IMG/VR virus record: IMGVR_UViG_3300027770_000025
Span: 1 to 64,000 of that record
DNA length: 64,000 nucleotides
Strand: one strand, 5' to 3'
The notes under the pieces were generated by a model, which ran no database searches, was not told where the DNA came from, and worked only from the letters and a program-made list of their open reading frames with translations. Position numbers and translations under genes: made by a program. This document shows positions 1 to 64,000 of this stretch, piece by piece. The number at the start of each line of letters is the position of its first letter. The stretch's first letter is position 1.

Positions 1-3000
1 TAGTTCCTGCTGATCCTGAAGTACCTGATGTACCACTAGTTCCTGAGGTTCCTGAAGTTCCGCTAGTTCCTGCTGATCCTGAAGTTCCACTAGTTCCTGC
101 TGATCCTGAGGTACCCGATGTACCACTGGTTCCTGATGTACCACTAGTTCCTGCTGATCCTGAAGTTCCGCTAGTTCCTGCTGATCCTGAAGTTCCGCTA
201 GTTCCTGCTGATCCTGAAGTACCCGATGTACCACTAGTTCCTGATGTACCACTAGTTCCTGCTGATCCTGAAGTACCTGATGTACCACTAGTTCCTGAGG
301 TTCCTGAAGTTCCACTAGTTCCTGAGGTTCCTGAAGTTCCGCTAGTTCCTGCTGATCCTGAAGTTCCGCTAGTTCCTGCTGATCCTGAAGTACCCGATGT
401 ACCACTAGTTCCTGAAGTTCCACTAGTTCCTGCTGATCCTGAAGTTCCACTAGTTCCTGCTGATCCTGAAGTTCCACTAGTTCCTGAAGTTCCACTAGTT
501 CCTGCTGATCCTGCTGATCCTGAAGTTCCTGCTGATCCTGAAGTACCACTAGTTCCTGAAGTACCCGATGTACCACTGGTTCCTGATGTACCACTAGTTC
601 CTGCTGATCCTGAAGTTCCACTAGTTCCTGAGGTTCCACTAGTTCCTGCTGATCCTGAAGTTCCTGAAGTTCCACTAGTTCCTGCTGATCCTGCTGATCC
701 TGAAGTACCTGATGTACCACTAGTTCCTGCTGATCCTGAAGTTCCGCTAGTTCCTGCTGATCCTGAGGTACCCGATGTACCACTAGTTCCCGAAGTTCCG
801 CTAGATCCGCTAGATCCTGTTTTTCCACTAGATCCTGCTGATCCTGCTGATCCTGAAGTTCCACTAGTTCCTGCTGATCCTGAGGTACCCGATGTACCAC
901 TAGTTCCTGAAGTTCCACTAGTTCCTGCTGATCCTGAAGTACCACTAGTTCCTGAAGTTCCACTAGATCCAGCAGCTCCATCAGACATCCAACTAACTGA
1001 ATAGGTTTCTGTTCCTCCCCACTGTCCATTCCCAACTACAAAAGTAAGAGGTATTGTCCAAAAGTTATTGAGGACGGTATAGAACAAGTTTCCAACTGTA
1101 AATATACCAAAAACACTAGTATCATTAACCTGCGTTATTTGTAAACGAGAAGGTTTACCCGCGGCTTGATTAGCATCTAAAGCATTAAACCAACCAGTAT
1201 ACGCTCCAGTTAAAGAAGAATCTGAAATATCTATTGATGTGGTATCGGCAAAATTAGCGTTGTCGCCAATGATAATACCGGAGCCCATCTCCGGTGGGTT
1301 ATTAGTCTCCCACCTTCCTGAGTTTGCACCATCAATTCCTGGATCCCCTTGAGATCCTTGAGCTCCCGATGTACCACTTGAACCGCTAGACCCCGATGTT
1401 CCTGAAGAACCGCTTGAACCTGAAGTTCCTGAAGAACCGCTAGTACCACTAGTTCCTGCTGATCCTGAAGTACCACTAGTTCCTGAAGTACCACTAGTTC
1501 CTGAAGTTCCACTAGTTCCACTAGTTCCTGCTGATCCTGATGTACCTGATGTACCACTAGTTCCTGAAGTTCCGCTAGTTCCTGCTGATCCTGAAGTACC
1601 ACTAGTTCCTGCTGATCCTGAAGTACCTGATGTACCACTAGTTCCTGAAGTTCCACTAGTTCCTGCTGATCCTGAAGTACCTGATGTACCACTAGTTCCT
1701 GAAGTTCCACTAGTTCCTGAAGTACCTGAAGTTCCACTAGTTCCTGAAGTTCCACTAGTACCTGCTGATCCCGAAGTACCTGAAGTTCCTGCTGATCCTG
1801 AAGTACCACTAGTTCCTGAAGTACCACTAGTTCCTGAAGTTCCACTAGTTCCACTAGTTCCTGCTGATCCTGATGTACCTGCTGATCCTGATGTACCTGA
1901 AGTTCCACTAGTTCCTGAAGTTCCTGCTGATCCTGAAGTACCTGCTGATCCTGAAGTACCTGCTGATCCTGAAGTACCACTAGTTCCTGAAGTACCTGAT
2001 GTACCACTAGTTCCTGCTGATCCTGAAGTTCCACTAGTTCCTGAAGTACCTGCTGATCCCGAAGTACCTGAAGTTCCTGCTGATCCTGAAGTACCACTAG
2101 TTCCTGAAGTACCACTAGTTCCTGAAGTTCCACTAGTTCCACTAGTTCCTGCTGATCCTGATGTACCTGCTGATCCTGATGTACCTGAAGTTCCACTAGT
2201 TCCTGAAGTTCCTGCTGATCCTGAAGTACCTGCTGATCCTGAAGTACCTGATGTACCACTAGTTCCTGAAGTTCCACTAGTTCCTGAAGTACCTGAAGTT
2301 CCACTAGTTCCTGCTGATCCTGAAGTACCTGCTGATCCTGAAGTACCACTAGTTCCTGAAGTACCTGAAGTACCACTAGTTCCTGCTGATCCTGAAGTAC
2401 CTGATGTACCACTAGTTCCTGAAGTTCCACTAGTTCCTGCTGATCCTGAAGTACCTGAAGTTCCTGCTGATCCTGAAGTACCACTAGTTCCTGAAGTACC
2501 ACTAGTTCCTGATGACCCATTAACCCCTGATGTTCCCGCTGATCCGGAATTTCCAGATGTACCACTAGATCCTGCAGTTCCATCTAGTCCGGCTATTCCT
2601 GAAGTACCTGCTGATCCTGAAGTACCACTAGTTCCTGAAGTTCCTGCTGATCCTGATGTACCACTAGTTCCTGATGATCCTGAAGTACCACTAGTTCCTG
2701 CTGATCCTGAAGTACCTGAGGTACCTGCTGATCCTGAAGTTCCTGATGTTCCTGCTGATCCTGAAGTTCCGCTAGTTCCTGATGTTCCTGCTGATCCTGA
2801 TGTACCGCTAGATCCGCTAGATCCTGTTTTTCCACTAGATCCTGCTGATCCTGCTGATCCTGAAGTTCCGCTAGTTCCTGCTGATCCTGAAGTACCCGAT
2901 GTACCACTAGTTCCTGAGGTTCCACTAGTTCCTGCTGATCCTGAAGTACCTGATGTACCACTAGTTCCTGAGGTTCCTGAAGTTCCGCTAGTTCCTGCTG

Positions 3001-6000
3001 ATCCTGAAGTTCCACTAGTTCCTGCTGATCCTGAGGTACCCGATGTACCACTAGTTCCTGAAGTTCCACTAGTTCCTGCTGATCCTGAAGTTCCTGATGT
3101 ACCACTAGTTCCTGAAGTTCCACTAGTTCCTGCTGATCCTGAAGTTCCGCTAGTTCCTGCTGATCCTGAAGTACCTGATGTACCACTAGTTCCTGAAGTT
3201 CCACTAGTTCCTGCTGATCCTGAAGTTCCGCTAGTTCCTGCTGATCCTGAAGTACCTGATGTACCACTAGTTCCTGAGGTTCCTGAAGTTCCGCTAGTTC
3301 CTGCTGATCCTGAAGTTCCACTAGTTCCTGCTGATCCTGAAGTACCTGATGTACCACTAGTTCCTGAGGTTCCACTAGTTCCTGCTGATCCTGAAGTTCC
3401 GCTAGTTCCTGCTGATCCTGAAGTACCTGATGTACCACTAGTTCCTGAGGTTCCACTAGTTCCTGCTGATCCTGAAGTTCCGCTAGTTCCTGCTGATCCT
3501 GAAGTACCACTAGTTCCTGCTGATCCTGAAGTACCTGATGTACCACTAGTTCCTGAAGTTCCACTAGTTCCTGAAGTTCCTGCTGATCCTGAAGTACCTG
3601 ATGTTCCACTAGTTCCTGATGATCCATTAACTCCTGAAGTTCCTGCTGATCCTGAAGTTCCTGCTGATCCTGAAGTTCCTGAAGTTCCTGAAGTTCCACT
3701 AGTTCCTGCTGATCCTGAGGTACCTGCTGATCCTGAGGTACCACTAGTTCCTGAAGTACCTGCTGATCCTGAGGTACCACTAGTTCCTGAAGTACCTGCT
3801 GATCCTGAGGTACCACTAGTTCCTGAGGTTCCACTAGTTCCTGATGATCCGTTAACTCCTGAAGTACCTGCTGATCCTGAAGTACCTGATGTACCACTAG
3901 TTCCTGAAGTTCCACTAGTTCCTGCTGATCCTGAAGTTCCTGAAGTTCCTGAAGTTCCTGCTGATCCTGAGGTACCACTAGTTCCTGCTGATCCTGAAGT
4001 TCCACTAGTTCCTGCTGATCCTGAAGTTCCACTAGTTCCTGATGATCCCGAAGTACCTGATGTACCACTAGTTCCTGAAGTTCCACTAGTTCCTGCTGAT
4101 CCTGAAGTTCCTGAAGTTCCTGAAGTTCCTGAAGTTCCTGAAGTTCCACTAGTTCCTGAAGTTCCACTAGTTCCTGATGATCCCGAAGTACCACTAGTTC
4201 CTGAAGTTCCACTAGTTCCTGAAGTACCTGCTGATCCTGAAGTTCCACTAGTTCCTGAGGTTCCACTAGTTCCTGATGATCCGTTAACTCCTGAAGTTCC
4301 TGCTGATCCTGAAGTTCCCGAAGAACCATTTGCTCCCGATGTTCCTGCTGATCCTGAAGTTCCTGAAGAACCACTTGCTCCTGATGTTCCTGCTGATCCT
4401 GAAGTTCCAGAAGAACCATCTGCTCCTGATGTTCCAGAAGAACCATCTGCTCCTGAAGTTCCAGAAGATCCACTTGCTCCTGAAGTTCCCGAAGAACCAT
4501 TTGCTCCCGATGTTCCTGCTGATCCTGAAGTTCCTGAAGAACCACTTGCTCCTGATGTTCCTGCTGATCCTGAAGTTCCAGAAGAACCATTTTCTCCTGA
4601 TGTTCCAGAAGATCCACTTACTCCTGATGTTCCAGAAGATCCACTTGCTCCTGAAGTTCCCGAAGAACCATTTGCTCCCGATGTTCCTGCTGATCCTGAA
4701 GTTCCTGAAGAACCACTTGCTCCTGATGTTCCTGCTGATCCTGAAGTTCCAGAAGAACCATTTTCTCCTGATGTTCCAGAAGATCCACTTGCTCCTGAAG
4801 TTCCCGAAGAACCATTTGCTCCCGATGTTCCTGCTGATCCTGAAGTTCCTGAAGAACCACTTACTCCTGATGTTCCTGCTGATCCTGAAGTTCCAGAAGA
4901 ACCATTTTCTCCTGATGTTCCAGAAGATCCACTTGCTCCTGATGTTCCAGAAGATCCACTTGCTCCTGAAGTTCCCGAAGAACCATTTGCTCCCGATGTT
5001 CCTGCTGATCCTGAAGTTCCTGAAGAACCACTTGCTCCTGATGTTCCTGCTGATCCTGAAGTTCCAGAAGAACCATTTTCTCCTGATGTTCCAGAAGATC
5101 CACTTGCTCCTGATGTTCCTGCTGATCCTGATGTTCCAGAAGATCCACTTGCTCCTGAAGTTCCCGAAGAACCACTTGCTCCTGATGTTCCCGAAGAACC
5201 ACTTGCTCCTGAAGTTCCTGCTGATCCTGATGTTCCCGAAGAACCATCTGCTCCTGATGTTCCCGAAGAACCGTTTTCTCCTGATGTTCCTGCTGATCCT
5301 GAAGTTCCTGAAGAACCACTTGCTCCTGATGTTCCTGCTGATCCTGAAGTTCCAGAAGAACCATCTGCTCCTGATGTTCCAGAAGAACCATCTGCTCCTG
5401 ATGTTCCCGAAGAACCATCTGCTCCTGAAGTTCCAGAAGATCCTGCTGCTCCTGATGTTCCTGCTGATCCTGATGTTCCAGAAGAACCATCTGCTCCTGA
5501 AGTTCCAGAAGAACCACTTGCTCCTGATGTTCCAGAAGATCCGTTTGCTCCTGATGTTCCAGAAGATCCATCTGCTCCTGAAGTTCCAGAAGATCCACTT
5601 GCTCCTGAAGTTCCCGAAGAACCATTTGCTCCCGATGTTCCTGCTGATCCTGAAGTTCCTGAAGAACCACTTGCTCCTGATGTTCCTGCTGATCCTGAAG
5701 TTCCAGAAGAACCATTTTCTCCTGATGTTCCAGAAGATCCACTTGCTCCTGATGTTCCTGCTGATCCTGATGTTCCAGAAGATCCACTTGCTCCTGATGT
5801 TCCCGAAGAACCACTTGCTCCTGAAGTTCCCGAAGAACCACTTGCTCCTGAAGTTCCTGCTGATCCTGATGTTCCCGAAGAACCATTTGCTCCTGAAGTT
5901 CCCGAAGAACCGTTTGCTCCTGAAGTTCCAGAAGAACCACTTGCTCCTGAAGTTCCCGAAGAACCACTTGCTCCTGAAGTTCCCGAAGAACCACTTGCTC

Positions 6001-6868
6001 CTGATGTTCCTGCTGATCCTGAAGTTCCAGAAGAACCATCTGCTCCTGATGTTCCCGAAGAACCATCTGCTCCTGAAGTTCCAGAAGATCCTGCTGCTCC
6101 TGAAGTTCCAGAAGTTCCAGAAGATCCTGCTGATCCTGATGTTCCTGCTGATCCTGATGTTCCAGAAGAACCATCTGCTCCTGATGTTCCCGAAGAACCA
6201 TCTGCTCCTGAAGTTCCAGAAGATCCTGCTGCTCCTGAAGTTCCAGAAGATCCTGCTGCTCCTGATGTTCCTGCTGATCCTGATGTTCCAGAAGAACCAC
6301 TTGCTCCTGAAGTTCCAGAAGATCCACTTGCTCCTGATGTTCCAGAAGATCCACTTGCTCCTGATGTTCCAGAAGATCCACTTGCCCCTGAAGTTCCCGA
6401 AGAACCACTTGCTCCTGATGTTCCCGAAGAACCACTTGCTCCTGAAGTTCCTGCTGATCCTGATGTTCCCGAAGAACCGTTTGCTCCTGATGTTCCCGAA
6501 GAACCGTTTGCTCCTGATGTTCCCGAAGAACCACTTGCTCCTGATGTTCCCGAGGAACCTGCTGCTCCTGATGTTCCCGAGGAACCTGCTGCTCCTGATG
6601 TTCCCGAGGAACCTGCTGCTCCTGATGTTCCCGAAGAACCACTTGCTCCTGAAGTTCCTGCTGATCCTGATGTTCCCGAAGAACCATTTGCTCCTGAAGT
6701 TCCCGAAGAACCGTTTGCTCCTGATGTTCCCGAAGAACCTGCTGCTCCTGATGTTCCCGAAGAACCTGCTGCTCCTGATGTTCCCGAGGAACCTGCTGCT
6801 CCTGATGTTCCCGAAGAACCACTTGCTCCTGAAATACCACTAGTTCCACTGCTTCCACTTCCCGTTCC
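1..6868 (-). repeat. 9-nt period coding repeat (e.g. GGAACTAGT, GGATCAGCA, GGAACTTCA) interrupted at ~980-1330
   Basis: Directly visible tandem 9-mers. Unit composition switches near 4320, from GAS/GAN/GEN/GAD+GSS to GTS/GSA. Confidence 0.95.
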
Positions 6869-7798
6869 TCCTGATATAGTTATTGTGGTATATCCGCTAG
6901 AATCAGTTACAGACGAAACGCCAGATCCAGTAAAGTTTAGACCAGTAACACCTACTCCTATCTGGGATCCACTAGAATAAGTATTTATAGCAGATCCTGA
7001 TCCCCCTGATCCACCAGGTATTGTAACCGTTACCGTATTGTATTGATCCCCAGTTTCAGTTACTGTAACACCAGCACCGGTAAATCCGACATACCAAGCT
7101 CCGTTGAAATGCTGTCCCGTTTGTCCAATGATTACTGGAACATAATCAGAAATTGCAAGTACGTCTATATTATAAGCAGCCTCTGCTATACCAGCTGGTA
7201 GATCCGGATATACATCATTCGAAACAGCATTTTGATATGTCCTATAATCAGATTGCTGAGATATTGCACTATAAGTAGCATTAGTAGGTACTCTATTAAG
7301 AGAACTGTATGCACCATCCTCATCATAAGTACAGAAGAAATTAATGTATTGATAAGATGGTTTATCGGTTATTTTGTTAATTACAAAGGTATTAAATACC
7401 CCCGAAATAGGATTAAATGATCCAGCATCTGTTGCTATGTTTGTAACTAAAAAACCCTCCAATAAATCAGCAGTTGTATAAATGCCGTTTACCTCAAGAT
7501 AAGTTCCTTCACAATAAAATACGCCGTCACCACACGATGTGGTAATGGTAACACCAGTATTAGTTGCTGTTCCATTGGCGGACATTACGAATGAAGAAGC
7601 ACCGTAATTAACAGAAATTACGGTAGTTGATGAGGGAATTCCTGTACCTGTTACAGCAAGACCTGGTATAATGAGATTAATATTAGATACGCTAGTAACT
7701 ACATTACTTCCGTTTGATACGTTTCCTGTTATCTGTGGTCCGTTGGTAAAAAATTCAGGTATAAATAATTGACCGGTTATTCTAGGTTGACTCCCCAT
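1..7798 (-). CDS. Giant Gly-X-Y (Ser/Thr-rich) repeat fibre protein, >=2599 aa, 3' end outside window
   Basis: ATG at 7798 (MGSQPRITGQLFIPEFF...). The frame was spot-checked at 7798, ~2580, ~1370 and position 4 and stays in phase. ~310-aa unique N-terminus, then GTS/GSA/GSS/GAS/GAN triplets, with a ~120-aa globular insert at ~980-1330. Absent from the ORF track because no stop lies in the window; the track's ELQ/QDQQ ORFs are its shadows. Confidence 0.9.
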   Translation of the reverse strand, partial: MGSQPRITGQLFIPEFFTNGPQITGNVSNGSNVVTSVSNINLIIPGLAVTGTGIPSSTTVISVNYGASSFVMSANGTATNTGVTITTSCGDGVFYCEGTYLEVNGIYTTADLLEGFLVTNIATDAGSFNPISGVFNTFVINKITDKPSYQYINFFCTYDEDGAYSSLNRVPTNATYSAISQQSDYRTYQNAVSNDVYPDLPAGIAEAAYNIDVLAISDYVPVIIGQTGQHFNGAWYVGFTGAGVTVTETGDQYNTVTVTIPGGSGGSGSAINTYSSGSQIGVGVTGLNFTGSGVSSVTDSSGYTTITISGGTGSGSSGTSGISGASGSSGTSGAAGSSGTSGAAGSSGTSGAAGSSGTSGANGSSGTSGANGSSGTSGSAGTSGASGSSGTSGAAGSSGTSGAAGSSGTSGAAGSSGTSGASGSSGTSGANGSSGTSGANGSSGTSGSAGTSGASGSSGTSGASGSSGTSGASGSSGTSGASGSSGTSGASGSSGTSGASGSSGTSGSAGTSGAAGSSGTSGAAGSSGTSGADGSSGTSGADGSSGTSGSAGTSGSAGSSGTSGTSGAAGSSGTSGADGSSGTSGADGSSGTSGSAGTSGASGSSGTSGASGSSGTSGASGSSGTSGANGSSGTSGANGSSGTSGSAGTSGASGSSGTSGASGSSGTSGASGSSGTSGSAGTSGASGSSGTSGENGSSGTSGSAGTSGASGSSGTSGSAGTSGANGSSGTSGASGSSGTSGADGSSGTSGANGSSGTSGASGSSGTSGADGSSGTSGSAGTSGAAGSSGTSGADGSSGTSGADGSSGTSGADGSSGTSGSAGTSGASGSSGTSGSAGTSGENGSSGTSGADGSSGTSGSAGTSGASGSSGTSGASGSSGTSGASGSSGTSGSAGTSGASGSSGTSGENGSSGTSGSAGTSGASGSSGTSGSAGTSGANGSSGTSGASGSSGTSGASGSSGTSGENGSSGTSGSAGTSGVSGSSGTSGSAGTSGANGSSGTSGASGSSGTSGENGSSGTSGSAGTSGASGSSGTSGSAGTSGANGSSGTSGASGSSGTSGVSGSSGTSGENGSSGTSGSAGTSGASGSSGTSGSAGTSGANGSSGTSGASGSSGTSGADGSSGTSGADGSSGTSGSAGTSGASGSSGTSGSAGTSGANGSSGTSGSAGTSGVNGSSGTSGTSGTSGTSGSAGTSGTSGTSGTSGTSGSSGTSGTSGTSGTSGTSGTSGTSGTSGSAGTSGTSGTSGTSGTSGSSGTSGTSGSAGTSGTSGSAGTSGTSGSAGTSGTSGTSGSAGTSGTSGTSGTSGTSGSAGTSGVNGSSGTSGTSGTSGTSGSAGTSGTSGTSGSAGTSGTSGTSGSAGTSGSAGTSGTSGTSGTSGSAGTSGSAGTSGVNGSSGTSGTSGTSGSAGTSGTSGTSGTSGTSGTSGSAGTSGTSGSAGTSGTSGSAGTSGTSGTSGTSGTSGSAGTSGTSGSAGTSGTSGTSGTSGTSGSAGTSGTSGSAGTSGTSGTSGTSGTSGTSGSAGTSGTSGSAGTSGTSGTSGTSGTSGSAGTSGTSGSAGTSGTSGTSGTSGTSGSAGTSGTSGTSGTSGTSGSAGTSGTSGSAGTSGTSGTSGTSGTSGTSGSAGTSGTSGTSGTSGTSGSAGTSGTSGSAGSAGSSGKTGSSGSSGTSGSAGTSGTSGTSGSAGTSGTSGSAGTSGTSGSAGTSGTSGSSGTSGTSGSAGTSGTSGTSGSAGTSGIAGLDGTAGSSGTSGNSGSAGTSGVNGSSGTSGTSGTSGTSGSAGTSGTSGSAGTSGTSGTSGTSGTSGSAGTSGTSGTSGTSGTSGSAGTSGSAGTSGTSGTSGTSGTSGTSGTSGTSGSAGTSGSAGTSGTSGTSGTSGSAGTSGSAGTSGTSGTSGTSGTSGTSGTSGSAGTSGTSGSAGTSGTSGTSGSAGTSGTSGTSGTSGTSGSAGTSGSAGTSGSAGTSGTSGTSGTSGSAGTSGSAGTSGTSGTSGTSGTSGTSGTSGSAGTSGTSGSAGTSGTSGTSGTSGTSGTSGTSGTSGTSGTSGSAGTSGTSGTSGTSGTSGSAGTSGTSGSAGTSGTSGTSGTSGTSGSAGTSGTSGTSGTSGTSGTSGTSGSAGTSGTSGSSGTSGSSGSSGTSGSSGSSGTSGAQGSQGDPGIDGANSGRWETNNPPEMGSGIIIGDNANFADTTSIDISDSSLTGAYTGWFNALDANQAAGKPSRLQITQVNDTSVFGIFTVGNLFYTVLNNFWTIPLTFVVGNGQWGGTETYSVSWMSDGAAGSSGTSGTSGTSGSAGTSGTSGTSGTSGTSGSAGTSGTSGSAGSAGSSGKTGSSGSSGTSGTSGTSGTSGSAGTSGTSGSAGTSGTSGTSGSAGSAGTSGTSGTSGSAGTSGTSGTSGTSGSAGTSGTSGTSGTSGTSGTSGTSGSAGTSGSAGSAGTSGTSGTSGTSGSAGTSGTSGSAGTSGTSGTSGTSGTSGSAGTSGTSGSAGTSGTSGTSGTSGTSGTSGTSGTSGTSGSAGTSGTSGTSGTSGTSGSAGTSGTSGSAGTSGTSGSAGTSGTSGTSGTSGTSGSAGTSGTSGSAGTSGTSGTSGTSGTSGTSGSAGT

Positions 7799-7810
7799 GT
7801 TTCTTTTATT

Positions 7811-10180
7811 TTAAAATTGCGCTCTTATATTTCTATCACCTGTTGAAAGAGCAGCCCAAACAAATACATTAGGCGTAGAAGTAAGTGTCATTGTTGCATT
7901 TATAGTTGCCCCTGCTGTTGTATAAACTCTCCAAACGGGAGCATATGAATTATAGATTGCATCATTCTGTCCTGCCCCGTTTGCTGATGATTGCGGTGTT
8001 GTTAGTGTGTATGTACTATTCATGGAGTCAGAAATAAGCATGCTCATGAGTTGAACATCACCACCAGAAGGGGCTACTATAGTTGAACCTGTTGCAGTAA
8101 CTGAAGAAGATGTAAATCCTAAGGAGTAAGCTGCTGAAGATCCTGAGGATGATCCGCTGTTCGCGGTAGCTACTGAGAATGAGTTTGCATCTATATAGGT
8201 AATGGTACCATTAAAGTTATCAGCATTTGCATTTCTTACTATGATCATATCTCCATTACTTCTTCCGTGAGAGGTGTGGGTAATCGTTAATGTTGTTGTT
8301 GATCTAGTCCACGAAAGTCCAGTATAAACTGTTGAACTAGATTCCATCCATATTTGCGCGTTTCCTGAAAGATATGTTCTGTACCTGGAAACCGTATTAT
8401 ATATGGTAGAGGATCCTCCAGATGCGTTTGATCCAGTAGGACCGGTAGGACCAGTTATACTAACTCCCGAAGTTCCTGATGATCCCGAGGCTCCCTGTAC
8501 TCCGAAATTTCCCGTTATTGAAAAACTCCATGACGCATAGGTATTACCCGCATTGCTGGCTGAAGTAACATTTATCGTTAAAGATGTTCCTGAGAATGCG
8601 GTGATGTCGCCTTCCATAAAGTTGTCGGCTACTGCAAAGGCTCTAACTCTCTCACCTACTTGGAATGCAGTTTGTGTATTTGATAAGTTTGTTGTCCATG
8701 TTTTACTTCCTGATCCTACTATAATATTAGAAGTAGTTGAAGTTAATCCATAATATCCTATACCTTGTGCTCCTGAAGTTCCTGCTGATCCTGAAGAACC
8801 TGAAGTTCCGCTAGTTCCTGATGTACCACTAGATCCTGAAGTTCCGCTAGTTCCTGATGAACCGTTAGAGCCTGATGTTCCACTAGATCCATTAACTCCT
8901 GATGTTCCACTAGATCCAGAAATTCCAGTGTAACCCTGAAGATTAACATTCCATACGCTGTAAGGATTTCCTGAGCCTATTTCATAACTACATAAAATAG
9001 TCATAGATCCCGTACCTGAATTATATGCTGTTACTAATCCAACAAATAATCCTACGGAGTTATTATAAACAGACACCGTTTCACCACCGGTAGAATTATA
9101 AGAAAGTCCAGTCCCAACAGTGATAGTTACACTATTTCCTACGGTTGGTATTGTCGTTGTGCTAACACTGGTTGTTTGATATAAACTTGCTCCATTAACC
9201 CCCGATGTTCCACTAGATCCGGAAGATCCTGATGAGCCAGAAGATCCTGATGTTCCTGAAGTCCCGGAAGATCCTGATGATCCTGATGATCCCGATGATC
9301 CCGAAGTTCCGCTAGTTCCAGATGATCCATTAGAACCCGATGTTCCTGATGAGCCACTAGAACCTGATGTTCCTGATGAACCGCTAGATCCAGATCTTCC
9401 TGATGATCCTGATGATCCTGATGATCCCGAGGTTCCGCTAGTTCCAGATGATCCATTAGAACCCGATGTTCCTGATGAACCGTTAGAACCGGATGTTCCT
9501 GATGACCCATCAATACCAGATGTTCCTGATGAACCGCTAGATCCAGAGCTTCCTGCTGATCCTGAAGTTCCTGCTGATCCTGAAGTTCCACTAGTTCCAG
9601 AGGAACCATCAACACCAGATGTTCCCGACGAACCGCTAGATCCAGAGGTTCCTGATGATCCTGAGGTACCACTAGTTCCTGAAGTTCCTGATGTTCCAGC
9701 TGATCCTGAAGATCCTGAAGATCCTGAAGATCCGCTAGTTCCTGAAGATCCATCAACACCGGATGTTCCTGATGAACCACTAGACCCAGAGCTTCCTGAA
9801 GTTCCACTAGTTCCTGCTGATCCTGAAGTTCCGCTAGTTCCTGCTGATCCTGAAGTTCCGCTAGTTCCTGCAGACCCTGAAGATCCACTAGATCCTGATG
9901 ACCCTGAGGTTCCACTAGTTCCTGAAGATCCTGAAGAGCCATCAAAACCACTAGTTCCTGAAGATCCATATGCCGGACCTTGAGGTCCTTGTGGACCCAC
10001 AGGTCCAGATGGACCGGTTACCCCTTCTATATAAGGTAGATCGTTCCATGGTTTTTGGCCATCCCCAATTTTTAATCTTCCTGTGTCTGATTCAACCCCA
10101 GGCTCTCCGAGCATCAAAACCGGATCATTATAAGACCAGTTTATCGAAAAGTCCCTTCTTAATAATATTCTGTATGGCAT
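7811..10180 (-). CDS. Fibre protein: Mtd_N/hyaluronidase-type N-terminal domain, G-S-S/G-T-S repeat, two tandem beta modules, C-terminal domain
   Basis: N-terminus RILLRRD..W...DPVL..GEPG.ESDTGRLKIGDG...W..LPY; ~270 aa of Gly-X-Y; two related ~85-aa modules ending YSVWNVNLQG and YASWSFSITG. Confidence 0.8.
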   Translation of the reverse strand: MPYRILLRRDFSINWSYNDPVLMLGEPGVESDTGRLKIGDGQKPWNDLPYIEGVTGPSGPVGPQGPQGPAYGSSGTSGFDGSSGSSGTSGTSGSSGSSGSSGSAGTSGTSGSAGTSGTSGSAGTSGTSGSSGSSGSSGTSGVDGSSGTSGSSGSSGSSGSAGTSGTSGTSGTSGSSGTSGSSGSSGTSGVDGSSGTSGTSGSAGTSGSAGSSGSSGSSGTSGIDGSSGTSGSNGSSGTSGSNGSSGTSGTSGSSGSSGSSGRSGSSGSSGTSGSSGSSGTSGSNGSSGTSGTSGSSGSSGSSGSSGTSGTSGSSGSSGSSGSSGTSGVNGASLYQTTSVSTTTIPTVGNSVTITVGTGLSYNSTGGETVSVYNNSVGLFVGLVTAYNSGTGSMTILCSYEIGSGNPYSVWNVNLQGYTGISGSSGTSGVNGSSGTSGSNGSSGTSGTSGSSGTSGTSGTSGSSGSAGTSGAQGIGYYGLTSTTSNIIVGSGSKTWTTNLSNTQTAFQVGERVRAFAVADNFMEGDITAFSGTSLTINVTSASNAGNTYASWSFSITGNFGVQGASGSSGTSGVSITGPTGPTGSNASGGSSTIYNTVSRYRTYLSGNAQIWMESSSTVYTGLSWTRSTTTLTITHTSHGRSNGDMIIVRNANADNFNGTITYIDANSFSVATANSGSSSGSSAAYSLGFTSSSVTATGSTIVAPSGGDVQLMSMLISDSMNSTYTLTTPQSSANGAGQNDAIYNSYAPVWRVYTTAGATINATMTLTSTPNVFVWAALSTGDRNIRAQF

Positions 10181-10210
10181 CTAGGTTAACCTATTATGTT
10201 TATTTGTTTA

Positions 10211-10220
10211 GTATATATTC
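10211..10220 (-). promoter_or_regulatory. Putative late promoter (GAATATATAC)
   Basis: The same ATATATA core precedes many structural-type genes: also 11163, 12883, 22507, 43935, 47489, 61663 on minus and 56339, 57958, 58511, 60607 on plus. Confidence 0.6.
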
Positions 10221-10264
10221 TCATTCTTAAAATCTATATACGTCTAACTAGTTTTATATATCAC

Positions 10265-10292
10265 AAAAAAAGACCCGGTGTTACGGGTCTTT
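10265..10292 (-). terminator. Rho-independent terminator
   Basis: AAAGACCCG/CGGGTCTTT stem with U-tract on minus, just downstream of the 10313 gene. Confidence 0.75.
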
Positions 10293-10312
10293 ATAAAATG
10301 TTATTTATTTCA

Positions 10313-10825
10313 TCAGGTTAATCTTATTCTAACTGCACCGCTATTGTGATATATCCCACCTAAAGGAATACCCCCCGTTGCTGCATATGTGTCATTAGGA
10401 AAATTATATAATGCATAATTAGTTAATATAAGTGTACCCGTAGTTCCTGTTATAGTTTGACTACCGTAAAAAGTATTAGCACCAGTTCCGCCCGCTCCTG
10501 TAGGACCAGCATTTCCAGTAGAACCCGTACCTCCTGCTATTGTTATGTTCACGAATCCATTGGCCCCTGTAATACCAGAGACGCTAGATCCGGTAAAATT
10601 AAATCCGGTAACACCCGTTAATATCTCTAATCCGTTTCTATAAACTGAAGCGTTAACAACATCATAGGGATTCCAATATGAAAGATTGTTCCAATATGTA
10701 GTTCCATCTCCTATTTTCATAAGAGAGGTATTTGTCTCGTAGCCGAATTCACCCACTAAAAGTATGGGATTATTTACCCCCCATATTGTTGAGGTGTCTC
10801 TTCTTATTTGTATTCTAAAAGCCAT
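10313..10825 (-). CDS. Short Mtd_N-domain fibre/virion protein
   Basis: RIQIRRD...W...NPILLVGEFGYETNT..MKIGDG...W..LSY; shares the GVTGFNFTG module with the giant protein. Confidence 0.75.
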   Translation of the reverse strand: MAFRIQIRRDTSTIWGVNNPILLVGEFGYETNTSLMKIGDGTTYWNNLSYWNPYDVVNASVYRNGLEILTGVTGFNFTGSSVSGITGANGFVNITIAGGTGSTGNAGPTGAGGTGANTFYGSQTITGTTGTLILTNYALYNFPNDTYAATGGIPLGGIYHNSGAVRIRLT

Positions 10826-10845
10826 TTGTCTTTAATTTTATTTTA

Positions 10846-11142
10846 TTAAATACCGTTCTTTTGTATTGGCTCAACACCTCCGACTATCGGAGATAGAAAC
10901 TGAGAGTTATCTCTGCTTGAATTACCACCATCTAAAATATCAGAAAAGCTACTTCCAACTGGATTTGTATTGGAATAGAAATTTCCAGTTTGCTTAGCGT
11001 TAATAGATGTTCCAGAATCTGACTTTTTAACATAGTTATTCCCAGTACCAATAAAATATAATTGATCCAATGTTTGACTATTGCTACCGTCAATGATTCT
11101 AGAATTAAGAAGATTTAGATTTATAATACCATCAGCTGCCAT
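10846..11142 (-). CDS. Hypothetical protein (late)
   Basis: 98-aa ORF preceded by the ATATATA motif; contains LDGG. Confidence 0.6.
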   Translation of the reverse strand: MAADGIINLNLLNSRIIDGSNSQTLDQLYFIGTGNNYVKKSDSGTSINAKQTGNFYSNTNPVGSSFSDILDGGNSSRDNSQFLSPIVGGVEPIQKNGI

Positions 11143-11214
11143 TTAATAAAGAAATGTTTATGCTATATATTCATACACCAAAAGATTAAATTGGCAAAAA
11201 AAGAGATATAAAGA

Positions 11215-11964
11215 TTAAAGTATTTCCCTATCTCCGTTAGGAGTAACGTTTTTGGCAAAGAGCTGTTCCATTCTAATTCCGGTTTGCATTAGATTACCCC
11301 TGAACTTTTCTGTGGTTAAATCTTTCTCAGGGAAATACGTTTCTGCAGCAACTGTGAATTTAAAATCTATGTATTGTGGATTATTCTGATAACTGAATTC
11401 TAGTTGTTTAGTCATATCATAGCTTTCAGGAAATCCGACTTGGGCAGGAATTCTAAACCCTTCGTATTCAAAACTGAATTGGTATGTTTTATAGAAAGTT
11501 GTTACTACTGATTGGAATATCTTAAAAGCATCGAGAAGGGTGTCAACTTTTATTGTGATATCAAAAGTTATATTTAGCGGTACTGAATTAGTAAAGGAAG
11601 AAAGTGTCTTCATTTCTCCTTTAAGATCCTCCTGCGCGTATGACATCCGGGTGTATTTATTAGATAATCCTTGAACATCTATCTGAAGAGACTGTAACGA
11701 AACTACTCCCCTTGGGATAACGTCATAGTTACCCTCCGCAACAACCTCGTCAGTTTTACAGTTTGTGTACTTTATAAAGAAATCTTGAAGAAATGACTCA
11801 TCGCCAGTTAGCGAATAGAAAAAAGGAATATAAGTCTCTAATACCTCCTGCTGATCATTTATCTGAATGTACTTCAGTTTATCGTTCATTGACTTAAGTA
11901 GGGAAGTTATTAGTCCTCTTAAGAAAACATCGTCCGTGTTGTATTTTTCTAAAAATCCTGACAT
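11215..11964 (-). CDS. T4 gp15-like tail completion/sheath stabiliser
   Basis: VPLNITFDITIKVDTLLDAFKIFQSVVTTFY resembles the gp15 core; size and context fit. Confidence 0.6.
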   Translation of the reverse strand: MSGFLEKYNTDDVFLRGLITSLLKSMNDKLKYIQINDQQEVLETYIPFFYSLTGDESFLQDFFIKYTNCKTDEVVAEGNYDVIPRGVVSLQSLQIDVQGLSNKYTRMSYAQEDLKGEMKTLSSFTNSVPLNITFDITIKVDTLLDAFKIFQSVVTTFYKTYQFSFEYEGFRIPAQVGFPESYDMTKQLEFSYQNNPQYIDFKFTVAAETYFPEKDLTTEKFRGNLMQTGIRMEQLFAKNVTPNGDREIL

Positions 11965-11971
11965 TTTTTAA

Positions 11972-12865
11972 TTAATATGTTACTATTACAAAACCAATTT
12001 TTGTTTTTGCTGTTGATCCTGCAGCATTTGATGCAGTTAAAGTTACTGTGTATGTTCCGGTTACTCCGTAGGTAACTATTGGGTTTTGTATAATACTTCC
12101 TGTTGGCGATGCGGTTACACCAAAGCTCCATATCCATCCTGTTGGAGCAAATTGCCAAGGTGACATTACACTAGTGTCTTTAAATGAAACTGTTCCCCCG
12201 GGTATAATTTGTACCGAAGCAGTTGCACCTGTAGCAGTTGCAAAATTAGTATAAGGCGGGGTTGGTATTGGTCCCTTCCTTGTGGTTACCCCATCTGGTG
12301 TGCTATCAAATGATGGCGATCCTACAGGTACATCGTCTAATCTTCCCGGGGTTCTTTGTATCTGGATTGGTATTTCTGCATATCTTATCTGAAGTGGCTC
12401 GTTGGAGTCATTTAGATATGTAGGATGAGCAAAACTAGAATTATCATATTGATCCTTGGTTATTCCGGTTAAGCTCTTATACGTGTTCCCTAGCATCTTT
12501 TTAACACTATTAGTTGGCATAGTGCTAAGCGTTTTTATAACAACAAATGATTTTAATATGGCCTGTAGATTGCTTGTATTCTGATTGTTATATTCGACAA
12601 AGAAGTATGTCCAGCTATTTATGCTCCTGTTACTAACGGTAGGTTTACCTAAACTATTATTAACACTAGCATAATCATAAACAGCATTATTAGAAGGTCT
12701 GAGTAAACCAGTTCCTAAAAGACCCATTCCTATTGTAGCTGGATCAAAGTAATTCACCGGAATATTATTCATCCCCGAGATAGTAGATTTATTAACCTCT
12801 ATCGCCTGATTTCTTTGTTTTTTAGTGATATTCTTTTGTGAATTACCCGTTTGTCTACTTCTCAA
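11972..12865 (-). CDS. PKD-domain virion protein
   Basis: C-terminal VSFKDTS..PTGWIWSFG...QNPIVTY...GTYTVTLTASNAAGS. Start codon uncertain (TTG). Confidence 0.75.
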   Translation of the reverse strand: MRSRQTGNSQKNITKKQRNQAIEVNKSTISGMNNIPVNYFDPATIGMGLLGTGLLRPSNNAVYDYASVNNSLGKPTVSNRSINSWTYFFVEYNNQNTSNLQAILKSFVVIKTLSTMPTNSVKKMLGNTYKSLTGITKDQYDNSSFAHPTYLNDSNEPLQIRYAEIPIQIQRTPGRLDDVPVGSPSFDSTPDGVTTRKGPIPTPPYTNFATATGATASVQIIPGGTVSFKDTSVMSPWQFAPTGWIWSFGVTASPTGSIIQNPIVTYGVTGTYTVTLTASNAAGSTAKTKIGFVIVTY

Positions 12866-12916
12866 CTTAGGAATCTTTTTATGTATATATTCCAGATGGG
12901 TTAGGAATGATACTGC

Positions 12917-14581
12917 TTAAAATTTATCTATTTTAATACTAGAGAAGTTATGCGTCTTAGTAACATCTAATTTCCAGTCAAATATCTCATGTGGCATGGG
13001 CGCGTGATTTATGACAAATATATTAAGCCCCATTGATCTTGAATTTTTCTGTAAAATTTTAAGTATCGCTTGCACGCCCTCGGGATCGACCGAACTAAAT
13101 AGCTCATCAAGAAAAAGCAGGTTGATTGTGCTAAATTTAAGCTTCATCAGCTTCATTATCGATATAAGAACCACGAAATCAACTTTCTTCATTTCCCCGG
13201 TACTTAAAGACGGTACAGGTATTTCCACACCCATATGATATAATGAAGCTTTAAACTCATCATCAAAAACTACTTGATATTCAAGATTCATTTCTCTTAG
13301 CAAATCTAATATCTCAGAATTAAGGGAGGGTAGAATTGTTTTTATCGCCATCTGTTTAACCCCCTTCTCGCTTAGCACGTCATCTAAGCCTTTAATCCAT
13401 AGGTTCTTCTCCTGTGTCTTAGCCACATCAGATCCTATTTTTATCTTATCCTCTTCTAAATTGGTTATTATTCTTTTAAGAGACTCTACCTGTTTATCAT
13501 TGTCCGAAGATTCAAGTCTTTGTATTTCAAATAATACCTCTCTAATTTTACTATCAATTTTAACACCCTTCTCCTGGAGGTCCATTTTTTTTGTCTTCAT
13601 CTGAGATTCCTTTTCTCTAACTTCAGTTAAAGATGTTTCGCACCCAGTGAATTCTGTATAGCTATCATCTTTCTCGTTTGTCAGATTACCCTTTAAATCA
13701 TTATGAAAATCGCTATCTAAAGGTCCTTCGCAGGTTGGACATTTTTCAGATTGATATAATCTAAGTCTTCTTTCAAGATCCTGGTATTTAGTTCTCGCTT
13801 CGATTAGTGATCTATTTGTATTAGTTACTAAATCGTTTATTTCCTGCTCTTGAATTTTAAATTCTGTTATTTTAGCAGAATGTATTTTTTGAATATTCTT
13901 AAATTTATCTAAACTTTCATTTAGAGTTCCTAGCTCGTCTTTCACCTCTTGCTCGATGATAGCTAAAAGAGAATCCATCTCTTCCTGTGATTTATCTATG
14001 CTATTTTCTGTCGATTGAAATTTACCGGATAGGATGTCTAGGGATTCCTTTATTCTTCTAACCTCACTCTTTAGGACTTCCCTCATTTGATTTAATATAT
14101 GAAATCCGAATATTTTATCAACAATAGCCCTTTTGTCCTGTGGACTCATTTTAATAAAAGATTTAAAGTCGTTTATAGAAAGAGATATGGTGTTGTTGAA
14201 AACATAAAAAGGAATACCTATTAAATCATCAGCTAAATAGTCCTGAACGTTTTTAGTCCCTGCCTGGTCATATTTAACACCGTCAATATAGAGAAAGAAA
14301 AATGTGGGTTCTAAACCTCTTTCGACGGTTATATTTTTACCATTCGATTCAAATTCTATGCGCGTCCATGCATTACCGTTAATTCTATTTGGTATATCCC
14401 CGAGTTTCTTGCCCTCAACTTTACCATAAAGACAAAAAGATATAACTTGTGATATACTAGTTTTACCTGCCCCGTTTTCACCAACAACCTGAAACAAACA
14501 AGAGGATTCAGGAAAATCTAAAACTTGTTTCTTATTCCCGTAAGAGGAAAAGTTTTTCCATTCTATTTTTCTGATTCTCAT
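12917..14581 (-). CDS. Recombination endonuclease ATPase subunit (gp46/SbcC/Rad50)
   Basis: Walker A GENGAGKTS, CPTC zinc hook, LSTGE signature, LFLDE, coiled coil. Confidence 0.95.
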   Translation of the reverse strand: MRIRKIEWKNFSSYGNKKQVLDFPESSCLFQVVGENGAGKTSISQVISFCLYGKVEGKKLGDIPNRINGNAWTRIEFESNGKNITVERGLEPTFFFLYIDGVKYDQAGTKNVQDYLADDLIGIPFYVFNNTISLSINDFKSFIKMSPQDKRAIVDKIFGFHILNQMREVLKSEVRRIKESLDILSGKFQSTENSIDKSQEEMDSLLAIIEQEVKDELGTLNESLDKFKNIQKIHSAKITEFKIQEQEINDLVTNTNRSLIEARTKYQDLERRLRLYQSEKCPTCEGPLDSDFHNDLKGNLTNEKDDSYTEFTGCETSLTEVREKESQMKTKKMDLQEKGVKIDSKIREVLFEIQRLESSDNDKQVESLKRIITNLEEDKIKIGSDVAKTQEKNLWIKGLDDVLSEKGVKQMAIKTILPSLNSEILDLLREMNLEYQVVFDDEFKASLYHMGVEIPVPSLSTGEMKKVDFVVLISIMKLMKLKFSTINLLFLDELFSSVDPEGVQAILKILQKNSRSMGLNIFVINHAPMPHEIFDWKLDVTKTHNFSSIKIDKF

Positions 14582-14582
14582 A

Positions 14583-15680
14583 CTATTTAGTTTCTTGCTC
14601 TTGTGTGGTTACTATTGTGTGTAATTTTACTAGACTCTGATACATCTTATCCTTTGTGTCTCTATCATGTTCTAAGTTTTCGACGTACTCCTTTATAAAA
14701 TCAAGAACATTGAATTGTCTGCCATCTATATCAATTATCTGCTGGGATAGAGAATTAGCTTGGTCTGGATCGTAAGGATGAAATTTAAGGCTTCTCTGTG
14801 ATTGTAAAATATCAGTTAAAATGTTAAGGGGTGCTTTTAAAGACATAACAGGATCAATCATTATGTCAACGAAGTTATTAGTAAATAACGGTTCTAAATC
14901 TTCATGTGTTGATTCCAGTATATCTGTGAAATAAAATCTTTTAAATTTTGGAGAAAAATCATTGGGAAAATAAGTCTCTTTTAGGTCAGAAACATTTAAA
15001 AGTGTTATGCCTTTCTGATTATCCATATCAGATCTGGTTATCTCATATGGTGATCCTAACATATTTATATTCCCTGCCTTTTGTGCATAGTGTATATGAC
15101 CAGAATAAACCTTTTTGAATTTATCGAATTCTTTGACAGAAGCACCAGTTTCTACCCGGGTGAATTTATTGAATTTTAAACCTCTTATATCTGCATGACA
15201 GCATAAAACATCATGCGGATCTGAATTTTCTAGAAATTCGCTTTCTGCTTCATGATCCTTTCTCCAAGGCATTAAAAGAAAAGATTTATCAAGTATCTTT
15301 AGTGTCTGGGGTTCTTCTACGATATTTATTCTGGGTATCCATTTGATAGATTTCAGCGAGTTTACGTCATTAGATGTTTTTCCCCACACGTCATGATTTC
15401 CTAGTATAATATAAACACCATCTTTAAAAATAACAGAAAGCTCTTCAGCTATTTCGATACCTAAGTTAAGTACTTTTAAATTTATGCTTTGTCTGGAGTC
15501 AAAAAAATCTCCAAGATGAAATAGAACATCACCAGGTTTATAATTTTCCCTAACTAGCGGAAAGAACCAATCGAAAAAATATTCTCTAATACTATCGATC
15601 CATTCATTAGAATTATTCCTTACCCCTAAATGGGTATCAGTTATAAACCAAATTCTTTTATCTGTTCCTATTGCTGTCAT
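14583..15680 (-). CDS. Recombination endonuclease nuclease subunit (gp47/SbcD/Mre11)
   Basis: DTHLG, GDFFD, GNHD and SGHIH metallophosphoesterase motifs; adjacent to gp46. Confidence 0.95.
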   Translation of the reverse strand: MTAIGTDKRIWFITDTHLGVRNNSNEWIDSIREYFFDWFFPLVRENYKPGDVLFHLGDFFDSRQSINLKVLNLGIEIAEELSVIFKDGVYIILGNHDVWGKTSNDVNSLKSIKWIPRINIVEEPQTLKILDKSFLLMPWRKDHEAESEFLENSDPHDVLCCHADIRGLKFNKFTRVETGASVKEFDKFKKVYSGHIHYAQKAGNINMLGSPYEITRSDMDNQKGITLLNVSDLKETYFPNDFSPKFKRFYFTDILESTHEDLEPLFTNNFVDIMIDPVMSLKAPLNILTDILQSQRSLKFHPYDPDQANSLSQQIIDIDGRQFNVLDFIKEYVENLEHDRDTKDKMYQSLVKLHTIVTTQEQETK

Positions 15681-15691
15681 CCAAATTTATA

Positions 15692-16180
15692 CTAAAATAA
15701 TCTCTTAATTTTCTTTTTTGAAAGAATCTTAAATTTAACTTCTAGCTCATTTATGATTAGTTCCCTGTATTTAATGGGTGCTATTTCATAAGCTTTTGTA
15801 TACGGTATCTGTACATAATCACAGATACAAACAAACTTTTCAGAAAAGCTAAATTCTGTTTCCCCGAGTTTCTCTATAACTTCCTGAAAAAGGTGTGGCA
15901 TTAAATCCTTAGGTATTTTCTTCTTATAGCTTAACGGGAACCATCTTGAGGTTTGGAATGCCTCATATACTGCTTCTTCTAATTTTTTCTTATGTAGATA
16001 CTCTTGTTCATCATAATACGTTTCTACAAATCTATGATTCTGATCTACATCAAAATTGTCATTATAGTCAACGTCTTTAGTTGGATTATTATGTGCTCCG
16101 AATATCTTATCACCGAGTTTTTTCTTATTGGGATCCGTACCCTCTGTGTCGTTAATCAGATCTTCTTTTTCTTCTTCCAT
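15692..16180 (-). CDS. Possible gp33-like late transcription co-activator with acidic N-terminal extension
   Basis: C-terminal FSFSEKFVCICDYVQIPYTKAYEIAPIKYRELIINELE resembles the gp33 helical pattern. Start moved to the ATG at 16180 to avoid overlapping the helicase. Confidence 0.45.
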   Translation of the reverse strand: MEEEKEDLINDTEGTDPNKKKLGDKIFGAHNNPTKDVDYNDNFDVDQNHRFVETYYDEQEYLHKKKLEEAVYEAFQTSRWFPLSYKKKIPKDLMPHLFQEVIEKLGETEFSFSEKFVCICDYVQIPYTKAYEIAPIKYRELIINELEVKFKILSKKKIKRLF

Positions 16181-16199
16181 TATAAGGAGGTTATTTTGC

Positions 16200-17501
16200 T
16201 TACTCAACATGCATCGGCATATTGGTATCCTCGCTTATTCGCATATAACGGTAGTCAACATTAAATATCTTGTGAGCATTTTTGTAACCATCGTCGCGAT
16301 TAGCAAGGATTTTTAATTTATACTCCTTATTAGCGTACATTATCGGATCTTGAATAATACCAAACATACCATCAACGGTTGCAACTAATCCAGAAGATTC
16401 AGCTGCTGAATTGATGCTTAAATCAGAGGCATCAAAATCCCCTTGTTTAGTTTGTGTGGCAGTTATTATAGACCAATTGTTAGTCATAGCCATACCTCTT
16501 AGATCCTCTGCAATTTGCTTGATTTTCATGTAGGTATTTTCAGAGTTGGGATTTCTCCAATTCTTCATAATGTTAATATAATCCACAATAATTACCTTAA
16601 ATTTTATACCCCTCATTTCTTCAACTTTCCTTAAATATCTCTCAATGTCATTTACAGAAGCCTGCGATGTAGGAAACTCCTTAATCAATAAATGACCCGG
16701 AACTTTTAGATTATCATAAGTTACTGACGATAGCTTTCTCTTAATAAGCTGATCATCATTTGAACTATCGCTATATTCTGAAATAGGTATACCTAATATA
16801 TTAGCACCTACTCTTTTTACGTATTTCCTATCTGTCATCTCTAAGGAAAGAATAGCCACATTATTTCCCGTTTTAACAGCTTGTGCACCTAGATTACCTA
16901 ACCATAAAGATTTACCAACCTTAGGCATTCCCATAAAAACATATAAAGCTTTTGCAGAAAATCCCCCTCCTAATACTGTATCAATAAAAGGATATCCGCT
17001 AGAGAATGTACTAGAGCTGTATTGTTTATGACTATCGGGATTAAAGAAATCTAATCCCTCATCAAAAGCAAAGTCGATATTATTTCTTTCAATTACTATG
17101 TTTTTGAAAGTGTCAATAACGTTTTTGATATTATCTGAAGTGACAGGGGTAGATTGAATGTATTTAACAGCATCGATTGCAGACTTTGTTAAATTCTTAT
17201 ATTCAATAAAAAATTCAGTGGTTTCTTTTAACCAATCTTCTTCGTATTTAGATAGATCAATATCATATACTGCTTTTATCTCGCTATCTTTAAGATCTCC
17301 ACCTTTACCCATTATCTTAAAAGCCTCAACTAATTGTTCAGATGTAGGCATATCATGGTACTTATCCCAGAATTCTTTAGCAGATTCAAATACAATTCCC
17401 AAAGCTTCATTCTTAAAGAAGTGGGATTTACATGTTTCTAAATAATCAGGTCTGCTTAGAATGTATCTAAGGATAATGTTTTCTGAGTGGGTTAAATCCA
17501 T
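16200..17501 (-). CDS. Replicative DnaB-family helicase (gp41-like)
   Basis: GMPKVGKS, SLEM, IKEFPT, IIVDYINIM, TATQ motifs. Confidence 0.95.
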   Translation of the reverse strand: MDLTHSENIILRYILSRPDYLETCKSHFFKNEALGIVFESAKEFWDKYHDMPTSEQLVEAFKIMGKGGDLKDSEIKAVYDIDLSKYEEDWLKETTEFFIEYKNLTKSAIDAVKYIQSTPVTSDNIKNVIDTFKNIVIERNNIDFAFDEGLDFFNPDSHKQYSSSTFSSGYPFIDTVLGGGFSAKALYVFMGMPKVGKSLWLGNLGAQAVKTGNNVAILSLEMTDRKYVKRVGANILGIPISEYSDSSNDDQLIKRKLSSVTYDNLKVPGHLLIKEFPTSQASVNDIERYLRKVEEMRGIKFKVIIVDYINIMKNWRNPNSENTYMKIKQIAEDLRGMAMTNNWSIITATQTKQGDFDASDLSINSAAESSGLVATVDGMFGIIQDPIMYANKEYKLKILANRDDGYKNAHKIFNVDYRYMRISEDTNMPMHVE

Positions 17502-17512
17502 TTTTTTTATTT

Positions 17513-17812
17513 TTAGCTTTTGTAGTATGGATTACTTTGTATCCTATACCATTTTTTTGTTCCTGTGCTTTTTTCAATCTCTTTGAAATCACCATCCTCT
17601 ATCATAGTTTTAATCACCTCCCCATGTTTCATCTTTTCCCAGGAAGATCCGAAAATAGAATTAAATGTCTGATTTGATATATCACCATTAGGCCTTCCGT
17701 CCTTAACGAGGTAAAGACTTACTTCGTATATGATATCTTCTTTGGTAGGGTAATTAGGCAGCGATTTCCAGAGATTAAGAATGTACTTAAATTTGATCTT
17801 ATTCCTGTCCAT
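17513..17812 (-). CDS. Hypothetical protein (possible winged helix)
   Basis: 99-aa ORF coupled between uvsX and the helicase. Confidence 0.6.
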   Translation of the reverse strand: MDRNKIKFKYILNLWKSLPNYPTKEDIIYEVSLYLVKDGRPNGDISNQTFNSIFGSSWEKMKHGEVIKTMIEDGDFKEIEKSTGTKKWYRIQSNPYYKS

Positions 17813-18998
17813 CGATCAAATCAGTTTCGTTTGAATCATCATCGATATCCATAGAGTCTAAAATATCGCTATGATCAGCAAGATCTGGGAATTTGAATTT
17901 ATCTCTAATAACCTTAGCATCAAGCTGTTCTAGTACTTCCCTAGTAAAAACTTTTTCTGTGAATAATTCTGTTGAAGCTACTGTTTTGCCAAGGTGTTTA
18001 ACACCCCATCTAGTTGATGATGCGCTTGGTTTAAATACTGATTCTTTTTTACCCTCAGCATTTTTAATCTCCTCATACTTACCTCTTTCGATTCCGCACG
18101 CTTCCCAAGAAACATAATCTTGTAATCCAACAAATGGATTCATACCATGTGCAAATGAAATATGAAATTTAACTTGCTCAGGAATAGTGAAACGGCTTTT
18201 CTTTAAAGTTGACGTAACTACGATACCAGTTTTAGTTCCAGCTCCGTCTTTTAGCTGAGCTTTAGAAAGGAAAGAAACAACAGACATAGCAAAGATAGGT
18301 CCGTCGCCACCGGAGGATTCTTTTGTTGGCATATATCCACCCCCTGCATAAACGTGGTTTGTACAAATCAAAGGAATCTTAGCCGCAGTTAAATCTAACG
18401 TGATAACTCTAAATAGTTTTCTAAGTTCTTTAGCTTTAGCACCCATATCTGCTGCATTATGGCCTTTCATTGCATCAGCTAGCTCTTTATCAGTACTTAA
18501 CATACCTAATGAATCTAGTACTAAAAGTACCTTAGGTTTTTGACCTGCTGCTTTAGCTTTCTTAACTGCATCAATAACATTAGATGCAAATGTCTGAAAT
18601 TGGGAAACTGTTTGAATAGGTTGATATCTTAGCTTATCCGCATCAATACCAAATTTCAAAGCTCCTGATTTATCAATCGCACCTTCAGTGTCACAATAGA
18701 TAACATCGTATCCAATTTTCTGAGCTTCCCTAACTACATTTAAACAGAAGAATGATTTACCCGTACCTGGATCACCCATAACTCCAAATGATCTTGAGTT
18801 TGGTACGCCACCAAATAAAGTTCCTGAGATCTGTGCATTAAGTAGGTAATTACCCGTGGGTATCCATTCATCTACTTCACTAAATGTATTTGTTGAAAGG
18901 ATAGATCCTGTTTCGAATCCTGCAATTTTAGAAAGCTCCTTATCTAGAGCTGCAAATGAAAAGGTACCAGGTGAGCTTTTTTCTGTTGTCTTAGCCAT
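17799..18998 (-). CDS. uvsX: RecA-like recombinase (UvsX)
   Basis: GDPGTGKS, YCDTE, LDSLGML, ADMG..AK, TNHVY, SGG motifs. Confidence 0.93.
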   Translation of the reverse strand: MAKTTEKSSPGTFSFAALDKELSKIAGFETGSILSTNTFSEVDEWIPTGNYLLNAQISGTLFGGVPNSRSFGVMGDPGTGKSFFCLNVVREAQKIGYDVIYCDTEGAIDKSGALKFGIDADKLRYQPIQTVSQFQTFASNVIDAVKKAKAAGQKPKVLLVLDSLGMLSTDKELADAMKGHNAADMGAKAKELRKLFRVITLDLTAAKIPLICTNHVYAGGGYMPTKESSGGDGPIFAMSVVSFLSKAQLKDGAGTKTGIVVTSTLKKSRFTIPEQVKFHISFAHGMNPFVGLQDYVSWEACGIERGKYEEIKNAEGKKESVFKPSASSTRWGVKHLGKTVASTELFTEKVFTREVLEQLDAKVIRDKFKFPDLADHSDILDSMDIDDDSNETDLIDGQE

Positions 18999-19198
18999 AA
19001 TTTATATTTAAGTATTTATAAATTATACTGCTAATTACCTATTAAGTTTCTGAGATTATAAAAACTGGGACCTATTAAAGACTAGTTTTTAAAGAAAGGG
19101 CTCTTAAGTACTCTAAGATTATATTAACCCCTGGGCCAATATGATATTGATTTTAGCAATGGTTTGCAGAAATGTTCCGATTTTTCGGAAAATATTTT

Positions 19199-21223
19199 TT
19201 ATAATCCCATTTTTTTCTTGATCTCGTCCTTGTTATCGCTATAAAATCCAAGATCTCTTTGAAAATCCTCGAATGCTTCATCGTTATCTGCATATACTTT
19301 ACCTGATAATGAACCGATATAAGTCATCGCTAATTTAGAGGCATTCTTAGTTTCCTCGTCAAATTCACCATTAAGATTACCTGTGGGTAAATGACCTAGA
19401 TCTATTAACCTTTGTTGAAATGATTTTACTACCTCCTTATTAAGATCCTTTCCGTCTTTAGAAAATACCTGAACGTCGCTTTTTCTTTTAATCTTAGATG
19501 GCTTAACTTCTTCTGTTCCCGAGCCTCCTTTAAACATATCTACTGCTTTATTAATTACCACATCAGCATCTCTATCTCTATATCTTTTTTCTATGGCTTG
19601 TTGATTGGTAACCTCAGAAGCTTTTGCAGCTGCCTTTTGCATTAATTCCCTTCCTTTTTCTAGATAAGCTATGGAAGCAATTCTTTCCCTACTCTCTCCG
19701 AGTACATCGTTTTTCCACTTCTCTAAAATTCCACCCTTTCTTCCTATTATAGCGATTTGCTTTGATATGTCATCTAATTTTGTCTTAATAGATGATAAGC
19801 TAACACTGCTTGATTCTAGCTCTTTAGGAACACTAACAACATATTTAAAGGAATCCTGTACGAATGATATCATTTCAGAAGCTTCAGATTTAGCTTCATC
19901 AGCAGTTAAATCAGACGCTTTTCTTGTTACTTTGTCGCTTTCACTATCAGTAGAAGAATCGTTACTCAATCCATGAACGTTTTTCTTAAAAGCTACTACA
20001 TTATCAATCTCACTAGCTAATCCAACTAAACTACCCTTTAATACATCTGCAGCATATAATAAAGATGCTTTATCATCTCCTGATTTTGCTGATTGATTTT
20101 TTGCTCCACCCTTAAATCCATCTACTATGCCTCTTCCTACTCCGCTTATGAAAGCTTTTTTATCATCTAAAAACCCACCAAAATCTTCTAGTATTCTATC
20201 GTTATTTTCTAACCAATGCTCTGATTCCTCTTTTTTGTCGTCTGCTTTTTTAGATAATACTATACTAGAAATAGCATCAGATAACTCCTCATAGAAATTT
20301 TCAGGTGCTTCAGCTAAGCCTGATTTAATTTGATCTATTGCACCACCTAGTATATCTTCGATTTTTACGCTTCCGAAATAAGCAGGAAAATCTTTTTTAA
20401 GTTTCTCTGCAATTCTTATCTTATCTTCTTTAGATGTTTTTCCATCTTCTAGTTGTTTCTGTAATTCTTCGACCTTAGCTAGATCCTCCCCTTTTATTCC
20501 ACCCTCTCTTTTTTCAACAAATCCTAGTTCAACATCAGCACCTTTTCCGAATTGATCTATTGCACTCCTATATAATCCTATTGCATTATTAATCTTACCT
20601 AAAGTCATAAGCTGCTTGGGATCTATCATGTCAGAATATTTCTTCTTCATCTCTGCTAGCTGCTTATCGTACTCCTCTTGTTTTAATTTAGGAGTGCCGT
20701 TTAGCTCAGCGTCTAGAGCTTTCTTCTCTTCAAAATATTTCTTGTAAACATCATTAGATTTAATATTCTTCTGTATTATCCCGGTAATTCCTGCACCAGA
20801 TGGAGGCCAAGATCCTGCTAATTGATAAATCTTATTCCATGCATTTTTAAGTCCTGCTGCACTTTTATCAACACTGGTAGCAATATCGTACCTATCGTTT
20901 TTATAGTTTTTTATAGCTGGAGCATCTGGATCTACCGCACCGCCCAAACTTGCCATGCCGTCTAATGAGTTAAGTGCCTCTATAAATAGTGTTACATAAG
21001 CAGAATAAGAAGATTTATTAGATTTATTGCTAACATTAAGATTCATATTAATCTTATACTTATCAGACACCGATGTTTTTTTATCAGTTTCTTTTTTAGA
21101 AGTTGGCCCTTTTATATCATCCGCAAGATCGTCGGTCTCATCCTCATTAACAGATAAGCCCATCCTTATTTTGCTTTCTAATAAGCTATAGCTAGAGAAG
21201 CTATGGATTTTGAATAATCCCAT
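19199..21223 (-). CDS. Large helical protein with C-terminal peptidoglycan-binding-like domain; probable internal head protein
   Basis: VKSFQQRLIDLGHL....LNGEFDEETKNA at the C-terminus; N-terminus KIHSFSSYSLLES...VNE. Confidence 0.6.
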   Translation of the reverse strand: MGLFKIHSFSSYSLLESKIRMGLSVNEDETDDLADDIKGPTSKKETDKKTSVSDKYKINMNLNVSNKSNKSSYSAYVTLFIEALNSLDGMASLGGAVDPDAPAIKNYKNDRYDIATSVDKSAAGLKNAWNKIYQLAGSWPPSGAGITGIIQKNIKSNDVYKKYFEEKKALDAELNGTPKLKQEEYDKQLAEMKKKYSDMIDPKQLMTLGKINNAIGLYRSAIDQFGKGADVELGFVEKREGGIKGEDLAKVEELQKQLEDGKTSKEDKIRIAEKLKKDFPAYFGSVKIEDILGGAIDQIKSGLAEAPENFYEELSDAISSIVLSKKADDKKEESEHWLENNDRILEDFGGFLDDKKAFISGVGRGIVDGFKGGAKNQSAKSGDDKASLLYAADVLKGSLVGLASEIDNVVAFKKNVHGLSNDSSTDSESDKVTRKASDLTADEAKSEASEMISFVQDSFKYVVSVPKELESSSVSLSSIKTKLDDISKQIAIIGRKGGILEKWKNDVLGESRERIASIAYLEKGRELMQKAAAKASEVTNQQAIEKRYRDRDADVVINKAVDMFKGGSGTEEVKPSKIKRKSDVQVFSKDGKDLNKEVVKSFQQRLIDLGHLPTGNLNGEFDEETKNASKLAMTYIGSLSGKVYADNDEAFEDFQRDLGFYSDNKDEIKKKMGL

Positions 21224-21232
21224 TTTATTTGA

Positions 21233-22483
21233 TTATTTGAAAAGATCAGCTACCTTATCTTTATTCTCTTCGTATTTTTCTATAAATTTAAGAAATTCTG
21301 GGGTCATTGATTTACCATCTAATCCTTTAAGATCCGGTACTAAAGCCTCGAATCTAGAAGCTATAGATTTTATTGCTGCTTCGGTTCCTTTACCGTAAAG
21401 CCCATCAGCTTTTATCTTTTCTTTATCTCCAAGTAATGTGTTTAATTTTTCTTGGTATGTTTTTATAGTTTCGAAATTTTTACCTTTTTTACTTAGGTTA
21501 TCCTTATCTACATTACCTGATTTTACTTCCTCGTATGATTTCTCTTCTTTATCTTCTTCTTCTTCTTCTTTATCTTCTTCTTTATCTTCTTCACCCTCGC
21601 CTGCATCTTTTGCAATAACAACCTCTTCTTGCTTGTTTAAAATTTCAATTGCCTTATTTATAAGATCCATTGCGCTTTCGACCGCTGCTTTTATCTTACC
21701 GTCGATTCCTAATTTAACTAACGCTTTACCTTGAATTTCATTCATCCTAGCAGGCACTTCGTTAACTTTACCTATGATCTCTTCTAATTTATCTTTTCTC
21801 TCTTTTCTCTTCATATTTTCCCATTCGCCCTCATTAGAAAGTAGATCATAGTATCCTTTTAATTCTCTAGCTATTTTAATACACTCGCTCTTTAAACTTT
21901 CAACTGGCGAGTTTTTAGCCAAATAAACAACTTGAGAATATATTGGCGTAATCTTCTTTACTATTTCTTCTCTCTCGTCGGTAAAAGTGTTTTTCTCAAA
22001 AATGTGTAAATGCCCTTGTTCTCCGTGCACTAATCCATTATTATCTTTATCCTCTTGTGCTTCAACTTTAGGAGCTTCTTTTGCAGTTTGACCTAATTGA
22101 GAGATGTAAGCTATTGTCTTTTTGTAAATAGTGTCTTTAATCTTATCTGCAGCTTTCTCGTCGCTTTTTAATAGCGTGTCGTATGCGTCTTTAAGTTTTT
22201 TACCCGCAACTACCATTGATGTAGCAGCTTCTTTATATTTAGGATCAACCTTACCTGCAATTTTATTTATTGCGTCTAGCATTCCTTGTCCTTTATTATC
22301 AGAATCAGCTACTGCGGTAAGATCTTTACCTGCATCTTTATAATCTCCGATTTTTGTTACTAAAGCGCCATAAGCCTGCATGAAAAGATCTATCATCTGA
22401 TCTGCCGCGCTTATTGATCCTGCTTCATCAGCTTCATTTAGTTTATGATAGCTTCTGTAGTCTAATACTCTATTTGTTGACAT
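21233..22483 (-). CDS. Helical protein with C-terminal peptidoglycan-binding-like domain; probable internal head protein
   Basis: IKTYQEKLN...IKADGLYGKGTEAAIK; N-terminus RVLDYRSYHKLNEA; late motif at 22507. Confidence 0.6.
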   Translation of the reverse strand: MSTNRVLDYRSYHKLNEADEAGSISAADQMIDLFMQAYGALVTKIGDYKDAGKDLTAVADSDNKGQGMLDAINKIAGKVDPKYKEAATSMVVAGKKLKDAYDTLLKSDEKAADKIKDTIYKKTIAYISQLGQTAKEAPKVEAQEDKDNNGLVHGEQGHLHIFEKNTFTDEREEIVKKITPIYSQVVYLAKNSPVESLKSECIKIARELKGYYDLLSNEGEWENMKRKERKDKLEEIIGKVNEVPARMNEIQGKALVKLGIDGKIKAAVESAMDLINKAIEILNKQEEVVIAKDAGEGEEDKEEDKEEEEEDKEEKSYEEVKSGNVDKDNLSKKGKNFETIKTYQEKLNTLLGDKEKIKADGLYGKGTEAAIKSIASRFEALVPDLKGLDGKSMTPEFLKFIEKYEENKDKVADLFK

Positions 22484-22517
22484 GTTGTTTAATTTTTTTT
22501 TGTATTCTATATATCAC

Positions 22518-22545
22518 AAAAAAATTCCGCCTTTTGGACGGAATT
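22518..22545 (-). terminator. Terminator ending the glycan operon
   Basis: AATTCCG..CGGAATT hairpin with U-tract on minus. Confidence 0.65.
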
Positions 22546-22567
22546 CTATTAATTTGTTTAAAGTGTC

Positions 22568-23542
22568 TTAGCAGTACTTGTCCATCCAGTATTGGATCAT
22601 CTCATCTAGCATAGTTTCAAATGTGTATTCTGGTTCCCATCCTGTTTTATGCCTTAGCTTAAACGAATCACCTTTAAGATCGTCTAGCTCCTCTGGTCTC
22701 ATAAACTTTTGGTCCTGAACGACATAATCTTTCCAATCAAGGTCAAGCTTACCGAACACGTATTCTACAAGCTCCAAAACGGAATGTGATGTTCCAGTTG
22801 AACAAACATAATCGTCAGGTTCATCCTCTTGAAGGATCATCCACATAGCTTTAACGTAATCTTTAGCGTGTCCCCAATCTCTAGTAGCGTTTAAATTGCC
22901 TAGGCTGAGCTTTTCTGCCATACCTAGCTTAATCTCTACTGCAGCCTTTACTACCTTATTAGTGACAAAGTTTGTACCTCTGCGTGGTGATTCGTGGTTG
23001 AATAGAATACCGTTACTTATAAACATTCCATATGAATTTCTATAGTTTCTGCAGATGTTGTACGAGAATACTTTAGCACACCCATAAGGTGATACCGGAT
23101 TCATTGGGGTCGTTTCTCTCTGGTACCTATCATCATCGATAGAATTGCCAAACATTTCCGAAGATGATGCCTGGTAGATCTTAATGTCCTTATTAAACAC
23201 TCTTACAGCTTCCAGTAAATTTAGTGTTCCTATGCCTGTTGCTTGTGCAGTATAAACTGGTTGGTCAAAAGATATTCTAACATGCGACTGAGCAGCTAAG
23301 TTATAAACCTCATGCGGGTTAGAGATATTTAAAGCATGCAAAAGAGACGGGACATCTAAAAGGTCTGCATAAATAAGGTTGCCTTTTATTTTTTCGTAAA
23401 CAGAATCTAGCCTGGATGTTTGATTTTCTGATACTGAATTTCTTTTGATTGTTCCGAATACATTGTAACCCTTATTGATCAGAAATTCTGCAAGGTAACT
23501 TCCATCTTGTCCATTAATACCTGTTATTAAAGCTCTTTTCAT
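22568..23542 (-). CDS. gmd: GDP-mannose 4,6-dehydratase
   Basis: ALITGINGQDGSYLAE, YNLAAQSHV, QASSSEMFG, SPYGCAK, FNHESPRRG. The ATG at 23542 overlaps the fcl stop (TAATG). Confidence 0.97.
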   Translation of the reverse strand: MKRALITGINGQDGSYLAEFLINKGYNVFGTIKRNSVSENQTSRLDSVYEKIKGNLIYADLLDVPSLLHALNISNPHEVYNLAAQSHVRISFDQPVYTAQATGIGTLNLLEAVRVFNKDIKIYQASSSEMFGNSIDDDRYQRETTPMNPVSPYGCAKVFSYNICRNYRNSYGMFISNGILFNHESPRRGTNFVTNKVVKAAVEIKLGMAEKLSLGNLNATRDWGHAKDYVKAMWMILQEDEPDDYVCSTGTSHSVLELVEYVFGKLDLDWKDYVVQDQKFMRPEELDDLKGDSFKLRHKTGWEPEYTFETMLDEMIQYWMDKYC

Positions 23543-24453
23543 TATTTTCTTATATTTGGATAATTTTCTTTGAACCATGTTACTGATTTGTGTATTCCCT
23601 CCTCAATTGGGGTGAATTCAAAATCTGGTGCTATTGATCTTATGACAGAATTATCACTTGGTTTCCTAAATTGGCCTTCAGGTTTATCTAAATCCCAAAT
23701 TATCTTACCCCTGAAATTAAATTCACTTGCTATAATTTCCACTACTTCTTTTATTGATATCTCTTTTCCTGAAGATATTATAACAGGAATTCCCTCTTTA
23801 TAGTTATCAAAAAGGATACGGGTTAGATCAGCTACGTCCTCTGAAAATACAAATTCCCTAAGGGGGCTTCCAGATCCCCATATGGTAACATCTGATCCGC
23901 TGATATCTGCTAAGTGAAATTTGTGAATTAATGAGGGAAGAACATGTCCATCTTCTAAATTATAATTATCTGCTGGACCGTATATGTTACAGGGGATCAC
24001 ACTAAAATAATTAACACCATATTGCTCTCTATATGATTGCATCTGTATCTCTGCCATTCTTTTAGCATACGCATAGCCATAATTAGAAGAATGCGGTGGG
24101 CCAAGATGAATCTTATCTGGTGTGAGTGGATATTCTACTTTATCAGGAAATACACAGGTTGAAGAAAATGCAATCAGCTTTTTAATTCCTGCTTTTCTAG
24201 CCTCCTCTATGATTCCGGTATTCATCTTGAGGTTCCCGTAGGTGAATTCTCCAGGATATTCCATATTACCCTTTACCCCTCCAACTCTAGCTGCACAGTG
24301 TATGACCCCTTCTATCTCTTTATTCTTTAGAAAATCCCCTATTGAATTTTGATTCAGAAGATTAAGATCATTAGACCCTATTTTTATGTAATCTTCACCA
24401 ATAAATCTTGATCCAACTAATCCTGTTCCCCCTGTAATTAATATCTTTCCCAT
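23542..24453 (-). CDS. fcl: GDP-L-fucose synthase
   Basis: GGTGLVG, HCAARVGG, SSTCVFP, YAYAKR, PCNIYGP.DN, WGSGSPLREF. Confidence 0.95.
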   Translation of the reverse strand: MGKILITGGTGLVGSRFIGEDYIKIGSNDLNLLNQNSIGDFLKNKEIEGVIHCAARVGGVKGNMEYPGEFTYGNLKMNTGIIEEARKAGIKKLIAFSSTCVFPDKVEYPLTPDKIHLGPPHSSNYGYAYAKRMAEIQMQSYREQYGVNYFSVIPCNIYGPADNYNLEDGHVLPSLIHKFHLADISGSDVTIWGSGSPLREFVFSEDVADLTRILFDNYKEGIPVIISSGKEISIKEVVEIIASEFNFRGKIIWDLDKPEGQFRKPSDNSVIRSIAPDFEFTPIEEGIHKSVTWFKENYPNIRK

Positions 24454-24481
24454 TATTTAAAGTTTTTAGTAAATTATTTAG

Positions 24482-25297
24482 CTACCATTTGCCAATGGTC
24501 TTATATTTTTTATTGTATTCCTGATTTTGGTAGTATTGTATAGTCTGATCCTTGTCCATTCTTTTGCATTGCTCGAAGACATCCCAATTTTCCTTTGCTT
24601 TTGGGTTAGCCTCACTACTGTCAGAACCTCTATAGTGTTCAAAGTGATAAACCTTACAGTCGCTTATCCAATTAACATTAAATCCCATTTTTTGAAATCT
24701 CTCGCCTCTTTCTTTATCTTCAGGTCCATATGAAATAAAATTCTCATTCTCTGCACCATATTTTTTATAGATCCATGTATTAAAGAAAATGCAATGTCCA
24801 TATTCAGAATCATAGTCAGACCAAGGTCCAATAACGTCTATGTGATTTAGATCAAATCCATTCTCATAAAATCTTGGATAATCAAAATTATCTAAAACTC
24901 TTCTTTGACCTCCTGGACCGAATCTATAGGGGTATACTACGTCGCTATCCCCATTGGTTATGTCATAAGTAATTTTTTTATAAAATTTGGCCGGTATAAT
25001 TACGTCTATGTCATAGTTAGCAACAACTGGTGTTTGCACATCATCAAGCATGATGTTTAGATATTTAGTTCTATGAAAAATCCCCTCATCTTCTGATTTC
25101 CAGTGTTTAATCTTTAGATTTTTTAGATCATCTAGAAAATCTAATTTACTTATCCCATCTTCACAGATCTCGTATATAAATACATTAGTCTCAAGATGCT
25201 GATTCAAAAATCCTAAAACAGTTTTAGCATTTCTGTACCGATCAGAATGCTCTACCTTGATCGGTATGATTAGTGTACAATTTTTTAAATCAATCAT
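24482..25297 (-). CDS. GT-A glycosyltransferase (GT2/GT7 C-terminal type)
   Basis: IIPIK, NYDIDV, ENENFISYGPEDKER. Confidence 0.8.
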   Translation of the reverse strand: MIDLKNCTLIIPIKVEHSDRYRNAKTVLGFLNQHLETNVFIYEICEDGISKLDFLDDLKNLKIKHWKSEDEGIFHRTKYLNIMLDDVQTPVVANYDIDVIIPAKFYKKITYDITNGDSDVVYPYRFGPGGQRRVLDNFDYPRFYENGFDLNHIDVIGPWSDYDSEYGHCIFFNTWIYKKYGAENENFISYGPEDKERGERFQKMGFNVNWISDCKVYHFEHYRGSDSSEANPKAKENWDVFEQCKRMDKDQTIQYYQNQEYNKKYKTIGKW

Positions 25298-26057
25298 TGT
25301 GTTTTTGTATTGTTCCCCTCAATTCTTTCTTACCTCCAAAATCATCCTTGTTTAATTGAAGTATTTTAGGGTCTCCGAATTTTTTTATTATTTCGTAATG
25401 ATTATCCCTTGCTGGATCCCCTACAAAACAATCTGGATACGCAAACGTAGGATCTAATATTTTTGGATTTTTTTCCATCATATACCAATTTAAAGCACTC
25501 TCATCATGCCATAGCGGTATTATATTTCTACTTAAATCCAAGTCAATCAAACGGGATAGTTCTTCTGACATCCTGAGAAATTCATTAGTTTTACCGCCAT
25601 TGAAACATCCTTGAAAATAGTTTCTTTCCTTACCTACTGGAAAATAAAATGATGACATAGGGTTTCTTTCTAGCGGATACTCATTCCTGGGTTCTAAATA
25701 AAAACCTGGATGCAATGTTACTATTAGACCACATCCGTTAGGTGTTTCTAGAATAGAACTTCCTATTGTGGATACTACTTTCATATTAGCATTCATAAAG
25801 AAAATGTAATCAAATTCCTCTAATTGCTTTTTAATAGAGTTAAACATATGAAATCTCATCATTGTATCGAATGGCCATCCGAGTTTTTGCTGCTCCACCT
25901 TTATTACGTCTTCCGAGAATTTTATATTTTCCGAATCAGTAAAGACGAAATATTTTTTCTCCGATCCTGGCAGAAAATACTTATTGCATGATTCAACCAG
26001 ACCATCAATAAATATGTCATATTTTCCTGTTGCTATTGTTGTTACTGCAATTCTCAT
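25290..26057 (-). CDS. GT6 glycosyltransferase (ABO-transferase family, bacterial NXN type)
   Basis: IATGKY, YFVFTD, GWPFDTMMRF, FFMNANM (NXN in place of DXD), YFQGCFNGG, WHDESALNWY. Confidence 0.92.
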   Translation of the reverse strand: MRIAVTTIATGKYDIFIDGLVESCNKYFLPGSEKKYFVFTDSENIKFSEDVIKVEQQKLGWPFDTMMRFHMFNSIKKQLEEFDYIFFMNANMKVVSTIGSSILETPNGCGLIVTLHPGFYLEPRNEYPLERNPMSSFYFPVGKERNYFQGCFNGGKTNEFLRMSEELSRLIDLDLSRNIIPLWHDESALNWYMMEKNPKILDPTFAYPDCFVGDPARDNHYEIIKKFGDPKILQLNKDDFGGKKELRGTIQKHND

Positions 26058-26844
26058 TTTCTCGTTTTTGATTTGAAAGTTTTTTGAATATAGGCAGATG
26101 TCCGCCGTTTAAATTTATATAAACACTAAACAATTCAGGATTTCTCTTAAAAGCAATGGCTAATGCGATCTGCTCATTATTTACCATATTTAATTCTAGC
26201 ATTTCTTTTTCCAATATATTAATGACCATATCTGAGACTTTAGATACTATCGTACCGGTACCCCCGAATAATGTACCTACAAGAATACAGTTGTTATCCC
26301 ATTTATATTCTTCCGTGTTCATAGATGAGTATATTCTTTCCGTGTTCACATTCCCCTGTATAATAAATCTATCTTTATCTAAATTTTGTAAATTTGGCCA
26401 ATCTAAAGAAAGATCGAAATCAGAAAAAAATCTGCTACATCCCGCATCAAGCCAGAAATAAAAATCCGAATGTTTTTTTATTTCATTTTGAATCCATCCA
26501 AATTTAGAATACTGTATTATATTATATAGGTCTAGGTTGCATTCTATTCTAGAATTGTCCTTTATTCTTGAAAGGTAGTCTGCATCATTCAGTATTTTAT
26601 TTATTGAATCTTTGTGTTTGTACATTGGAATTTCTTCTAGCCTCTGAATTCTTATTTCAGTGCATTCAGGATCTCTATGTTCTTCTATAAATTTTTTAAA
26701 TTTCTCCTCGGTATAAATGATCATATGAACCTTTAATCGTAGGGTTTCTTTGAACCATTCGAGATATTGGGTCATCGGCCTACCATCTCCTAGATTTTCT
26801 CTACCTATGTCAAATAAGGCAGTGATTACTTTTATTCCACCCAT
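26017..26844 (-). CDS. HtrL/YibB-family putative glycosyltransferase
   Basis: ITALFDIGR, YLEWF, QYSKF, FWLDAG, GTLFGG, NNEQ. Confidence 0.75.
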   Translation of the reverse strand: MGGIKVITALFDIGRENLGDGRPMTQYLEWFKETLRLKVHMIIYTEEKFKKFIEEHRDPECTEIRIQRLEEIPMYKHKDSINKILNDADYLSRIKDNSRIECNLDLYNIIQYSKFGWIQNEIKKHSDFYFWLDAGCSRFFSDFDLSLDWPNLQNLDKDRFIIQGNVNTERIYSSMNTEEYKWDNNCILVGTLFGGTGTIVSKVSDMVINILEKEMLELNMVNNEQIALAIAFKRNPELFSVYINLNGGHLPIFKKLSNQKRENENCSNNNSNRKI

Positions 26845-27779
26845 TTGCTAATTGTTTCTGCATATTCTTTTACAAGCTTAGTCCAATCAAAATTAGCCAA
26901 TCCATATTTTCTAATCTCTGATCTCATTCTATTAGAAATCTCTTGATTTTTTCTGATACTTTCACTTACGTAATCAAGGTCATGCAATTTATCATTAGGT
27001 ATAATTTCTATGAATGGTAGAGATCTATCAAGATTCCCACTAGCATATTCACTGACAACCAAACCGAGACCGCATATTAAAGCTTCACAACAAACTAAGG
27101 GATGTGCTTCACCGTCGCTTAAAAGAACAAGATTAGAATATTTGGATAATTCTTTATAGAGCTTATCCTTAGTCCATTCACCTAAGTAATTGCTTCTATT
27201 AAAATTAAACCTATGATCATCCTGGTTTCCTGCAAAGTGTATAAACTCAAGATCTTGATAAATGTATTGTTTCTTTCTATCTGTTATTTTAGCTAAGTAT
27301 ATGCTTTTATCTAAAAATTCTGGAGAATCGTAGTATTCAAAAAGATCGCTTCTTGCTCCGTTTGGGGTTACGTATAATCTGGATGGATCTGCTCCACCGT
27401 TAAGATAAACCTGTCTTATACCTTCAGAGAGACAGAATATTTTAAAATCACTATCTACAAATCCTTTAAATATTCTATGATATCCTCCCAGTAGATGATG
27501 GGGTACTTCTAAGTACCCGAAATGTGAAGTTGCAGCTTTATTTGGACACGAGATATGTGGCAAAACGTGATAAAGATCGTCATATTGCAAATGCACAAAA
27601 TCCGGATTAAATGAATTTACTTGGTTTACTATCTCTTGGGGGTTTTGTGTATTTACAATCTGTACTTCGTGCCCTAACTTTGTTAGCTCCTGGTAATAGT
27701 CCCAGATCAATATCTCAACTGCTCCCCATCCTACTGGAGGAATAGGCATGATTCCCGGACCTATTATGCAGATCTTCAT
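26832..27779 (-). CDS. GT4-like glycosyltransferase
   Basis: PIPPVGWGAVE at the N-terminus; EAHPLVCCEAL..G. Start at the ATG at 27779 (ATGA overlap). Confidence 0.85.
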   Translation of the reverse strand: MKICIIGPGIMPIPPVGWGAVEILIWDYYQELTKLGHEVQIVNTQNPQEIVNQVNSFNPDFVHLQYDDLYHVLPHISCPNKAATSHFGYLEVPHHLLGGYHRIFKGFVDSDFKIFCLSEGIRQVYLNGGADPSRLYVTPNGARSDLFEYYDSPEFLDKSIYLAKITDRKKQYIYQDLEFIHFAGNQDDHRFNFNRSNYLGEWTKDKLYKELSKYSNLVLLSDGEAHPLVCCEALICGLGLVVSEYASGNLDRSLPFIEIIPNDKLHDLDYVSESIRKNQEISNRMRSEIRKYGLANFDWTKLVKEYAETISKWVE

Positions 27780-28315
27780 TTTTTCTCCGGTTTCCTTACT
27801 GACCAACTAGTATCTTCAAAGAAATTTAATTCCTCTGCCGAGAAGAATTCGTCAACTGCTCCTCTTACTCCACGGTCCCGGGGATCTTCATGAATGTAAT
27901 CGTGACCGCATATTATTCCCGAATCTTTTAGCTTAGGAAGGGAGATATTAATATCTCTTAATACAAATTCTTTATCGTGGTTTGCATCTATGTAAACAAA
28001 ATCAAAATACAAATCAGGTAAACCCGGAATTATTTCTTTTATATCACCTTTTTTAAATATGATATTAGGATTCTCTTTTAATTTTTTTTCCAATTTCCCG
28101 GTGGAAATTAAATCTATAGCTATTACTTCTTTGCAATAATAAGAAAATAAAGAGGTACTAACCCCATCATTAACCCCCAATTCCAATACTATGTGGCCTT
28201 TATTCATTCCGTGGAATTTACACATATCGTCTAACCCTTTTAGATAATTTTGTCTATTTTGATAAGCTCCCCCATGACCATCCATTCTTTCTTCGTAAAG
28301 ATTTGGCTTTTCCAT
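27776..28315 (-). CDS. Class I SAM methyltransferase (Methyltransf_24-like)
   Basis: LELGV..G.ST, DFVYIDANH, GIICGHDY. Confidence 0.85.
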   Translation of the reverse strand: MEKPNLYEERMDGHGGAYQNRQNYLKGLDDMCKFHGMNKGHIVLELGVNDGVSTSLFSYYCKEVIAIDLISTGKLEKKLKENPNIIFKKGDIKEIIPGLPDLYFDFVYIDANHDKEFVLRDINISLPKLKDSGIICGHDYIHEDPRDRGVRGAVDEFFSAEELNFFEDTSWSVRKPEKK

Positions 28316-28405
28316 TTTTAATTTATTTAATTATAGATATCCTCATACCAAATTATAGCTGGGTATTTTTTTAATGTTTCATAAAATAAAACTGAGATAT
28401 ACTAT

Positions 28406-29029
28406 TTATTTCTGTATAACAAGTAAGTTATTATCAATACTGTTCTTCGAGTTTTGTATTGATATTAATTGTATATGTGACGGTGATAGATGGTCACGTA
28501 TTTCTAAGATTTTTTCTTCAAACCTATCAAAGGTAAATCTGGTTAGATCCTCTATTATAAAAATACCCCCGTCCTTTAACTTACTGTAAGAATTTTCTAA
28601 GAAATTTATATTTGATGTGTATTCATGTTTTCCGTCATCTATAATTATATCAAAATCTATATCCTTTAGTGTTTCGTTGTTCCACATTTCCCGAATAGAT
28701 TCCGGATTGTCTTGATCGCAAAAAAATGAGCTGATCCTATCCTCGTTCACAAAATAATCACGATTAACATCACCGCAATAAATGTGTGAATTTTTAAAAT
28801 ATTCTTTCCATGCTCTTACGGATGATCCGCCGTAAATTCCAACTTCAAATATTTTTAAATTATTATCTCTATCATCAGAGAACATAAAGTCATAAAACAA
28901 TGAGTAATTGTGCCAATCTGAGCATTTATCGCTACCAAACTTTGTCATTTTAATACACAGATCAGTTTGGATGTTATTATTTGCTTCATTAAAAAATGAG
29001 TTGATTAGACTACTGTTTATTTTTTTCAT
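28406..29029 (-). CDS. SAM-dependent sugar O-methyltransferase-like
   Basis: GSDK..HNY, FEVGI..GSS..AW, DIIIDDGKH, GGIFIIED. Confidence 0.8.
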   Translation of the reverse strand: MKKINSSLINSFFNEANNNIQTDLCIKMTKFGSDKCSDWHNYSLFYDFMFSDDRDNNLKIFEVGIYGGSSVRAWKEYFKNSHIYCGDVNRDYFVNEDRISSFFCDQDNPESIREMWNNETLKDIDFDIIIDDGKHEYTSNINFLENSYSKLKDGGIFIIEDLTRFTFDRFEEKILEIRDHLSPSHIQLISIQNSKNSIDNNLLVIQK

Positions 29030-29889
29030 AATTTGTTTAAATAATTTTCAATATTAATATTTCTAAAATAACTAGCTCCCGTGGGATGAGGATTCCAGCT
29101 TTGCCCCTCCCATACGAAAGGTTTATTTTCAAATCTGATTACTCTATATAGAAAAGAATATAAGGGAAAACTAGGCGATAACTTTCCCTCCATGATATAC
29201 TTGTATATTAGACAATTTAAAACGTCCTGATCTCCACAAGACCATTTAAAGTCTGGATCTGGATTAGGATCAGGAGATTTAGCAATAAGAGATTTATCTT
29301 TGCAAAGTTCTAAATATTCGTTAATGAAATTCCTGCTAAAATCTGTATTTCTTATTATTATTCTAGCTGCATTTAACAATGGGCTATTTCTTATCAGACC
29401 ATTCTCCTGTGGGTTCGTAAAGAATCTATCTATCACATAAGACTTTACGTGATTCTTAACTAGTATTTCTGGTCTTTCTATTTGCACAAATATATCAGAC
29501 CCATTCTCATTGAGAAGTCTAGTAGAAATTGAATATATGTTCTCCCAGTCAGATTCGAAGTATTGCGGATTCTTTTCAAAGTTACCGTCATGATAAATCA
29601 GTATGGAGTTTTCCGGTATTTCCGAAAGAGTTTTCTTTATTAAAAATCCCTTAAAGTCAAAATATCCTATGTGATTTGCATTTGGATTCATGTCGAGTTC
29701 CTCATCATAATAGTTGCAAATATCTTCGCTACCTGGAAGATCTTTTAAAGTTCTTTTATTGTACAGTAAAATATCCTTGAAATAGGTGGATAGTCTTTCC
29801 TTTATGGCTAAAGATTTTTTAGTTAGATCAAACCCTCCGTCTATTTTTGGTCCCTCTGTATAGAAGCTTAAAAAGTATATGTTATTCAT
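29026..29889 (-). CDS. Putative glycosyltransferase
   Basis: YHDG and DQDVLN motifs; operon context. Confidence 0.55.
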   Translation of the reverse strand: MNNIYFLSFYTEGPKIDGGFDLTKKSLAIKERLSTYFKDILLYNKRTLKDLPGSEDICNYYDEELDMNPNANHIGYFDFKGFLIKKTLSEIPENSILIYHDGNFEKNPQYFESDWENIYSISTRLLNENGSDIFVQIERPEILVKNHVKSYVIDRFFTNPQENGLIRNSPLLNAARIIIRNTDFSRNFINEYLELCKDKSLIAKSPDPNPDPDFKWSCGDQDVLNCLIYKYIMEGKLSPSFPLYSFLYRVIRFENKPFVWEGQSWNPHPTGASYFRNINIENYLNKL

Positions 29890-29893
29890 TTTT

Positions 29894-30772
29894 TTAGAAT
29901 ATAATATTTTTGAAATGCTCAAAATTTACGTCACTTACCCAATAAGGCCAAATAGAAGGGGTTCTTATCCTGCTTTTTTCCAAATTGAAATCTTCTAGAT
30001 AGGTTTCAATTTTATTATGGTAAATATCGTAATAGTTAGTTGCCTGTTTGTATATGTGGGCTCCGAAGTCTGCTATCTGTATTTCCAGATTATTCTTATT
30101 GCAAACACGTTTAACCAGCTCATTAGTATGCATAATACCCTCCGTGTATGACTCTTTTATTTCATCGTGCCATCCCTTTAGAAATCTCCCCATTGCATCT
30201 TGTCTTCCGAGAAAAAACCAGTCGCATGGTTTATTCGGGAATTCACCTGCGTATAGATGTCCGCCGTTAACCGAGCTTTGGAAAAATATCATATTATCCT
30301 TTATGTCAAGTGATTCTATAACACTGGATATTTTTTTGGTTAATATTAAATCAGGTCTGGATCTAATTATAAGGTCATAGTGATTTGAAGAGCTTAATAT
30401 GTATGATTGATATGCACTGTATGTTTGACTCAGCAATCCATATAGTACTATAGGTGTCATTATTTTATAAAATTCATCTGATTGATCGCCCCATGTATCT
30501 TTAGTAAATCTTTTAAAGAAAGTTACATCAAACGGTTTTCCGCTTTCTATTAGATGCTTTTTTATATTGAATTTTTCAATCAGATAATTAGCTATATCTG
30601 AATTACCTAGTTTTTCACTGAAGTGCATTTTATAGCATTTATCCTGATGTGATTCGTCCCACCATAGATGGGAGTAAACATCATTTATGTCATCTTTCAG
30701 ATTTGTATTGAATGTTTCTACACATTCTACATACGTCTTGGGGTTTCCTGAAAGCAGATATCCTATTTTCAT
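29894..30772 (-). CDS. Putative glycosyltransferase (SG.PR / RSRPD family)
   Basis: LSGNPK, YSHLW, YDLIIRSRPD, DWFF; paralogue of 33689-34420. Confidence 0.55.
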   Translation of the reverse strand: MKIGYLLSGNPKTYVECVETFNTNLKDDINDVYSHLWWDESHQDKCYKMHFSEKLGNSDIANYLIEKFNIKKHLIESGKPFDVTFFKRFTKDTWGDQSDEFYKIMTPIVLYGLLSQTYSAYQSYILSSSNHYDLIIRSRPDLILTKKISSVIESLDIKDNMIFFQSSVNGGHLYAGEFPNKPCDWFFLGRQDAMGRFLKGWHDEIKESYTEGIMHTNELVKRVCNKNNLEIQIADFGAHIYKQATNYYDIYHNKIETYLEDFNLEKSRIRTPSIWPYWVSDVNFEHFKNIIF

Positions 30773-31456
30773 TTATATTAAATTTTTTTTAAATATTACA
30801 CCATACATTTTTTCTAATAAATGAGCTTCAAAAGGATTAGATTTCCAAAATCCGCTAAACTCTTTTTGTTCCGGATAAGCAACTATATCCAATAATTTTT
30901 TATATTGGCTTAGAGTGTATTGATGAATGTTATTTTTCTCCACGAAGAAAAATCCGCCAATATGATAATCTTTAATAAAAGGGCATGGTTTTTCGAATGC
31001 CTCTTCATAAATATTGTTTAAAGATCTTTTATATGGATTTGGATGTCCCGCTATATTATCTTGGCTAGATCCATAATCCATAGAAAGACCGTTTTCACTC
31101 TCCCGACCGATCCATTTAAACCCATCAGTAATATTATCCTCTGCCATTTGATTTCTAATCTCACCAATATAATTTGGAAGATATGAATTTTTCTCTCCAG
31201 TAAGGGGGGAAAACGGGTCAGCTTGTGAAAAATAAATCTGGTCGGTTAGGTTGTTGTAATTTTCTACAATGTGATACATGTATGCATGGGCTTCCCTTCC
31301 GACGTTATCCAATTGGATCTTTTTTAAATTAGATTGTTGCAACTCTAACCTTTCTCCCTTGTCGTAGATAAAAATCTCCATGTCATCCTCTCTAAGCTGT
31401 GTGATCCAATCAACACTTTCGTTATATCGGCAAAGAACCAATGATTTAGTAGCCAT
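30773..31456 (-). CDS. DUF3431-like protein
   Basis: CRYNE..DW, IYDKG, NVGREAHAYMYHIVENY, FSQADPF. Confidence 0.75.
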   Translation of the reverse strand: MATKSLVLCRYNESVDWITQLREDDMEIFIYDKGERLELQQSNLKKIQLDNVGREAHAYMYHIVENYNNLTDQIYFSQADPFSPLTGEKNSYLPNYIGEIRNQMAEDNITDGFKWIGRESENGLSMDYGSSQDNIAGHPNPYKRSLNNIYEEAFEKPCPFIKDYHIGGFFFVEKNNIHQYTLSQYKKLLDIVAYPEQKEFSGFWKSNPFEAHLLEKMYGVIFKKNLI

Positions 31457-31461
31457 AAGTA

Positions 31462-32010
31462 TTATTTTTTTATTATTGTGGTTAACTCATCTTTATAATT
31501 AATCATTTCTATATTTTCGCTAGAATATGTAAGTGTGTTCGGATAATCCTCAACAAAATATAATCCGCCCGGAGAAAGATAGTTTTCAAATAATGTATGG
31601 AAAGATGTCATTATATGAGAATCTACATGACTGCCATCATCTATTATTATATCAAATTGATCCACACCCATCTGATTGCAAGATTCAATTAATGATGAGC
31701 TGTCCGATTGATCACCATAAGATATTTTGATACCCTCTCTAACGAAATAATCGGGATCCTCTACTCTTGATAGATTATTATCTACGCAGTATACTTCAGC
31801 CTGGGTAAAATATTCTTTCCATAGCTTTAGACTATCCCCTCCACCAAATCCTATCTCGAGGATTTTAATTTTTTTATCCCTTAAGGGTCTGAAATGTTTT
31901 TCATATTCTTCCGTGTAATTGTGACCTGGGGTTCCGTCAGCTTTAAAGGGTCCTTTATCTGTCAGTGGATATTTGGCAGATAATTCACTAAGATTTTTTA
32001 TATTTTCCAT
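31462..32010 (-). CDS. SAM-dependent sugar O-methyltransferase-like
   Basis: TDKG..HNY...Y, LEIG..GDSL.LW, DIIIDDGSH, GGLYFVED; paralogue of 28406. Confidence 0.8.
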   Translation of the reverse strand: MENIKNLSELSAKYPLTDKGPFKADGTPGHNYTEEYEKHFRPLRDKKIKILEIGFGGGDSLKLWKEYFTQAEVYCVDNNLSRVEDPDYFVREGIKISYGDQSDSSSLIESCNQMGVDQFDIIIDDGSHVDSHIMTSFHTLFENYLSPGGLYFVEDYPNTLTYSSENIEMINYKDELTTIIKK

Positions 32011-32728
32011 TGTAGTTTTCTGAGTAATGTTTATGATATTGATGTACTATTGAGTGATTAGTTAATTCCCAATTTGGGTTTCTGTTAGCTTCTATAAAAT
32101 CTATATTTTCCAAGTATTGATATCCAAAAATGCAAAAAAGTACGGTTAGTAAATAATCACAATTAGATATTCTCTTGTCATTATATATCAGCTCTTTTAA
32201 GAGTGTGTCATCTGTATCTTTTAGTATTCTAAGAAGTGATGATGTCCTGATTAGACTACCCCCACAAGCACCGAAATTGTAATTGGTATTAGCTGGATTA
32301 TATTTTTGTATTAGGGAAAGCACATTGTGATGTATTGTATTCGCAAAAGATCCTGACAGATCAGAATTCGAATTGGCTCTTATTTTACCCCTCAGCAATA
32401 TATCTGGCTCATAGTAAAGAATATAATCTGTTTTACAATAATCTACTGCATGTTTTAGCCTTTCTAGAAACTCCCTACAGCAAAGAATAAGCTTATCCAA
32501 TTCTTTTGACTCTGGATTATTTACATAGCCCAGAATATCAGCATACAGGGTAAAGTTAGAATTATCGTCACAAAGATCAGAAAAATCATACCCTCCATCA
32601 GATGCTAAATATATGGGTGCTTGCGGATAGTGATCTCTTATATTATCTATACAGAATCTTACTGCTTCATTTTCTTTGTAGCATGAAAAGAAAATTCCCA
32701 GATTATCTTCTATTAATATTTTATCCAT
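31988..32728 (-). CDS. GT-A fold glycosyltransferase-like
   Basis: SDGG, YYEPD, ACGG; operon context. Confidence 0.6.
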   Translation of the reverse strand: MDKILIEDNLGIFFSCYKENEAVRFCIDNIRDHYPQAPIYLASDGGYDFSDLCDDNSNFTLYADILGYVNNPESKELDKLILCCREFLERLKHAVDYCKTDYILYYEPDILLRGKIRANSNSDLSGSFANTIHHNVLSLIQKYNPANTNYNFGACGGSLIRTSSLLRILKDTDDTLLKELIYNDKRISNCDYLLTVLFCIFGYQYLENIDFIEANRNPNWELTNHSIVHQYHKHYSENYNGKYKKS

Positions 32729-33689
32729 TATTATAAACTTTTATAAGATCCAATGCTCTATTAATATACGTGTGATTTTCTTTTACTAATATCATTTGAT
32801 CTTTTATAAATTCGGTGTCGTTCATTTTTTTAATCCCGTCATAGAATAATTGACTAGAATCATCATTATAAATTACCATACCATCAAAGAAATCATAAAC
32901 CGCTTTAGAGTTTGTCATTCCGAGTTGACCGTAACTTATATTCTTCATAACTCTGCATGGAATATAACCCCAGTCTAGCATTGCTTTATGTCTAAAATCT
33001 GGAGCAAGATATGATTTCTGTATAAGCTCCATTGTAGTCTGGGATTCAAGGGGATTTGTCCATGGACAATTGCTTCTAAATTCTATTCCGTTCTCTTTAC
33101 AAGCTTCATAGAATGGCATTATATAAGGAACAGTATCATAATAATCTGGTGCTTTTAAGCAATCGAATAAACCGCCTCTTCCTCCTCCAATTGTACCTAT
33201 GTAATCTACTACATTTTCTCTTTTTATAAATCTATCATCAAGATTTATCTCATCGGGTAATAGATCAGTTGCCCAAGTAGTGTATATTATATCATATCCA
33301 TCCTTGCCCTTTTCGAAATATGTTCCCTTACCTATCTTCTCAGTCTGGCTTCTATCAAGATGATATTCATAATTTTTATCAATCCATGAGTTAGCATTAT
33401 ATCTTACGTCTATCAATCTTCCTACTCTTCCTAGATATTGCTCGTGTCTATTATCTTTATTTCCTAGATAATGGATAAAGTATGTTGCAGTATTAGAGAT
33501 TGGCATATTCCTTGTTGCAAATTGCTCGGTTATTACTAGAGCGTCATTGAAATCCACATTGTGGCTACTCTCTGAATCCAACCAATGCACATCATAGCCA
33601 AGTGACTTGAATGCCTTATAGTACCCATAGTGTATATAGCTATGTGTGTGGCTGTAAAGGGGATATCCCCATATAATTACTTTTTTCAC
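32721..33689 (-). CDS. GT-B-like glycosyltransferase
   Basis: HTHSYIH..Y.AF..LGYDV.W, WATD, YIPCR, HTYINR. Confidence 0.6.
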   Translation of the reverse strand: MKKVIIWGYPLYSHTHSYIHYGYYKAFKSLGYDVHWLDSESSHNVDFNDALVITEQFATRNMPISNTATYFIHYLGNKDNRHEQYLGRVGRLIDVRYNANSWIDKNYEYHLDRSQTEKIGKGTYFEKGKDGYDIIYTTWATDLLPDEINLDDRFIKRENVVDYIGTIGGGRGGLFDCLKAPDYYDTVPYIMPFYEACKENGIEFRSNCPWTNPLESQTTMELIQKSYLAPDFRHKAMLDWGYIPCRVMKNISYGQLGMTNSKAVYDFFDGMVIYNDDSSQLFYDGIKKMNDTEFIKDQMILVKENHTYINRALDLIKVYNNG

Positions 33690-34420
33690 TAGAATGATAT
33701 TTCAAAATTTCTATATTCTACCTCTATACCGAACAATTTAGCATGATCCCTTAGATACGCTTCGTTTGTCCATATCCCGCCATCATCCACTATCTTATTT
33801 CTATGAAAATCTATAGCATAAAATATACTTGATATTATATTGGAGTTTGTGTTGTTCGTTATCATAAACCAGTCATTCACTTCACCCCTCGGTAGCTCTT
33901 TGTAACCACTTGTAAGTTTGGATAGATCTATAGAATTAAAATTTATTTTAGTTTTAGGTGAAACATCAAATCTTGAAACTATAACGCAATCGTATTCGAA
34001 CTGATTTTCTTGAGAATATAACTCTTTTAAAAGAAGTGATTGATTTATACTATACCACATGCTGTATGCAGATTTTACTCTATTCATTATAAAATCATCG
34101 CGATCGTATGCTCTTGAATATGACCAGCATTCGTCTATATTTTCCTCAGTAGCTGGAACTAATTTACCGTTAAATACCTTTTGTTTTTCTAGTATGAATT
34201 TTTTTGATTCTGTTACTGAGGGAATTTTATAATCAAGGGATTCCTCCAAATTGAAATTTTCAAATCCTGGGGTCATCTTATGTATATTTCTATCGCTAGG
34301 ATCGTACCATGAATGGAAAAATACATCCACGTTATTTCCGTCTATTATATTTCTTCTAAAATAATCCCAGTTGGATGAAAAGTTTCTAGGTTGCCCGTAG
34401 AAGCAAAGTGCTATTCTCAT
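33689..34420 (-). CDS. Putative glycosyltransferase (G.PR / SRFD family)
   Basis: IALCFYGQPR, DVFFHSW, SMWYSI, YDCVIVSRFD, NDWF. Confidence 0.6.
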   Translation of the reverse strand: MRIALCFYGQPRNFSSNWDYFRRNIIDGNNVDVFFHSWYDPSDRNIHKMTPGFENFNLEESLDYKIPSVTESKKFILEKQKVFNGKLVPATEENIDECWSYSRAYDRDDFIMNRVKSAYSMWYSINQSLLLKELYSQENQFEYDCVIVSRFDVSPKTKINFNSIDLSKLTSGYKELPRGEVNDWFMITNNTNSNIISSIFYAIDFHRNKIVDDGGIWTNEAYLRDHAKLFGIEVEYRNFEISF

Positions 34421-35085
34421 ATTTTTTTAAATATTAGATTGCAGTAGGTGACTTTAAATTGTGAGATACCATGATAGTCAACGTTTATATTAAAGTCCTC
34501 GTTTAATGTGTCATAATTAAAATCCCCTATCAGCTTAAATCCAGAGGACTCGTATATTCTGATCATGTCATCTACCTTTATGAATTCATTCTGGTTATAA
34601 TACGATTCATCTGTATGCGATATAACATCGCTTGCTATTACAACATATCCTCCATTTTTTATTTTTCTATATAGAGAATCTGCTGCTTTTAATAGACCGG
34701 TATTACCATTTTCGTCATACTCAAAATGGGTTAAAGAGCACCCATCAAGAGCATAATTTATGGTATTATCTTCGTGTGATTCTATGTATGTAAAAAAATC
34801 TCCTATATTATGATATAGATTTTCTCTTTGAAAGGTATTACTAACTGATATGTCTATCATATGGCCTTCTTTAAAATGCTCGCATAATAGCCAAGCAAGT
34901 GGTGATGGACCAGCTCCACAATCAACAAATTTATTTTTCTCACCATTTGAATTCATTACAAAATCGTATATGATGAAATTTTTATACGTTGAATCATCAT
35001 TTTTTAACGGAAGACTTTCTATTTCATTCTTGTATTTGGATCTAAGGATCTCTAGATCTTTACCTTCGCAATATTTTAAATACAT
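34417..35085 (-). CDS. SAM methyltransferase-like protein
   Basis: VDCGAG, CSLTHF, IKNGGYVVI. Confidence 0.6.
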   Translation of the reverse strand: MYLKYCEGKDLEILRSKYKNEIESLPLKNDDSTYKNFIIYDFVMNSNGEKNKFVDCGAGPSPLAWLLCEHFKEGHMIDISVSNTFQRENLYHNIGDFFTYIESHEDNTINYALDGCSLTHFEYDENGNTGLLKAADSLYRKIKNGGYVVIASDVISHTDESYYNQNEFIKVDDMIRIYESSGFKLIGDFNYDTLNEDFNINVDYHGISQFKVTYCNLIFKKI

Positions 35086-35201
35086 ATTAATTATTTTGTG
35101 TTATTTTTATATTAATCCCATAGTGATGAATTTTAAATCATACAGATTGTTAGATATTCTTTATAATTATAGGAATTTTTAGAACTATTGTTTCTTGATA
35201 T

Positions 35202-36212
35202 CTATATTTTTATTAGTGAACATATGGATTTAATTAAATCCAATATATTCGGATTAGAATCCCAATTGAGAATTTTTTTAGAGAGATTGTTATTACCCAT
35301 GGATTTTTTAATTGTTTCTTTCTCCACTATAGTTTTTCTGAGTGGAAATTTACCGTCAAAAAGGTCATCATAGCTATCCCATAATTTATCAGATTCTCTG
35401 TACGTGGCATCTATATTTTTTTCTAATGCTATACCTTCTTTGACACTCTCTAAAATATCTTTGACCGAGGTTAATGTACCGCTTGAAACATTAAATGTAT
35501 TATACCCTTTATTATCCATATTTAGACATTTCTCTATGAGGTCAACCACATCATTAACATAAACATAATCCCTTGACTGCTCACCGTCCGAATGTAATAT
35601 CGGGGATCTACCATTCTTAAGCTCCCTTACTATATAGTTTATTAGCGGTGGGGATTTTCTGTGTATATCCTGTCTGGGACCAAATACATTAAAAAATCTT
35701 AGTGTTGTTATATTCATACCATAATTTTCAGAGAAGGATGTGCATATCTCCTCTGCCATTTTTTTAGATAATGAATAAAAGAGCCTTGGATTTATCTCGT
35801 CTGATTCGGAGAATCCTTTATTACTGAGCGGTGTGTTTTCATAAACTGCGCTGGTGCTTGCAAATATTATCTTTTCTATACCATATTTTCTTGCAGCTCC
35901 TAGAACCGAAGCAGTTCCTTCAACATTACATCTTATACATTCTCTGTAATTTACTTCGCAATCAGGAAGAGATGTTATAGCTGCAAGATGCACTATAGCA
36001 TCAGGTATTTCCTCAGATATTAAGTTATGAAAATCGTCAGAATTTACATCAATCTTATAAAATTGGCCAAAAGTCTTACCATCAACAATTAGATTTTCTA
36101 TGTACCCGTTACGCAAATTATCAACCAGAATAAGATCGTGTCCGTTCTGATTTAGAAAATGCCCGAGTGTGGATCCTATACCACCAGCAGCCCCTGTTAT
36201 AAGTATTTTCAT
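35202..36212 (-). CDS. NAD-dependent nucleotide-sugar epimerase/dehydratase
   Basis: GAAGGIG, HLAA, ASTSAVY, YSLSK, RFFNVFGP, RDYVYV. Confidence 0.92.
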   Translation of the reverse strand: MKILITGAAGGIGSTLGHFLNQNGHDLILVDNLRNGYIENLIVDGKTFGQFYKIDVNSDDFHNLISEEIPDAIVHLAAITSLPDCEVNYRECIRCNVEGTASVLGAARKYGIEKIIFASTSAVYENTPLSNKGFSESDEINPRLFYSLSKKMAEEICTSFSENYGMNITTLRFFNVFGPRQDIHRKSPPLINYIVRELKNGRSPILHSDGEQSRDYVYVNDVVDLIEKCLNMDNKGYNTFNVSSGTLTSVKDILESVKEGIALEKNIDATYRESDKLWDSYDDLFDGKFPLRKTIVEKETIKKSMGNNNLSKKILNWDSNPNILDLIKSICSLIKI

Positions 36213-36214
36213 TA

Positions 36215-37285
36215 TTATATTTTCAAATATTGATTAATGCTATCGCTATCTCTTGGTATATTTATTGAAGAGCAAGAAGGATATGGATTAGATTTAGCGA
36301 AATCGTTTATCAGAAGTCTTTGCGAATGAGGTAGTCCCATAATTAGAATATCATGGGGTATATTATGCTTATTCATTTCCACGATAGTTAATTCCCTATA
36401 CTCTTCAGGTCTGCTCGTGGTTATAATAATAAACCCACCATTTTCTTTTATTTTTCTAATCATACTTATATTATCAATAAGTGGCTTACCCTCACCTATA
36501 AACGGCGGTATTAAATGGGATGTATTAGTTATAAGCGTTCCGTCTAGATCTGTAAAAACAGTATATAATTTTTCCTTATAATCATTCCAAGATTTTATTG
36601 TTCCCCAATCTAGAAACGCTAAAGACTCGTTACCCCTGAATATTTTATTATCTAGTATCATTTCAAATATAACATTGCTTATGTAGCATTCACCCGTAAG
36701 ATTACCTATCCTGTTATAATAATCACAGAATTCATTAGCTGAATTAAATCCGTAACCCCCCACGCAAAAATTAGAGCTTATAACTCTTTTTTCGACCATA
36801 TTTATAATGGTGTTATTGGAATCAAGTTCTATATAGCTTTTAGATTTTGCATTTATTTCATCTATATTATTTATATCAAAATATGTTACTTGATTATCGT
36901 CTGATTCTATATCACATTCGAAATACCCATCGGAATCTTTAATATAGATGAATCCATTAATTCCTGTCTTCTGGATAGCCATGTAAACAGTTTCTGCCTG
37001 TGAATTTGTAGACATATCTAGAACTATTGTATTTATACGATCAAGCACTGTATCCATAGAAATGGTATTTTTTATGGATTTCTTTATCGCTCCGGAAGCA
37101 TTATAAAGGTCCTCATGTTCTTTCAGAAAGACAAAATATATTTGATCGAAAAAATCTAGGTTTATTCCACGTATAGATTCTACGCACATAAGGTTTCCTG
37201 TTAAAGGGTGTGTTAGCATCCATTTGGGTCTCATTCCAGGGAATCTAGAGGATTTACCTCCCATAGGTATTATTAAATTCTTCAT
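36215..37285 (-). CDS. Nucleotidyltransferase fused to C-terminal HAD domain
   Basis: IPMGGKSSRF....PK, DSD, DWGT; then FTDLDGTL, TTSR, INDF. Confidence 0.8.
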   Translation of the reverse strand: MKNLIIPMGGKSSRFPGMRPKWMLTHPLTGNLMCVESIRGINLDFFDQIYFVFLKEHEDLYNASGAIKKSIKNTISMDTVLDRINTIVLDMSTNSQAETVYMAIQKTGINGFIYIKDSDGYFECDIESDDNQVTYFDINNIDEINAKSKSYIELDSNNTIINMVEKRVISSNFCVGGYGFNSANEFCDYYNRIGNLTGECYISNVIFEMILDNKIFRGNESLAFLDWGTIKSWNDYKEKLYTVFTDLDGTLITNTSHLIPPFIGEGKPLIDNISMIRKIKENGGFIIITTSRPEEYRELTIVEMNKHNIPHDILIMGLPHSQRLLINDFAKSNPYPSCSSINIPRDSDSINQYLKI

Positions 37286-38126
37286 AGATAGGTAATTTTT
37301 TTATAATTTTTTCAATTGTTAATCTGTCATGCTCTTGCTTAGCGTATGGATATATTCTTAAAAAATTTAAAGCTTCTAATACTTTAAATTCTTCAGATGC
37401 AACTATTTTAGGGTATTTCATCTCTATCGACCTCCATATTTTAAGCGACGTTTGAACACATCTGAGGTTTAGCTCATTATTGTCTTTTAAAAAACTCCAG
37501 AAATAAAAAAGATCCTGCTTTAATTTAACCAGATCTATTACCCAGCTTTCAATATACGAATCTAGAAAGTCTAGTATAAAGATATGGCTTTTACTAAATA
37601 ATATATTAGATAGTGTTAGATCGCCGTGACAAAAGCTCCTTGGTATTTCTACGTTTTCTAGCTTTAATATTTTCTTTTCTATAAAATCGGAAAATTCACC
37701 ATCAGGGATGTTTTTTTTAATAGACCCCAATTTTTCTCTGCAGATTTCAGAAAATTGTATATCGGTATATTTGTCTTCTGTTGATCCGATGGAATCAATA
37801 TAGTTAAATATAGATTTTGTAAATAAGTCAATATCCTCTGGTGATGAGTAATTTAGAAAATATCTATAATCTTTACCTGTAGCATATTCCATGATAAAAT
37901 ATTCCAGATCGTATTCATCCCTACCAGTTTCTGTTATAAGCGGGCATTGTATACCTGAAATATCCATCATTCTAAATTCGTATTGTTTTTTTATCTGATT
38001 GATCAGCCTGTGATTATACCCTTTGTCGGATGATACTTTTCTAACTGATTTACCATCGGATGAGATAGTTAATTTACATCCAGATAATCCACCCGTAAGG
38101 GATTTTACCAATCTGTGCTGGCTCAT
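37254..38126 (-). CDS. APH/choline-kinase-like phosphotransferase
   Basis: GLSG, CHGDLTLSNI, LDF, DLVKLKQD. The ATG at 38126 overlaps the upstream stop. Confidence 0.8.
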   Translation of the reverse strand: MSQHRLVKSLTGGLSGCKLTISSDGKSVRKVSSDKGYNHRLINQIKKQYEFRMMDISGIQCPLITETGRDEYDLEYFIMEYATGKDYRYFLNYSSPEDIDLFTKSIFNYIDSIGSTEDKYTDIQFSEICREKLGSIKKNIPDGEFSDFIEKKILKLENVEIPRSFCHGDLTLSNILFSKSHIFILDFLDSYIESWVIDLVKLKQDLFYFWSFLKDNNELNLRCVQTSLKIWRSIEMKYPKIVASEEFKVLEALNFLRIYPYAKQEHDRLTIEKIIKKLPIYEEFNNTYGR

Positions 38127-38977
38127 TATAGTATTTTCCAATTTTTACAGTAGATATCTGATGTATCATTCTGTATTAAATCTCCGAACCATCTAGAGGG
38201 TGCAATTACAATTTTATCCGGGTTTACATTTAACCAAGCACCCCACCAGCTAAATGAGCTGTTTGCAATTATATTATGATCGCATAAAGACATCGCACAC
38301 ATTTCAGTATATGGATTTTCTAGATTGCTAATTATATAATTCGGATCATTAAACTCTGTTTTACACCATTCAACGTCATCTGAGAATATCACATATATGA
38401 TATTCTCGTTTAGTATTCTAAGCTCTTCGATTGCATTGTTATAATAATTAAAAGAACATGGCGGGTGATGATCTGGGAACATGACATAATCTCCTCTTCT
38501 AACGTGTATAGAAGCTATTACAGCATCTTTATTCTCTTTCCTTATTGTTTGTATATAAGACTCGGCAGAGTCCTTATATGGGCTTTTAAATGTGAACTGT
38601 GAGAGTATAGAATCCCTGAATTCATCAAAGTATTTTTCAGTCTGGAAGTACCCGTTTAATGAGCAATCATCATAAAGGCTTTCCACTCCTGTATTATATC
38701 CAAATTCATTCTCGCTGTAATAATACCCTTGATTTATGTGTCTTTGCGGAATGAAGTATTCTGGACTGATATCAAAGCAATCAGTAAGATCACATTTAAC
38801 CGGCATGCATCGTCCGATCTTAGGATCGAAAGGACCAGACTCTTGATAATTAAGGCAATTCTCTATAGGAAATCTTGCAATAGTATTTAATCTATTGGCA
38901 ATTCCTAGGGTTGAGGCAAATTGAAACATCTGGTTTCCTAGCCTCCCCATATAACCTATTTGTTGAAATGATATCAT
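38126..38977 (-). CDS. GT11 alpha-1,2-fucosyltransferase
   Basis: GRLGNQMFQ, GYFQ, HVRRGDY, FSDD, IANSSFSWWGAWL. Confidence 0.93.
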   Translation of the reverse strand: MISFQQIGYMGRLGNQMFQFASTLGIANRLNTIARFPIENCLNYQESGPFDPKIGRCMPVKCDLTDCFDISPEYFIPQRHINQGYYYSENEFGYNTGVESLYDDCSLNGYFQTEKYFDEFRDSILSQFTFKSPYKDSAESYIQTIRKENKDAVIASIHVRRGDYVMFPDHHPPCSFNYYNNAIEELRILNENIIYVIFSDDVEWCKTEFNDPNYIISNLENPYTEMCAMSLCDHNIIANSSFSWWGAWLNVNPDKIVIAPSRWFGDLIQNDTSDIYCKNWKIL

Positions 38978-39081
38978 TATTACTCTATTATTCTTATTTC
39001 ATTTTATCCAAAATACACCTTTAAGTTTCAGGACGGAACCAAATACTATAATATCGATAAAATAAGAAAAGAATTTAATTA

Positions 39082-39741
39082 ATGGAAAAACTAGCAGTAA
39101 TAGTACCCTACAGAAATAGAGCTGAACATCTAAAGGTGTTCATTCCTTATATGGAAAAATCTTTAGCCAAGGAGAAAATTCCATTTAATATATTTATAAT
39201 AGAACAGCATGACGATAAACCATTCAATCGTGCTAAGTTACTAAATATAGGATTTAAAGAAGCTATGAGCTATGACTACTTTGCTTTCCATGATGTTGAT
39301 ATGCTTCCTGTTGATTCGGATTATTCTTTTCCTGATGGACCAACACACCTTTCATCTGAGGTTGAACAATTTAATTGGGGATTACCATATGATGGTTATT
39401 TTGGTGGGGTTACCCTATTCGACAAAGAAAGCTTTGTTAACATTAATGGGTACTCTAATGAGTATTGGGGATGGGGAGCTGAAGACGATGACGTGATTCA
39501 CCGGTGCATGATAAGGGATGTTGACACGTATAGAAAACCATGTAGATACAGGTCTTTGAATCATGAGAGAAACATAGAGAGATTCGAATACAACCAGAAT
39601 CTAACACGACTCTATGAATTTCAGAATTCAGATTCGCCAGAAACTATGATATCAAATGATGGCATATCTAGCTTGATCTACGAAAAGGTATCAACGGACG
39701 ATCTTTCAAGAAAAACAAAATTGATCAGGGTTAAATTATAG
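39082..39741 (+). CDS. GT7 beta-1,4-galactosyltransferase-like
   Basis: IVPYRNR..HL, FNRAKLLNIG, FHDVD, YFGGV, NEYWGWGAEDDD. Confidence 0.92.
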   Translation: MEKLAVIVPYRNRAEHLKVFIPYMEKSLAKEKIPFNIFIIEQHDDKPFNRAKLLNIGFKEAMSYDYFAFHDVDMLPVDSDYSFPDGPTHLSSEVEQFNWGLPYDGYFGGVTLFDKESFVNINGYSNEYWGWGAEDDDVIHRCMIRDVDTYRKPCRYRSLNHERNIERFEYNQNLTRLYEFQNSDSPETMISNDGISSLIYEKVSTDDLSRKTKLIRVKL

Positions 39742-39744
39742 GTA

Positions 39745-40296
39745 GTGTTTAAGCTAAAGGACATAAAGAAGAATCGGCTGGTCATATTTGACCTCGACGA
39801 CACCTTGGTAAAAACTGATGCAAAAATCAAGATAATAAGCGGCAGAACAAAAAAAGTAATAGCAGAGCTAACACCTAACGACTTTAATTCGTTTAAGAAA
39901 AAATCGGGGCATATCTTTAATTTCGATGATTTCGAGGATCCAGAAATTCTTAGACAGGGAAAGCTTATTCATTCTATATTTTCTAAATTAAGATATTATT
40001 ACAGGAAAGGAATTCCAGTTTCTATAGTTACCGCAAGAAGTTCTTCGAATATAGTTAGAGGGTTCTTTCTTGAAAATGGTATAGATATTCATCCTGATTT
40101 GGTTATAGCCATAAATGATCCCGGATCAAATTTACAAGGAAATATAGCTGAGAGAAAGCAGAAAGCTATCAAGAGCCTAATTGATGATGGCTATATCAAT
40201 TTGATATTCTTTGATGATAATGAGGATAACCTAGCTTTAGCTAAAAATCTGGAAGGATATAAAAATTCTAGGATAAAGCTAATCCGTGTTATTTAA
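39745..40296 (+). CDS. HAD-superfamily phosphatase
   Basis: FDLDDTL, VTARS, K, FFDDN. Confidence 0.8.
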   Translation: MFKLKDIKKNRLVIFDLDDTLVKTDAKIKIISGRTKKVIAELTPNDFNSFKKKSGHIFNFDDFEDPEILRQGKLIHSIFSKLRYYYRKGIPVSIVTARSSSNIVRGFFLENGIDIHPDLVIAINDPGSNLQGNIAERKQKAIKSLIDDGYINLIFFDDNEDNLALAKNLEGYKNSRIKLIRVI

Positions 40297-40532
40297 TCAT
40301 CAGATTTTCTAAGATCGTTAAGAACCCTATTTACAGTATTCTTTAAATGTTCTCTATTTTGATCCATCGATAGAGGATCATCATTTTTTAGAAGATAACT
40401 TATACCTTCTAGTGCTCCTAAGGAAAATGCTATCTTAGCCTTTAAATAATTATTTTCATTCATTACTTCGAAGATTTTCCTGTCTTGTACCTGAGCTTTA
40501 AATTCTTTTTTAGACTCCATTTTTAATTTCAT
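40293..40532 (-). CDS. Hypothetical protein
   Basis: 79-aa ORF converging on the HAD gene. Confidence 0.5.
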   Translation of the reverse strand: MKLKMESKKEFKAQVQDRKIFEVMNENNYLKAKIAFSLGALEGISYLLKNDDPLSMDQNREHLKNTVNRVLNDLRKSDD

Positions 40533-40662
40533 TTGAAATGTATAATGTATATAATCAAACCAATTAAAAACCCAAAAAACTTGAAATTACGTAGATTCCT
40601 TATTTTGCTGTATAACAGGAATATCTAAAGAACTAGGGTATTTGAAATAAATAAAAAAGGAC

Positions 40663-40860
40663 CTATTGGTCCCTCTTTTGATCTTTTTTAGATTGTACGT
40701 ATTTAGCTTTTTTAATCTCGTCCCTTCTGGATACACTTTTCTTTTTAAAATTTTTTCTCTCTTTAAGCTCCTGTATTATTTGTAATTTGGTGTATTTGTA
40801 TTTATATTTTTTGAGAGCAGCATCAATACTTATTTTACCGTTAATGTTTATCTGGATCAT
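40663..40860 (-). CDS. rpsU: Ribosomal protein bS21 (Bacteroidetes-type)
   Basis: IDAALKKYK.K......QELKERK.F.KKSV.RR.EI.KA.Y pattern; 65 aa, basic. Confidence 0.88.
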   Translation of the reverse strand: MIQININGKISIDAALKKYKYKYTKLQIIQELKERKNFKKKSVSRRDEIKKAKYVQSKKDQKRDQ

Positions 40861-42916
40861 TCTGGTTTGGTTTCTTTTTTGCAGTTATCTTAACCTTTAC
40901 TGGAATCTGCATATCTGCTTCTTTTACTGAATCATAAGAAAGCGTAACTGTACTCCCCTCCTCAATCTTACCTTGTACCATAAGATCAGCTAAAGTGTCT
41001 TCTACGTATTTTTGGAGCATTCTCTTAATAGGTCTTGCCCCAAACTTGGGATCAAATCCATTTTCTGCTATCTTTTCTTTTAGATCCTGAGCAACCTTTA
41101 CCTTGTATCCAAGACTTTCTAATCTAGGCATAATCTTGCTTATCTCAACATCGAGGATGTTAATAACGTCTTCCTTTTCTAATGCTTTAAAGTAAACTAT
41201 GTCATCTAATCTGTTTATAAACTCAGGGGAGAATGTTTTTTGTAATTCTTTCTTTAACAGAATCTCATTTTCAGTCTCTGCTTTATCCTGTTTAGATTTA
41301 GTGGTGAATCCCATGCCTCCGCTGTAGTCCTGAAGATTTCTTTGACCCACATTGGATGTTAAAATTATTAGCGTGTTTTTAAAATTAATCTTTCTACCCA
41401 TTCCATCTGTAATAGATCCCTCATCTAATATCTGTAACATGGTGTTAAATATGTCTGGATGTGCTTTTTCAATTTCATCAAATAGTACTATAGAATAAGG
41501 TTTCCTTCTAACCTTTTCTGTTAGTTGCCCACCATCTTCGTGTCCAATATATCCTGGGGGAGCACCAATTAATTTAGTTGCTTCAAATTTCTCCATATAT
41601 TCGCTCATATCAACTCTAATAAGAGCGTCGGGATCACCGAACATAATGCTGGCAAGTTCTTTAGCTAGTTGTGTTTTACCGACACCAGTTGGTCCAATAA
41701 AGATAAATGAGCCAATTGGTTTATTTGGATCTTTTAGCCCCATTCTATTCCTTCTGATAGCTTTAGCAATTTTTTCTATTGCGTGATCCTGCCCAATTAC
41801 TTTAGCCTTAAGATCTGGCTCAAGACTAATAAGTTTTTCGTTTTCTAATTGGGTTACTTTTTTAAGAGGAATACCTGACATCATCGAAACAACCTCTGCT
41901 ACCCTTTCGCCATCTACGACTTTCTTTCTCTCCTTCATTTTTTTCTCCCAGTCTTTAACCTCAATATCTAATGATATTTTGATTTTTCTCTCCTGGTCCC
42001 TATATTTAGCAGCAGCCTCGTAATCTTGTTTAGCCACTGATTTTTTCTTATCCGCTTGAACAGTCTCCAGATTTTTCTCTAATGTCTTAATAACCTCTGG
42101 AACCTTAACATCGGTTAATTGGGTTCTACTTCCTGCCTCGTCCATAGCATCTAATGCTTTATCTGGGAAGTTACGATCAGTGATATATCTTTCTGTTAAT
42201 TTAGCGCAATTAACAATTGCATCATCAGTGTAAGTTACGTTATGATGCTCTTCGTACTTTTGTTTAACGTTATTTAGAATTAATAGCGTTGTTTCTAAAT
42301 CTGGTGCATCTACCTGAACTTTTTGAAATCTTCTTTCTAATGCTCCGTCCTTCTCGATGTTTTGCCGATATTCATTTATCGTTGTTGCTCCGATACATTG
42401 TATCTCACCTCTTGATAAAGCAGGCTTAAACATATTAGCAGCATCTAATGATCCTGATGCTCCCCCAGCTCCAACCATAGTGTGAATCTCATCAATAAAT
42501 ACGATTACGTTTTTATTACCTCTAAGCTCTTCTAAAATTGCTCTTATCCTTTCTTCAAATTGTCCACGATATTTAGTACCTGCAACAACAGATCCTAGAT
42601 CTAAGCTAAGTACCCTTTTGTTAAGTAATCCTCTGGAAACTTTTCTCTGCACAATTCTAAGCGCAAGTCCTTCTGCAATAGCAGATTTACCTACACCGGG
42701 ATCACCAATTAAAACCGGATTATTCTTTTTCCTTCTTGAAAGAACTTGCGAAACCCTTTCTATCTCTTCATCTCTACCTATAATAGGATCGAGTTCTCCC
42801 TTTATAGCCATCTCTGTTAAGTCTCTTGAATATTGATCAAGAGCCGGAGTTTTGCTACTTCCCTTTTTATAGGTAGGATCGTTTAAATTATCATCGTACT
42901 CGTCTTCGAAAGCCAT
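40841..42916 (-). CDS. clpC: ClpC-like AAA+ ATPase lacking the N-terminal domain
   Basis: LDPIIGR, GDPGVGKS, FIDEIH, UVR-like middle helix (QDYEAAAKYRD), GPTGVGKT, DEIEKAH, MGF loop. Confidence 0.92.
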   Translation of the reverse strand: MAFEDEYDDNLNDPTYKKGSSKTPALDQYSRDLTEMAIKGELDPIIGRDEEIERVSQVLSRRKKNNPVLIGDPGVGKSAIAEGLALRIVQRKVSRGLLNKRVLSLDLGSVVAGTKYRGQFEERIRAILEELRGNKNVIVFIDEIHTMVGAGGASGSLDAANMFKPALSRGEIQCIGATTINEYRQNIEKDGALERRFQKVQVDAPDLETTLLILNNVKQKYEEHHNVTYTDDAIVNCAKLTERYITDRNFPDKALDAMDEAGSRTQLTDVKVPEVIKTLEKNLETVQADKKKSVAKQDYEAAAKYRDQERKIKISLDIEVKDWEKKMKERKKVVDGERVAEVVSMMSGIPLKKVTQLENEKLISLEPDLKAKVIGQDHAIEKIAKAIRRNRMGLKDPNKPIGSFIFIGPTGVGKTQLAKELASIMFGDPDALIRVDMSEYMEKFEATKLIGAPPGYIGHEDGGQLTEKVRRKPYSIVLFDEIEKAHPDIFNTMLQILDEGSITDGMGRKINFKNTLIILTSNVGQRNLQDYSGGMGFTTKSKQDKAETENEILLKKELQKTFSPEFINRLDDIVYFKALEKEDVINILDVEISKIMPRLESLGYKVKVAQDLKEKIAENGFDPKFGARPIKRMLQKYVEDTLADLMVQGKIEEGSTVTLSYDSVKEADMQIPVKVKITAKKKPNQNDPDKH

Positions 42917-42941
42917 ATATTATTTGTTATTATATTTTATC

Positions 42942-42972
42942 CAAAAATACGATTAAATTTCGGGTTAAAAAA
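42942..42972 (-). promoter_or_regulatory. Bacteroidetes-type host-RNAP promoter for clpC-rpsU
   Basis: Minus strand TTTTTTTAACCCG-N11-TATTTTTG (TAnnTTTG -7 box). Confidence 0.65.
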
Positions 42973-43032
42973 ATAAAAATCAATTAAGATAAAAATCTTT
43001 AACCTATTTTAGAGAATATGAGCATGTACAGA

Positions 43033-43058
43033 ATAACCGGATATTCTCCGGTTTTTAT
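43033..43058. terminator. Probable terminator hairpin
   Basis: AACCGGA/TCCGGTT inverted repeat downstream of the 43077 gene. Confidence 0.5.
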
Positions 43059-43076
43059 TATTTTTATTTGGCTATT

Positions 43077-43913
<837 letters not shown>

Positions 43914-43952
43914 TTAATGTAATTTTATTTAATACTATATATTCTGAATGAT

Positions 43953-44699
43953 TTATCTTTTATATGTAAGGGTAAAAGAAACCCTCTGGTCTGTTGCTTT
44001 TAATGCATCTTTAAATTTTGTAGGCAGCGTAGAAGTCCATGATTCATAGGAAATACCGAGAGATATTGTCTTTGATATTTTTTTAGTTATGTCCAAATTA
44101 TTTGATAAGTTCGTATTATTACTACCAGTAAATCCAGATTTTGACCAAAATGCTGGTTGATATAAAACTACATTGGATATTAAAACACCTAATACTTCTT
44201 TGGAAATGGACTGCCTTACACTAGCTCTAAAGCTATTTTTCCAGTCCCCACCTATAAGCATATCATCATAAACCGGAGCTATTGATGTATTGGTTCTGAA
44301 TCCTTTACCGTCAATTTCTTTCTTTATCCCTATACCTCCAGCAACTCTTAAATCTATTCTTTTAGAGTAAGAATGTTCTAAATTTCCAAATATGATTAAA
44401 CTAAATCCTTTTTTGATATCCCTCCAGAAAAAAAGATCAGCCCTAAGATCCTCTGCTTTCTTAATCATCTCGCCATCAGACGTTTGGGCATATTGAATAA
44501 AATAATCAGGTGAAAATATAACACCGTGCTTAGATTTAGCACCGTCATAATTTATTATTGATTTTGTTGTTAGCTGAAAGCTGTTTGAGTTACCAGAGTT
44601 ATAAACACCACCTAAAGTAAATTTAGTTATTCTTAGCGTATCCTGTGCTTTAGCTTTGATAGCAATTAAAATAAGTAAGAATAGAAATATGTTTTTCAT
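43953..44699 (-). CDS. Outer-membrane beta-barrel protein (DUF481-like)
   Basis: Signal peptide ending AKA-Q, GNSN, LRVAGGIG, YQPA, alternating beta strands. Confidence 0.65.
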   Translation of the reverse strand: MKNIFLFLLILIAIKAKAQDTLRITKFTLGGVYNSGNSNSFQLTTKSIINYDGAKSKHGVIFSPDYFIQYAQTSDGEMIKKAEDLRADLFFWRDIKKGFSLIIFGNLEHSYSKRIDLRVAGGIGIKKEIDGKGFRTNTSIAPVYDDMLIGGDWKNSFRASVRQSISKEVLGVLISNVVLYQPAFWSKSGFTGSNNTNLSNNLDITKKISKTISLGISYESWTSTLPTKFKDALKATDQRVSFTLTYKR

Positions 44700-44729
44700 G
44701 CTTATTGTTTCACGAGATAAAAAAATATT

Positions 44730-45722
44730 TTAAGCTAGAACACCAACTTTTTCTAAACTTATCTGAATCTGTTCAATGATCTGATAGGGGTTTGCGTTAG
44801 AAGCCGGTCTTCTATCTTCAAGATACCCTTTCTTATTATCGATGGTTGCTTGGGGTATTCTAATAGAAGCACCTCTGTCAGCTACACCATAAGAAAACTT
44901 ATCTATGTGTTGCGTCTCATGAAGACCAGTTAGTCTCTGATCATTATCAGATCCGTAAGCTTTCATGTGATCATTTCTTCTCTCATCAAACACTTCAAAT
45001 ATTCTCTCAAATACACTCCAATCTCCAGAATTTCTCATTTCGTCTGTTGAGAAGTTAGTATGTAAACCTGAACCGTTCCAATCACCTTTTAAAGGCTTAG
45101 GGTGGTATTCTACAGTAACCCCAAACTCTTCTGTTATTCTCTCTAGAAGATATCTAGCAATCAATAATTGATCTGCTGCATCAACACCAGTACCAAAAAT
45201 TTGAAATTCCCATTGCCCTATAAGAACCTCTGCGTTAATTCCTGTTATATCCAAACCAGCTTCCAGACAAACATCTAAATGTTTTTCTACTATTTGTCTT
45301 GCGGATACGTTTTCTGTTCCAACTGCACAATAGTATTTTCCTTGTGGCTCTTGTCCTGCTCTAAATCCTAACGGAACTCCACATTGGGACAAAATATACT
45401 CCTGTTCAAACCCCCACCAATTATCTTTGTTATCTTCTAAAAGATGCCTATGATTAGACTCATGCGGGGTTAAATCAGGATTCATCACCTCACATAAAAC
45501 AAGATAAGCATTCTTTCTCTCTGGATCTTTGATAACTTTAACTGGCTTTAACGCACAATCAGATTTTTTCCCCTCTGCTTGTCTTGTAGATGATCCATCA
45601 AAACTCCAAATTGGCAATGCATCAGGAACATAAATATTGTCAAGGATCTTTGTTTTAGACCTTAGATTTGGCTCCGGCTCATAACCATCCAACCAGATGT
45701 ATTCGTACTTGTACTTATTCAT
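44730..45722 (-). CDS. glnII: Glutamine synthetase type II
   Basis: EYIWLDG, LRSKTK, WSFDGSST.QA, GFEQEY, NAEV..GQWEFQ, GDWNGSG.H.NFS, RLTG.HET, YLEDRRPASN. Confidence 0.95.
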   Translation of the reverse strand: MNKYKYEYIWLDGYEPEPNLRSKTKILDNIYVPDALPIWSFDGSSTRQAEGKKSDCALKPVKVIKDPERKNAYLVLCEVMNPDLTPHESNHRHLLEDNKDNWWGFEQEYILSQCGVPLGFRAGQEPQGKYYCAVGTENVSARQIVEKHLDVCLEAGLDITGINAEVLIGQWEFQIFGTGVDAADQLLIARYLLERITEEFGVTVEYHPKPLKGDWNGSGLHTNFSTDEMRNSGDWSVFERIFEVFDERRNDHMKAYGSDNDQRLTGLHETQHIDKFSYGVADRGASIRIPQATIDNKKGYLEDRRPASNANPYQIIEQIQISLEKVGVLA

Positions 45723-45775
45723 AATAGTTCTTTATTTTTTATAGACCAAAAACGGAAAAAGTATTCATTTTTTTG

Positions 45776-45849
45776 CGGAGAACGGAGGGATCGAACTCAC
45801 TACCTTCTGGATCACAACCAGACGCTCTAACCTAATGAGCTACACACCG
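45776..45849 (-). pseudogene. Chimeric pseudo-tRNA: His(GTG) D and anticodon arms with a foreign (Ser-like) 3' end
   Basis: GCTC/GAGC D stem and TCTGG-TTGTGAT-CCAGA anticodon arm are intact. The T stem (GTGAG vs CCTCC) and acceptor (CGGTGTG vs GTTCTCC) do not pair. Confidence 0.7.
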
Positions 45850-45853
45850 TGTA

Positions 45854-46285
45854 TTATTTTGTGTTTAGGTATTCTTCTATCTCAGCTTCGTTTGCTAATC
45901 TAATAGGAACGAATAACGCAAATCCATTATCATCTTCGAAATGATTACACGTATCTAAACGAAATCCAAATTTATACCTCCAATGTTCAAAAACATTTTC
46001 TTCTGCATTCCATTTACCTACTTTTGCTCTTCTATACTCGCCATAGTAGAATTGGTTGTCAACTAGATCTGCCTTTGGTATAGCACCAGCAGCTATTAAT
46101 TTTGGTACATAGAATTCTCTATACTCCTTTTCATCAACACGTGGAATAACAGGAACGTCCTCTAGTTTTTCTATCTTTGGTAACGTCAGCCAATACTCCT
46201 TCATCCTTGCTTCTCTTTCCGCTTTTAACTTGAGTCTTTCAGCTTCAAATTTGAGCAGGTACTCTTCTTTTATTCTATCTTCCAT
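45854..46285 (-). CDS. Hypothetical phage protein
   Basis: Start moved to MEDRIK (46285) because the longer ORF overlaps tRNA-Cys; C-terminal HFEDDNGFALFVPI. Confidence 0.7.
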   Translation of the reverse strand: MEDRIKEEYLLKFEAERLKLKAEREARMKEYWLTLPKIEKLEDVPVIPRVDEKEYREFYVPKLIAAGAIPKADLVDNQFYYGEYRRAKVGKWNAEENVFEHWRYKFGFRLDTCNHFEDDNGFALFVPIRLANEAEIEEYLNTK

Positions 46286-46311
46286 GACTTTTATTTTTAT
46301 TTGTTTATTTG

Positions 46312-46385
46312 AGGCACCGGTAGGATTCGAACCCACGTCTTCCGCTTTGCAGGCGGTCATCTAGAAGCCACTCGGCCACGGTGCC
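46312..46385 (-). tRNA. tRNA-Cys(GCA)
   Basis: GGCACCG/CGGTGCC acceptor, U73, CCGC-CTGCAAA-GCGG, GTGGG-TTCGAAT-CCTAC; D arm irregular. Confidence 0.8.
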
Positions 46386-46419
46386 ATTGTTATATGTTTT
46401 CTTTATCCCAAGTTATGAG

Positions 46420-46492
46420 ATCCTATAGAGGGATTCGAACCCCCGACATTCTCATTAAAATGAGATGCTCTAACCAGCTGAGCTAATGTAGA
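46420..46492 (-). pseudogene. Degenerate tRNA-Lys(TTT)-like
   Basis: Good D and T arms, but the anticodon loop is only 6 nt (TTTTAA) and the acceptor stem is mispaired. Confidence 0.65.
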
Positions 46493-46518
46493 AAAAAGTT
46501 TCGGGATAAAAAAATATT

Positions 46519-46668
46519 TTATAAAATATCTTCCTGAATTGTGTAATTTATTATGTCATGAATTTCTATCATCCATGACATAGCTTCTTCATATGTTATT
46601 CCGGTTAACCCTTCTACAGGAACAGGGGGATATGATGAGATATTAATTACGCTGTAAGTTGTTTCCAT
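46519..46668 (-). CDS. Small hypothetical protein, 49 aa (METTYSVINISSYPPV...)
   Basis: ATG just after the stop of 46670; fills the gap. Not in the ORF track. Confidence 0.55.
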   Translation of the reverse strand: METTYSVINISSYPPVPVEGLTGITYEEAMSWMIEIHDIINYTIQEDIL

Positions 46669-46669
46669 A

Positions 46670-47467
46670 TTAGCTGAATGTTAGTGTTAATGTTTGTGTC
46701 TGTGCCCCTATCGTACCCCCAATTCCACCCCAGTTTGCATTATTAACGAATGGTCTCAATGCAGCTGTGCTAGCTGCATCACAGCTGAGAGTGTTTGAAA
46801 ATTCAACCACATTTGCTGGAACTGGAGGAGTACCATAACGACATCCAGTTCCAACAAGCCAGGTATTAGCTCCGATAGTAACGCTGACTGTGGTACCGTT
46901 TCTTAGATTGGTTGCTAGTGTTTGAACCTTTATTGGGTCAGATACATTATATACGGGCGAGCCCGAAAGGGAGCTTGTAAACGTAAAGTTTGTGTAGCTG
47001 CCTGTTAGTGATGCCCTAAATGCTGTCCATGCATTTTCTATTGCTGTACCTGGACTTGTGCTATATGTAAAAAGTTGGGAAAACGTTACCTGTACTTGTC
47101 CAGAGAAAAGTCCGTAATTATTTGTATCCAACCATCCAGTTGCTCCTGCTGTTGTTGTTAAATTCCCCGGGCTCCCTGGCAATCTATTAACTACCGCTAA
47201 AAGTTGGGCTTCTGATGTTCCTGCTGTTTTCCAAAAAGTGGGAACATCAGCAAGGGCAAACCCAGTTCCGCCACCAGTTGTTCTCCCTGCTAACCCTCTT
47301 GTTGTGGTATCTGATGTGATTAAATAAACACCAGTGTCATCGACACCTCCGTACCATCCCCCTGTACTAACATCCACATTGCCGGCAGAATATTGCAAAG
47401 TTTTCATCTGGGTAGCACCAGACTCTGCAGTTCCCCCTGGGTTATATTTGAATATGTAAGTTGCCAT
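46670..47467 (-). CDS. Thr/Gly-rich probable virion protein
   Basis: Beta-rich, charge-poor composition; late motif at 47489. Confidence 0.65.
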   Translation of the reverse strand: MATYIFKYNPGGTAESGATQMKTLQYSAGNVDVSTGGWYGGVDDTGVYLITSDTTTRGLAGRTTGGGTGFALADVPTFWKTAGTSEAQLLAVVNRLPGSPGNLTTTAGATGWLDTNNYGLFSGQVQVTFSQLFTYSTSPGTAIENAWTAFRASLTGSYTNFTFTSSLSGSPVYNVSDPIKVQTLATNLRNGTTVSVTIGANTWLVGTGCRYGTPPVPANVVEFSNTLSCDAASTAALRPFVNNANWGGIGGTIGAQTQTLTLTFS

Positions 47468-47524
47468 TTAATATTGTTAACTATTTTTCTATATATTTTT
47501 TTTATTAGGAATATACGGGTATCG

Positions 47525-47597
47525 TGGCTTCAGAAGGATTCGAACCCTCACCAACTCGTTCGAAGCGAGGTATGCTAATCCATTACACTATGAAGCC
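47525..47597 (-). tRNA. tRNA-Arg(TCG)
   Basis: GGCTTCA/TGAAGCC acceptor, CTCG-CTTCGAA-CGAG, GAGGG-TTCGAAT-CCTTC. Confidence 0.85.
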
Positions 47598-47600
47598 ATG

Positions 47601-47631
47601 AAAAAGGACTCTGTATTTATCAGAGTCCTTT
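47601..47631 (-). terminator. Terminator closing the protein+ncRNA unit
   Basis: Perfect 11-bp AAAGGACTCTG/CAGAGTCCTTT stem ending in a U-tract on minus. Confidence 0.8.
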
Positions 47632-47972
47632 CCATTTAATATTTCGGTATCTGAGATGATAAAGAGCATAGACTAAAACCAAATCTAAGTCAATATCAAA
47701 GACCCTTTCCTACTACAAAGTCAAAGTCAAAAACTAAGTCTCATTTTCGTTAGCCAATTTTTCGCATGCGATAACCTGTCTAACTGGTGAGTTCTATCTC
47801 AGTTTTTAGAATTTGTAGGAAAGGCGGGATATGATTATACCCACCCGGAGGCGGATAAGATTTGTAGTTTATAAATATAGGGGCATTCAGCCAGCATATA
47901 AAAAATCCCTACCATCCCAGATCAAATGAATGTGGAATCATCTTGTGACTATCCACACCCAACCCAATTCCT
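47632..47972 (-). ncRNA. Candidate ~340-nt structured RNA with pseudoknot and hexamer-periodic tracks
   Basis: No long ORF in a gene-dense genome. Crossing helices 47704-13/47815-24 (10 bp) and 47651-57/47796-802 (7 bp), nested GTTAG/CTAAC and CTCA/TGAG, two 5' hairpins. Confidence 0.65.
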
Positions 47973-48890
47973 TTATTCAGCTACGTCCTTTAAGAACATA
48001 TCGATCACCTCCTGAAATCTAGGATCGATACCTATTCTCAAAGCTGCTGTTTTTTTAATTTCATTCTGACGCTCTTCTTCAAACAAATGCGAAGCTTGAC
48101 GGTAGTTAGCCTGCCATTCCTCTTTTGCCTTGCTGTAATCGCTAATGACTTTTTGATTCACCTCATTAACAGAAGCTTCCTTAACCGCATTATCTTTAGC
48201 AATTCTAGCGTTCTCGGTGGTTACTAAATTCTTAACCTTCGCCTTGAAGTAGTTAACACGTTGCTCGTGAGCTCTATGAACTCCAGCAAGTTGTTCATGT
48301 AAATCACCTAACTCTTCAGACGTGTGATGTACACTAACCTTAAGTGGAGTTTTCTTTCCAGACTCTACTTCGATCCACTCTAGAGTTTTAAGTGTAGGTA
48401 ACTCTGATCTTAAGTTATCTAATTTACCCCCTTTGTGAATGAATTGTCCTACGTGAGATGCAAAAGCTTCCGCTTCTAAATACTCGTTGTATTCGGCTAA
48501 AGAAAGTTGGCTCCAAGCCCAATCTTCGTTAACTGAATCATCTATTTCTGCACTTTGAAGTTCACCGCATTTAGGAATCTCGATATCAAATTCCATGCGG
48601 GTGTTTCTAAGTCCATTAAGCATCTCTTCTTTGGCCTTAATGTTTTCCATTAAAAAAGCCTGGGTAGCGTGAAGCTTTGATTTATCTGCTAGCAGATCAA
48701 CCACGTTTTCTGGCATCTTTTTGCCCGGAGTTTCGATATAGGTCTCCTCTCCTATTTTAAGGACCTTTTCAACGTTGTTGATGTCTCTTAATTTAAAAGA
48801 GATGTCTCTTGATCTTTGGTTGCAAAGATTAGAGATTGACTGTGCTTGAGACATTGATAGTCCCTTCGAAGCTAAAGAATTTTTTCTCAT
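47973..48890 (-). CDS. Uncharacterised helical/coiled-coil protein upstream of the candidate ncRNA
   Basis: 305 aa, E/K/A-rich, N-terminus GLSMSQAQSISNLC; no recognisable catalytic motif. Confidence 0.85.
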   Translation of the reverse strand: MRKNSLASKGLSMSQAQSISNLCNQRSRDISFKLRDINNVEKVLKIGEETYIETPGKKMPENVVDLLADKSKLHATQAFLMENIKAKEEMLNGLRNTRMEFDIEIPKCGELQSAEIDDSVNEDWAWSQLSLAEYNEYLEAEAFASHVGQFIHKGGKLDNLRSELPTLKTLEWIEVESGKKTPLKVSVHHTSEELGDLHEQLAGVHRAHEQRVNYFKAKVKNLVTTENARIAKDNAVKEASVNEVNQKVISDYSKAKEEWQANYRQASHLFEEERQNEIKKTAALRIGIDPRFQEVIDMFLKDVAE

Positions 48891-48928
48891 ATGGTATAAA
48901 AAATTAAAGTATTTTCTTATTTATAGCG

Positions 48929-48962
48929 CAAACTTATGGTATTGTTACGGGATAAAAAAATA
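48929..48962 (-). promoter_or_regulatory. Bacteroidetes-type promoter for the 47973 gene
   Basis: Minus strand TTTTTTTATCCCG-N11-TAAGTTTG. Confidence 0.7.
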
Positions 48963-48976
48963 TTAAGTGATTTTTT

Positions 48977-49369
48977 TTAAATTACTTCGTTTTCAGATCC
49001 TCCGAAGAAATATAGGATTGATCTAATGTTTCGTTGTTCGTTGCTTAAGGCTTCAGCCTTAATTTTTTCGATAGCCATATAACCTTGTACAGATAAAAGG
49101 GTGTTTCTCTTGTCCATCAATTCAGTGTTTGTTCTAGATACATCAATAAAAGCAGCCTCTCTTGATTCTGCATTGCTGTAAATCTTCTTCCCGTTGTCAT
49201 CAACCTGTGAATTAATTTCAGTTTTAATTACAGATTCGATCTGAGAGATCTCATTAGAGATGTTTTGGGTCTGTTCGTTGTAATCTAAAATCATTCCTTG
49301 TTTTTCAAAAATCGCGTTAGGGATTTCCGATAGTCTTTCTGCAAGACTTGCTAATCTTTCTTTGTTCAT
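48977..49369 (-). CDS. Hypothetical coiled-coil protein
   Basis: Helical hairpin with GKKIYSNAESR. Confidence 0.7.
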   Translation of the reverse strand: MNKERLASLAERLSEIPNAIFEKQGMILDYNEQTQNISNEISQIESVIKTEINSQVDDNGKKIYSNAESREAAFIDVSRTNTELMDKRNTLLSVQGYMAIEKIKAEALSNEQRNIRSILYFFGGSENEVI

Positions 49370-49371
49370 GT

Positions 49372-49821
49372 TTATAAAATTTGTTTATTAATTGTTCCAT
49401 TTATCTCATAATCCCATCTAACCCTTATGCATGTTTCTGGTCTTTTACAGAGCTTAAGATAGAGATTTATATAACCCATGATATGGCAACACCCTATGGG
49501 ATTTGCAGAGTGTGTATAACATTGTGGCAGATCTTGTCCGGTAGATTTAGAATACTCTATTAACCATTTAGCAGCATCTAGACCGGTCTTTTCTTTTATC
49601 TTTGAATAGTCAATTACGTAAGTTTCCCTAACCTCTTCAACATAATGGCGGGTAGCAGAAAAATCTAGATCGTGATCTAGTGTTATAATTTCAATGTTAT
49701 CCAATCCGGTTTTTTCTACCAGATCGATAAACTCTTTGAAGTTCTTAACCACAACCCATTCGGTATCAGCTGATGGTGATTCTAATGGTGTTCTCTGGTC
49801 GTCTAGATAGATTGAAATCAT
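49372..49821 (-). CDS. Cyclic-phosphate-processing receiver-domain protein
   Basis: IYLDD.R.P, W.VVKN..EF, ITLDHDL, KTG.D.AKWL, HSANP.G. Confidence 0.75.
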   Translation of the reverse strand: MISIYLDDQRTPLESPSADTEWVVVKNFKEFIDLVEKTGLDNIEIITLDHDLDFSATRHYVEEVRETYVIDYSKIKEKTGLDAAKWLIEYSKSTGQDLPQCYTHSANPIGCCHIMGYINLYLKLCKRPETCIRVRWDYEINGTINKQIL

Positions 49822-50825
49822 TTTTTACTTTTTATATTCTCTATGGATTTTCCTATTTCAGCATCGTCGATCATTCCATGGTAGAACTGAACCCTTTCAG
49901 AATCTTCACACTTCTGTAGCAAATTATCGAATATGTGTGCATTCATTATATTGCTGTTCGATTCCACATAATCTACAACATCAGCATATAGGGTGTTAAC
50001 GAAAATTCTTCCGTAATTTTGTGTTGCATTTCTTCTCCATAGCGTAACATTTATTGCAGTCTCTTCAGCTATAGGATAAAACTCTCGGTCAAAGCTATTT
50101 AGATACTCGTTCTCAGTTATAGATTTCCACTCTAATAAGAAGTCCCCGCATTTTTCATTGAAGCTTAATGCACAGCTGTAGACATAAGTCATTGTTGGGT
50201 TCTTAACTCCATAATATCTCATTAGCCTGCTGTAGTCCTTTATGTCAAGATTCTCTAACTCATGCTCATATACTTTTATCGGGAAATCCTTACCATCAAA
50301 TATGATCTCATATGATTGATCTTCGTGGTTGATTCTTTTAATGTTACCGAATGCTGATGTTGCTCCGGATGTGAAATAGTTAACCCTTGTACCTCTAAAT
50401 TCGTCCCTTATTATAACTCTACCCTCTAGATTAAATTTAGGAAAAGCATTATTAGGATCTATCATGTTATAATAATAAGGCAAATCCCAATTTCCAACAG
50501 AAAGAAGTGGATAATTAAAATCATGTACAAAGAAGTTAGGATCAAATCTTCTGCTGATCACTATATCTGAATCAAGAAATAATATGTCACCACCGAAGGT
50601 TCTTAAAGCATCCAAACAAATTCCGGGTTTATAAAACGGAAATCTTTTCATCTTAGGATCTAATGGCCAGTGTTTTTTTGTCAGATTTGGGTATTGAAGA
50701 TCTGACTCAAATCCCACTGTATAATATAGGAATTCAATATTATCATGACCATGTAAGTGGAGTGACTGTAACAAGTAGTCTACTTGATATTCGTAATTCT
50801 TGTCTGTGAATGCTAATATTTTCAT
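49818..50825 (-). CDS. Putative glycosyltransferase
   Basis: YKP, LFLDSD, EETAINV.LW, FYHG. Confidence 0.6.
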   Translation of the reverse strand: MKILAFTDKNYEYQVDYLLQSLHLHGHDNIEFLYYTVGFESDLQYPNLTKKHWPLDPKMKRFPFYKPGICLDALRTFGGDILFLDSDIVISRRFDPNFFVHDFNYPLLSVGNWDLPYYYNMIDPNNAFPKFNLEGRVIIRDEFRGTRVNYFTSGATSAFGNIKRINHEDQSYEIIFDGKDFPIKVYEHELENLDIKDYSRLMRYYGVKNPTMTYVYSCALSFNEKCGDFLLEWKSITENEYLNSFDREFYPIAEETAINVTLWRRNATQNYGRIFVNTLYADVVDYVESNSNIMNAHIFDNLLQKCEDSERVQFYHGMIDDAEIGKSIENIKSKK

Positions 50826-50828
50826 TGT

Positions 50829-52007
50829 TTATCTTGCTTTTGGGTTTAATATAAAGGTGATCTTAGTGAAATCTATAAAATACCACCAAGAAAACCCAGC
50901 ATTATGAATAGCAGATTCCATATCGCTTCTAATATCTAATGCCTCAATTTCTAGTGTTACTATAATTTGTTCTAGTGAAGGATCAATTGTTGATAACCTA
51001 TTGGTAAATGTTTCTATATCCTGAATATTCTTAATAGAAAAAATTAGGTGCGAAGGGTGCTCTATTTTTTTATTAAACCAAAAATCGTGATCGAAATAGA
51101 GTTCCCCTATTCTATTTCTGTCCCTCGCATTTAGATTGCTGTTATAGTACTCCACTCTTGCTCTGTATGTTATACTACCAAGATTTGAATAGTACATCTG
51201 ATATAAAGAATCAAAAGAACCGTCATAGTGATAATGTATAGATTCTAGGGTTTTCCTGCTTTTTCTGCTTTCTGCCTTAGTCATCATACCTTTATCCTCT
51301 GCTTCTATATCGGATAAAGAAACTCCCCTGCTCTGCCACATAGGTCCTGATACAGATCCCACTCTGTAGGTATAATCATGTAGTGTTCTAGGTAGGCATA
51401 GCATTTTACCACACTCCTCGTAATTTAGAATTTTTAGAATATCAGCGCTCATGCTATGTGTGTACTCGCCTTCTCTTGCTATCTCCCCCCTATGTAATAT
51501 AGCAGATTTTCTGAAACATCTGGCGTCTCCCATTACGGAATGAACATTGTTTTTTAGACCCTCTATAAAATTAGACGATCCGTTGTATTTTATATACTTA
51601 GCACCTATTGAATGCCCGGTTACATTTCCATCTTTCATTACTGATGTTGCTCCTATAATAGATAATTCGGGGAACCTTTCAAGATGAACTAAGTAACATT
51701 CAAGTAGCTTAGGATACATAATATCATCAGAATCTATAGTCAGTATGAATTCTCCACTGGATTCTATTAATGGCAAATTCCAGTAATAGTGATTTTTCCA
51801 TTTAGGATAGATCACTCTTACTCTGCTATCATTTTTTTCGAGATTCTTCAAAGTCTCCAGAACTAAAGGATCCTCGCTGAAGTCGTCGCACACAAGCCAT
51901 TCCCAATTGGTGTGGGTTTGGTTTTTTATTGATTCGTAGACCTTTTCTAAATCATCTATATAATTATAGAATCCTGTGAGTATGCTAAATTTGGTTTTTT
52001 TCTCCAT
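50829..52007 (-). CDS. GT2 glycosyltransferase
   Basis: SIKNQTHTNWEWLVCDDFS, GEFILTIDSDD. Confidence 0.85.
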   Translation of the reverse strand: MEKKTKFSILTGFYNYIDDLEKVYESIKNQTHTNWEWLVCDDFSEDPLVLETLKNLEKNDSRVRVIYPKWKNHYYWNLPLIESSGEFILTIDSDDIMYPKLLECYLVHLERFPELSIIGATSVMKDGNVTGHSIGAKYIKYNGSSNFIEGLKNNVHSVMGDARCFRKSAILHRGEIAREGEYTHSMSADILKILNYEECGKMLCLPRTLHDYTYRVGSVSGPMWQSRGVSLSDIEAEDKGMMTKAESRKSRKTLESIHYHYDGSFDSLYQMYYSNLGSITYRARVEYYNSNLNARDRNRIGELYFDHDFWFNKKIEHPSHLIFSIKNIQDIETFTNRLSTIDPSLEQIIVTLEIEALDIRSDMESAIHNAGFSWWYFIDFTKITFILNPKAR

Positions 52008-53117
52008 TTAATATTCGTAATTTGTTAGCTGCTTAAATTTATGTAACGCACTTCCTATAACCTGGTGCATGTCGTAGTATTTATACTCTGCCAATCTACC
52101 GCCAAAGATATATTTGGGCGATATCTCGTTTGAAAGCTTTTGGTAATCTATATACCTTAGATTGTTCTCCGAGTTATTCACCGGATAATATCTTTCCTTA
52201 CCAGGTTCCCATGAATCCGGATATTCCCTAGTTATTATTGTGGAATCACTTTTTGTAAATTCGAAGTGCTTGTGTTCGCAGATTCTGGTGTATGGTATTT
52301 CCTCCTCTGTGTAGTTAATTAAAGCATTACCCTGATAATCGGGAATATTTAGTTCTTCTGTTTCGAATCTTAGACTTCTATATTCTAGTGGACCAAATTG
52401 ATACCCAAAGAATTCATCAATAGCTCCGGTGAAGATTATCGTTTTAGCCTCGCTCTCGAATTGCTCTTTATTCTCAAAGAAATCAACGCCAAGTCTAACC
52501 TCAACACCTTCCTGCATTTTCTCGATCATCTTGGTATATCCGCCAATAGGTATACCCTGATAGGTGTCATTAAAATAATTATCATCAAAGGTTAATCTAA
52601 TAGGAAGTCTTCTGATAATCGAAGAAGGCAATTCTTTAGGATCTCTACCCCATTGCTTCTTAGTGTACCCGTATATGAATTTTTTATAGATCTCTTCCCC
52701 AACCTGAGATAGTATCCATTCCTCTAGATTTTTAGGTGAATCTGAATGTATCTTTACTGATTCTAGGATTTTGTTAGCCTCTTCAGGAGTCTTAACACCA
52801 AATAACTGATATAGAGTAAATAAGTTTATAGGGAAAGAATATAAGTCCCCTTTATAACTCACTTTAGGCCTGTTTACGAAGTTATTAAAGCTTGCGAATC
52901 GGTTTACATAGTTCCAGATCCGATCGTCCGATGTGTGGAATATATGTGGTCCGTATTTGTGTACATTAATACCGTTAACATTCTCGCTATAAGCATTTCC
53001 TGCATTGTGAGACCTTTTATCTATTATTAAACATTTGTACCCTTTTTCGTTTGCTTGCTGTGCAAAGGTGGATCCGAATAAACCGGATCCTACTATAACG
53101 AAATCGTATTTATACAT
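52008..53117 (-). CDS. glf: UDP-galactopyranose mutase
   Basis: IVGSGLFG, HKYGPHIFHT, YTKKQWG, YQGIP..GY, LEYRSL, GRLAEYKYYDM. Confidence 0.96.
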   Translation of the reverse strand: MYKYDFVIVGSGLFGSTFAQQANEKGYKCLIIDKRSHNAGNAYSENVNGINVHKYGPHIFHTSDDRIWNYVNRFASFNNFVNRPKVSYKGDLYSFPINLFTLYQLFGVKTPEEANKILESVKIHSDSPKNLEEWILSQVGEEIYKKFIYGYTKKQWGRDPKELPSSIIRRLPIRLTFDDNYFNDTYQGIPIGGYTKMIEKMQEGVEVRLGVDFFENKEQFESEAKTIIFTGAIDEFFGYQFGPLEYRSLRFETEELNIPDYQGNALINYTEEEIPYTRICEHKHFEFTKSDSTIITREYPDSWEPGKERYYPVNNSENNLRYIDYQKLSNEISPKYIFGGRLAEYKYYDMHQVIGSALHKFKQLTNYEY

Positions 53118-53128
53118 TTCTTTATTTT

Positions 53129-53992
53129 TTAAAACCATTTATTTTCTGATTCAAAGTAATATTTATAGTCATTAAGATAGAAATATTTCCTCGGGTTTAG
53201 GTATTGACTAACTCCTTCTGCATTACCTCTATATAAACACACCCACATAGAAACATTACAGCTGTTTAATATCAACTTAGAGCATCTACTTAAGATTAGA
53301 GAGATTGCCATAAATTCAACACCAAAATTAGTCCTCCCCCCATTTTCTATAGTCCATACCACTTGCCATTCGTAGCTCTTGTTTATTACTGGGAGTTCCG
53401 GTATAAATATAGAATCGGGATATATGGACATCGCATGATCTAAAAATTCTTTCTCGTCAGTTTGAATCAAGATTTTATATTTTGGGTTCTCTTTAAGTAA
53501 GATTCCTATCTTATTGATGTATTCTTCATAACTAGGTGGATTAGCCTCCATTAACTTATCATTTCCCCTATAATATACACCTATAGTTTCCTCTGTATTG
53601 ATTTCATATTTTGCTAGAAAAGAGTTCATTTTTTCTAGCACTCTTTCTGATGGATCAAAATATGAATTTATTATCGGTAATATCTCTTTGTAGTTTATTC
53701 TTTTATATGGGCTGAATTGACCAAGGTATGTAAAATCACCATCTTCATATTTCATAAAATCTGTAAATAGTATAGTTTTACCGACCCCTGTTATTTCTGA
53801 TCCACGAGATTTAAAAAATTCACACCATATATCTGAATTGATTGATTCGTCTTCCTTATACCATTCCATTAAAGATGCCGTGGATATAAAGGGGAATTCA
53901 CATTCCTCGTTATATTTCGCTATTATCTGGTTTAATGTAACTGTGCATGTGCTAAAAAAACCGGCAGTAAAAACTGGTGATAAATTAGACAT
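53129..53992 (-). CDS. Fucosyltransferase-like (NodZ/GT23-type)
   Basis: GFFS, IGVYYRGNDK, QTD, LSRC..LI...NVS. Confidence 0.6.
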   Translation of the reverse strand: MSNLSPVFTAGFFSTCTVTLNQIIAKYNEECEFPFISTASLMEWYKEDESINSDIWCEFFKSRGSEITGVGKTILFTDFMKYEDGDFTYLGQFSPYKRINYKEILPIINSYFDPSERVLEKMNSFLAKYEINTEETIGVYYRGNDKLMEANPPSYEEYINKIGILLKENPKYKILIQTDEKEFLDHAMSIYPDSIFIPELPVINKSYEWQVVWTIENGGRTNFGVEFMAISLILSRCSKLILNSCNVSMWVCLYRGNAEGVSQYLNPRKYFYLNDYKYYFESENKWF

Positions 53993-54761
53993 TCTTTATT
54001 AGATTTGGATATCGTAATTTATGATCTGCTCTTTTCTTTCTTTCAGTTGCATATTCTTCGCTCTCCTCCATCCAAGGAAGTTTTAAATATTCAGTTGAAC
54101 TCCATTCATCCTCTATCACATTAGTTCTTATGTAGTAATAAGAAGCTATAGAAATTCTTGGACTTTCCCCTTGGTAAGGATAAGGATGTCCGTGGAAATT
54201 GTTTCTAGTATCAAACAAAACCCAACGATTAAATTTAGGCTCGATCACTTCTACAGCTCCTTCGGAGTTCCAGAACTCCAATTCTCCACCGTCTCCAGGT
54301 TTCCAGCTGCTGTTCAGGTATCCGATAAGATTGATGCATCTTAGCATCTGTTTATCGTCATTGTAAGTGGTGGGAAGAATATTGAAGTCTTTATGGATTG
54401 ATAAATATCCTCCTTCCTTAGTTTTATGTAATCCCCCGCCCCATCTTTTTTCGTCAACCAAAAGATCTTCGATTCCTGTTATTTCTGATACTGCGTCAAT
54501 AAATTTATCCGAATGAACATACCGGAATAACGATACCAGATTCTCCGGCATTTTAGACTGGTCATTCATTGCATATTTCTCGTACTCGAAATATGGGTTT
54601 GCATAACGCACAAATTCGGAATCGTCAATCACTAAAAATTCATTCTGGCATTTCAGAATGAATTCCTCGTCAAATAAGTTGTCTATTATAACAAACTTAG
54701 GTGATTCTTTTGTGTATTTATTTTTTGCTTCCTGTGATAATACTGAGCTGTGACTTATCAT
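53985..54761 (-). CDS. 2OG-Fe(II) oxygenase
   Basis: GGGLH...GGYLSIHKDFN, GGELE.W, PKFNR..LF, FHG, R.SIA.YY. Confidence 0.9.
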   Translation of the reverse strand: MISHSSVLSQEAKNKYTKESPKFVIIDNLFDEEFILKCQNEFLVIDDSEFVRYANPYFEYEKYAMNDQSKMPENLVSLFRYVHSDKFIDAVSEITGIEDLLVDEKRWGGGLHKTKEGGYLSIHKDFNILPTTYNDDKQMLRCINLIGYLNSSWKPGDGGELEFWNSEGAVEVIEPKFNRWVLFDTRNNFHGHPYPYQGESPRISIASYYYIRTNVIEDEWSSTEYLKLPWMEESEEYATERKKRADHKLRYPNLIKNV

Positions 54762-55522
54762 AACATATTTTTGTTGATATGATCTTCTACAGCATTATAG
54801 CGGAAAGAATTCGGGGTATCATGAACCATCATTGAGCTTTCCCATTGACGGGTATACCACATATGAATAGCTATATCATCAGACCCCTTATCAACTCTTG
54901 GATTAGTTGACTTAAAGCGTTCATCAAAGTGAGGATATAGATAATTGAATTTTCTTCCCTTCTCCTTTAACATCCATAGGATCATATAATAAGGCTCTTG
55001 CTCATAAGAACAGTTTTCATCATTGCCCATTATTTCGTGCGGGTACAAGAAGTCTGAGCGGTGTCTATCGGCATTATAGATAATACCTTTATTGTTTCTC
55101 CACCCGTCTACATCATGCTTAAACGTAACCTCTTCAGTATCAAAATTAAGGGTATTAAAGTGATCCACATTACCAACCATAAAGAAAGAATTTACGGCAA
55201 CTGGGTTAGCGCCTCTGTAATGGTGATATCCATCGGATACTGCAGAAAGAGTAAGGTCTTCATCCGCCATCTTTTGAATAAGCTTTAATAGCTCTTCCCT
55301 GCTGTTAAGAAAACAATCCTCATCCAAATGCACAAACCATTTGGCGCTTGTGTTCTTAAGTGGGTTCAACCAATGGAACCAAGCATATGGCCAATTATTT
55401 CTTCCGTCAACCACAATATGCTCGCTTTCAGGGAAATGTTTTTTGACAAGTTGTTTTTGGTAATTTAACCACTTTGTATATAAAGTGGTGGTGACAAATA
55501 GAATGTCTTGATCTTTAATCAT
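54758..55522 (-). CDS. Putative glycosyltransferase
   Basis: HLDED, EPYY, HMWY.R. Start moved to MIKDQD (55522) to avoid the tRNA. Confidence 0.6.
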   Translation of the reverse strand: MIKDQDILFVTTTLYTKWLNYQKQLVKKHFPESEHIVVDGRNNWPYAWFHWLNPLKNTSAKWFVHLDEDCFLNSREELLKLIQKMADEDLTLSAVSDGYHHYRGANPVAVNSFFMVGNVDHFNTLNFDTEEVTFKHDVDGWRNNKGIIYNADRHRSDFLYPHEIMGNDENCSYEQEPYYMILWMLKEKGRKFNYLYPHFDERFKSTNPRVDKGSDDIAIHMWYTRQWESSMMVHDTPNSFRYNAVEDHINKNML

Positions 55523-55534
55523 TTTGTTTTGTAT

Positions 55535-55609
55535 TGGTACCCCCGGCGGGGATCGAACCCACATCACGGGATTAGAAATCCCGTGTTCTATCCATTGAAC
55601 TACGGAGGC
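55535..55609 (-). tRNA. tRNA-Arg(TCT) with encoded CCA
   Basis: GCCTCCG/CGGGGGT acceptor, CGGGA-TTTCTAA-TCCCG, T arm, ACCA end; TACATTTG promoter at 55682-55689. Confidence 0.9.
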
Positions 55610-55782
55610 ATTATTTTTAATAATTTATTTCAAAGAGCACATCAATTTTGTATATTTAAGCATTCTATTATTTATAGATCCCAAATGTATTATTATTTCC
55701 CGTTACAAAAAAATATTTCTAGTAAATACCAATAAGATTTTAGTATTACAAAGGGGGAAGACCTTTAATGAGTTCAATGTAA

Positions 55783-56235
55783 TTATTTACAAAGGGTGTC
55801 TGCTATCGAGATAGCCCAGGGTGATAATGTCTTATATCTAGCCTCCATTCCCATAGATTCGATTAATCCAACAGCAGCTCTCAGTAAAGTGTTAGATTGG
55901 TATCTAGGATCAGGATTAAGATCGACGTCAATATAAGCAGGCTTTTGTATACCGTGATCTATCATGCTCTGAGCAGTCTCCACGCTTAGCTCCACCTCTT
56001 TCCAAAGCCTTTCGTATCTAGAAGACATTCGGGGTAATATCAATTTACTGTAAATCACATGTCCGCCTTTTCGTGGATTGTGCATAACTACAGCCACCGC
56101 AAAAGTTGTTTTATTCCCAGAGTTATGAGAGTCGCAGCCTACATATATCTTGTGATCCCCATTATCCTTCAGCCAATCTCGAAGGTATTCGTTTAGAGAG
56201 ATCTTCTCTCCGGTTCCAAGTTTACGCCAGTTCAT
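55783..56235 (-). CDS. RNase H-like YkuK (DUF458) family protein
   Basis: IYVGCDS, GGHVIY, RLWKEVE.S, DVDLN, AD. Confidence 0.8.
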   Translation of the reverse strand: MNWRKLGTGEKISLNEYLRDWLKDNGDHKIYVGCDSHNSGNKTTFAVAVVMHNPRKGGHVIYSKLILPRMSSRYERLWKEVELSVETAQSMIDHGIQKPAYIDVDLNPDPRYQSNTLLRAAVGLIESMGMEARYKTLSPWAISIADTLCK

Positions 56236-56366
56236 ATGTTAATAGTATCTTTACTTCAACCTATATATTTAATAAAAGTTCCGGCTAAAATAAAATAAAG
56301 GCATATGTCTATTAGATTGCGGAAAAAACAACCAATGAGAATATATAGACAAATATATTTCTAATA

Positions 56367-56873
56367 ATGGACAAAATTTTAAATCTAAGCACATTTGGTG
56401 ATGTTATACATCGTGATGGCCAAGATCAAATGGATCGTGAAGAAAAAGGCATTCACTCTGAACATCCAAAGATGGACGGAACGGAGGGTAAATATGCTTA
56501 TGTATTTAAGATGATTTTACAGAACGTAGCCCAGACTAAGCTATTACATTGGCAATCACATTTCTACGGACAGCACAAAGCTCTAGACGATTTATTTGAT
56601 GGACTTATAGATAAAGGTGACGAGCTAGCAGAAAGTGTAATGGGTAAATATGGTAGACCAGTTTTAAACGAGGAACAACTTTGTTTGGCCCTCATGAACT
56701 ACAGCAATCCAGAAAAAGGCGATTTAAGCGACTTTACGGATCACTTATATAAATGCTATGCAATTGATTGCAAATCACTTTTTGAGCAAGGTAAGGATTC
56801 AGAGATTCTCAATATAATCGAGGAAATAATAGCTTTGGTTGATAGAATCAAATATTTAATATCATTAAGATAA
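56367..56873 (+). CDS. Ferritin/Dps-like protein
   Basis: KLLHWQ...YGQHKALD..FD.L....DELAE..MGKYGR; KYL. Confidence 0.8.
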   Translation: MDKILNLSTFGDVIHRDGQDQMDREEKGIHSEHPKMDGTEGKYAYVFKMILQNVAQTKLLHWQSHFYGQHKALDDLFDGLIDKGDELAESVMGKYGRPVLNEEQLCLALMNYSNPEKGDLSDFTDHLYKCYAIDCKSLFEQGKDSEILNIIEEIIALVDRIKYLISLR

Positions 56874-56888
56874 ACTAATAAATATAAT

Positions 56889-57179
56889 ATGACACAAGGA
56901 AATAATTGCTATAGATTAATAGCTAGCCAAAACTACAGACCAGGAGCTACCGGTGCTACCGCGGGACCTCAAATAAAAGACCTGACAATATCTAGCATTT
57001 ATATTGCACCTGGTGCAGCAACACTAGATTTTTACGATGCAGCAAATAATAGAAGCATCATTACAATAGGATCAGGTAATACTGGGGTATGGATGCCAAT
57101 CACAGTTACTGCTACTGGTTCATCACTATCAGGAAATATCTATGGATTCTCTCCGGGAAACATCTACGGAAACCAATAA
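56889..57179 (+). CDS. Small beta-rich hypothetical protein
   Basis: 96 aa, co-transcribed with the ferritin-like gene. Confidence 0.6.
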   Translation: MTQGNNCYRLIASQNYRPGATGATAGPQIKDLTISSIYIAPGAATLDFYDAANNRSIITIGSGNTGVWMPITVTATGSSLSGNIYGFSPGNIYGNQ

Positions 57180-57216
57180 CAAAAAACCCATCGGAGATTG
57201 TTCGATGGGTTTTTTG
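57180..57216. terminator. Bidirectional terminator
   Basis: AAAAAACCCATCG/CGATGGGTTTTTT between convergent genes. Confidence 0.85.
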
Positions 57217-57222
57217 TGCTTA

Positions 57223-57912
57223 TTAGTTTATAGACTCTGTGAAGATTATAAGATTTCTGATCATAACCTCATATTCCCATTTACCATTGGGTAATTTCTT
57301 TTCAGCTAGGATAACCATCGTAGAAGATCCATAATCTCCGTCTCCTCTTTCTTTTATAATGTCGTTATGTGATTTTGAGTTCTTATATTCAGAGATAACT
57401 TTTTGGCTTAATTTACCTACCCTATAGGCTTTTTTTATGTCATCAACTGCCCTTTGCACTAATTGATCTTGTGATGTTTGTTTGCCATCCAAAACGGTAG
57501 ACCAAATAACCTGATACATTATCTCGCCTTTCACTTTAAGATTCAGGTTATCCAAGCTGGGAAATAATTCGGGATATTTCACTTCAGCTGGTGAGAAATA
57601 TGAGGGTTTACCAAAACACTCAGTATGCCCTATTTTTCCGTCGGGAATTGAATCTATTATATCTGAGAATTTACCCCCTGTATTAGAAGTTTGCTGAACT
57701 ACACTTATAAAATATGAATTTCTAAGCTTTGCTCTTTCGTCCAATAGTAGATTTCGATTAAGATCATGCGAGAGGGTAGAAACGTATAGTTCAATTTTTT
57801 TGGAGATGCTATCGTTAATAGAATTAAGATCTTCTATATAGTAGACCTTATTCTGCTGTCCGAATAAGGTAACGGAGAATGTGACGGCTAACCCTAATAG
57901 TATCTTTTTCAT
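57223..57912 (-). CDS. Secreted protein, possible CAP-like domain
   Basis: Signal peptide MKKILLGLAV...LFG-Q; YKNSKSHNDII resembles CAP W.NS..H..N. The ATG lies just after TACATTTG (57917-57924). Confidence 0.6.
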   Translation of the reverse strand: MKKILLGLAVTFSVTLFGQQNKVYYIEDLNSINDSISKKIELYVSTLSHDLNRNLLLDERAKLRNSYFISVVQQTSNTGGKFSDIIDSIPDGKIGHTECFGKPSYFSPAEVKYPELFPSLDNLNLKVKGEIMYQVIWSTVLDGKQTSQDQLVQRAVDDIKKAYRVGKLSQKVISEYKNSKSHNDIIKERGDGDYGSSTMVILAEKKLPNGKWEYEVMIRNLIIFTESIN

Positions 57913-57973
57913 ATTACAAATGTAATTCACTATTGCGGGATAAAAAAATATTTACTTAAATATATAGATAATC

Positions 57974-58492
57974 ATGGGAACACCCGATAATATATTATTT
58001 ATTGATTTTAGAAACAGCATAATGGAATCATCAGGATTCTCTGATGCTTTGGTCAGGTTTATGGAAAGGGAGGGTATCTATGGATATGAACAGGAGGTTG
58101 AAAGCATACTGAGGGGTAATTCAATAAATTCTGTGATAACTGATATACAGAAATATTTTAGAGATAAGGAGGGTATAGAGGTTAGCAGAGCAGATATAAT
58201 GGATATGGACAGGGAATCTATGCTGGATAGGTATCTCGAGATTAGGGGTATTAAGGGGTATACTGGATCTATTATTGATCTATGGGGTCAATACAGAAAA
58301 GCTGGAATGACCAAGACTATTAAGGCAAAAGACAAAGATCTTTATCACTTAAAGCCAAGTAAGGACACCCTACGTATATGGTGCTGGGACAATAAGAGGT
58401 TAGAGGGTATACCGACGCTAATTACAGTAGAGGACATATATGGTAGAGAAAACTTCGGACAGGTAAATCCTAGCGACTATGTGTATGTATAA
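57974..58492 (+). CDS. Hypothetical late protein
   Basis: Late motif at 57958; N-terminus ILFIDFRNSIMES; internal repeat (EREGIYGY / EIRGIKGY). Confidence 0.65.
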   Translation: MGTPDNILFIDFRNSIMESSGFSDALVRFMEREGIYGYEQEVESILRGNSINSVITDIQKYFRDKEGIEVSRADIMDMDRESMLDRYLEIRGIKGYTGSIIDLWGQYRKAGMTKTIKAKDKDLYHLKPSKDTLRIWCWDNKRLEGIPTLITVEDIYGRENFGQVNPSDYVYV

Positions 58493-58550
58493 AAAAAACA
58501 TATAGTGTTTTGATATATAAGATAAATAAATTAAAAAAAGATACAAAAAA

Positions 58551-59903
58551 ATGGAAAACAGACTATTATCATTCAATGAATTCGAGACTCTTTACGAATC
58601 TTTCGGATTCATAGCAGAAGCAGAAGTACCTGACTTTACCCCACTAAAAACTACAATTAGTGCTGAAGATCTAACGTCACTATTTGGCGGTAAAATGGTA
58701 GATGAGGCATTCGATGCTAAAGCATTCTCTCCTATGCGCAAAGGTGAAAATTCTGAGAGAGTTAAACAACTTCAGAAAGATCTTGGATTACCTGATTTCG
58801 GAAAATATAATGGAATGTTCGGGGCCACTACAGAGAAGGCGGTTAAAGATTTCCAAACCAAGTATAAATTAACTGTTGATGGTAAAGTTGGAGTTCAGAC
58901 ATTAAGAAAAATGTTAGCTCTAAAAGGCGATAAAACTCCAGATAAAACTATCGAAGCTAAATACCTTAAGATAACCACTCCAGGTCAAGCAAACGCAGCA
59001 GGTATTGATCCTGAGCTATTAAAGCTATATGACATAACAATCGTAAACAACGGAGAAAAACAATATGTTATATTAATACCTAAAAAAGATGCTTCTGCTA
59101 AAGCTAAAGCTCTTCAGTCTAAAGGAACATTCAAAGGATTCGAATGGTTAGCAGAAGGGGTAAAATACATCGGTAAAGCTTTAATTTATACTGTTGCCGG
59201 GGTAACATTAATTACTTTAGATATAGCTAAAGCCATAATTTCAGGAATAGCTTCCGCTGCAAAATTCGTAGCAGGCGGAGTAGCTTACGTTATGGGTGCA
59301 GCCATTCAAGGAATAGTTAATATCGGAAAATGGATAGGTAAAAAGGGTAAAGAAGCATATGCAAAAGTTTCTGCCGCAGCAAACGAACTTTATACCGGAT
59401 TCTGTAAGGGATTTGCTAAAGTTGCTAAATCATCAGTAGAAGCTTTTACAGCTTTCATGACAGGGGTTAAAGCAGTAGCATACACAGCTACTGGAATTGC
59501 ATTAGCAGCTTTTAAAGCTGTTGCGACATTATTATCTCCTGCAGTTAAGGCAATAGTACAGGGTGCTAAAGACGCTGGTGCATTTATTTCAAACGGAGCG
59601 GCATGGATAGCTAAAAATGTTAAGAATGGAGCAATAGCTTTTAAGAATTCAGTTGTAGCTGGTTGGGAGGCCACTAAAAAAGCTACACAAAATGCATGGA
59701 ACGGTGCTAAGACAGCAGCTAAATCAGCTGGTGATGCAATGTACAAAGCAGCTGGTGATGCTTATAACGCAACTACCAGTTTCTTTTCAAGTATGTATGA
59801 TGCAGGTAAATCTTTCTGGGAATCTCTATTAGAATTAACGGGAAATCCTATCTTTGAATCAGACGAATTAGCATTTGATCATATTGACTTTACAATCGTA
59901 TAA
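58551..59903 (+). CDS. Peptidoglycan-binding-domain protein with amphipathic/hydrophobic helical repeats; probable internal head/ejection protein
   Basis: MRKGENSERVKQLQ..LG.....GMFG..TE.AVKDFQ....LTVDGKVG.QT; Ala/Lys/Trp-periodic C-terminal half. Confidence 0.75.
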   Translation: MENRLLSFNEFETLYESFGFIAEAEVPDFTPLKTTISAEDLTSLFGGKMVDEAFDAKAFSPMRKGENSERVKQLQKDLGLPDFGKYNGMFGATTEKAVKDFQTKYKLTVDGKVGVQTLRKMLALKGDKTPDKTIEAKYLKITTPGQANAAGIDPELLKLYDITIVNNGEKQYVILIPKKDASAKAKALQSKGTFKGFEWLAEGVKYIGKALIYTVAGVTLITLDIAKAIISGIASAAKFVAGGVAYVMGAAIQGIVNIGKWIGKKGKEAYAKVSAAANELYTGFCKGFAKVAKSSVEAFTAFMTGVKAVAYTATGIALAAFKAVATLLSPAVKAIVQGAKDAGAFISNGAAWIAKNVKNGAIAFKNSVVAGWEATKKATQNAWNGAKTAAKSAGDAMYKAAGDAYNATTSFFSSMYDAGKSFWESLLELTGNPIFESDELAFDHIDFTIV

Positions 59904-59913
59904 CAAAAAAACA

Positions 59914-59953
59914 CACAAAAAAACCAGATCCTAAAAGATCTGGTTTTTTTGTG
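59914..59953. terminator. Bidirectional terminator
   Basis: AAAAAAACCAGATC/GATCTGGTTTTTTT between convergent genes. Confidence 0.85.
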
Positions 59954-59960
59954 GTGTTTA

Positions 59961-60521
59961 TTAGCCAATGTATTCTGTTACCCTATTAGGCAAGATGCTA
60001 TATCTTTCTAATTTAAGCGAGATGAACCCGAGTGCCGCACCTATGACGTGTACCATATGTGCTGTGCCGTCTGAAAAATTAGAAAATCCTATTACTTCAG
60101 GAACGATCATAATAGCAAAGAAGATGTAAAGAAATATGTTTTTCTTATTAAGACACGCTCGACTTAACATAAAGTATAGGGTTCCCGATATTCCAACTGC
60201 AGGAATACCTACTGCTAAAGATACAGGAAAATATATAAGTGATATAATAAGTGTAATAAAGAATAGATTTCTAAAGCTATATTTCTGATTTATATCAGGT
60301 ATTAGAAAAGCAAACATTAATAATAGATTCATACCTAGATGGGTAAGATCCCCGTGTATAAATCCATTAACAAATGGATTGTAGTTCATGATGTTATCCG
60401 AAGCATCACCTAAAATGACCTTAGCAATTACGCATAGGGCAAAAGAAGAAATCCACGCTAAGAATATAAATAGAACGTTTAATGCGGGATTCTTTAATTT
60501 TTTAAAAAATGTAGTTTTCAT
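59961..60521 (-). CDS. Rhomboid intramembrane serine protease
   Basis: FIHG...HL.MN, VGISG, AHMVHVIGA.LG; promoter TAAATTTG at 60547-60554. Confidence 0.88.
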   Translation of the reverse strand: MKTTFFKKLKNPALNVLFIFLAWISSFALCVIAKVILGDASDNIMNYNPFVNGFIHGDLTHLGMNLLLMFAFLIPDINQKYSFRNLFFITLIISLIYFPVSLAVGIPAVGISGTLYFMLSRACLNKKNIFLYIFFAIMIVPEVIGFSNFSDGTAHMVHVIGAALGFISLKLERYSILPNRVTEYIG

Positions 60522-60622
60522 AATTTCCTTTTTTAAGATTATGATACAAATTTATGACAGATTTACGGGTAAAAAAAATTTAATTCATATTTTTTTATCG
60601 TTAGGTAAATATATAAACAATC

Positions 60623-60808
60623 GTGAAATACCTGGTCCTACCTAATAGAACTGCATTAAAGAAGAAGCCCTCTATAAATAAGAAGAGAGTATGCACTAAA
60701 CCTAGTGAAGCGGGAACATTAGAGATTAAGATCGATAAAGATCATGATAGAGTACCTAAGAGATACCAATGTGACTATGATAATTGGTTCCCGTGGGAGT
60801 GGTATTAA
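60623..60808 (+). CDS. Small hypothetical protein
   Basis: GTG start just after the late motif at 60607. Confidence 0.4.
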   Translation: MKYLVLPNRTALKKKPSINKKRVCTKPSEAGTLEIKIDKDHDRVPKRYQCDYDNWFPWEWY

Positions 60809-60832
60809 TTAATAAACAAAAAGTATAAGAAT

Positions 60833-61006
60833 ATGTCAAATTCTAAAATTAGTGAGGAAATACTTTATGAAGCACACGTTCTCGGAATTTTTCACGAGGT
60901 TATTGATCTAGCAGTCAAACTTCAATCTACTGGCGTCGATGTATATTTATCCTATGATATGGCATTTAGAAAAGTCTCGTCTGAGACTGAATCAGCTAGG
61001 GATTAA
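60833..61006 (+). CDS. Small hypothetical protein, 57 aa (MSNSKISEEILYEAH...)
   Basis: Clean ATG-TAA ORF with A-rich leader. Not in the ORF track. Confidence 0.6.
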   Translation: MSNSKISEEILYEAHVLGIFHEVIDLAVKLQSTGVDVYLSYDMAFRKVSSETESARD

Positions 61007-61045
61007 TATTTTACAACTATAGATTCTATCGATTTCTGGTATATC

Positions 61046-61312
61046 CTAGATCATATCAACTCTTTTATCCGCTACACCTCTAGTCAGAGCGTCTAAAGAT
61101 CTTCTATAGGTTTCAATGGTCTTTTTAAAATCTTTTGTTTTATAGAAAGCGCATCTGCACTCTCCGACATCTTTTAATGTGCAAATTGACCAGTTTTCTA
61201 TAATTCTTTTGCATGTATCTAGATGATCTGTAGTTTTTGAAGATTCTATTACTCTTTTTATCCAGGTATAATCGGTTAATATTTTCCTTCTTATGACTTC
61301 TGTATTTTTCAT
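61046..61312 (-). CDS. Hypothetical protein
   Basis: WIKRVIESSKT..HL..C core. Start trimmed to the ATG at 61312 (61336 is an alternative). Confidence 0.55.
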   Translation of the reverse strand: MKNTEVIRRKILTDYTWIKRVIESSKTTDHLDTCKRIIENWSICTLKDVGECRCAFYKTKDFKKTIETYRRSLDALTRGVADKRVDMI

Positions 61313-61502
61313 GGGTCCTCCTATTTTTTGTGGCATTTTTAAAAATCCTTTAATCTTTCCCCGGTAAACAAAATAAAATGGCCAGGCAGGACTCGGTATA
61401 ATTACCAGAAATAAAAAATCAATGCCATCTGATTTTTTAATTGTTTTTAGTAGATAAGACGCACCATTATTTATAGCGGCATTTACCTTATTCCCCGATA
61501 TA

Positions 61503-61649
61503 TTATTTTTTACCCTGAGCTTTATAAGGTTTCTTGTAGTTTTTGCTATTAGGGTTGCTTGATGTCTTACTTTTAGCAGCAGTTCCCTTTCTTGTTTTTT
61601 TCTTGATGTGTGTTGAAGCTGTTGATCCACCTTTAGTTGCTTTTGCCAT
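61503..61649 (-). CDS. Small very basic protein, 48 aa (MAKATKGG...KNYKKPYKAQGKK)
   Basis: ATG 14 nt after the late motif at 61663; no acidic residues. Not in the ORF track. Confidence 0.7.
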   Translation of the reverse strand: MAKATKGGSTASTHIKKKTRKGTAAKSKTSSNPNSKNYKKPYKAQGKK

Positions 61650-61705
61650 TTTTATTTTATCTTTATATATTTAATAATATTCAAAAATAAAGTAATAATT
61701 GGACC

Positions 61706-63445
61706 TTAATTTATCTGAATGTAGCTATTCGTATTTTCCTGCGTAGTTAGAGAGTAAATCATAAGATCACCCTCATAAACATCGATATGAGCAGGTTCTC
61801 CTTCTATATCATTAAGCCACCAGGAATCCCTCCCCACTAATTTATGATATATCACTGCATCCTCTGAATCAGGAGTGTGTACCACTATTTTTCGAGTAAC
61901 CTCATTGTCAAGATAGTTTTGTGAATATAGACAATACCCGGTGTGATTGCCTGCATTATCTAGTTTTCTGTATATGTCGCTAATACACCCTTTGTATTTG
62001 GTAGGCAGGTTGCTGACAGATACCACTGTGTTCCATGTGGTATCAGGAAAATCTGATTTCATCTCGATGTTACCTTCTCTAATTAAAACTGAGCCTTTGT
62101 CCAGGTTATCATAGATATAAGCTTCTACTATTTTAAAATCCCTAGATCCTTGTATATTCATCAAATAATCCTCGTAATCTTCCTCTTTAGATATCCGAGG
62201 CATGATCTTCATGAAATGATCTATCTCGCAAAAGAAATAATGGAAAGAAGCATCTTTAGGATAATTTGATTCATTTAGATAGAATAAACCTTTCTTATCG
62301 TTCTTTATTACCGTTTCGGGTATCTGAGAAATCCAGAGCATAGAATTTTCTCCGTATAAGTCATCGGTCTCAAATCTTTGAAAATGCGTGTATCCAATGT
62401 TCTTAGCTATATCTAGGACATTGAACAGGTTTACTAAAACTGATAGACCGTGTTTTTGAAGACCCGATTTTAAATTATGAACCGTGAAGTTACCTTTATC
62501 CGACCAAAAGTCGACATCTTTCACATCCGGATAATCTTTCTTGAATAGCTGGTTACGGCTATCATAGAAATGATAATCCACCATATCTATGATTTCTTTC
62601 TTTATCGAAGTATTTGATACAAGAAAAACGTCCTGCCCATTTGATTTCAATCTATTGATGCATTCTATAAGATTAGATTCTACTTTAGCATCATGAACAA
62701 AGCAATCTATTATAGAGATTGTTTTTGTATTTCTTAGGGTCTCTCTCTTTTCTATAATACCAATAGCCTTTACATTATTGTCATTCTTTTCCTCCTCAGA
62801 TCTAAGAGAAAACATTCCATGCTCACTGTGTCTATATACGCCGCAATTCCAATTATCACATCTTATTTTACCGCGAAGTGAAATCTCATAGTTAAATGCC
62901 CAATCAAGATAAGGAAAATCCCTTATCCATTCTTTTAAAATATTCGGAAAGTTTCTAAAAGTTCTACCGAAGCTGACTATATTAGAATCGAGCAGATCCT
63001 GTGTATTAACCTCATCTTTTTTTGGAAATTTATTATGTCCGGGTTCTGTTGGATCAAATGTCCCGTCGGGCATAAGGCTCACGTATCCAGTAGAGTGCAT
63101 AACATAATCAGGATTACTCTCGAGAAAATCTATTTGCATTTGGAGCTTGTCTGAATTATTTAGATAATCGTCACCGTCTAATATAGTTGCATACTTACCT
63201 TTAGAATTTTCGAGAAGATATTTAATGTTCCCGAACGCTCCTAGATTTTCTGAGCTTTCAAATATAATAACCCTTGGGTCATTTGAGAATTCTTCCCTGA
63301 GTAATCTATTTGTACCATCCCCTGAATGATCATCTCTTATAAGGATCTCGAAGTCGAAATTAGTATTCTGTGACGTGACAGATTTTACACATTCGACTAT
63401 ATAGTTTTCAAAATTATATGATGGTATTATTACGCTTAATATCAT
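61706..63445 (-). CDS. GT2 glycosyltransferase fused to a second putative GT domain
   Basis: SVIIPSYN, RDDHS.DGT, LDGDDY...KLQ.Q; second half LVSN, FETD. Confidence 0.85.
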   Translation of the reverse strand: MILSVIIPSYNFENYIVECVKSVTSQNTNFDFEILIRDDHSGDGTNRLLREEFSNDPRVIIFESSENLGAFGNIKYLLENSKGKYATILDGDDYLNNSDKLQMQIDFLESNPDYVMHSTGYVSLMPDGTFDPTEPGHNKFPKKDEVNTQDLLDSNIVSFGRTFRNFPNILKEWIRDFPYLDWAFNYEISLRGKIRCDNWNCGVYRHSEHGMFSLRSEEEKNDNNVKAIGIIEKRETLRNTKTISIIDCFVHDAKVESNLIECINRLKSNGQDVFLVSNTSIKKEIIDMVDYHFYDSRNQLFKKDYPDVKDVDFWSDKGNFTVHNLKSGLQKHGLSVLVNLFNVLDIAKNIGYTHFQRFETDDLYGENSMLWISQIPETVIKNDKKGLFYLNESNYPKDASFHYFFCEIDHFMKIMPRISKEEDYEDYLMNIQGSRDFKIVEAYIYDNLDKGSVLIREGNIEMKSDFPDTTWNTVVSVSNLPTKYKGCISDIYRKLDNAGNHTGYCLYSQNYLDNEVTRKIVVHTPDSEDAVIYHKLVGRDSWWLNDIEGEPAHIDVYEGDLMIYSLTTQENTNSYIQIN

Positions 63446-63453
63446 TATAGTGA

Positions 63454-64000
63454 TTAATTCTTATATGAGATGGGATCAAAATAATGTTCATACCATTGGG
63501 TAACTGGAGTATTGTAATAGCTAATCCATCTATGTGCTCCCATACCTAGCCACATTTCAGCAACTGTTCTGTTATCTGGATTTTCTATATTCAATTTTAC
63601 TAATGATGGTAAACTGTTTATATGTTTTGTATTTGACCACCAGAAATTTCCTGAAAAATAATTTTTGAAGTGATAATCAAGAAACATAAAAGACTCTACG
63701 TATAGACATCCGCATACATCACCTTTACTATTAATCAGATCTATTACTGGGGATTTCCATCTTTCTATATTAAAATAGTTCATGCAATCTCTCCAAGAAT
63801 CTATGTATACATTTTCTCCTCTTGACGATCCCTTTGTGTGAAAGTATAAAACAGATCCATTAGGATTTAATCTGCAATAATTTTGAAGATTTATCAGTGT
63901 ATTGAATTCTGCATTATTAACTGAATATCTAACTATTTCTATTTTTATATCAGGGTCATATTTTTTTAAAAGGGACTTAAATGTTTCATAATCTAAGTCT
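63454..64000 (-). CDS. Partial putative glycan-biosynthesis protein (5' end outside window)
   Basis: The frame extends past the track's ATG: ...VLYFHTKG...W...M.YF...FSGNFWW...AE.W. Confidence 0.65.
   Translation of the reverse strand, partial: DLDYETFKSLLKKYDPDIKIEIVRYSVNNAEFNTLINLQNYCRLNPNGSVLYFHTKGSSRGENVYIDSWRDCMNYFNIERWKSPVIDLINSKGDVCGCLYVESFMFLDYHFKNYFSGNFWWSNTKHINSLPSLVKLNIENPDNRTVAEMWLGMGAHRWISYYNTPVTQWYEHYFDPISYKN

What the first reader, a model, noticed from the sequence alone, without database searches (positions are those of the whole stretch)
47662..47740. Two tracks with G at every sixth nucleotide inside the candidate RNA
Seen on the minus strand: GACTTA GTTTTT GACTTT GACTTT GTAGTA GGAAAG, a one-nt slip, then GTCTTT GATATT GACTTA GATTTG GTTTTA GTCTAT GCTCTT. 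Consensus is roughly G(A/U)(C/U)UUN. The U-rich tracks flank the 3' strand of the 10-bp helix and have no obvious pairing partner. Degenerate sequence with strict phase suggests selection for spacing rather than recent slippage. Inference: a landing array for an oligomeric protein binding 6 nt per subunit, with the upstream protein the obvious candidate. A template role or a short alternating peptide (VFDIDLDLVLVY) is less likely.
Basis: partly seen in the sequence, partly recalled or inferred. Interest (0 to 1): 0.75.

Follow-up and report, generated by a model that had tools for sequence, protein, structure and literature searches.

The report
Phage RNA with hexamer-phased U tracks
The G-every-sixth-base pattern is real and is the most conserved part of an undescribed, expressed non-coding RNA of freshwater jumbo phages, where two single-stranded U-rich tracks held between helices most likely act as a multi-site landing platform for a protein that has not been identified.

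Summary
Observation confirmed. On the minus strand G falls at 47740/34/28/22/16 and at 47703/97/91/85/79/73/67. Only 9 of 200,000 shuffles of the intergenic region do as well.

The tracks lie in a structured RNA of about 310 nt (about 47645-47957, minus strand), between an orphan 305-aa gene and tRNA-Arg. A covariance model finds one copy directly downstream of that gene's homologue in every locus with enough downstream sequence: 58 representative loci, 4 found from the RNA side, and 8 divergent loci. Other neighbouring genes are not conserved.

Helices P1 and P3 covary strongly. Inside the tracks the spacing is exactly 6 nt in 57-58 of 58 homologues. Each unit has a conserved G, two variable bases, then conserved U's, so the pattern has period 6, not 3. 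The gap between the tracks varies (18, 19 or 20 nt), so there is no common reading frame.

In two lake metatranscriptomes the RNA is covered and both flanking genes are not.

The unit (G-U/A-C/U-U-U-U-G) resembles the published Bacillus CspB site GTCTTTG/T. My best reading is a phased platform for a single-strand RNA-binding protein. The partner is not shown: it may be a host cold-shock or S1-type protein, or the linked 305-aa protein. No Rfam family matches.

The parts
47645..47957 (-). Full extent of the expressed non-coding RNA, about 310 nt. The 5' end is near 47954-47957 and the 3' end near 47644-47650.
   Evidence: Metatranscriptome contigs cover 47644-47812 (X18, no differences), 47647-47954 (X20, one difference) and 47650-48101 (X21, a relative). 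An adapter read-through marks a fragment end at 47957. Both flanking ORFs have zero depth in X18 and X20. Fold z-scores are -3.8 for this stretch and -6.2 for the whole gap.
47627..47828 (-). Conserved core covered by covariance model R1: P1, P2, P3/P4, both tracks and the tail.
   Evidence: Scores 187 bits here, with a single copy in the 348-kb genome. There is one hit in each of 58 representative homologous loci. No Rfam family matches.
47906..47922 (-). 5' strand of the long-range closing helix P0. It pairs with 47649-47665.
   Evidence: A 17-bp helix in the window's minimum-energy fold. The own fold of 57 of 58 homologues joins the 5' extension to the tail by 7 or more pairs. The duplex has a mean z of -2.7 against shuffles, below -2 in 81% of homologues. 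Not tested by formal covariation.
47838..47857 (-). Small G+C-rich hairpin about 10 nt before the conserved ACCG/P1 start.
   Evidence: A hairpin of different sequence sits at the same place in most homologues. No promoter motif is conserved at a fixed distance.
47815..47824 (-).
   Evidence: All 9 modelled pairs show changes on both sides and 99.8% of cells are paired across 58 sequences. Slid-partner controls give 32-54%.
47788..47801 (-). P2 hairpin (UGAG-AUAGAA-CUCA), almost invariant in the main clade.
   Evidence: Mean pairwise identity 0.92. Relatives' RNA contigs pile up on this segment at depth 100-240. Some clades have a longer hairpin here instead.
47749..47784 (-). P3 helix, a conserved internal region (ACAGGUUA ... 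AAUUGG) and the variable P4 hairpin.
   Evidence: 7 of 11 pairs show changes on both sides. G-U alternating with A-U fixes the minus strand as the RNA strand.
47716..47740 (-). Track 1: four hexamer units plus a closing G, single-stranded between P3 and P1.
   Evidence: G is kept in 52-58 of 58 homologues at each phase position with 6-nt spacing in 57-58 of 58. Mean pairwise identity is 0.82, against 0.60 for the P1 strands.
47704..47713 (-). P1 3' strand (GUAGGAAAGG).
   Evidence: Covaries with 47815-47824. The distance from the G at 47722 (last full unit of track 1) to the G at 47703 (first of track 2) is 18, 19 or 20 nt in 30, 24 and 4 homologues.
47666..47703 (-). Track 2: six hexamer units starting with the near-universal GUCUUUG. 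It is single-stranded between P1 and P0 and ends in the conserved CUAU motif (window GUCUAUGC; family consensus GUCUAUAUA).
   Evidence: G is kept in 58, 55, 50 and 51 of 58 homologues, then becomes a purine. Spacing is 6 nt in 58 of 58. One divergent relative has one unit fewer.
47649..47665 (-). 3' strand of closing helix P0. The RNA-seq 3' ends lie just beyond it.
   Evidence: Modelled unpaired probability falls to 0.05 from alignment column 328 onward. Contig ends cluster at 47644-47650.
47601..47628 (-). Terminator-like hairpin plus U run, between the RNA and tRNA-Arg. It is outside the RNA as seen in RNA-seq.
   Evidence: Read directly from the sequence. It is not covered by the contigs of X18, X20 or X21.
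47524..47597 (-). tRNA-Arg(UCG), the next gene downstream.
   Evidence: About half of the homologous loci have tRNA genes within 3 kb.
47973..48890 (-). Orphan 305-aa protein gene (p305), the only gene that always accompanies the RNA.
   Evidence: Found in 80 of 80 loci, while other neighbours occur in 0-5 of 80. There are 764 clusters at 50% identity in metagenomes. No Pfam, PHROG or fold match. AF2 model pLDDT 86.6.

Best explanation
The two tracks are the working surface of a non-coding RNA of about 310 nt made by freshwater jumbo phages whose hosts are probably Bacteroidota.

A scaffold of helices (P0, P1, P2, P3/P4) holds two single strands by their ends. Each strand is built from 6-nt units with consensus G-(U/A)-(C/U)-U-U-U.

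I propose that each unit is one binding site for one module of a single-strand RNA-binding protein with a footprint of 6-7 nt. Four to seven modules would then load side by side in a fixed register. The RNA would either soak up that protein or concentrate it.

The best-fitting module is an OB fold of the cold-shock or S1 type supplied by the host. The linked protein p305 is the second candidate.

Shown here: the RNA, its structure, its expression, the conserved phase and the absence of coding.

Inferred: that a protein reads the phase.

Speculative: which protein, and whether the effect is sequestration or recruitment.
For: - A real structured RNA: P1 is 99.8% paired with 9 of 9 pairs changed on both sides, and P3 has 7 of 11 such pairs. 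Overall 97% of cells are paired, against 80% in shuffles and 32-54% in slid controls.
- Expressed: metatranscriptome contigs match 47644-47812 and 47647-47954 with 0 and 1 differences at depth 15-17, with zero depth on both flanking genes. Fragments from many relatives are also present.
- Phase under selection: G is kept in 50-58 of 58 homologues at nine positions, with exact 6-nt spacing. The tracks are better conserved (identity 0.82 and 0.70) than the helices (0.60-0.63).
- Persistence in distant relatives: eight divergent loci keep the tracks although P1 has a completely different sequence. The number of units changes by whole units.
- Not coding: the period of information is 6, not 3. The gap between tracks is 18, 19 or 20 nt. 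There is no conserved start codon.
- No nucleic-acid partner found: no covarying partner within the RNA and no antisense target of 13 nt or more in the phage genome.
- Match to a known protein preference: B. subtilis CspB prefers 5'-GTCTTTG/T-3', with C favoured at position 3 and T at positions 2, 4 and 6 (PMC1904285). It was crystallised with GUCUUUA (PMC7825780). Averaged over ten units in 58 sequences, the tracks match that consensus at its seven positions with frequencies 0.86, 0.44, 0.62, 0.85, 0.87, 0.80 and 0.79. The first unit of track 2 is GUCUUUG itself, at 0.91-1.00 per position.
- Host context: only 7% of ORFs have a Shine-Dalgarno-like motif (6% in random windows) and leaders are 52% A. 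One member lies on a Flavobacteriales MAG contig. Bacteroides has CSD and RRM proteins (controls) but lacks Hfq and CsrA (PMC13370968).
Against: - No binding was tested, and the partner is inferred from a consensus measured in vitro on a Bacillus protein. Cold-shock proteins have low sequence specificity.
- Independent monomers would not obviously need a strict 6-nt register. That argues for cooperative packing or for a protein with several modules.
- The phage encodes no CSD, Hfq, TRAP or RRM protein. A host partner is therefore needed, and the host is unknown.
- The strict linkage to p305 is not explained by a host-protein sponge.
- Thermodynamic folding leaves the tracks only about 43% unpaired on average, because they can pair loosely with A-rich linkers.
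- Invariant bases cannot show covariation, so a tertiary or intermolecular RNA contact is not excluded.
Confidence: 0.5

Rival explanations
1. The linked 305-aa protein p305 is the partner. It would assemble on the tracks, or on the conserved P2/P3 loops, to form a phage ribonucleoprotein, with protein and RNA inherited as one module.
For: - The RNA lies directly downstream of a p305 homologue in every locus with enough sequence: 58 representative loci, 4 loci found from the RNA side, and L273 plus 7 loci of distant protein clusters.
- No other neighbouring gene is conserved.
- The protein family is large, with 764 clusters at 50% identity, and has no other known role.
Against: - The protein is acidic (pI 5.7; 43 K+R against 51 D+E).
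- It has no known RNA-binding domain or fold.
- The RNA accumulates where the p305 mRNA is not detected.
- Linkage could equally reflect shared transcription or regulation in cis.
- The complex job was not folded, so nothing was tested.
Confidence: 0.2
2. The tracks are base-pairing seeds of a regulatory RNA. They would pair with A-rich sequences, such as the A-rich translation-start regions typical of Bacteroidota and of this phage, or a target with CAAA every six bases.
For: - Leaders in this genome are 52% A and lack Shine-Dalgarno motifs.
- Single strands next to helices are typical of seed regions.
- The tracks pair easily with A-rich segments in silico.
Against: - There is no antisense match of 13 nt or more in the phage genome, and the 9-12-mer hits are at chance level.
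- The conserved positions are G plus UUU, while the two bases after each G drift freely. A strict 6-nt register has no obvious role in pairing with varied leaders.
- Pairing with the RNA's own A-rich linker is no better than for shuffled tracks (mean z -0.35 and +0.13).
- Host transcripts could not be searched.
Confidence: 0.12
3. The tracks are structural RNA. They would form tertiary contacts (for example U-rich strands docking on helices or A-rich strands), join RNA copies into multimers, or take part in a switch in which the last unit of track 1 (GCCUUU) pairs with the P1 3' strand in place of P1.
For: - Both tracks are tethered at both ends inside a closed scaffold.
- Columns 266-271 can pair with columns 284-290 in 96% of cells.
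- AAAAACUGAG and CUUAGUUUUU are complementary in the main clade.
- From memory: large phage-associated RNAs found near tRNA genes, such as ROOL and GOLLD, form multimers.
Against: - No real covariation supports any such pairing. The variation in the alternative hairpin is explained by P1 covariation plus G-U tolerance.
- Some clades carry mismatches in the alternative helix (A opposite A).
- A 6-nt period fits no helical repeat.
Confidence: 0.12
4. The feature acts at the DNA level, or is a by-product. Options are promoter-like TTTG elements, primase or replication-origin signals, a small peptide gene, or a template for reverse transcription.
For: - TTTG belongs to the Bacteroidota promoter consensus (from memory).
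- Track 2 is stop-free in one frame in 57 of 58 homologues.
Against: - G-U pairs and covariation show selection at the RNA level on one strand, and the RNA is abundant.
- The stop-free frame follows from the motif itself. There is no conserved start codon and the frames of the two tracks differ.
- TAnnTTTG occurs only once among 58 upstream regions, at no fixed distance, and no promoter motif is conserved at a fixed distance.
- No reverse transcriptase is among the conserved neighbours.
Confidence: 0.05

Closest known systems
TRAP-binding sites in Bacillus trp leader RNAs: 9-11 (G/U)AG triplets separated by 2-3 nt and wrapped around an 11-subunit ring (from general knowledge)
   Same: A run of short conserved motifs at a fixed 5-6-nt spacing in single-stranded RNA, with free spacer bases and one motif per protein subunit.
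   Different: The motif here is G...UUU rather than GAG. There are two arrays of only 4-7 units, held between helices in a stand-alone RNA. The phage genome has no TRAP gene.
Cold-shock protein site: B. subtilis CspB consensus GTCTTTG/T, and the CspB-GUCUUUA crystal structure (PMC1904285, PMC7825780)
   Same: The unit consensus and its 6-7-nt length match, including C at position 3 and U at positions 4-6. GUCUUUG itself opens track 2 in nearly all members.
   Different: I know of no natural RNA with a phased array of such sites, and the literature searches here turned up none. The preference was measured in vitro on a Firmicute protein, and binding was not tested here. The phage has no CSD gene.
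Protein-sponge RNAs: CsrB/RsmZ (GGA motifs for CsrA) and CrcZ (A-rich motifs for Hfq/Crc) (from general knowledge)
   Same: A non-coding RNA that offers many copies of a short motif and is more abundant than its neighbouring genes.
   Different: Those motifs sit in hairpin loops or at irregular spacing, and their partners (CsrA, Hfq) are absent from Bacteroides (PMC13370968). Here the spacing is exact and the motif is U-rich.
Hexamer-phased promoter elements of negative-strand RNA viruses, such as the eight UN5 hexamers of Ebola virus PE2 (PMC7075260)
   Same: One conserved base every six nucleotides. In those viruses the phase matters because the nucleoprotein covers 6 nt per subunit. This is the clearest precedent for selection on a 6-nt register.
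   Different: That is the encapsidated genome of an RNA virus of eukaryotes. This is a small RNA of a DNA phage, and no nucleoprotein is known for it.
Small stable RNAs of unknown function in the phage T4 tRNA cluster, and large phage-associated RNAs near tRNA genes such as ROOL and GOLLD (from memory)
   Same: A phage-encoded stable non-coding RNA that often lies among tRNA genes and has no known function.
   Different: There is no sequence or structure match to any Rfam family. tRNA genes are absent within 3 kb in about half of the loci. None of those RNAs has hexamer tracks.
Type III toxin-antitoxin systems such as ToxIN, a protein gene with an adjacent repetitive RNA (from general knowledge)
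   Same: A two-part module of one protein gene and one adjacent non-coding RNA that contains repeats.
   Different: ToxI repeats are about 36 nt long and lie upstream of the toxin gene. Here the units are 6 nt and the RNA lies downstream. p305 shows no nuclease fold.

Membership tests
Any Rfam 15 family | A covariance-model score at or near the family's gathering threshold | tested here: not met
   Only tRNAs passed in the whole window. In 47550-48000 at E up to 10, the best non-tRNA score was 19 bits against a threshold of 107.
Structured non-coding RNA (generic) | Conserved helices supported by compensatory changes | tested here: met
   P1 has 9 of 9 pairs and P3 7 of 11 pairs with changes on both sides. 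97% of cells are paired, with 0 of 500 shuffles reaching the observed values.
Structured non-coding RNA (generic) | Transcribed and accumulating independently of the flanking genes | tested here: met
   RNA-library contigs cover 47644-47957 at depth 15-17, while flanking ORFs have zero depth in two runs. Caveat: these are unstranded assembled contigs.
Small protein-coding gene | A conserved start codon, one conserved frame, and period-3 conservation | tested here: not met
   There is no conserved start. The gap between tracks is 18, 19 or 20 nt. The lag-3 autocorrelation of information is -0.3 and the lag-6 value is +0.24 to +0.30.
TRAP-type binding array | (G/U)AG triplets with 2-3-nt spacers, and a TRAP protein in the system | tested here: not met
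   The motif is G-N-N-U-U-U. PF02081 is absent from the phage genome. The host was not testable.
CsrA or Hfq sponge RNA | GGA motifs in loops or A-R-N/AU-rich Hfq sites, and the partner present | tested here: not met
   There are no GGA arrays. The only Hfq-like hit is 14.6 bits, below the cut-off, and contains a stop codon. Bacteroides lacks Hfq and CsrA (PMC13370968).
Cold-shock-domain binding site | A pyrimidine-rich heptamer resembling GTCTTTG/T in single-stranded RNA | tested here: met
   Per-position match over ten units is 0.86, 0.44, 0.62, 0.85, 0.87, 0.80 and 0.79, compared with the consensus quoted.
Cold-shock-domain binding site | Measured binding by a CSD protein | not testable with these tools
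   The complex job was not folded, and the host and its proteins are unknown.
Type III toxin-antitoxin | Tandem repeats of about 34-36 nt upstream of an endoribonuclease toxin gene | tested here: not met
   The units are 6 nt and the RNA lies downstream of the gene. The protein model matches no nuclease fold.
Sigma-70 or Bacteroidota promoter array | A promoter motif conserved at a fixed distance | tested here: not met
   No motif is conserved at a fixed distance upstream of the core. TAnnTTTG was seen once in 58 sequences.

The most novel reading that the evidence does not exclude
A new kind of phage ribonucleoprotein. In one version an orphan protein family (p305, more than 700 clusters at 50% identity) polymerises in 6-nt register on two helix-tethered RNA tracks, a 'rule of six' particle in a DNA phage. 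In the other version the RNA is the first dedicated decoy for OB-fold RNA chaperones (cold-shock proteins or ribosomal protein S1), used by phages of Bacteroidota to take over a translation system that does not use Shine-Dalgarno pairing.
Probability: 0.3. Interest if true: 0.85.

Novelty: new variant of a known kind. Interest (0 to 1): 0.72.

Why it matters
- A new RNA family. It is widespread and expressed in lake communities, matches no Rfam family, and its best-conserved part is not a helix but two single strands with a strict 6-nt register.
- An unusual phage RNA. Most known bacterial and phage RNAs that bind several copies of a protein use irregularly spaced motifs, and I know of no phage non-coding RNA with a phased array.
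- A gap in Bacteroidota biology. These hosts lack Hfq and CsrA, and their RNA-binding proteins are only now being mapped. A natural high-avidity ligand could identify the protein that matters.
- A lead on an orphan protein. The strict pairing gives a first functional handle on p305, which is found in hundreds of jumbo-phage lineages.
- Directly testable. Gel shifts with three candidate proteins and a comparison of 6-nt against 1-3-nt insertions would settle the mechanism.

Tried and rejected
- **Public phage records:** neither the DNA nor the p305 protein has a match among GenBank phage records.
- **Rfam:** no family at gathering or relaxed thresholds.
- **RNAalifold on a plain MAFFT alignment:** failed because of gaps in P1 and returned only the alternative hairpin. 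A hand-set structure and a covariance model replaced it.
- **Loose DNA pattern in viral contigs:** mostly chance matches. Only 4 of 80 loci were the RNA.
- **Stricter pattern in bacterial genomes:** 1 of 80 loci was the RNA, on a Flavobacteriales MAG contig. A block of Burkholderiales hits was an unrelated conserved high-GC sequence that looks coding.
- **Antisense targets in the phage genome:** nothing above chance.
- **Pairing of the tracks with the A-rich linker and P2 region:** no better than for shuffled tracks. A column-pair scan found only pairings explained by invariant bases or G-U tolerance.
- **p305 fold:** Foldseek against PDB and BFVD and VIA-align against 48,000 chains gave only generic helical matches. 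The PDB sequence profile search gave nothing. The Atlas gave only 'hypothetical protein, Bacteroidota'.
- **Complex prediction (p305 plus the RNA core):** not folded by the tool, so it is no evidence either way.
- **Phage-encoded partners:** no CSD, Hfq, TRAP or RRM gene.
- **boxA resemblance:** the window's UGCUCUUUAUCA (47660-47671, minus strand) looks like a boxA antitermination element, but it is not conserved in homologues.
- **TATAAT at 47834-47839:** this is the 3' arm of a hairpin, not a conserved promoter.
- **Literature:** searches for a described phage RNA of this kind found none.
Full report
**Setting.** The window is the first 64 kb of a 348,582-bp virus record that CheckV rates complete. 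It has about 33% G+C and nearly all genes lie on the minus strand. The finding lies in a 375-nt gap (47598-47972). Upstream in the direction of transcription is a 305-aa ORF (47973-48890, here called p305). Downstream is tRNA-Arg(UCG) at 47524-47597. The DNA is held by many freshwater and lake metagenomes. Only 7% of ORFs of 150 aa or more have a Shine-Dalgarno-like motif upstream, the same as random windows, and their leaders are 52% A. This fits a Bacteroidota-type host. So do one family member on a Flavobacteriales MAG contig and the taxa of the protein's Atlas cluster.

**The observation.** G occupies every sixth base in two phases, with runs of 7 and 8. Of 200,000 shuffles of the intergenic region, 123 gave a run of 8 or more, and 9 also had a second run of 5 or more. 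On the transcribed strand the window's array is the only one of its kind in the genome. The four-unit matches on the other strand are near shuffle expectation. Runs of G at period 6 are common inside genes because of codon usage, so position in a non-coding gap matters. Homologues settle the question.

**A conserved RNA.** The p305 protein brought in 80 related loci from IMG/VR viral contigs, many from genomes of 320-370 kb. The DNA just downstream of the gene is conserved at 70-86% identity although the proteins are only about 50-65% identical. The best-conserved stretch is the finding itself.

I built covariance model R1 from 19 sequences with a hand-set structure. It finds exactly one copy, on the gene's strand and directly after the gene, in each of 58 non-redundant loci at 74-197 bits. 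It finds one copy in the whole genome.

The helices are well supported:
All 9 modelled pairs change on both sides and 99.8% of cells are paired.
- P3 has 7 of 11 pairs changed on both sides.
- Overall 97% of cells are paired, against 80% in shuffles and 32-54% when partners are slid.
- G-U pairs alternating with A-U pairs show that the RNA strand is the window's minus strand.

No Rfam family matches.

**Architecture.** From 5' to 3' the core has these parts:
- the P1 5' strand
- an A-rich linker
- hairpin P2 (UGAG-AUAGAA-CUCA, 0.92 identity)
- P3, with a conserved internal region and a variable hairpin P4
- track 1
- the P1 3' strand
- track 2
- a tail

The tail is not a terminator hairpin as I first thought. 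In the window it forms a 17-bp helix (P0) with a segment of the 5' extension, 47649-47665 pairing with 47906-47922. The own minimum-energy fold of 57 of 58 homologues joins the same two regions by 7 or more pairs. That duplex beats shuffled tails, with a mean z of -2.7. I did not test P0 by formal covariation.

Both tracks are therefore single strands tied down at both ends. Track 1 runs between P3 and P1. Track 2 runs between P1 and P0.

**Expression.** I laid four metatranscriptome runs on 46600-49400.
- In X18 and X20 the only covered stretch is the RNA. X18 has a contig at 47644-47812 with no differences (depth 15.4). X20 has a contig at 47647-47954 with one difference (depth 16.6). Both flanking ORFs have zero depth.
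- X21 covers a relative's copy over 47650-48101, running into the 3' end of p305, plus a short piece inside the p305 gene (48469-48649).
- X17 shows low, even coverage over the genes as well, with a modest peak on the RNA.
- Low-coordinate ends cluster at 47644-47650, and an adapter read-through marks a fragment end at 47957.
- The invariant P2/P3 segment reaches depth 100-240 from contigs of many relatives. Their loose ends carry those relatives' own P1 strands.

These are unstranded assembled contigs, so the ends are approximate. The RNA clearly accumulates far above the p305 mRNA in X18 and X20.

**The phase in homologues.**
- In the 58-sequence alignment G is kept at the five phase positions of track 1 in 53, 53, 52, 58 and 56 sequences. 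It is kept at the first four positions of track 2 in 58, 55, 50 and 51. The next positions are purines (G41/A16, G26/A31).
- The number of bases between successive phase positions is 6 in 58 of 58 sequences for eight intervals and in 57 of 58 for the other two.
- Within a unit the information content is high at G, low at the next two bases, and high at the following U's.
- The autocorrelation of information is positive at lag 6 and negative at lag 3.
- The tracks are better conserved (identity 0.82 and 0.70) than the helix strands (0.60-0.63) or the tail (0.44).
- The distance across the P1 strand is 18, 19 or 20 nt in 30, 24 and 4 sequences.

**Distant relatives.** On a Flavobacteriales MAG contig the protein is only 30% identical. 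P1 there has a wholly different sequence that still pairs. The tracks are almost unchanged, except that track 2 is one unit shorter.

A profile search of 1.84 billion representatives found 764 p305 clusters. I fetched eight loci for seven of the weakest full-length matches. Seven loci had downstream sequence, two of them with identical intergenic sequence, and the eighth contig ended at the gene. All seven have the RNA (37-64 bits) with hexamer tracks. Some G's are exchanged for A, and units such as GUCUUA and GUCUUU recur.

**Linkage.** Four further RNA copies found from the RNA side also have p305 directly upstream. No other neighbouring gene is conserved: each occurs in 0-5 of 80 loci. About half of the loci have tRNA genes within 3 kb, often in arrays.

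**What it is not.**
- Not a gene. No start codon is conserved, the frames of the two tracks differ in nearly half of the homologues, and conservation has period 6. The stop-free frame in track 2 follows from the motif itself.
- Not a repeat family. No other such array exists on the transcribed strand of the genome.
- Not an obvious antisense RNA. No complementary stretch of 13 nt or more exists in the genome.
- Not visibly paired within the RNA. Pairing with the A-rich linker is no better than for shuffled tracks. A scan of all column pairs found nothing with true covariation.

Two possible alternative pairings remain unproven. One is GCCUUU of track 1 with the P1 3' strand. The other is AAAAACUGAG with CUUAGUUUUU.

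**Mechanism.** A conserved base at an exact 6-nt spacing, free bases next to it, whole-unit changes in length, and no nucleic-acid partner together point to a reader with a 6-nt footprint, that is, protein modules packed side by side.

The unit consensus G-(U/A)-(C/U)-U-U-U followed by G is close to the in-vitro optimum of B. subtilis CspB, 5'-GTCTTTG/T-3'. CspB favours C at position 3 and T at positions 2, 4 and 6 (PMC1904285), and was crystallised with GUCUUUA (PMC7825780). GUCUUUG is the near-invariant first unit of track 2.

S1 domains have a similar OB fold (general knowledge). Ribosomal protein S1 carries six of them in one chain, which would explain a strict register. Translation in Bacteroidota does not rely on Shine-Dalgarno pairing (and general knowledge).

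The phage has no CSD, Hfq, TRAP or RRM gene, so such a partner would have to come from the host. Bacteroides has CSD and RRM proteins (controls) and lacks Hfq and CsrA (PMC13370968).

The other candidate is p305, on the strength of linkage alone. It is acidic (pI 5.7). It is confidently modelled (pLDDT 86.6) as a helical protein with two beta-hairpins. It matches no known fold or family.

My estimates:
- about 0.5 that the tracks are a phased protein platform
- within that, roughly 0.3 for a host OB-fold protein and 0.2 for p305

**Comparison with known systems.**
- In the way it would work, the nearest relatives are the TRAP-binding triplet arrays of Bacillus, sponge RNAs such as CsrB and CrcZ, and the hexamer-phased promoter elements of negative-strand RNA viruses (Ebola PE2, eight UN5 hexamers, PMC7075260).
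- In genomic context it recalls the small stable RNAs of the T4 tRNA cluster and the large phage RNAs found near tRNA genes (from memory).
- It meets the defining features of none of these families (see the membership table).

I rate it a new variant of a known kind: an undescribed RNA family whose arrangement of sites is new. It would become categorically new if p305 proves to polymerise on it.

Noticed in passing
window 1-10180 (minus strand), continuing at the far end of the 348-kb record: Giant ORFs (more than 2,599 aa open at the window start, then 789 aa) in a block of 44-48% G+C. G and C recur every ninth base for hundreds of repeats, which suggests a collagen-like Gly-X-Y protein. This is very unlike the 33% G+C of the rest of the genome.
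   Followed up: no
window 46419-46493 (minus strand): A tRNA-like gene for which ARAGORN reports an abnormal two-base anticodon ('tt'). Rfam's tRNA model scores it at 42 bits.
   Followed up: no
L020:2849-2926, L031:2677-2754, L070:5082-5156: Relatives carry suppressor-type tRNAs (anticodon UUA, which reads UAA; anticodon CUA, which reads UAG) just upstream of the p305 gene or downstream of the RNA. Some of these jumbo phages may therefore reassign a stop codon.
   Followed up: no
window 49372-49821 (minus strand): This 149-aa ORF matches the cyclic-phosphate-processing receiver domain (PF20274, E 2e-19). The family name points to processing of cyclic-phosphate RNA ends, and the gene lies two genes upstream of the RNA. 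It is present in only 2 of 80 related loci.
   Followed up: partly
window 47717-47722 with 47702-47708 (minus strand); alignment A3 columns 266-271 with 284-290: The last unit of track 1 (GCCUUU in most members) can pair with the 3' half of the P1 3' strand in 96% of cells, and this would compete with P1. It may be a conformational switch or only a side effect of composition. No independent covariation supports it.
   Followed up: partly
window 47660-47671 (minus strand): UGCUCUUUAUCA resembles the boxA antitermination element (UGCUCUUUAACAA, from memory). It is not conserved in homologues and lies mostly within helix P0.
   Followed up: yes
window 44730-45722 and 50829-53138 (minus strand): Auxiliary genes near the locus: a short glutamine-synthetase-like protein (330 aa), a family-2 glycosyltransferase and a UDP-galactopyranose mutase.
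   Followed up: no
L002-L081, about 30-45 nt upstream of the conserved ACCG: Many homologues share a short UAUAAACUA-like motif in the 5' extension of the RNA. It is partly complementary to the invariant GUCUAUAUA at the end of track 2. Its role was not resolved.
   Followed up: partly
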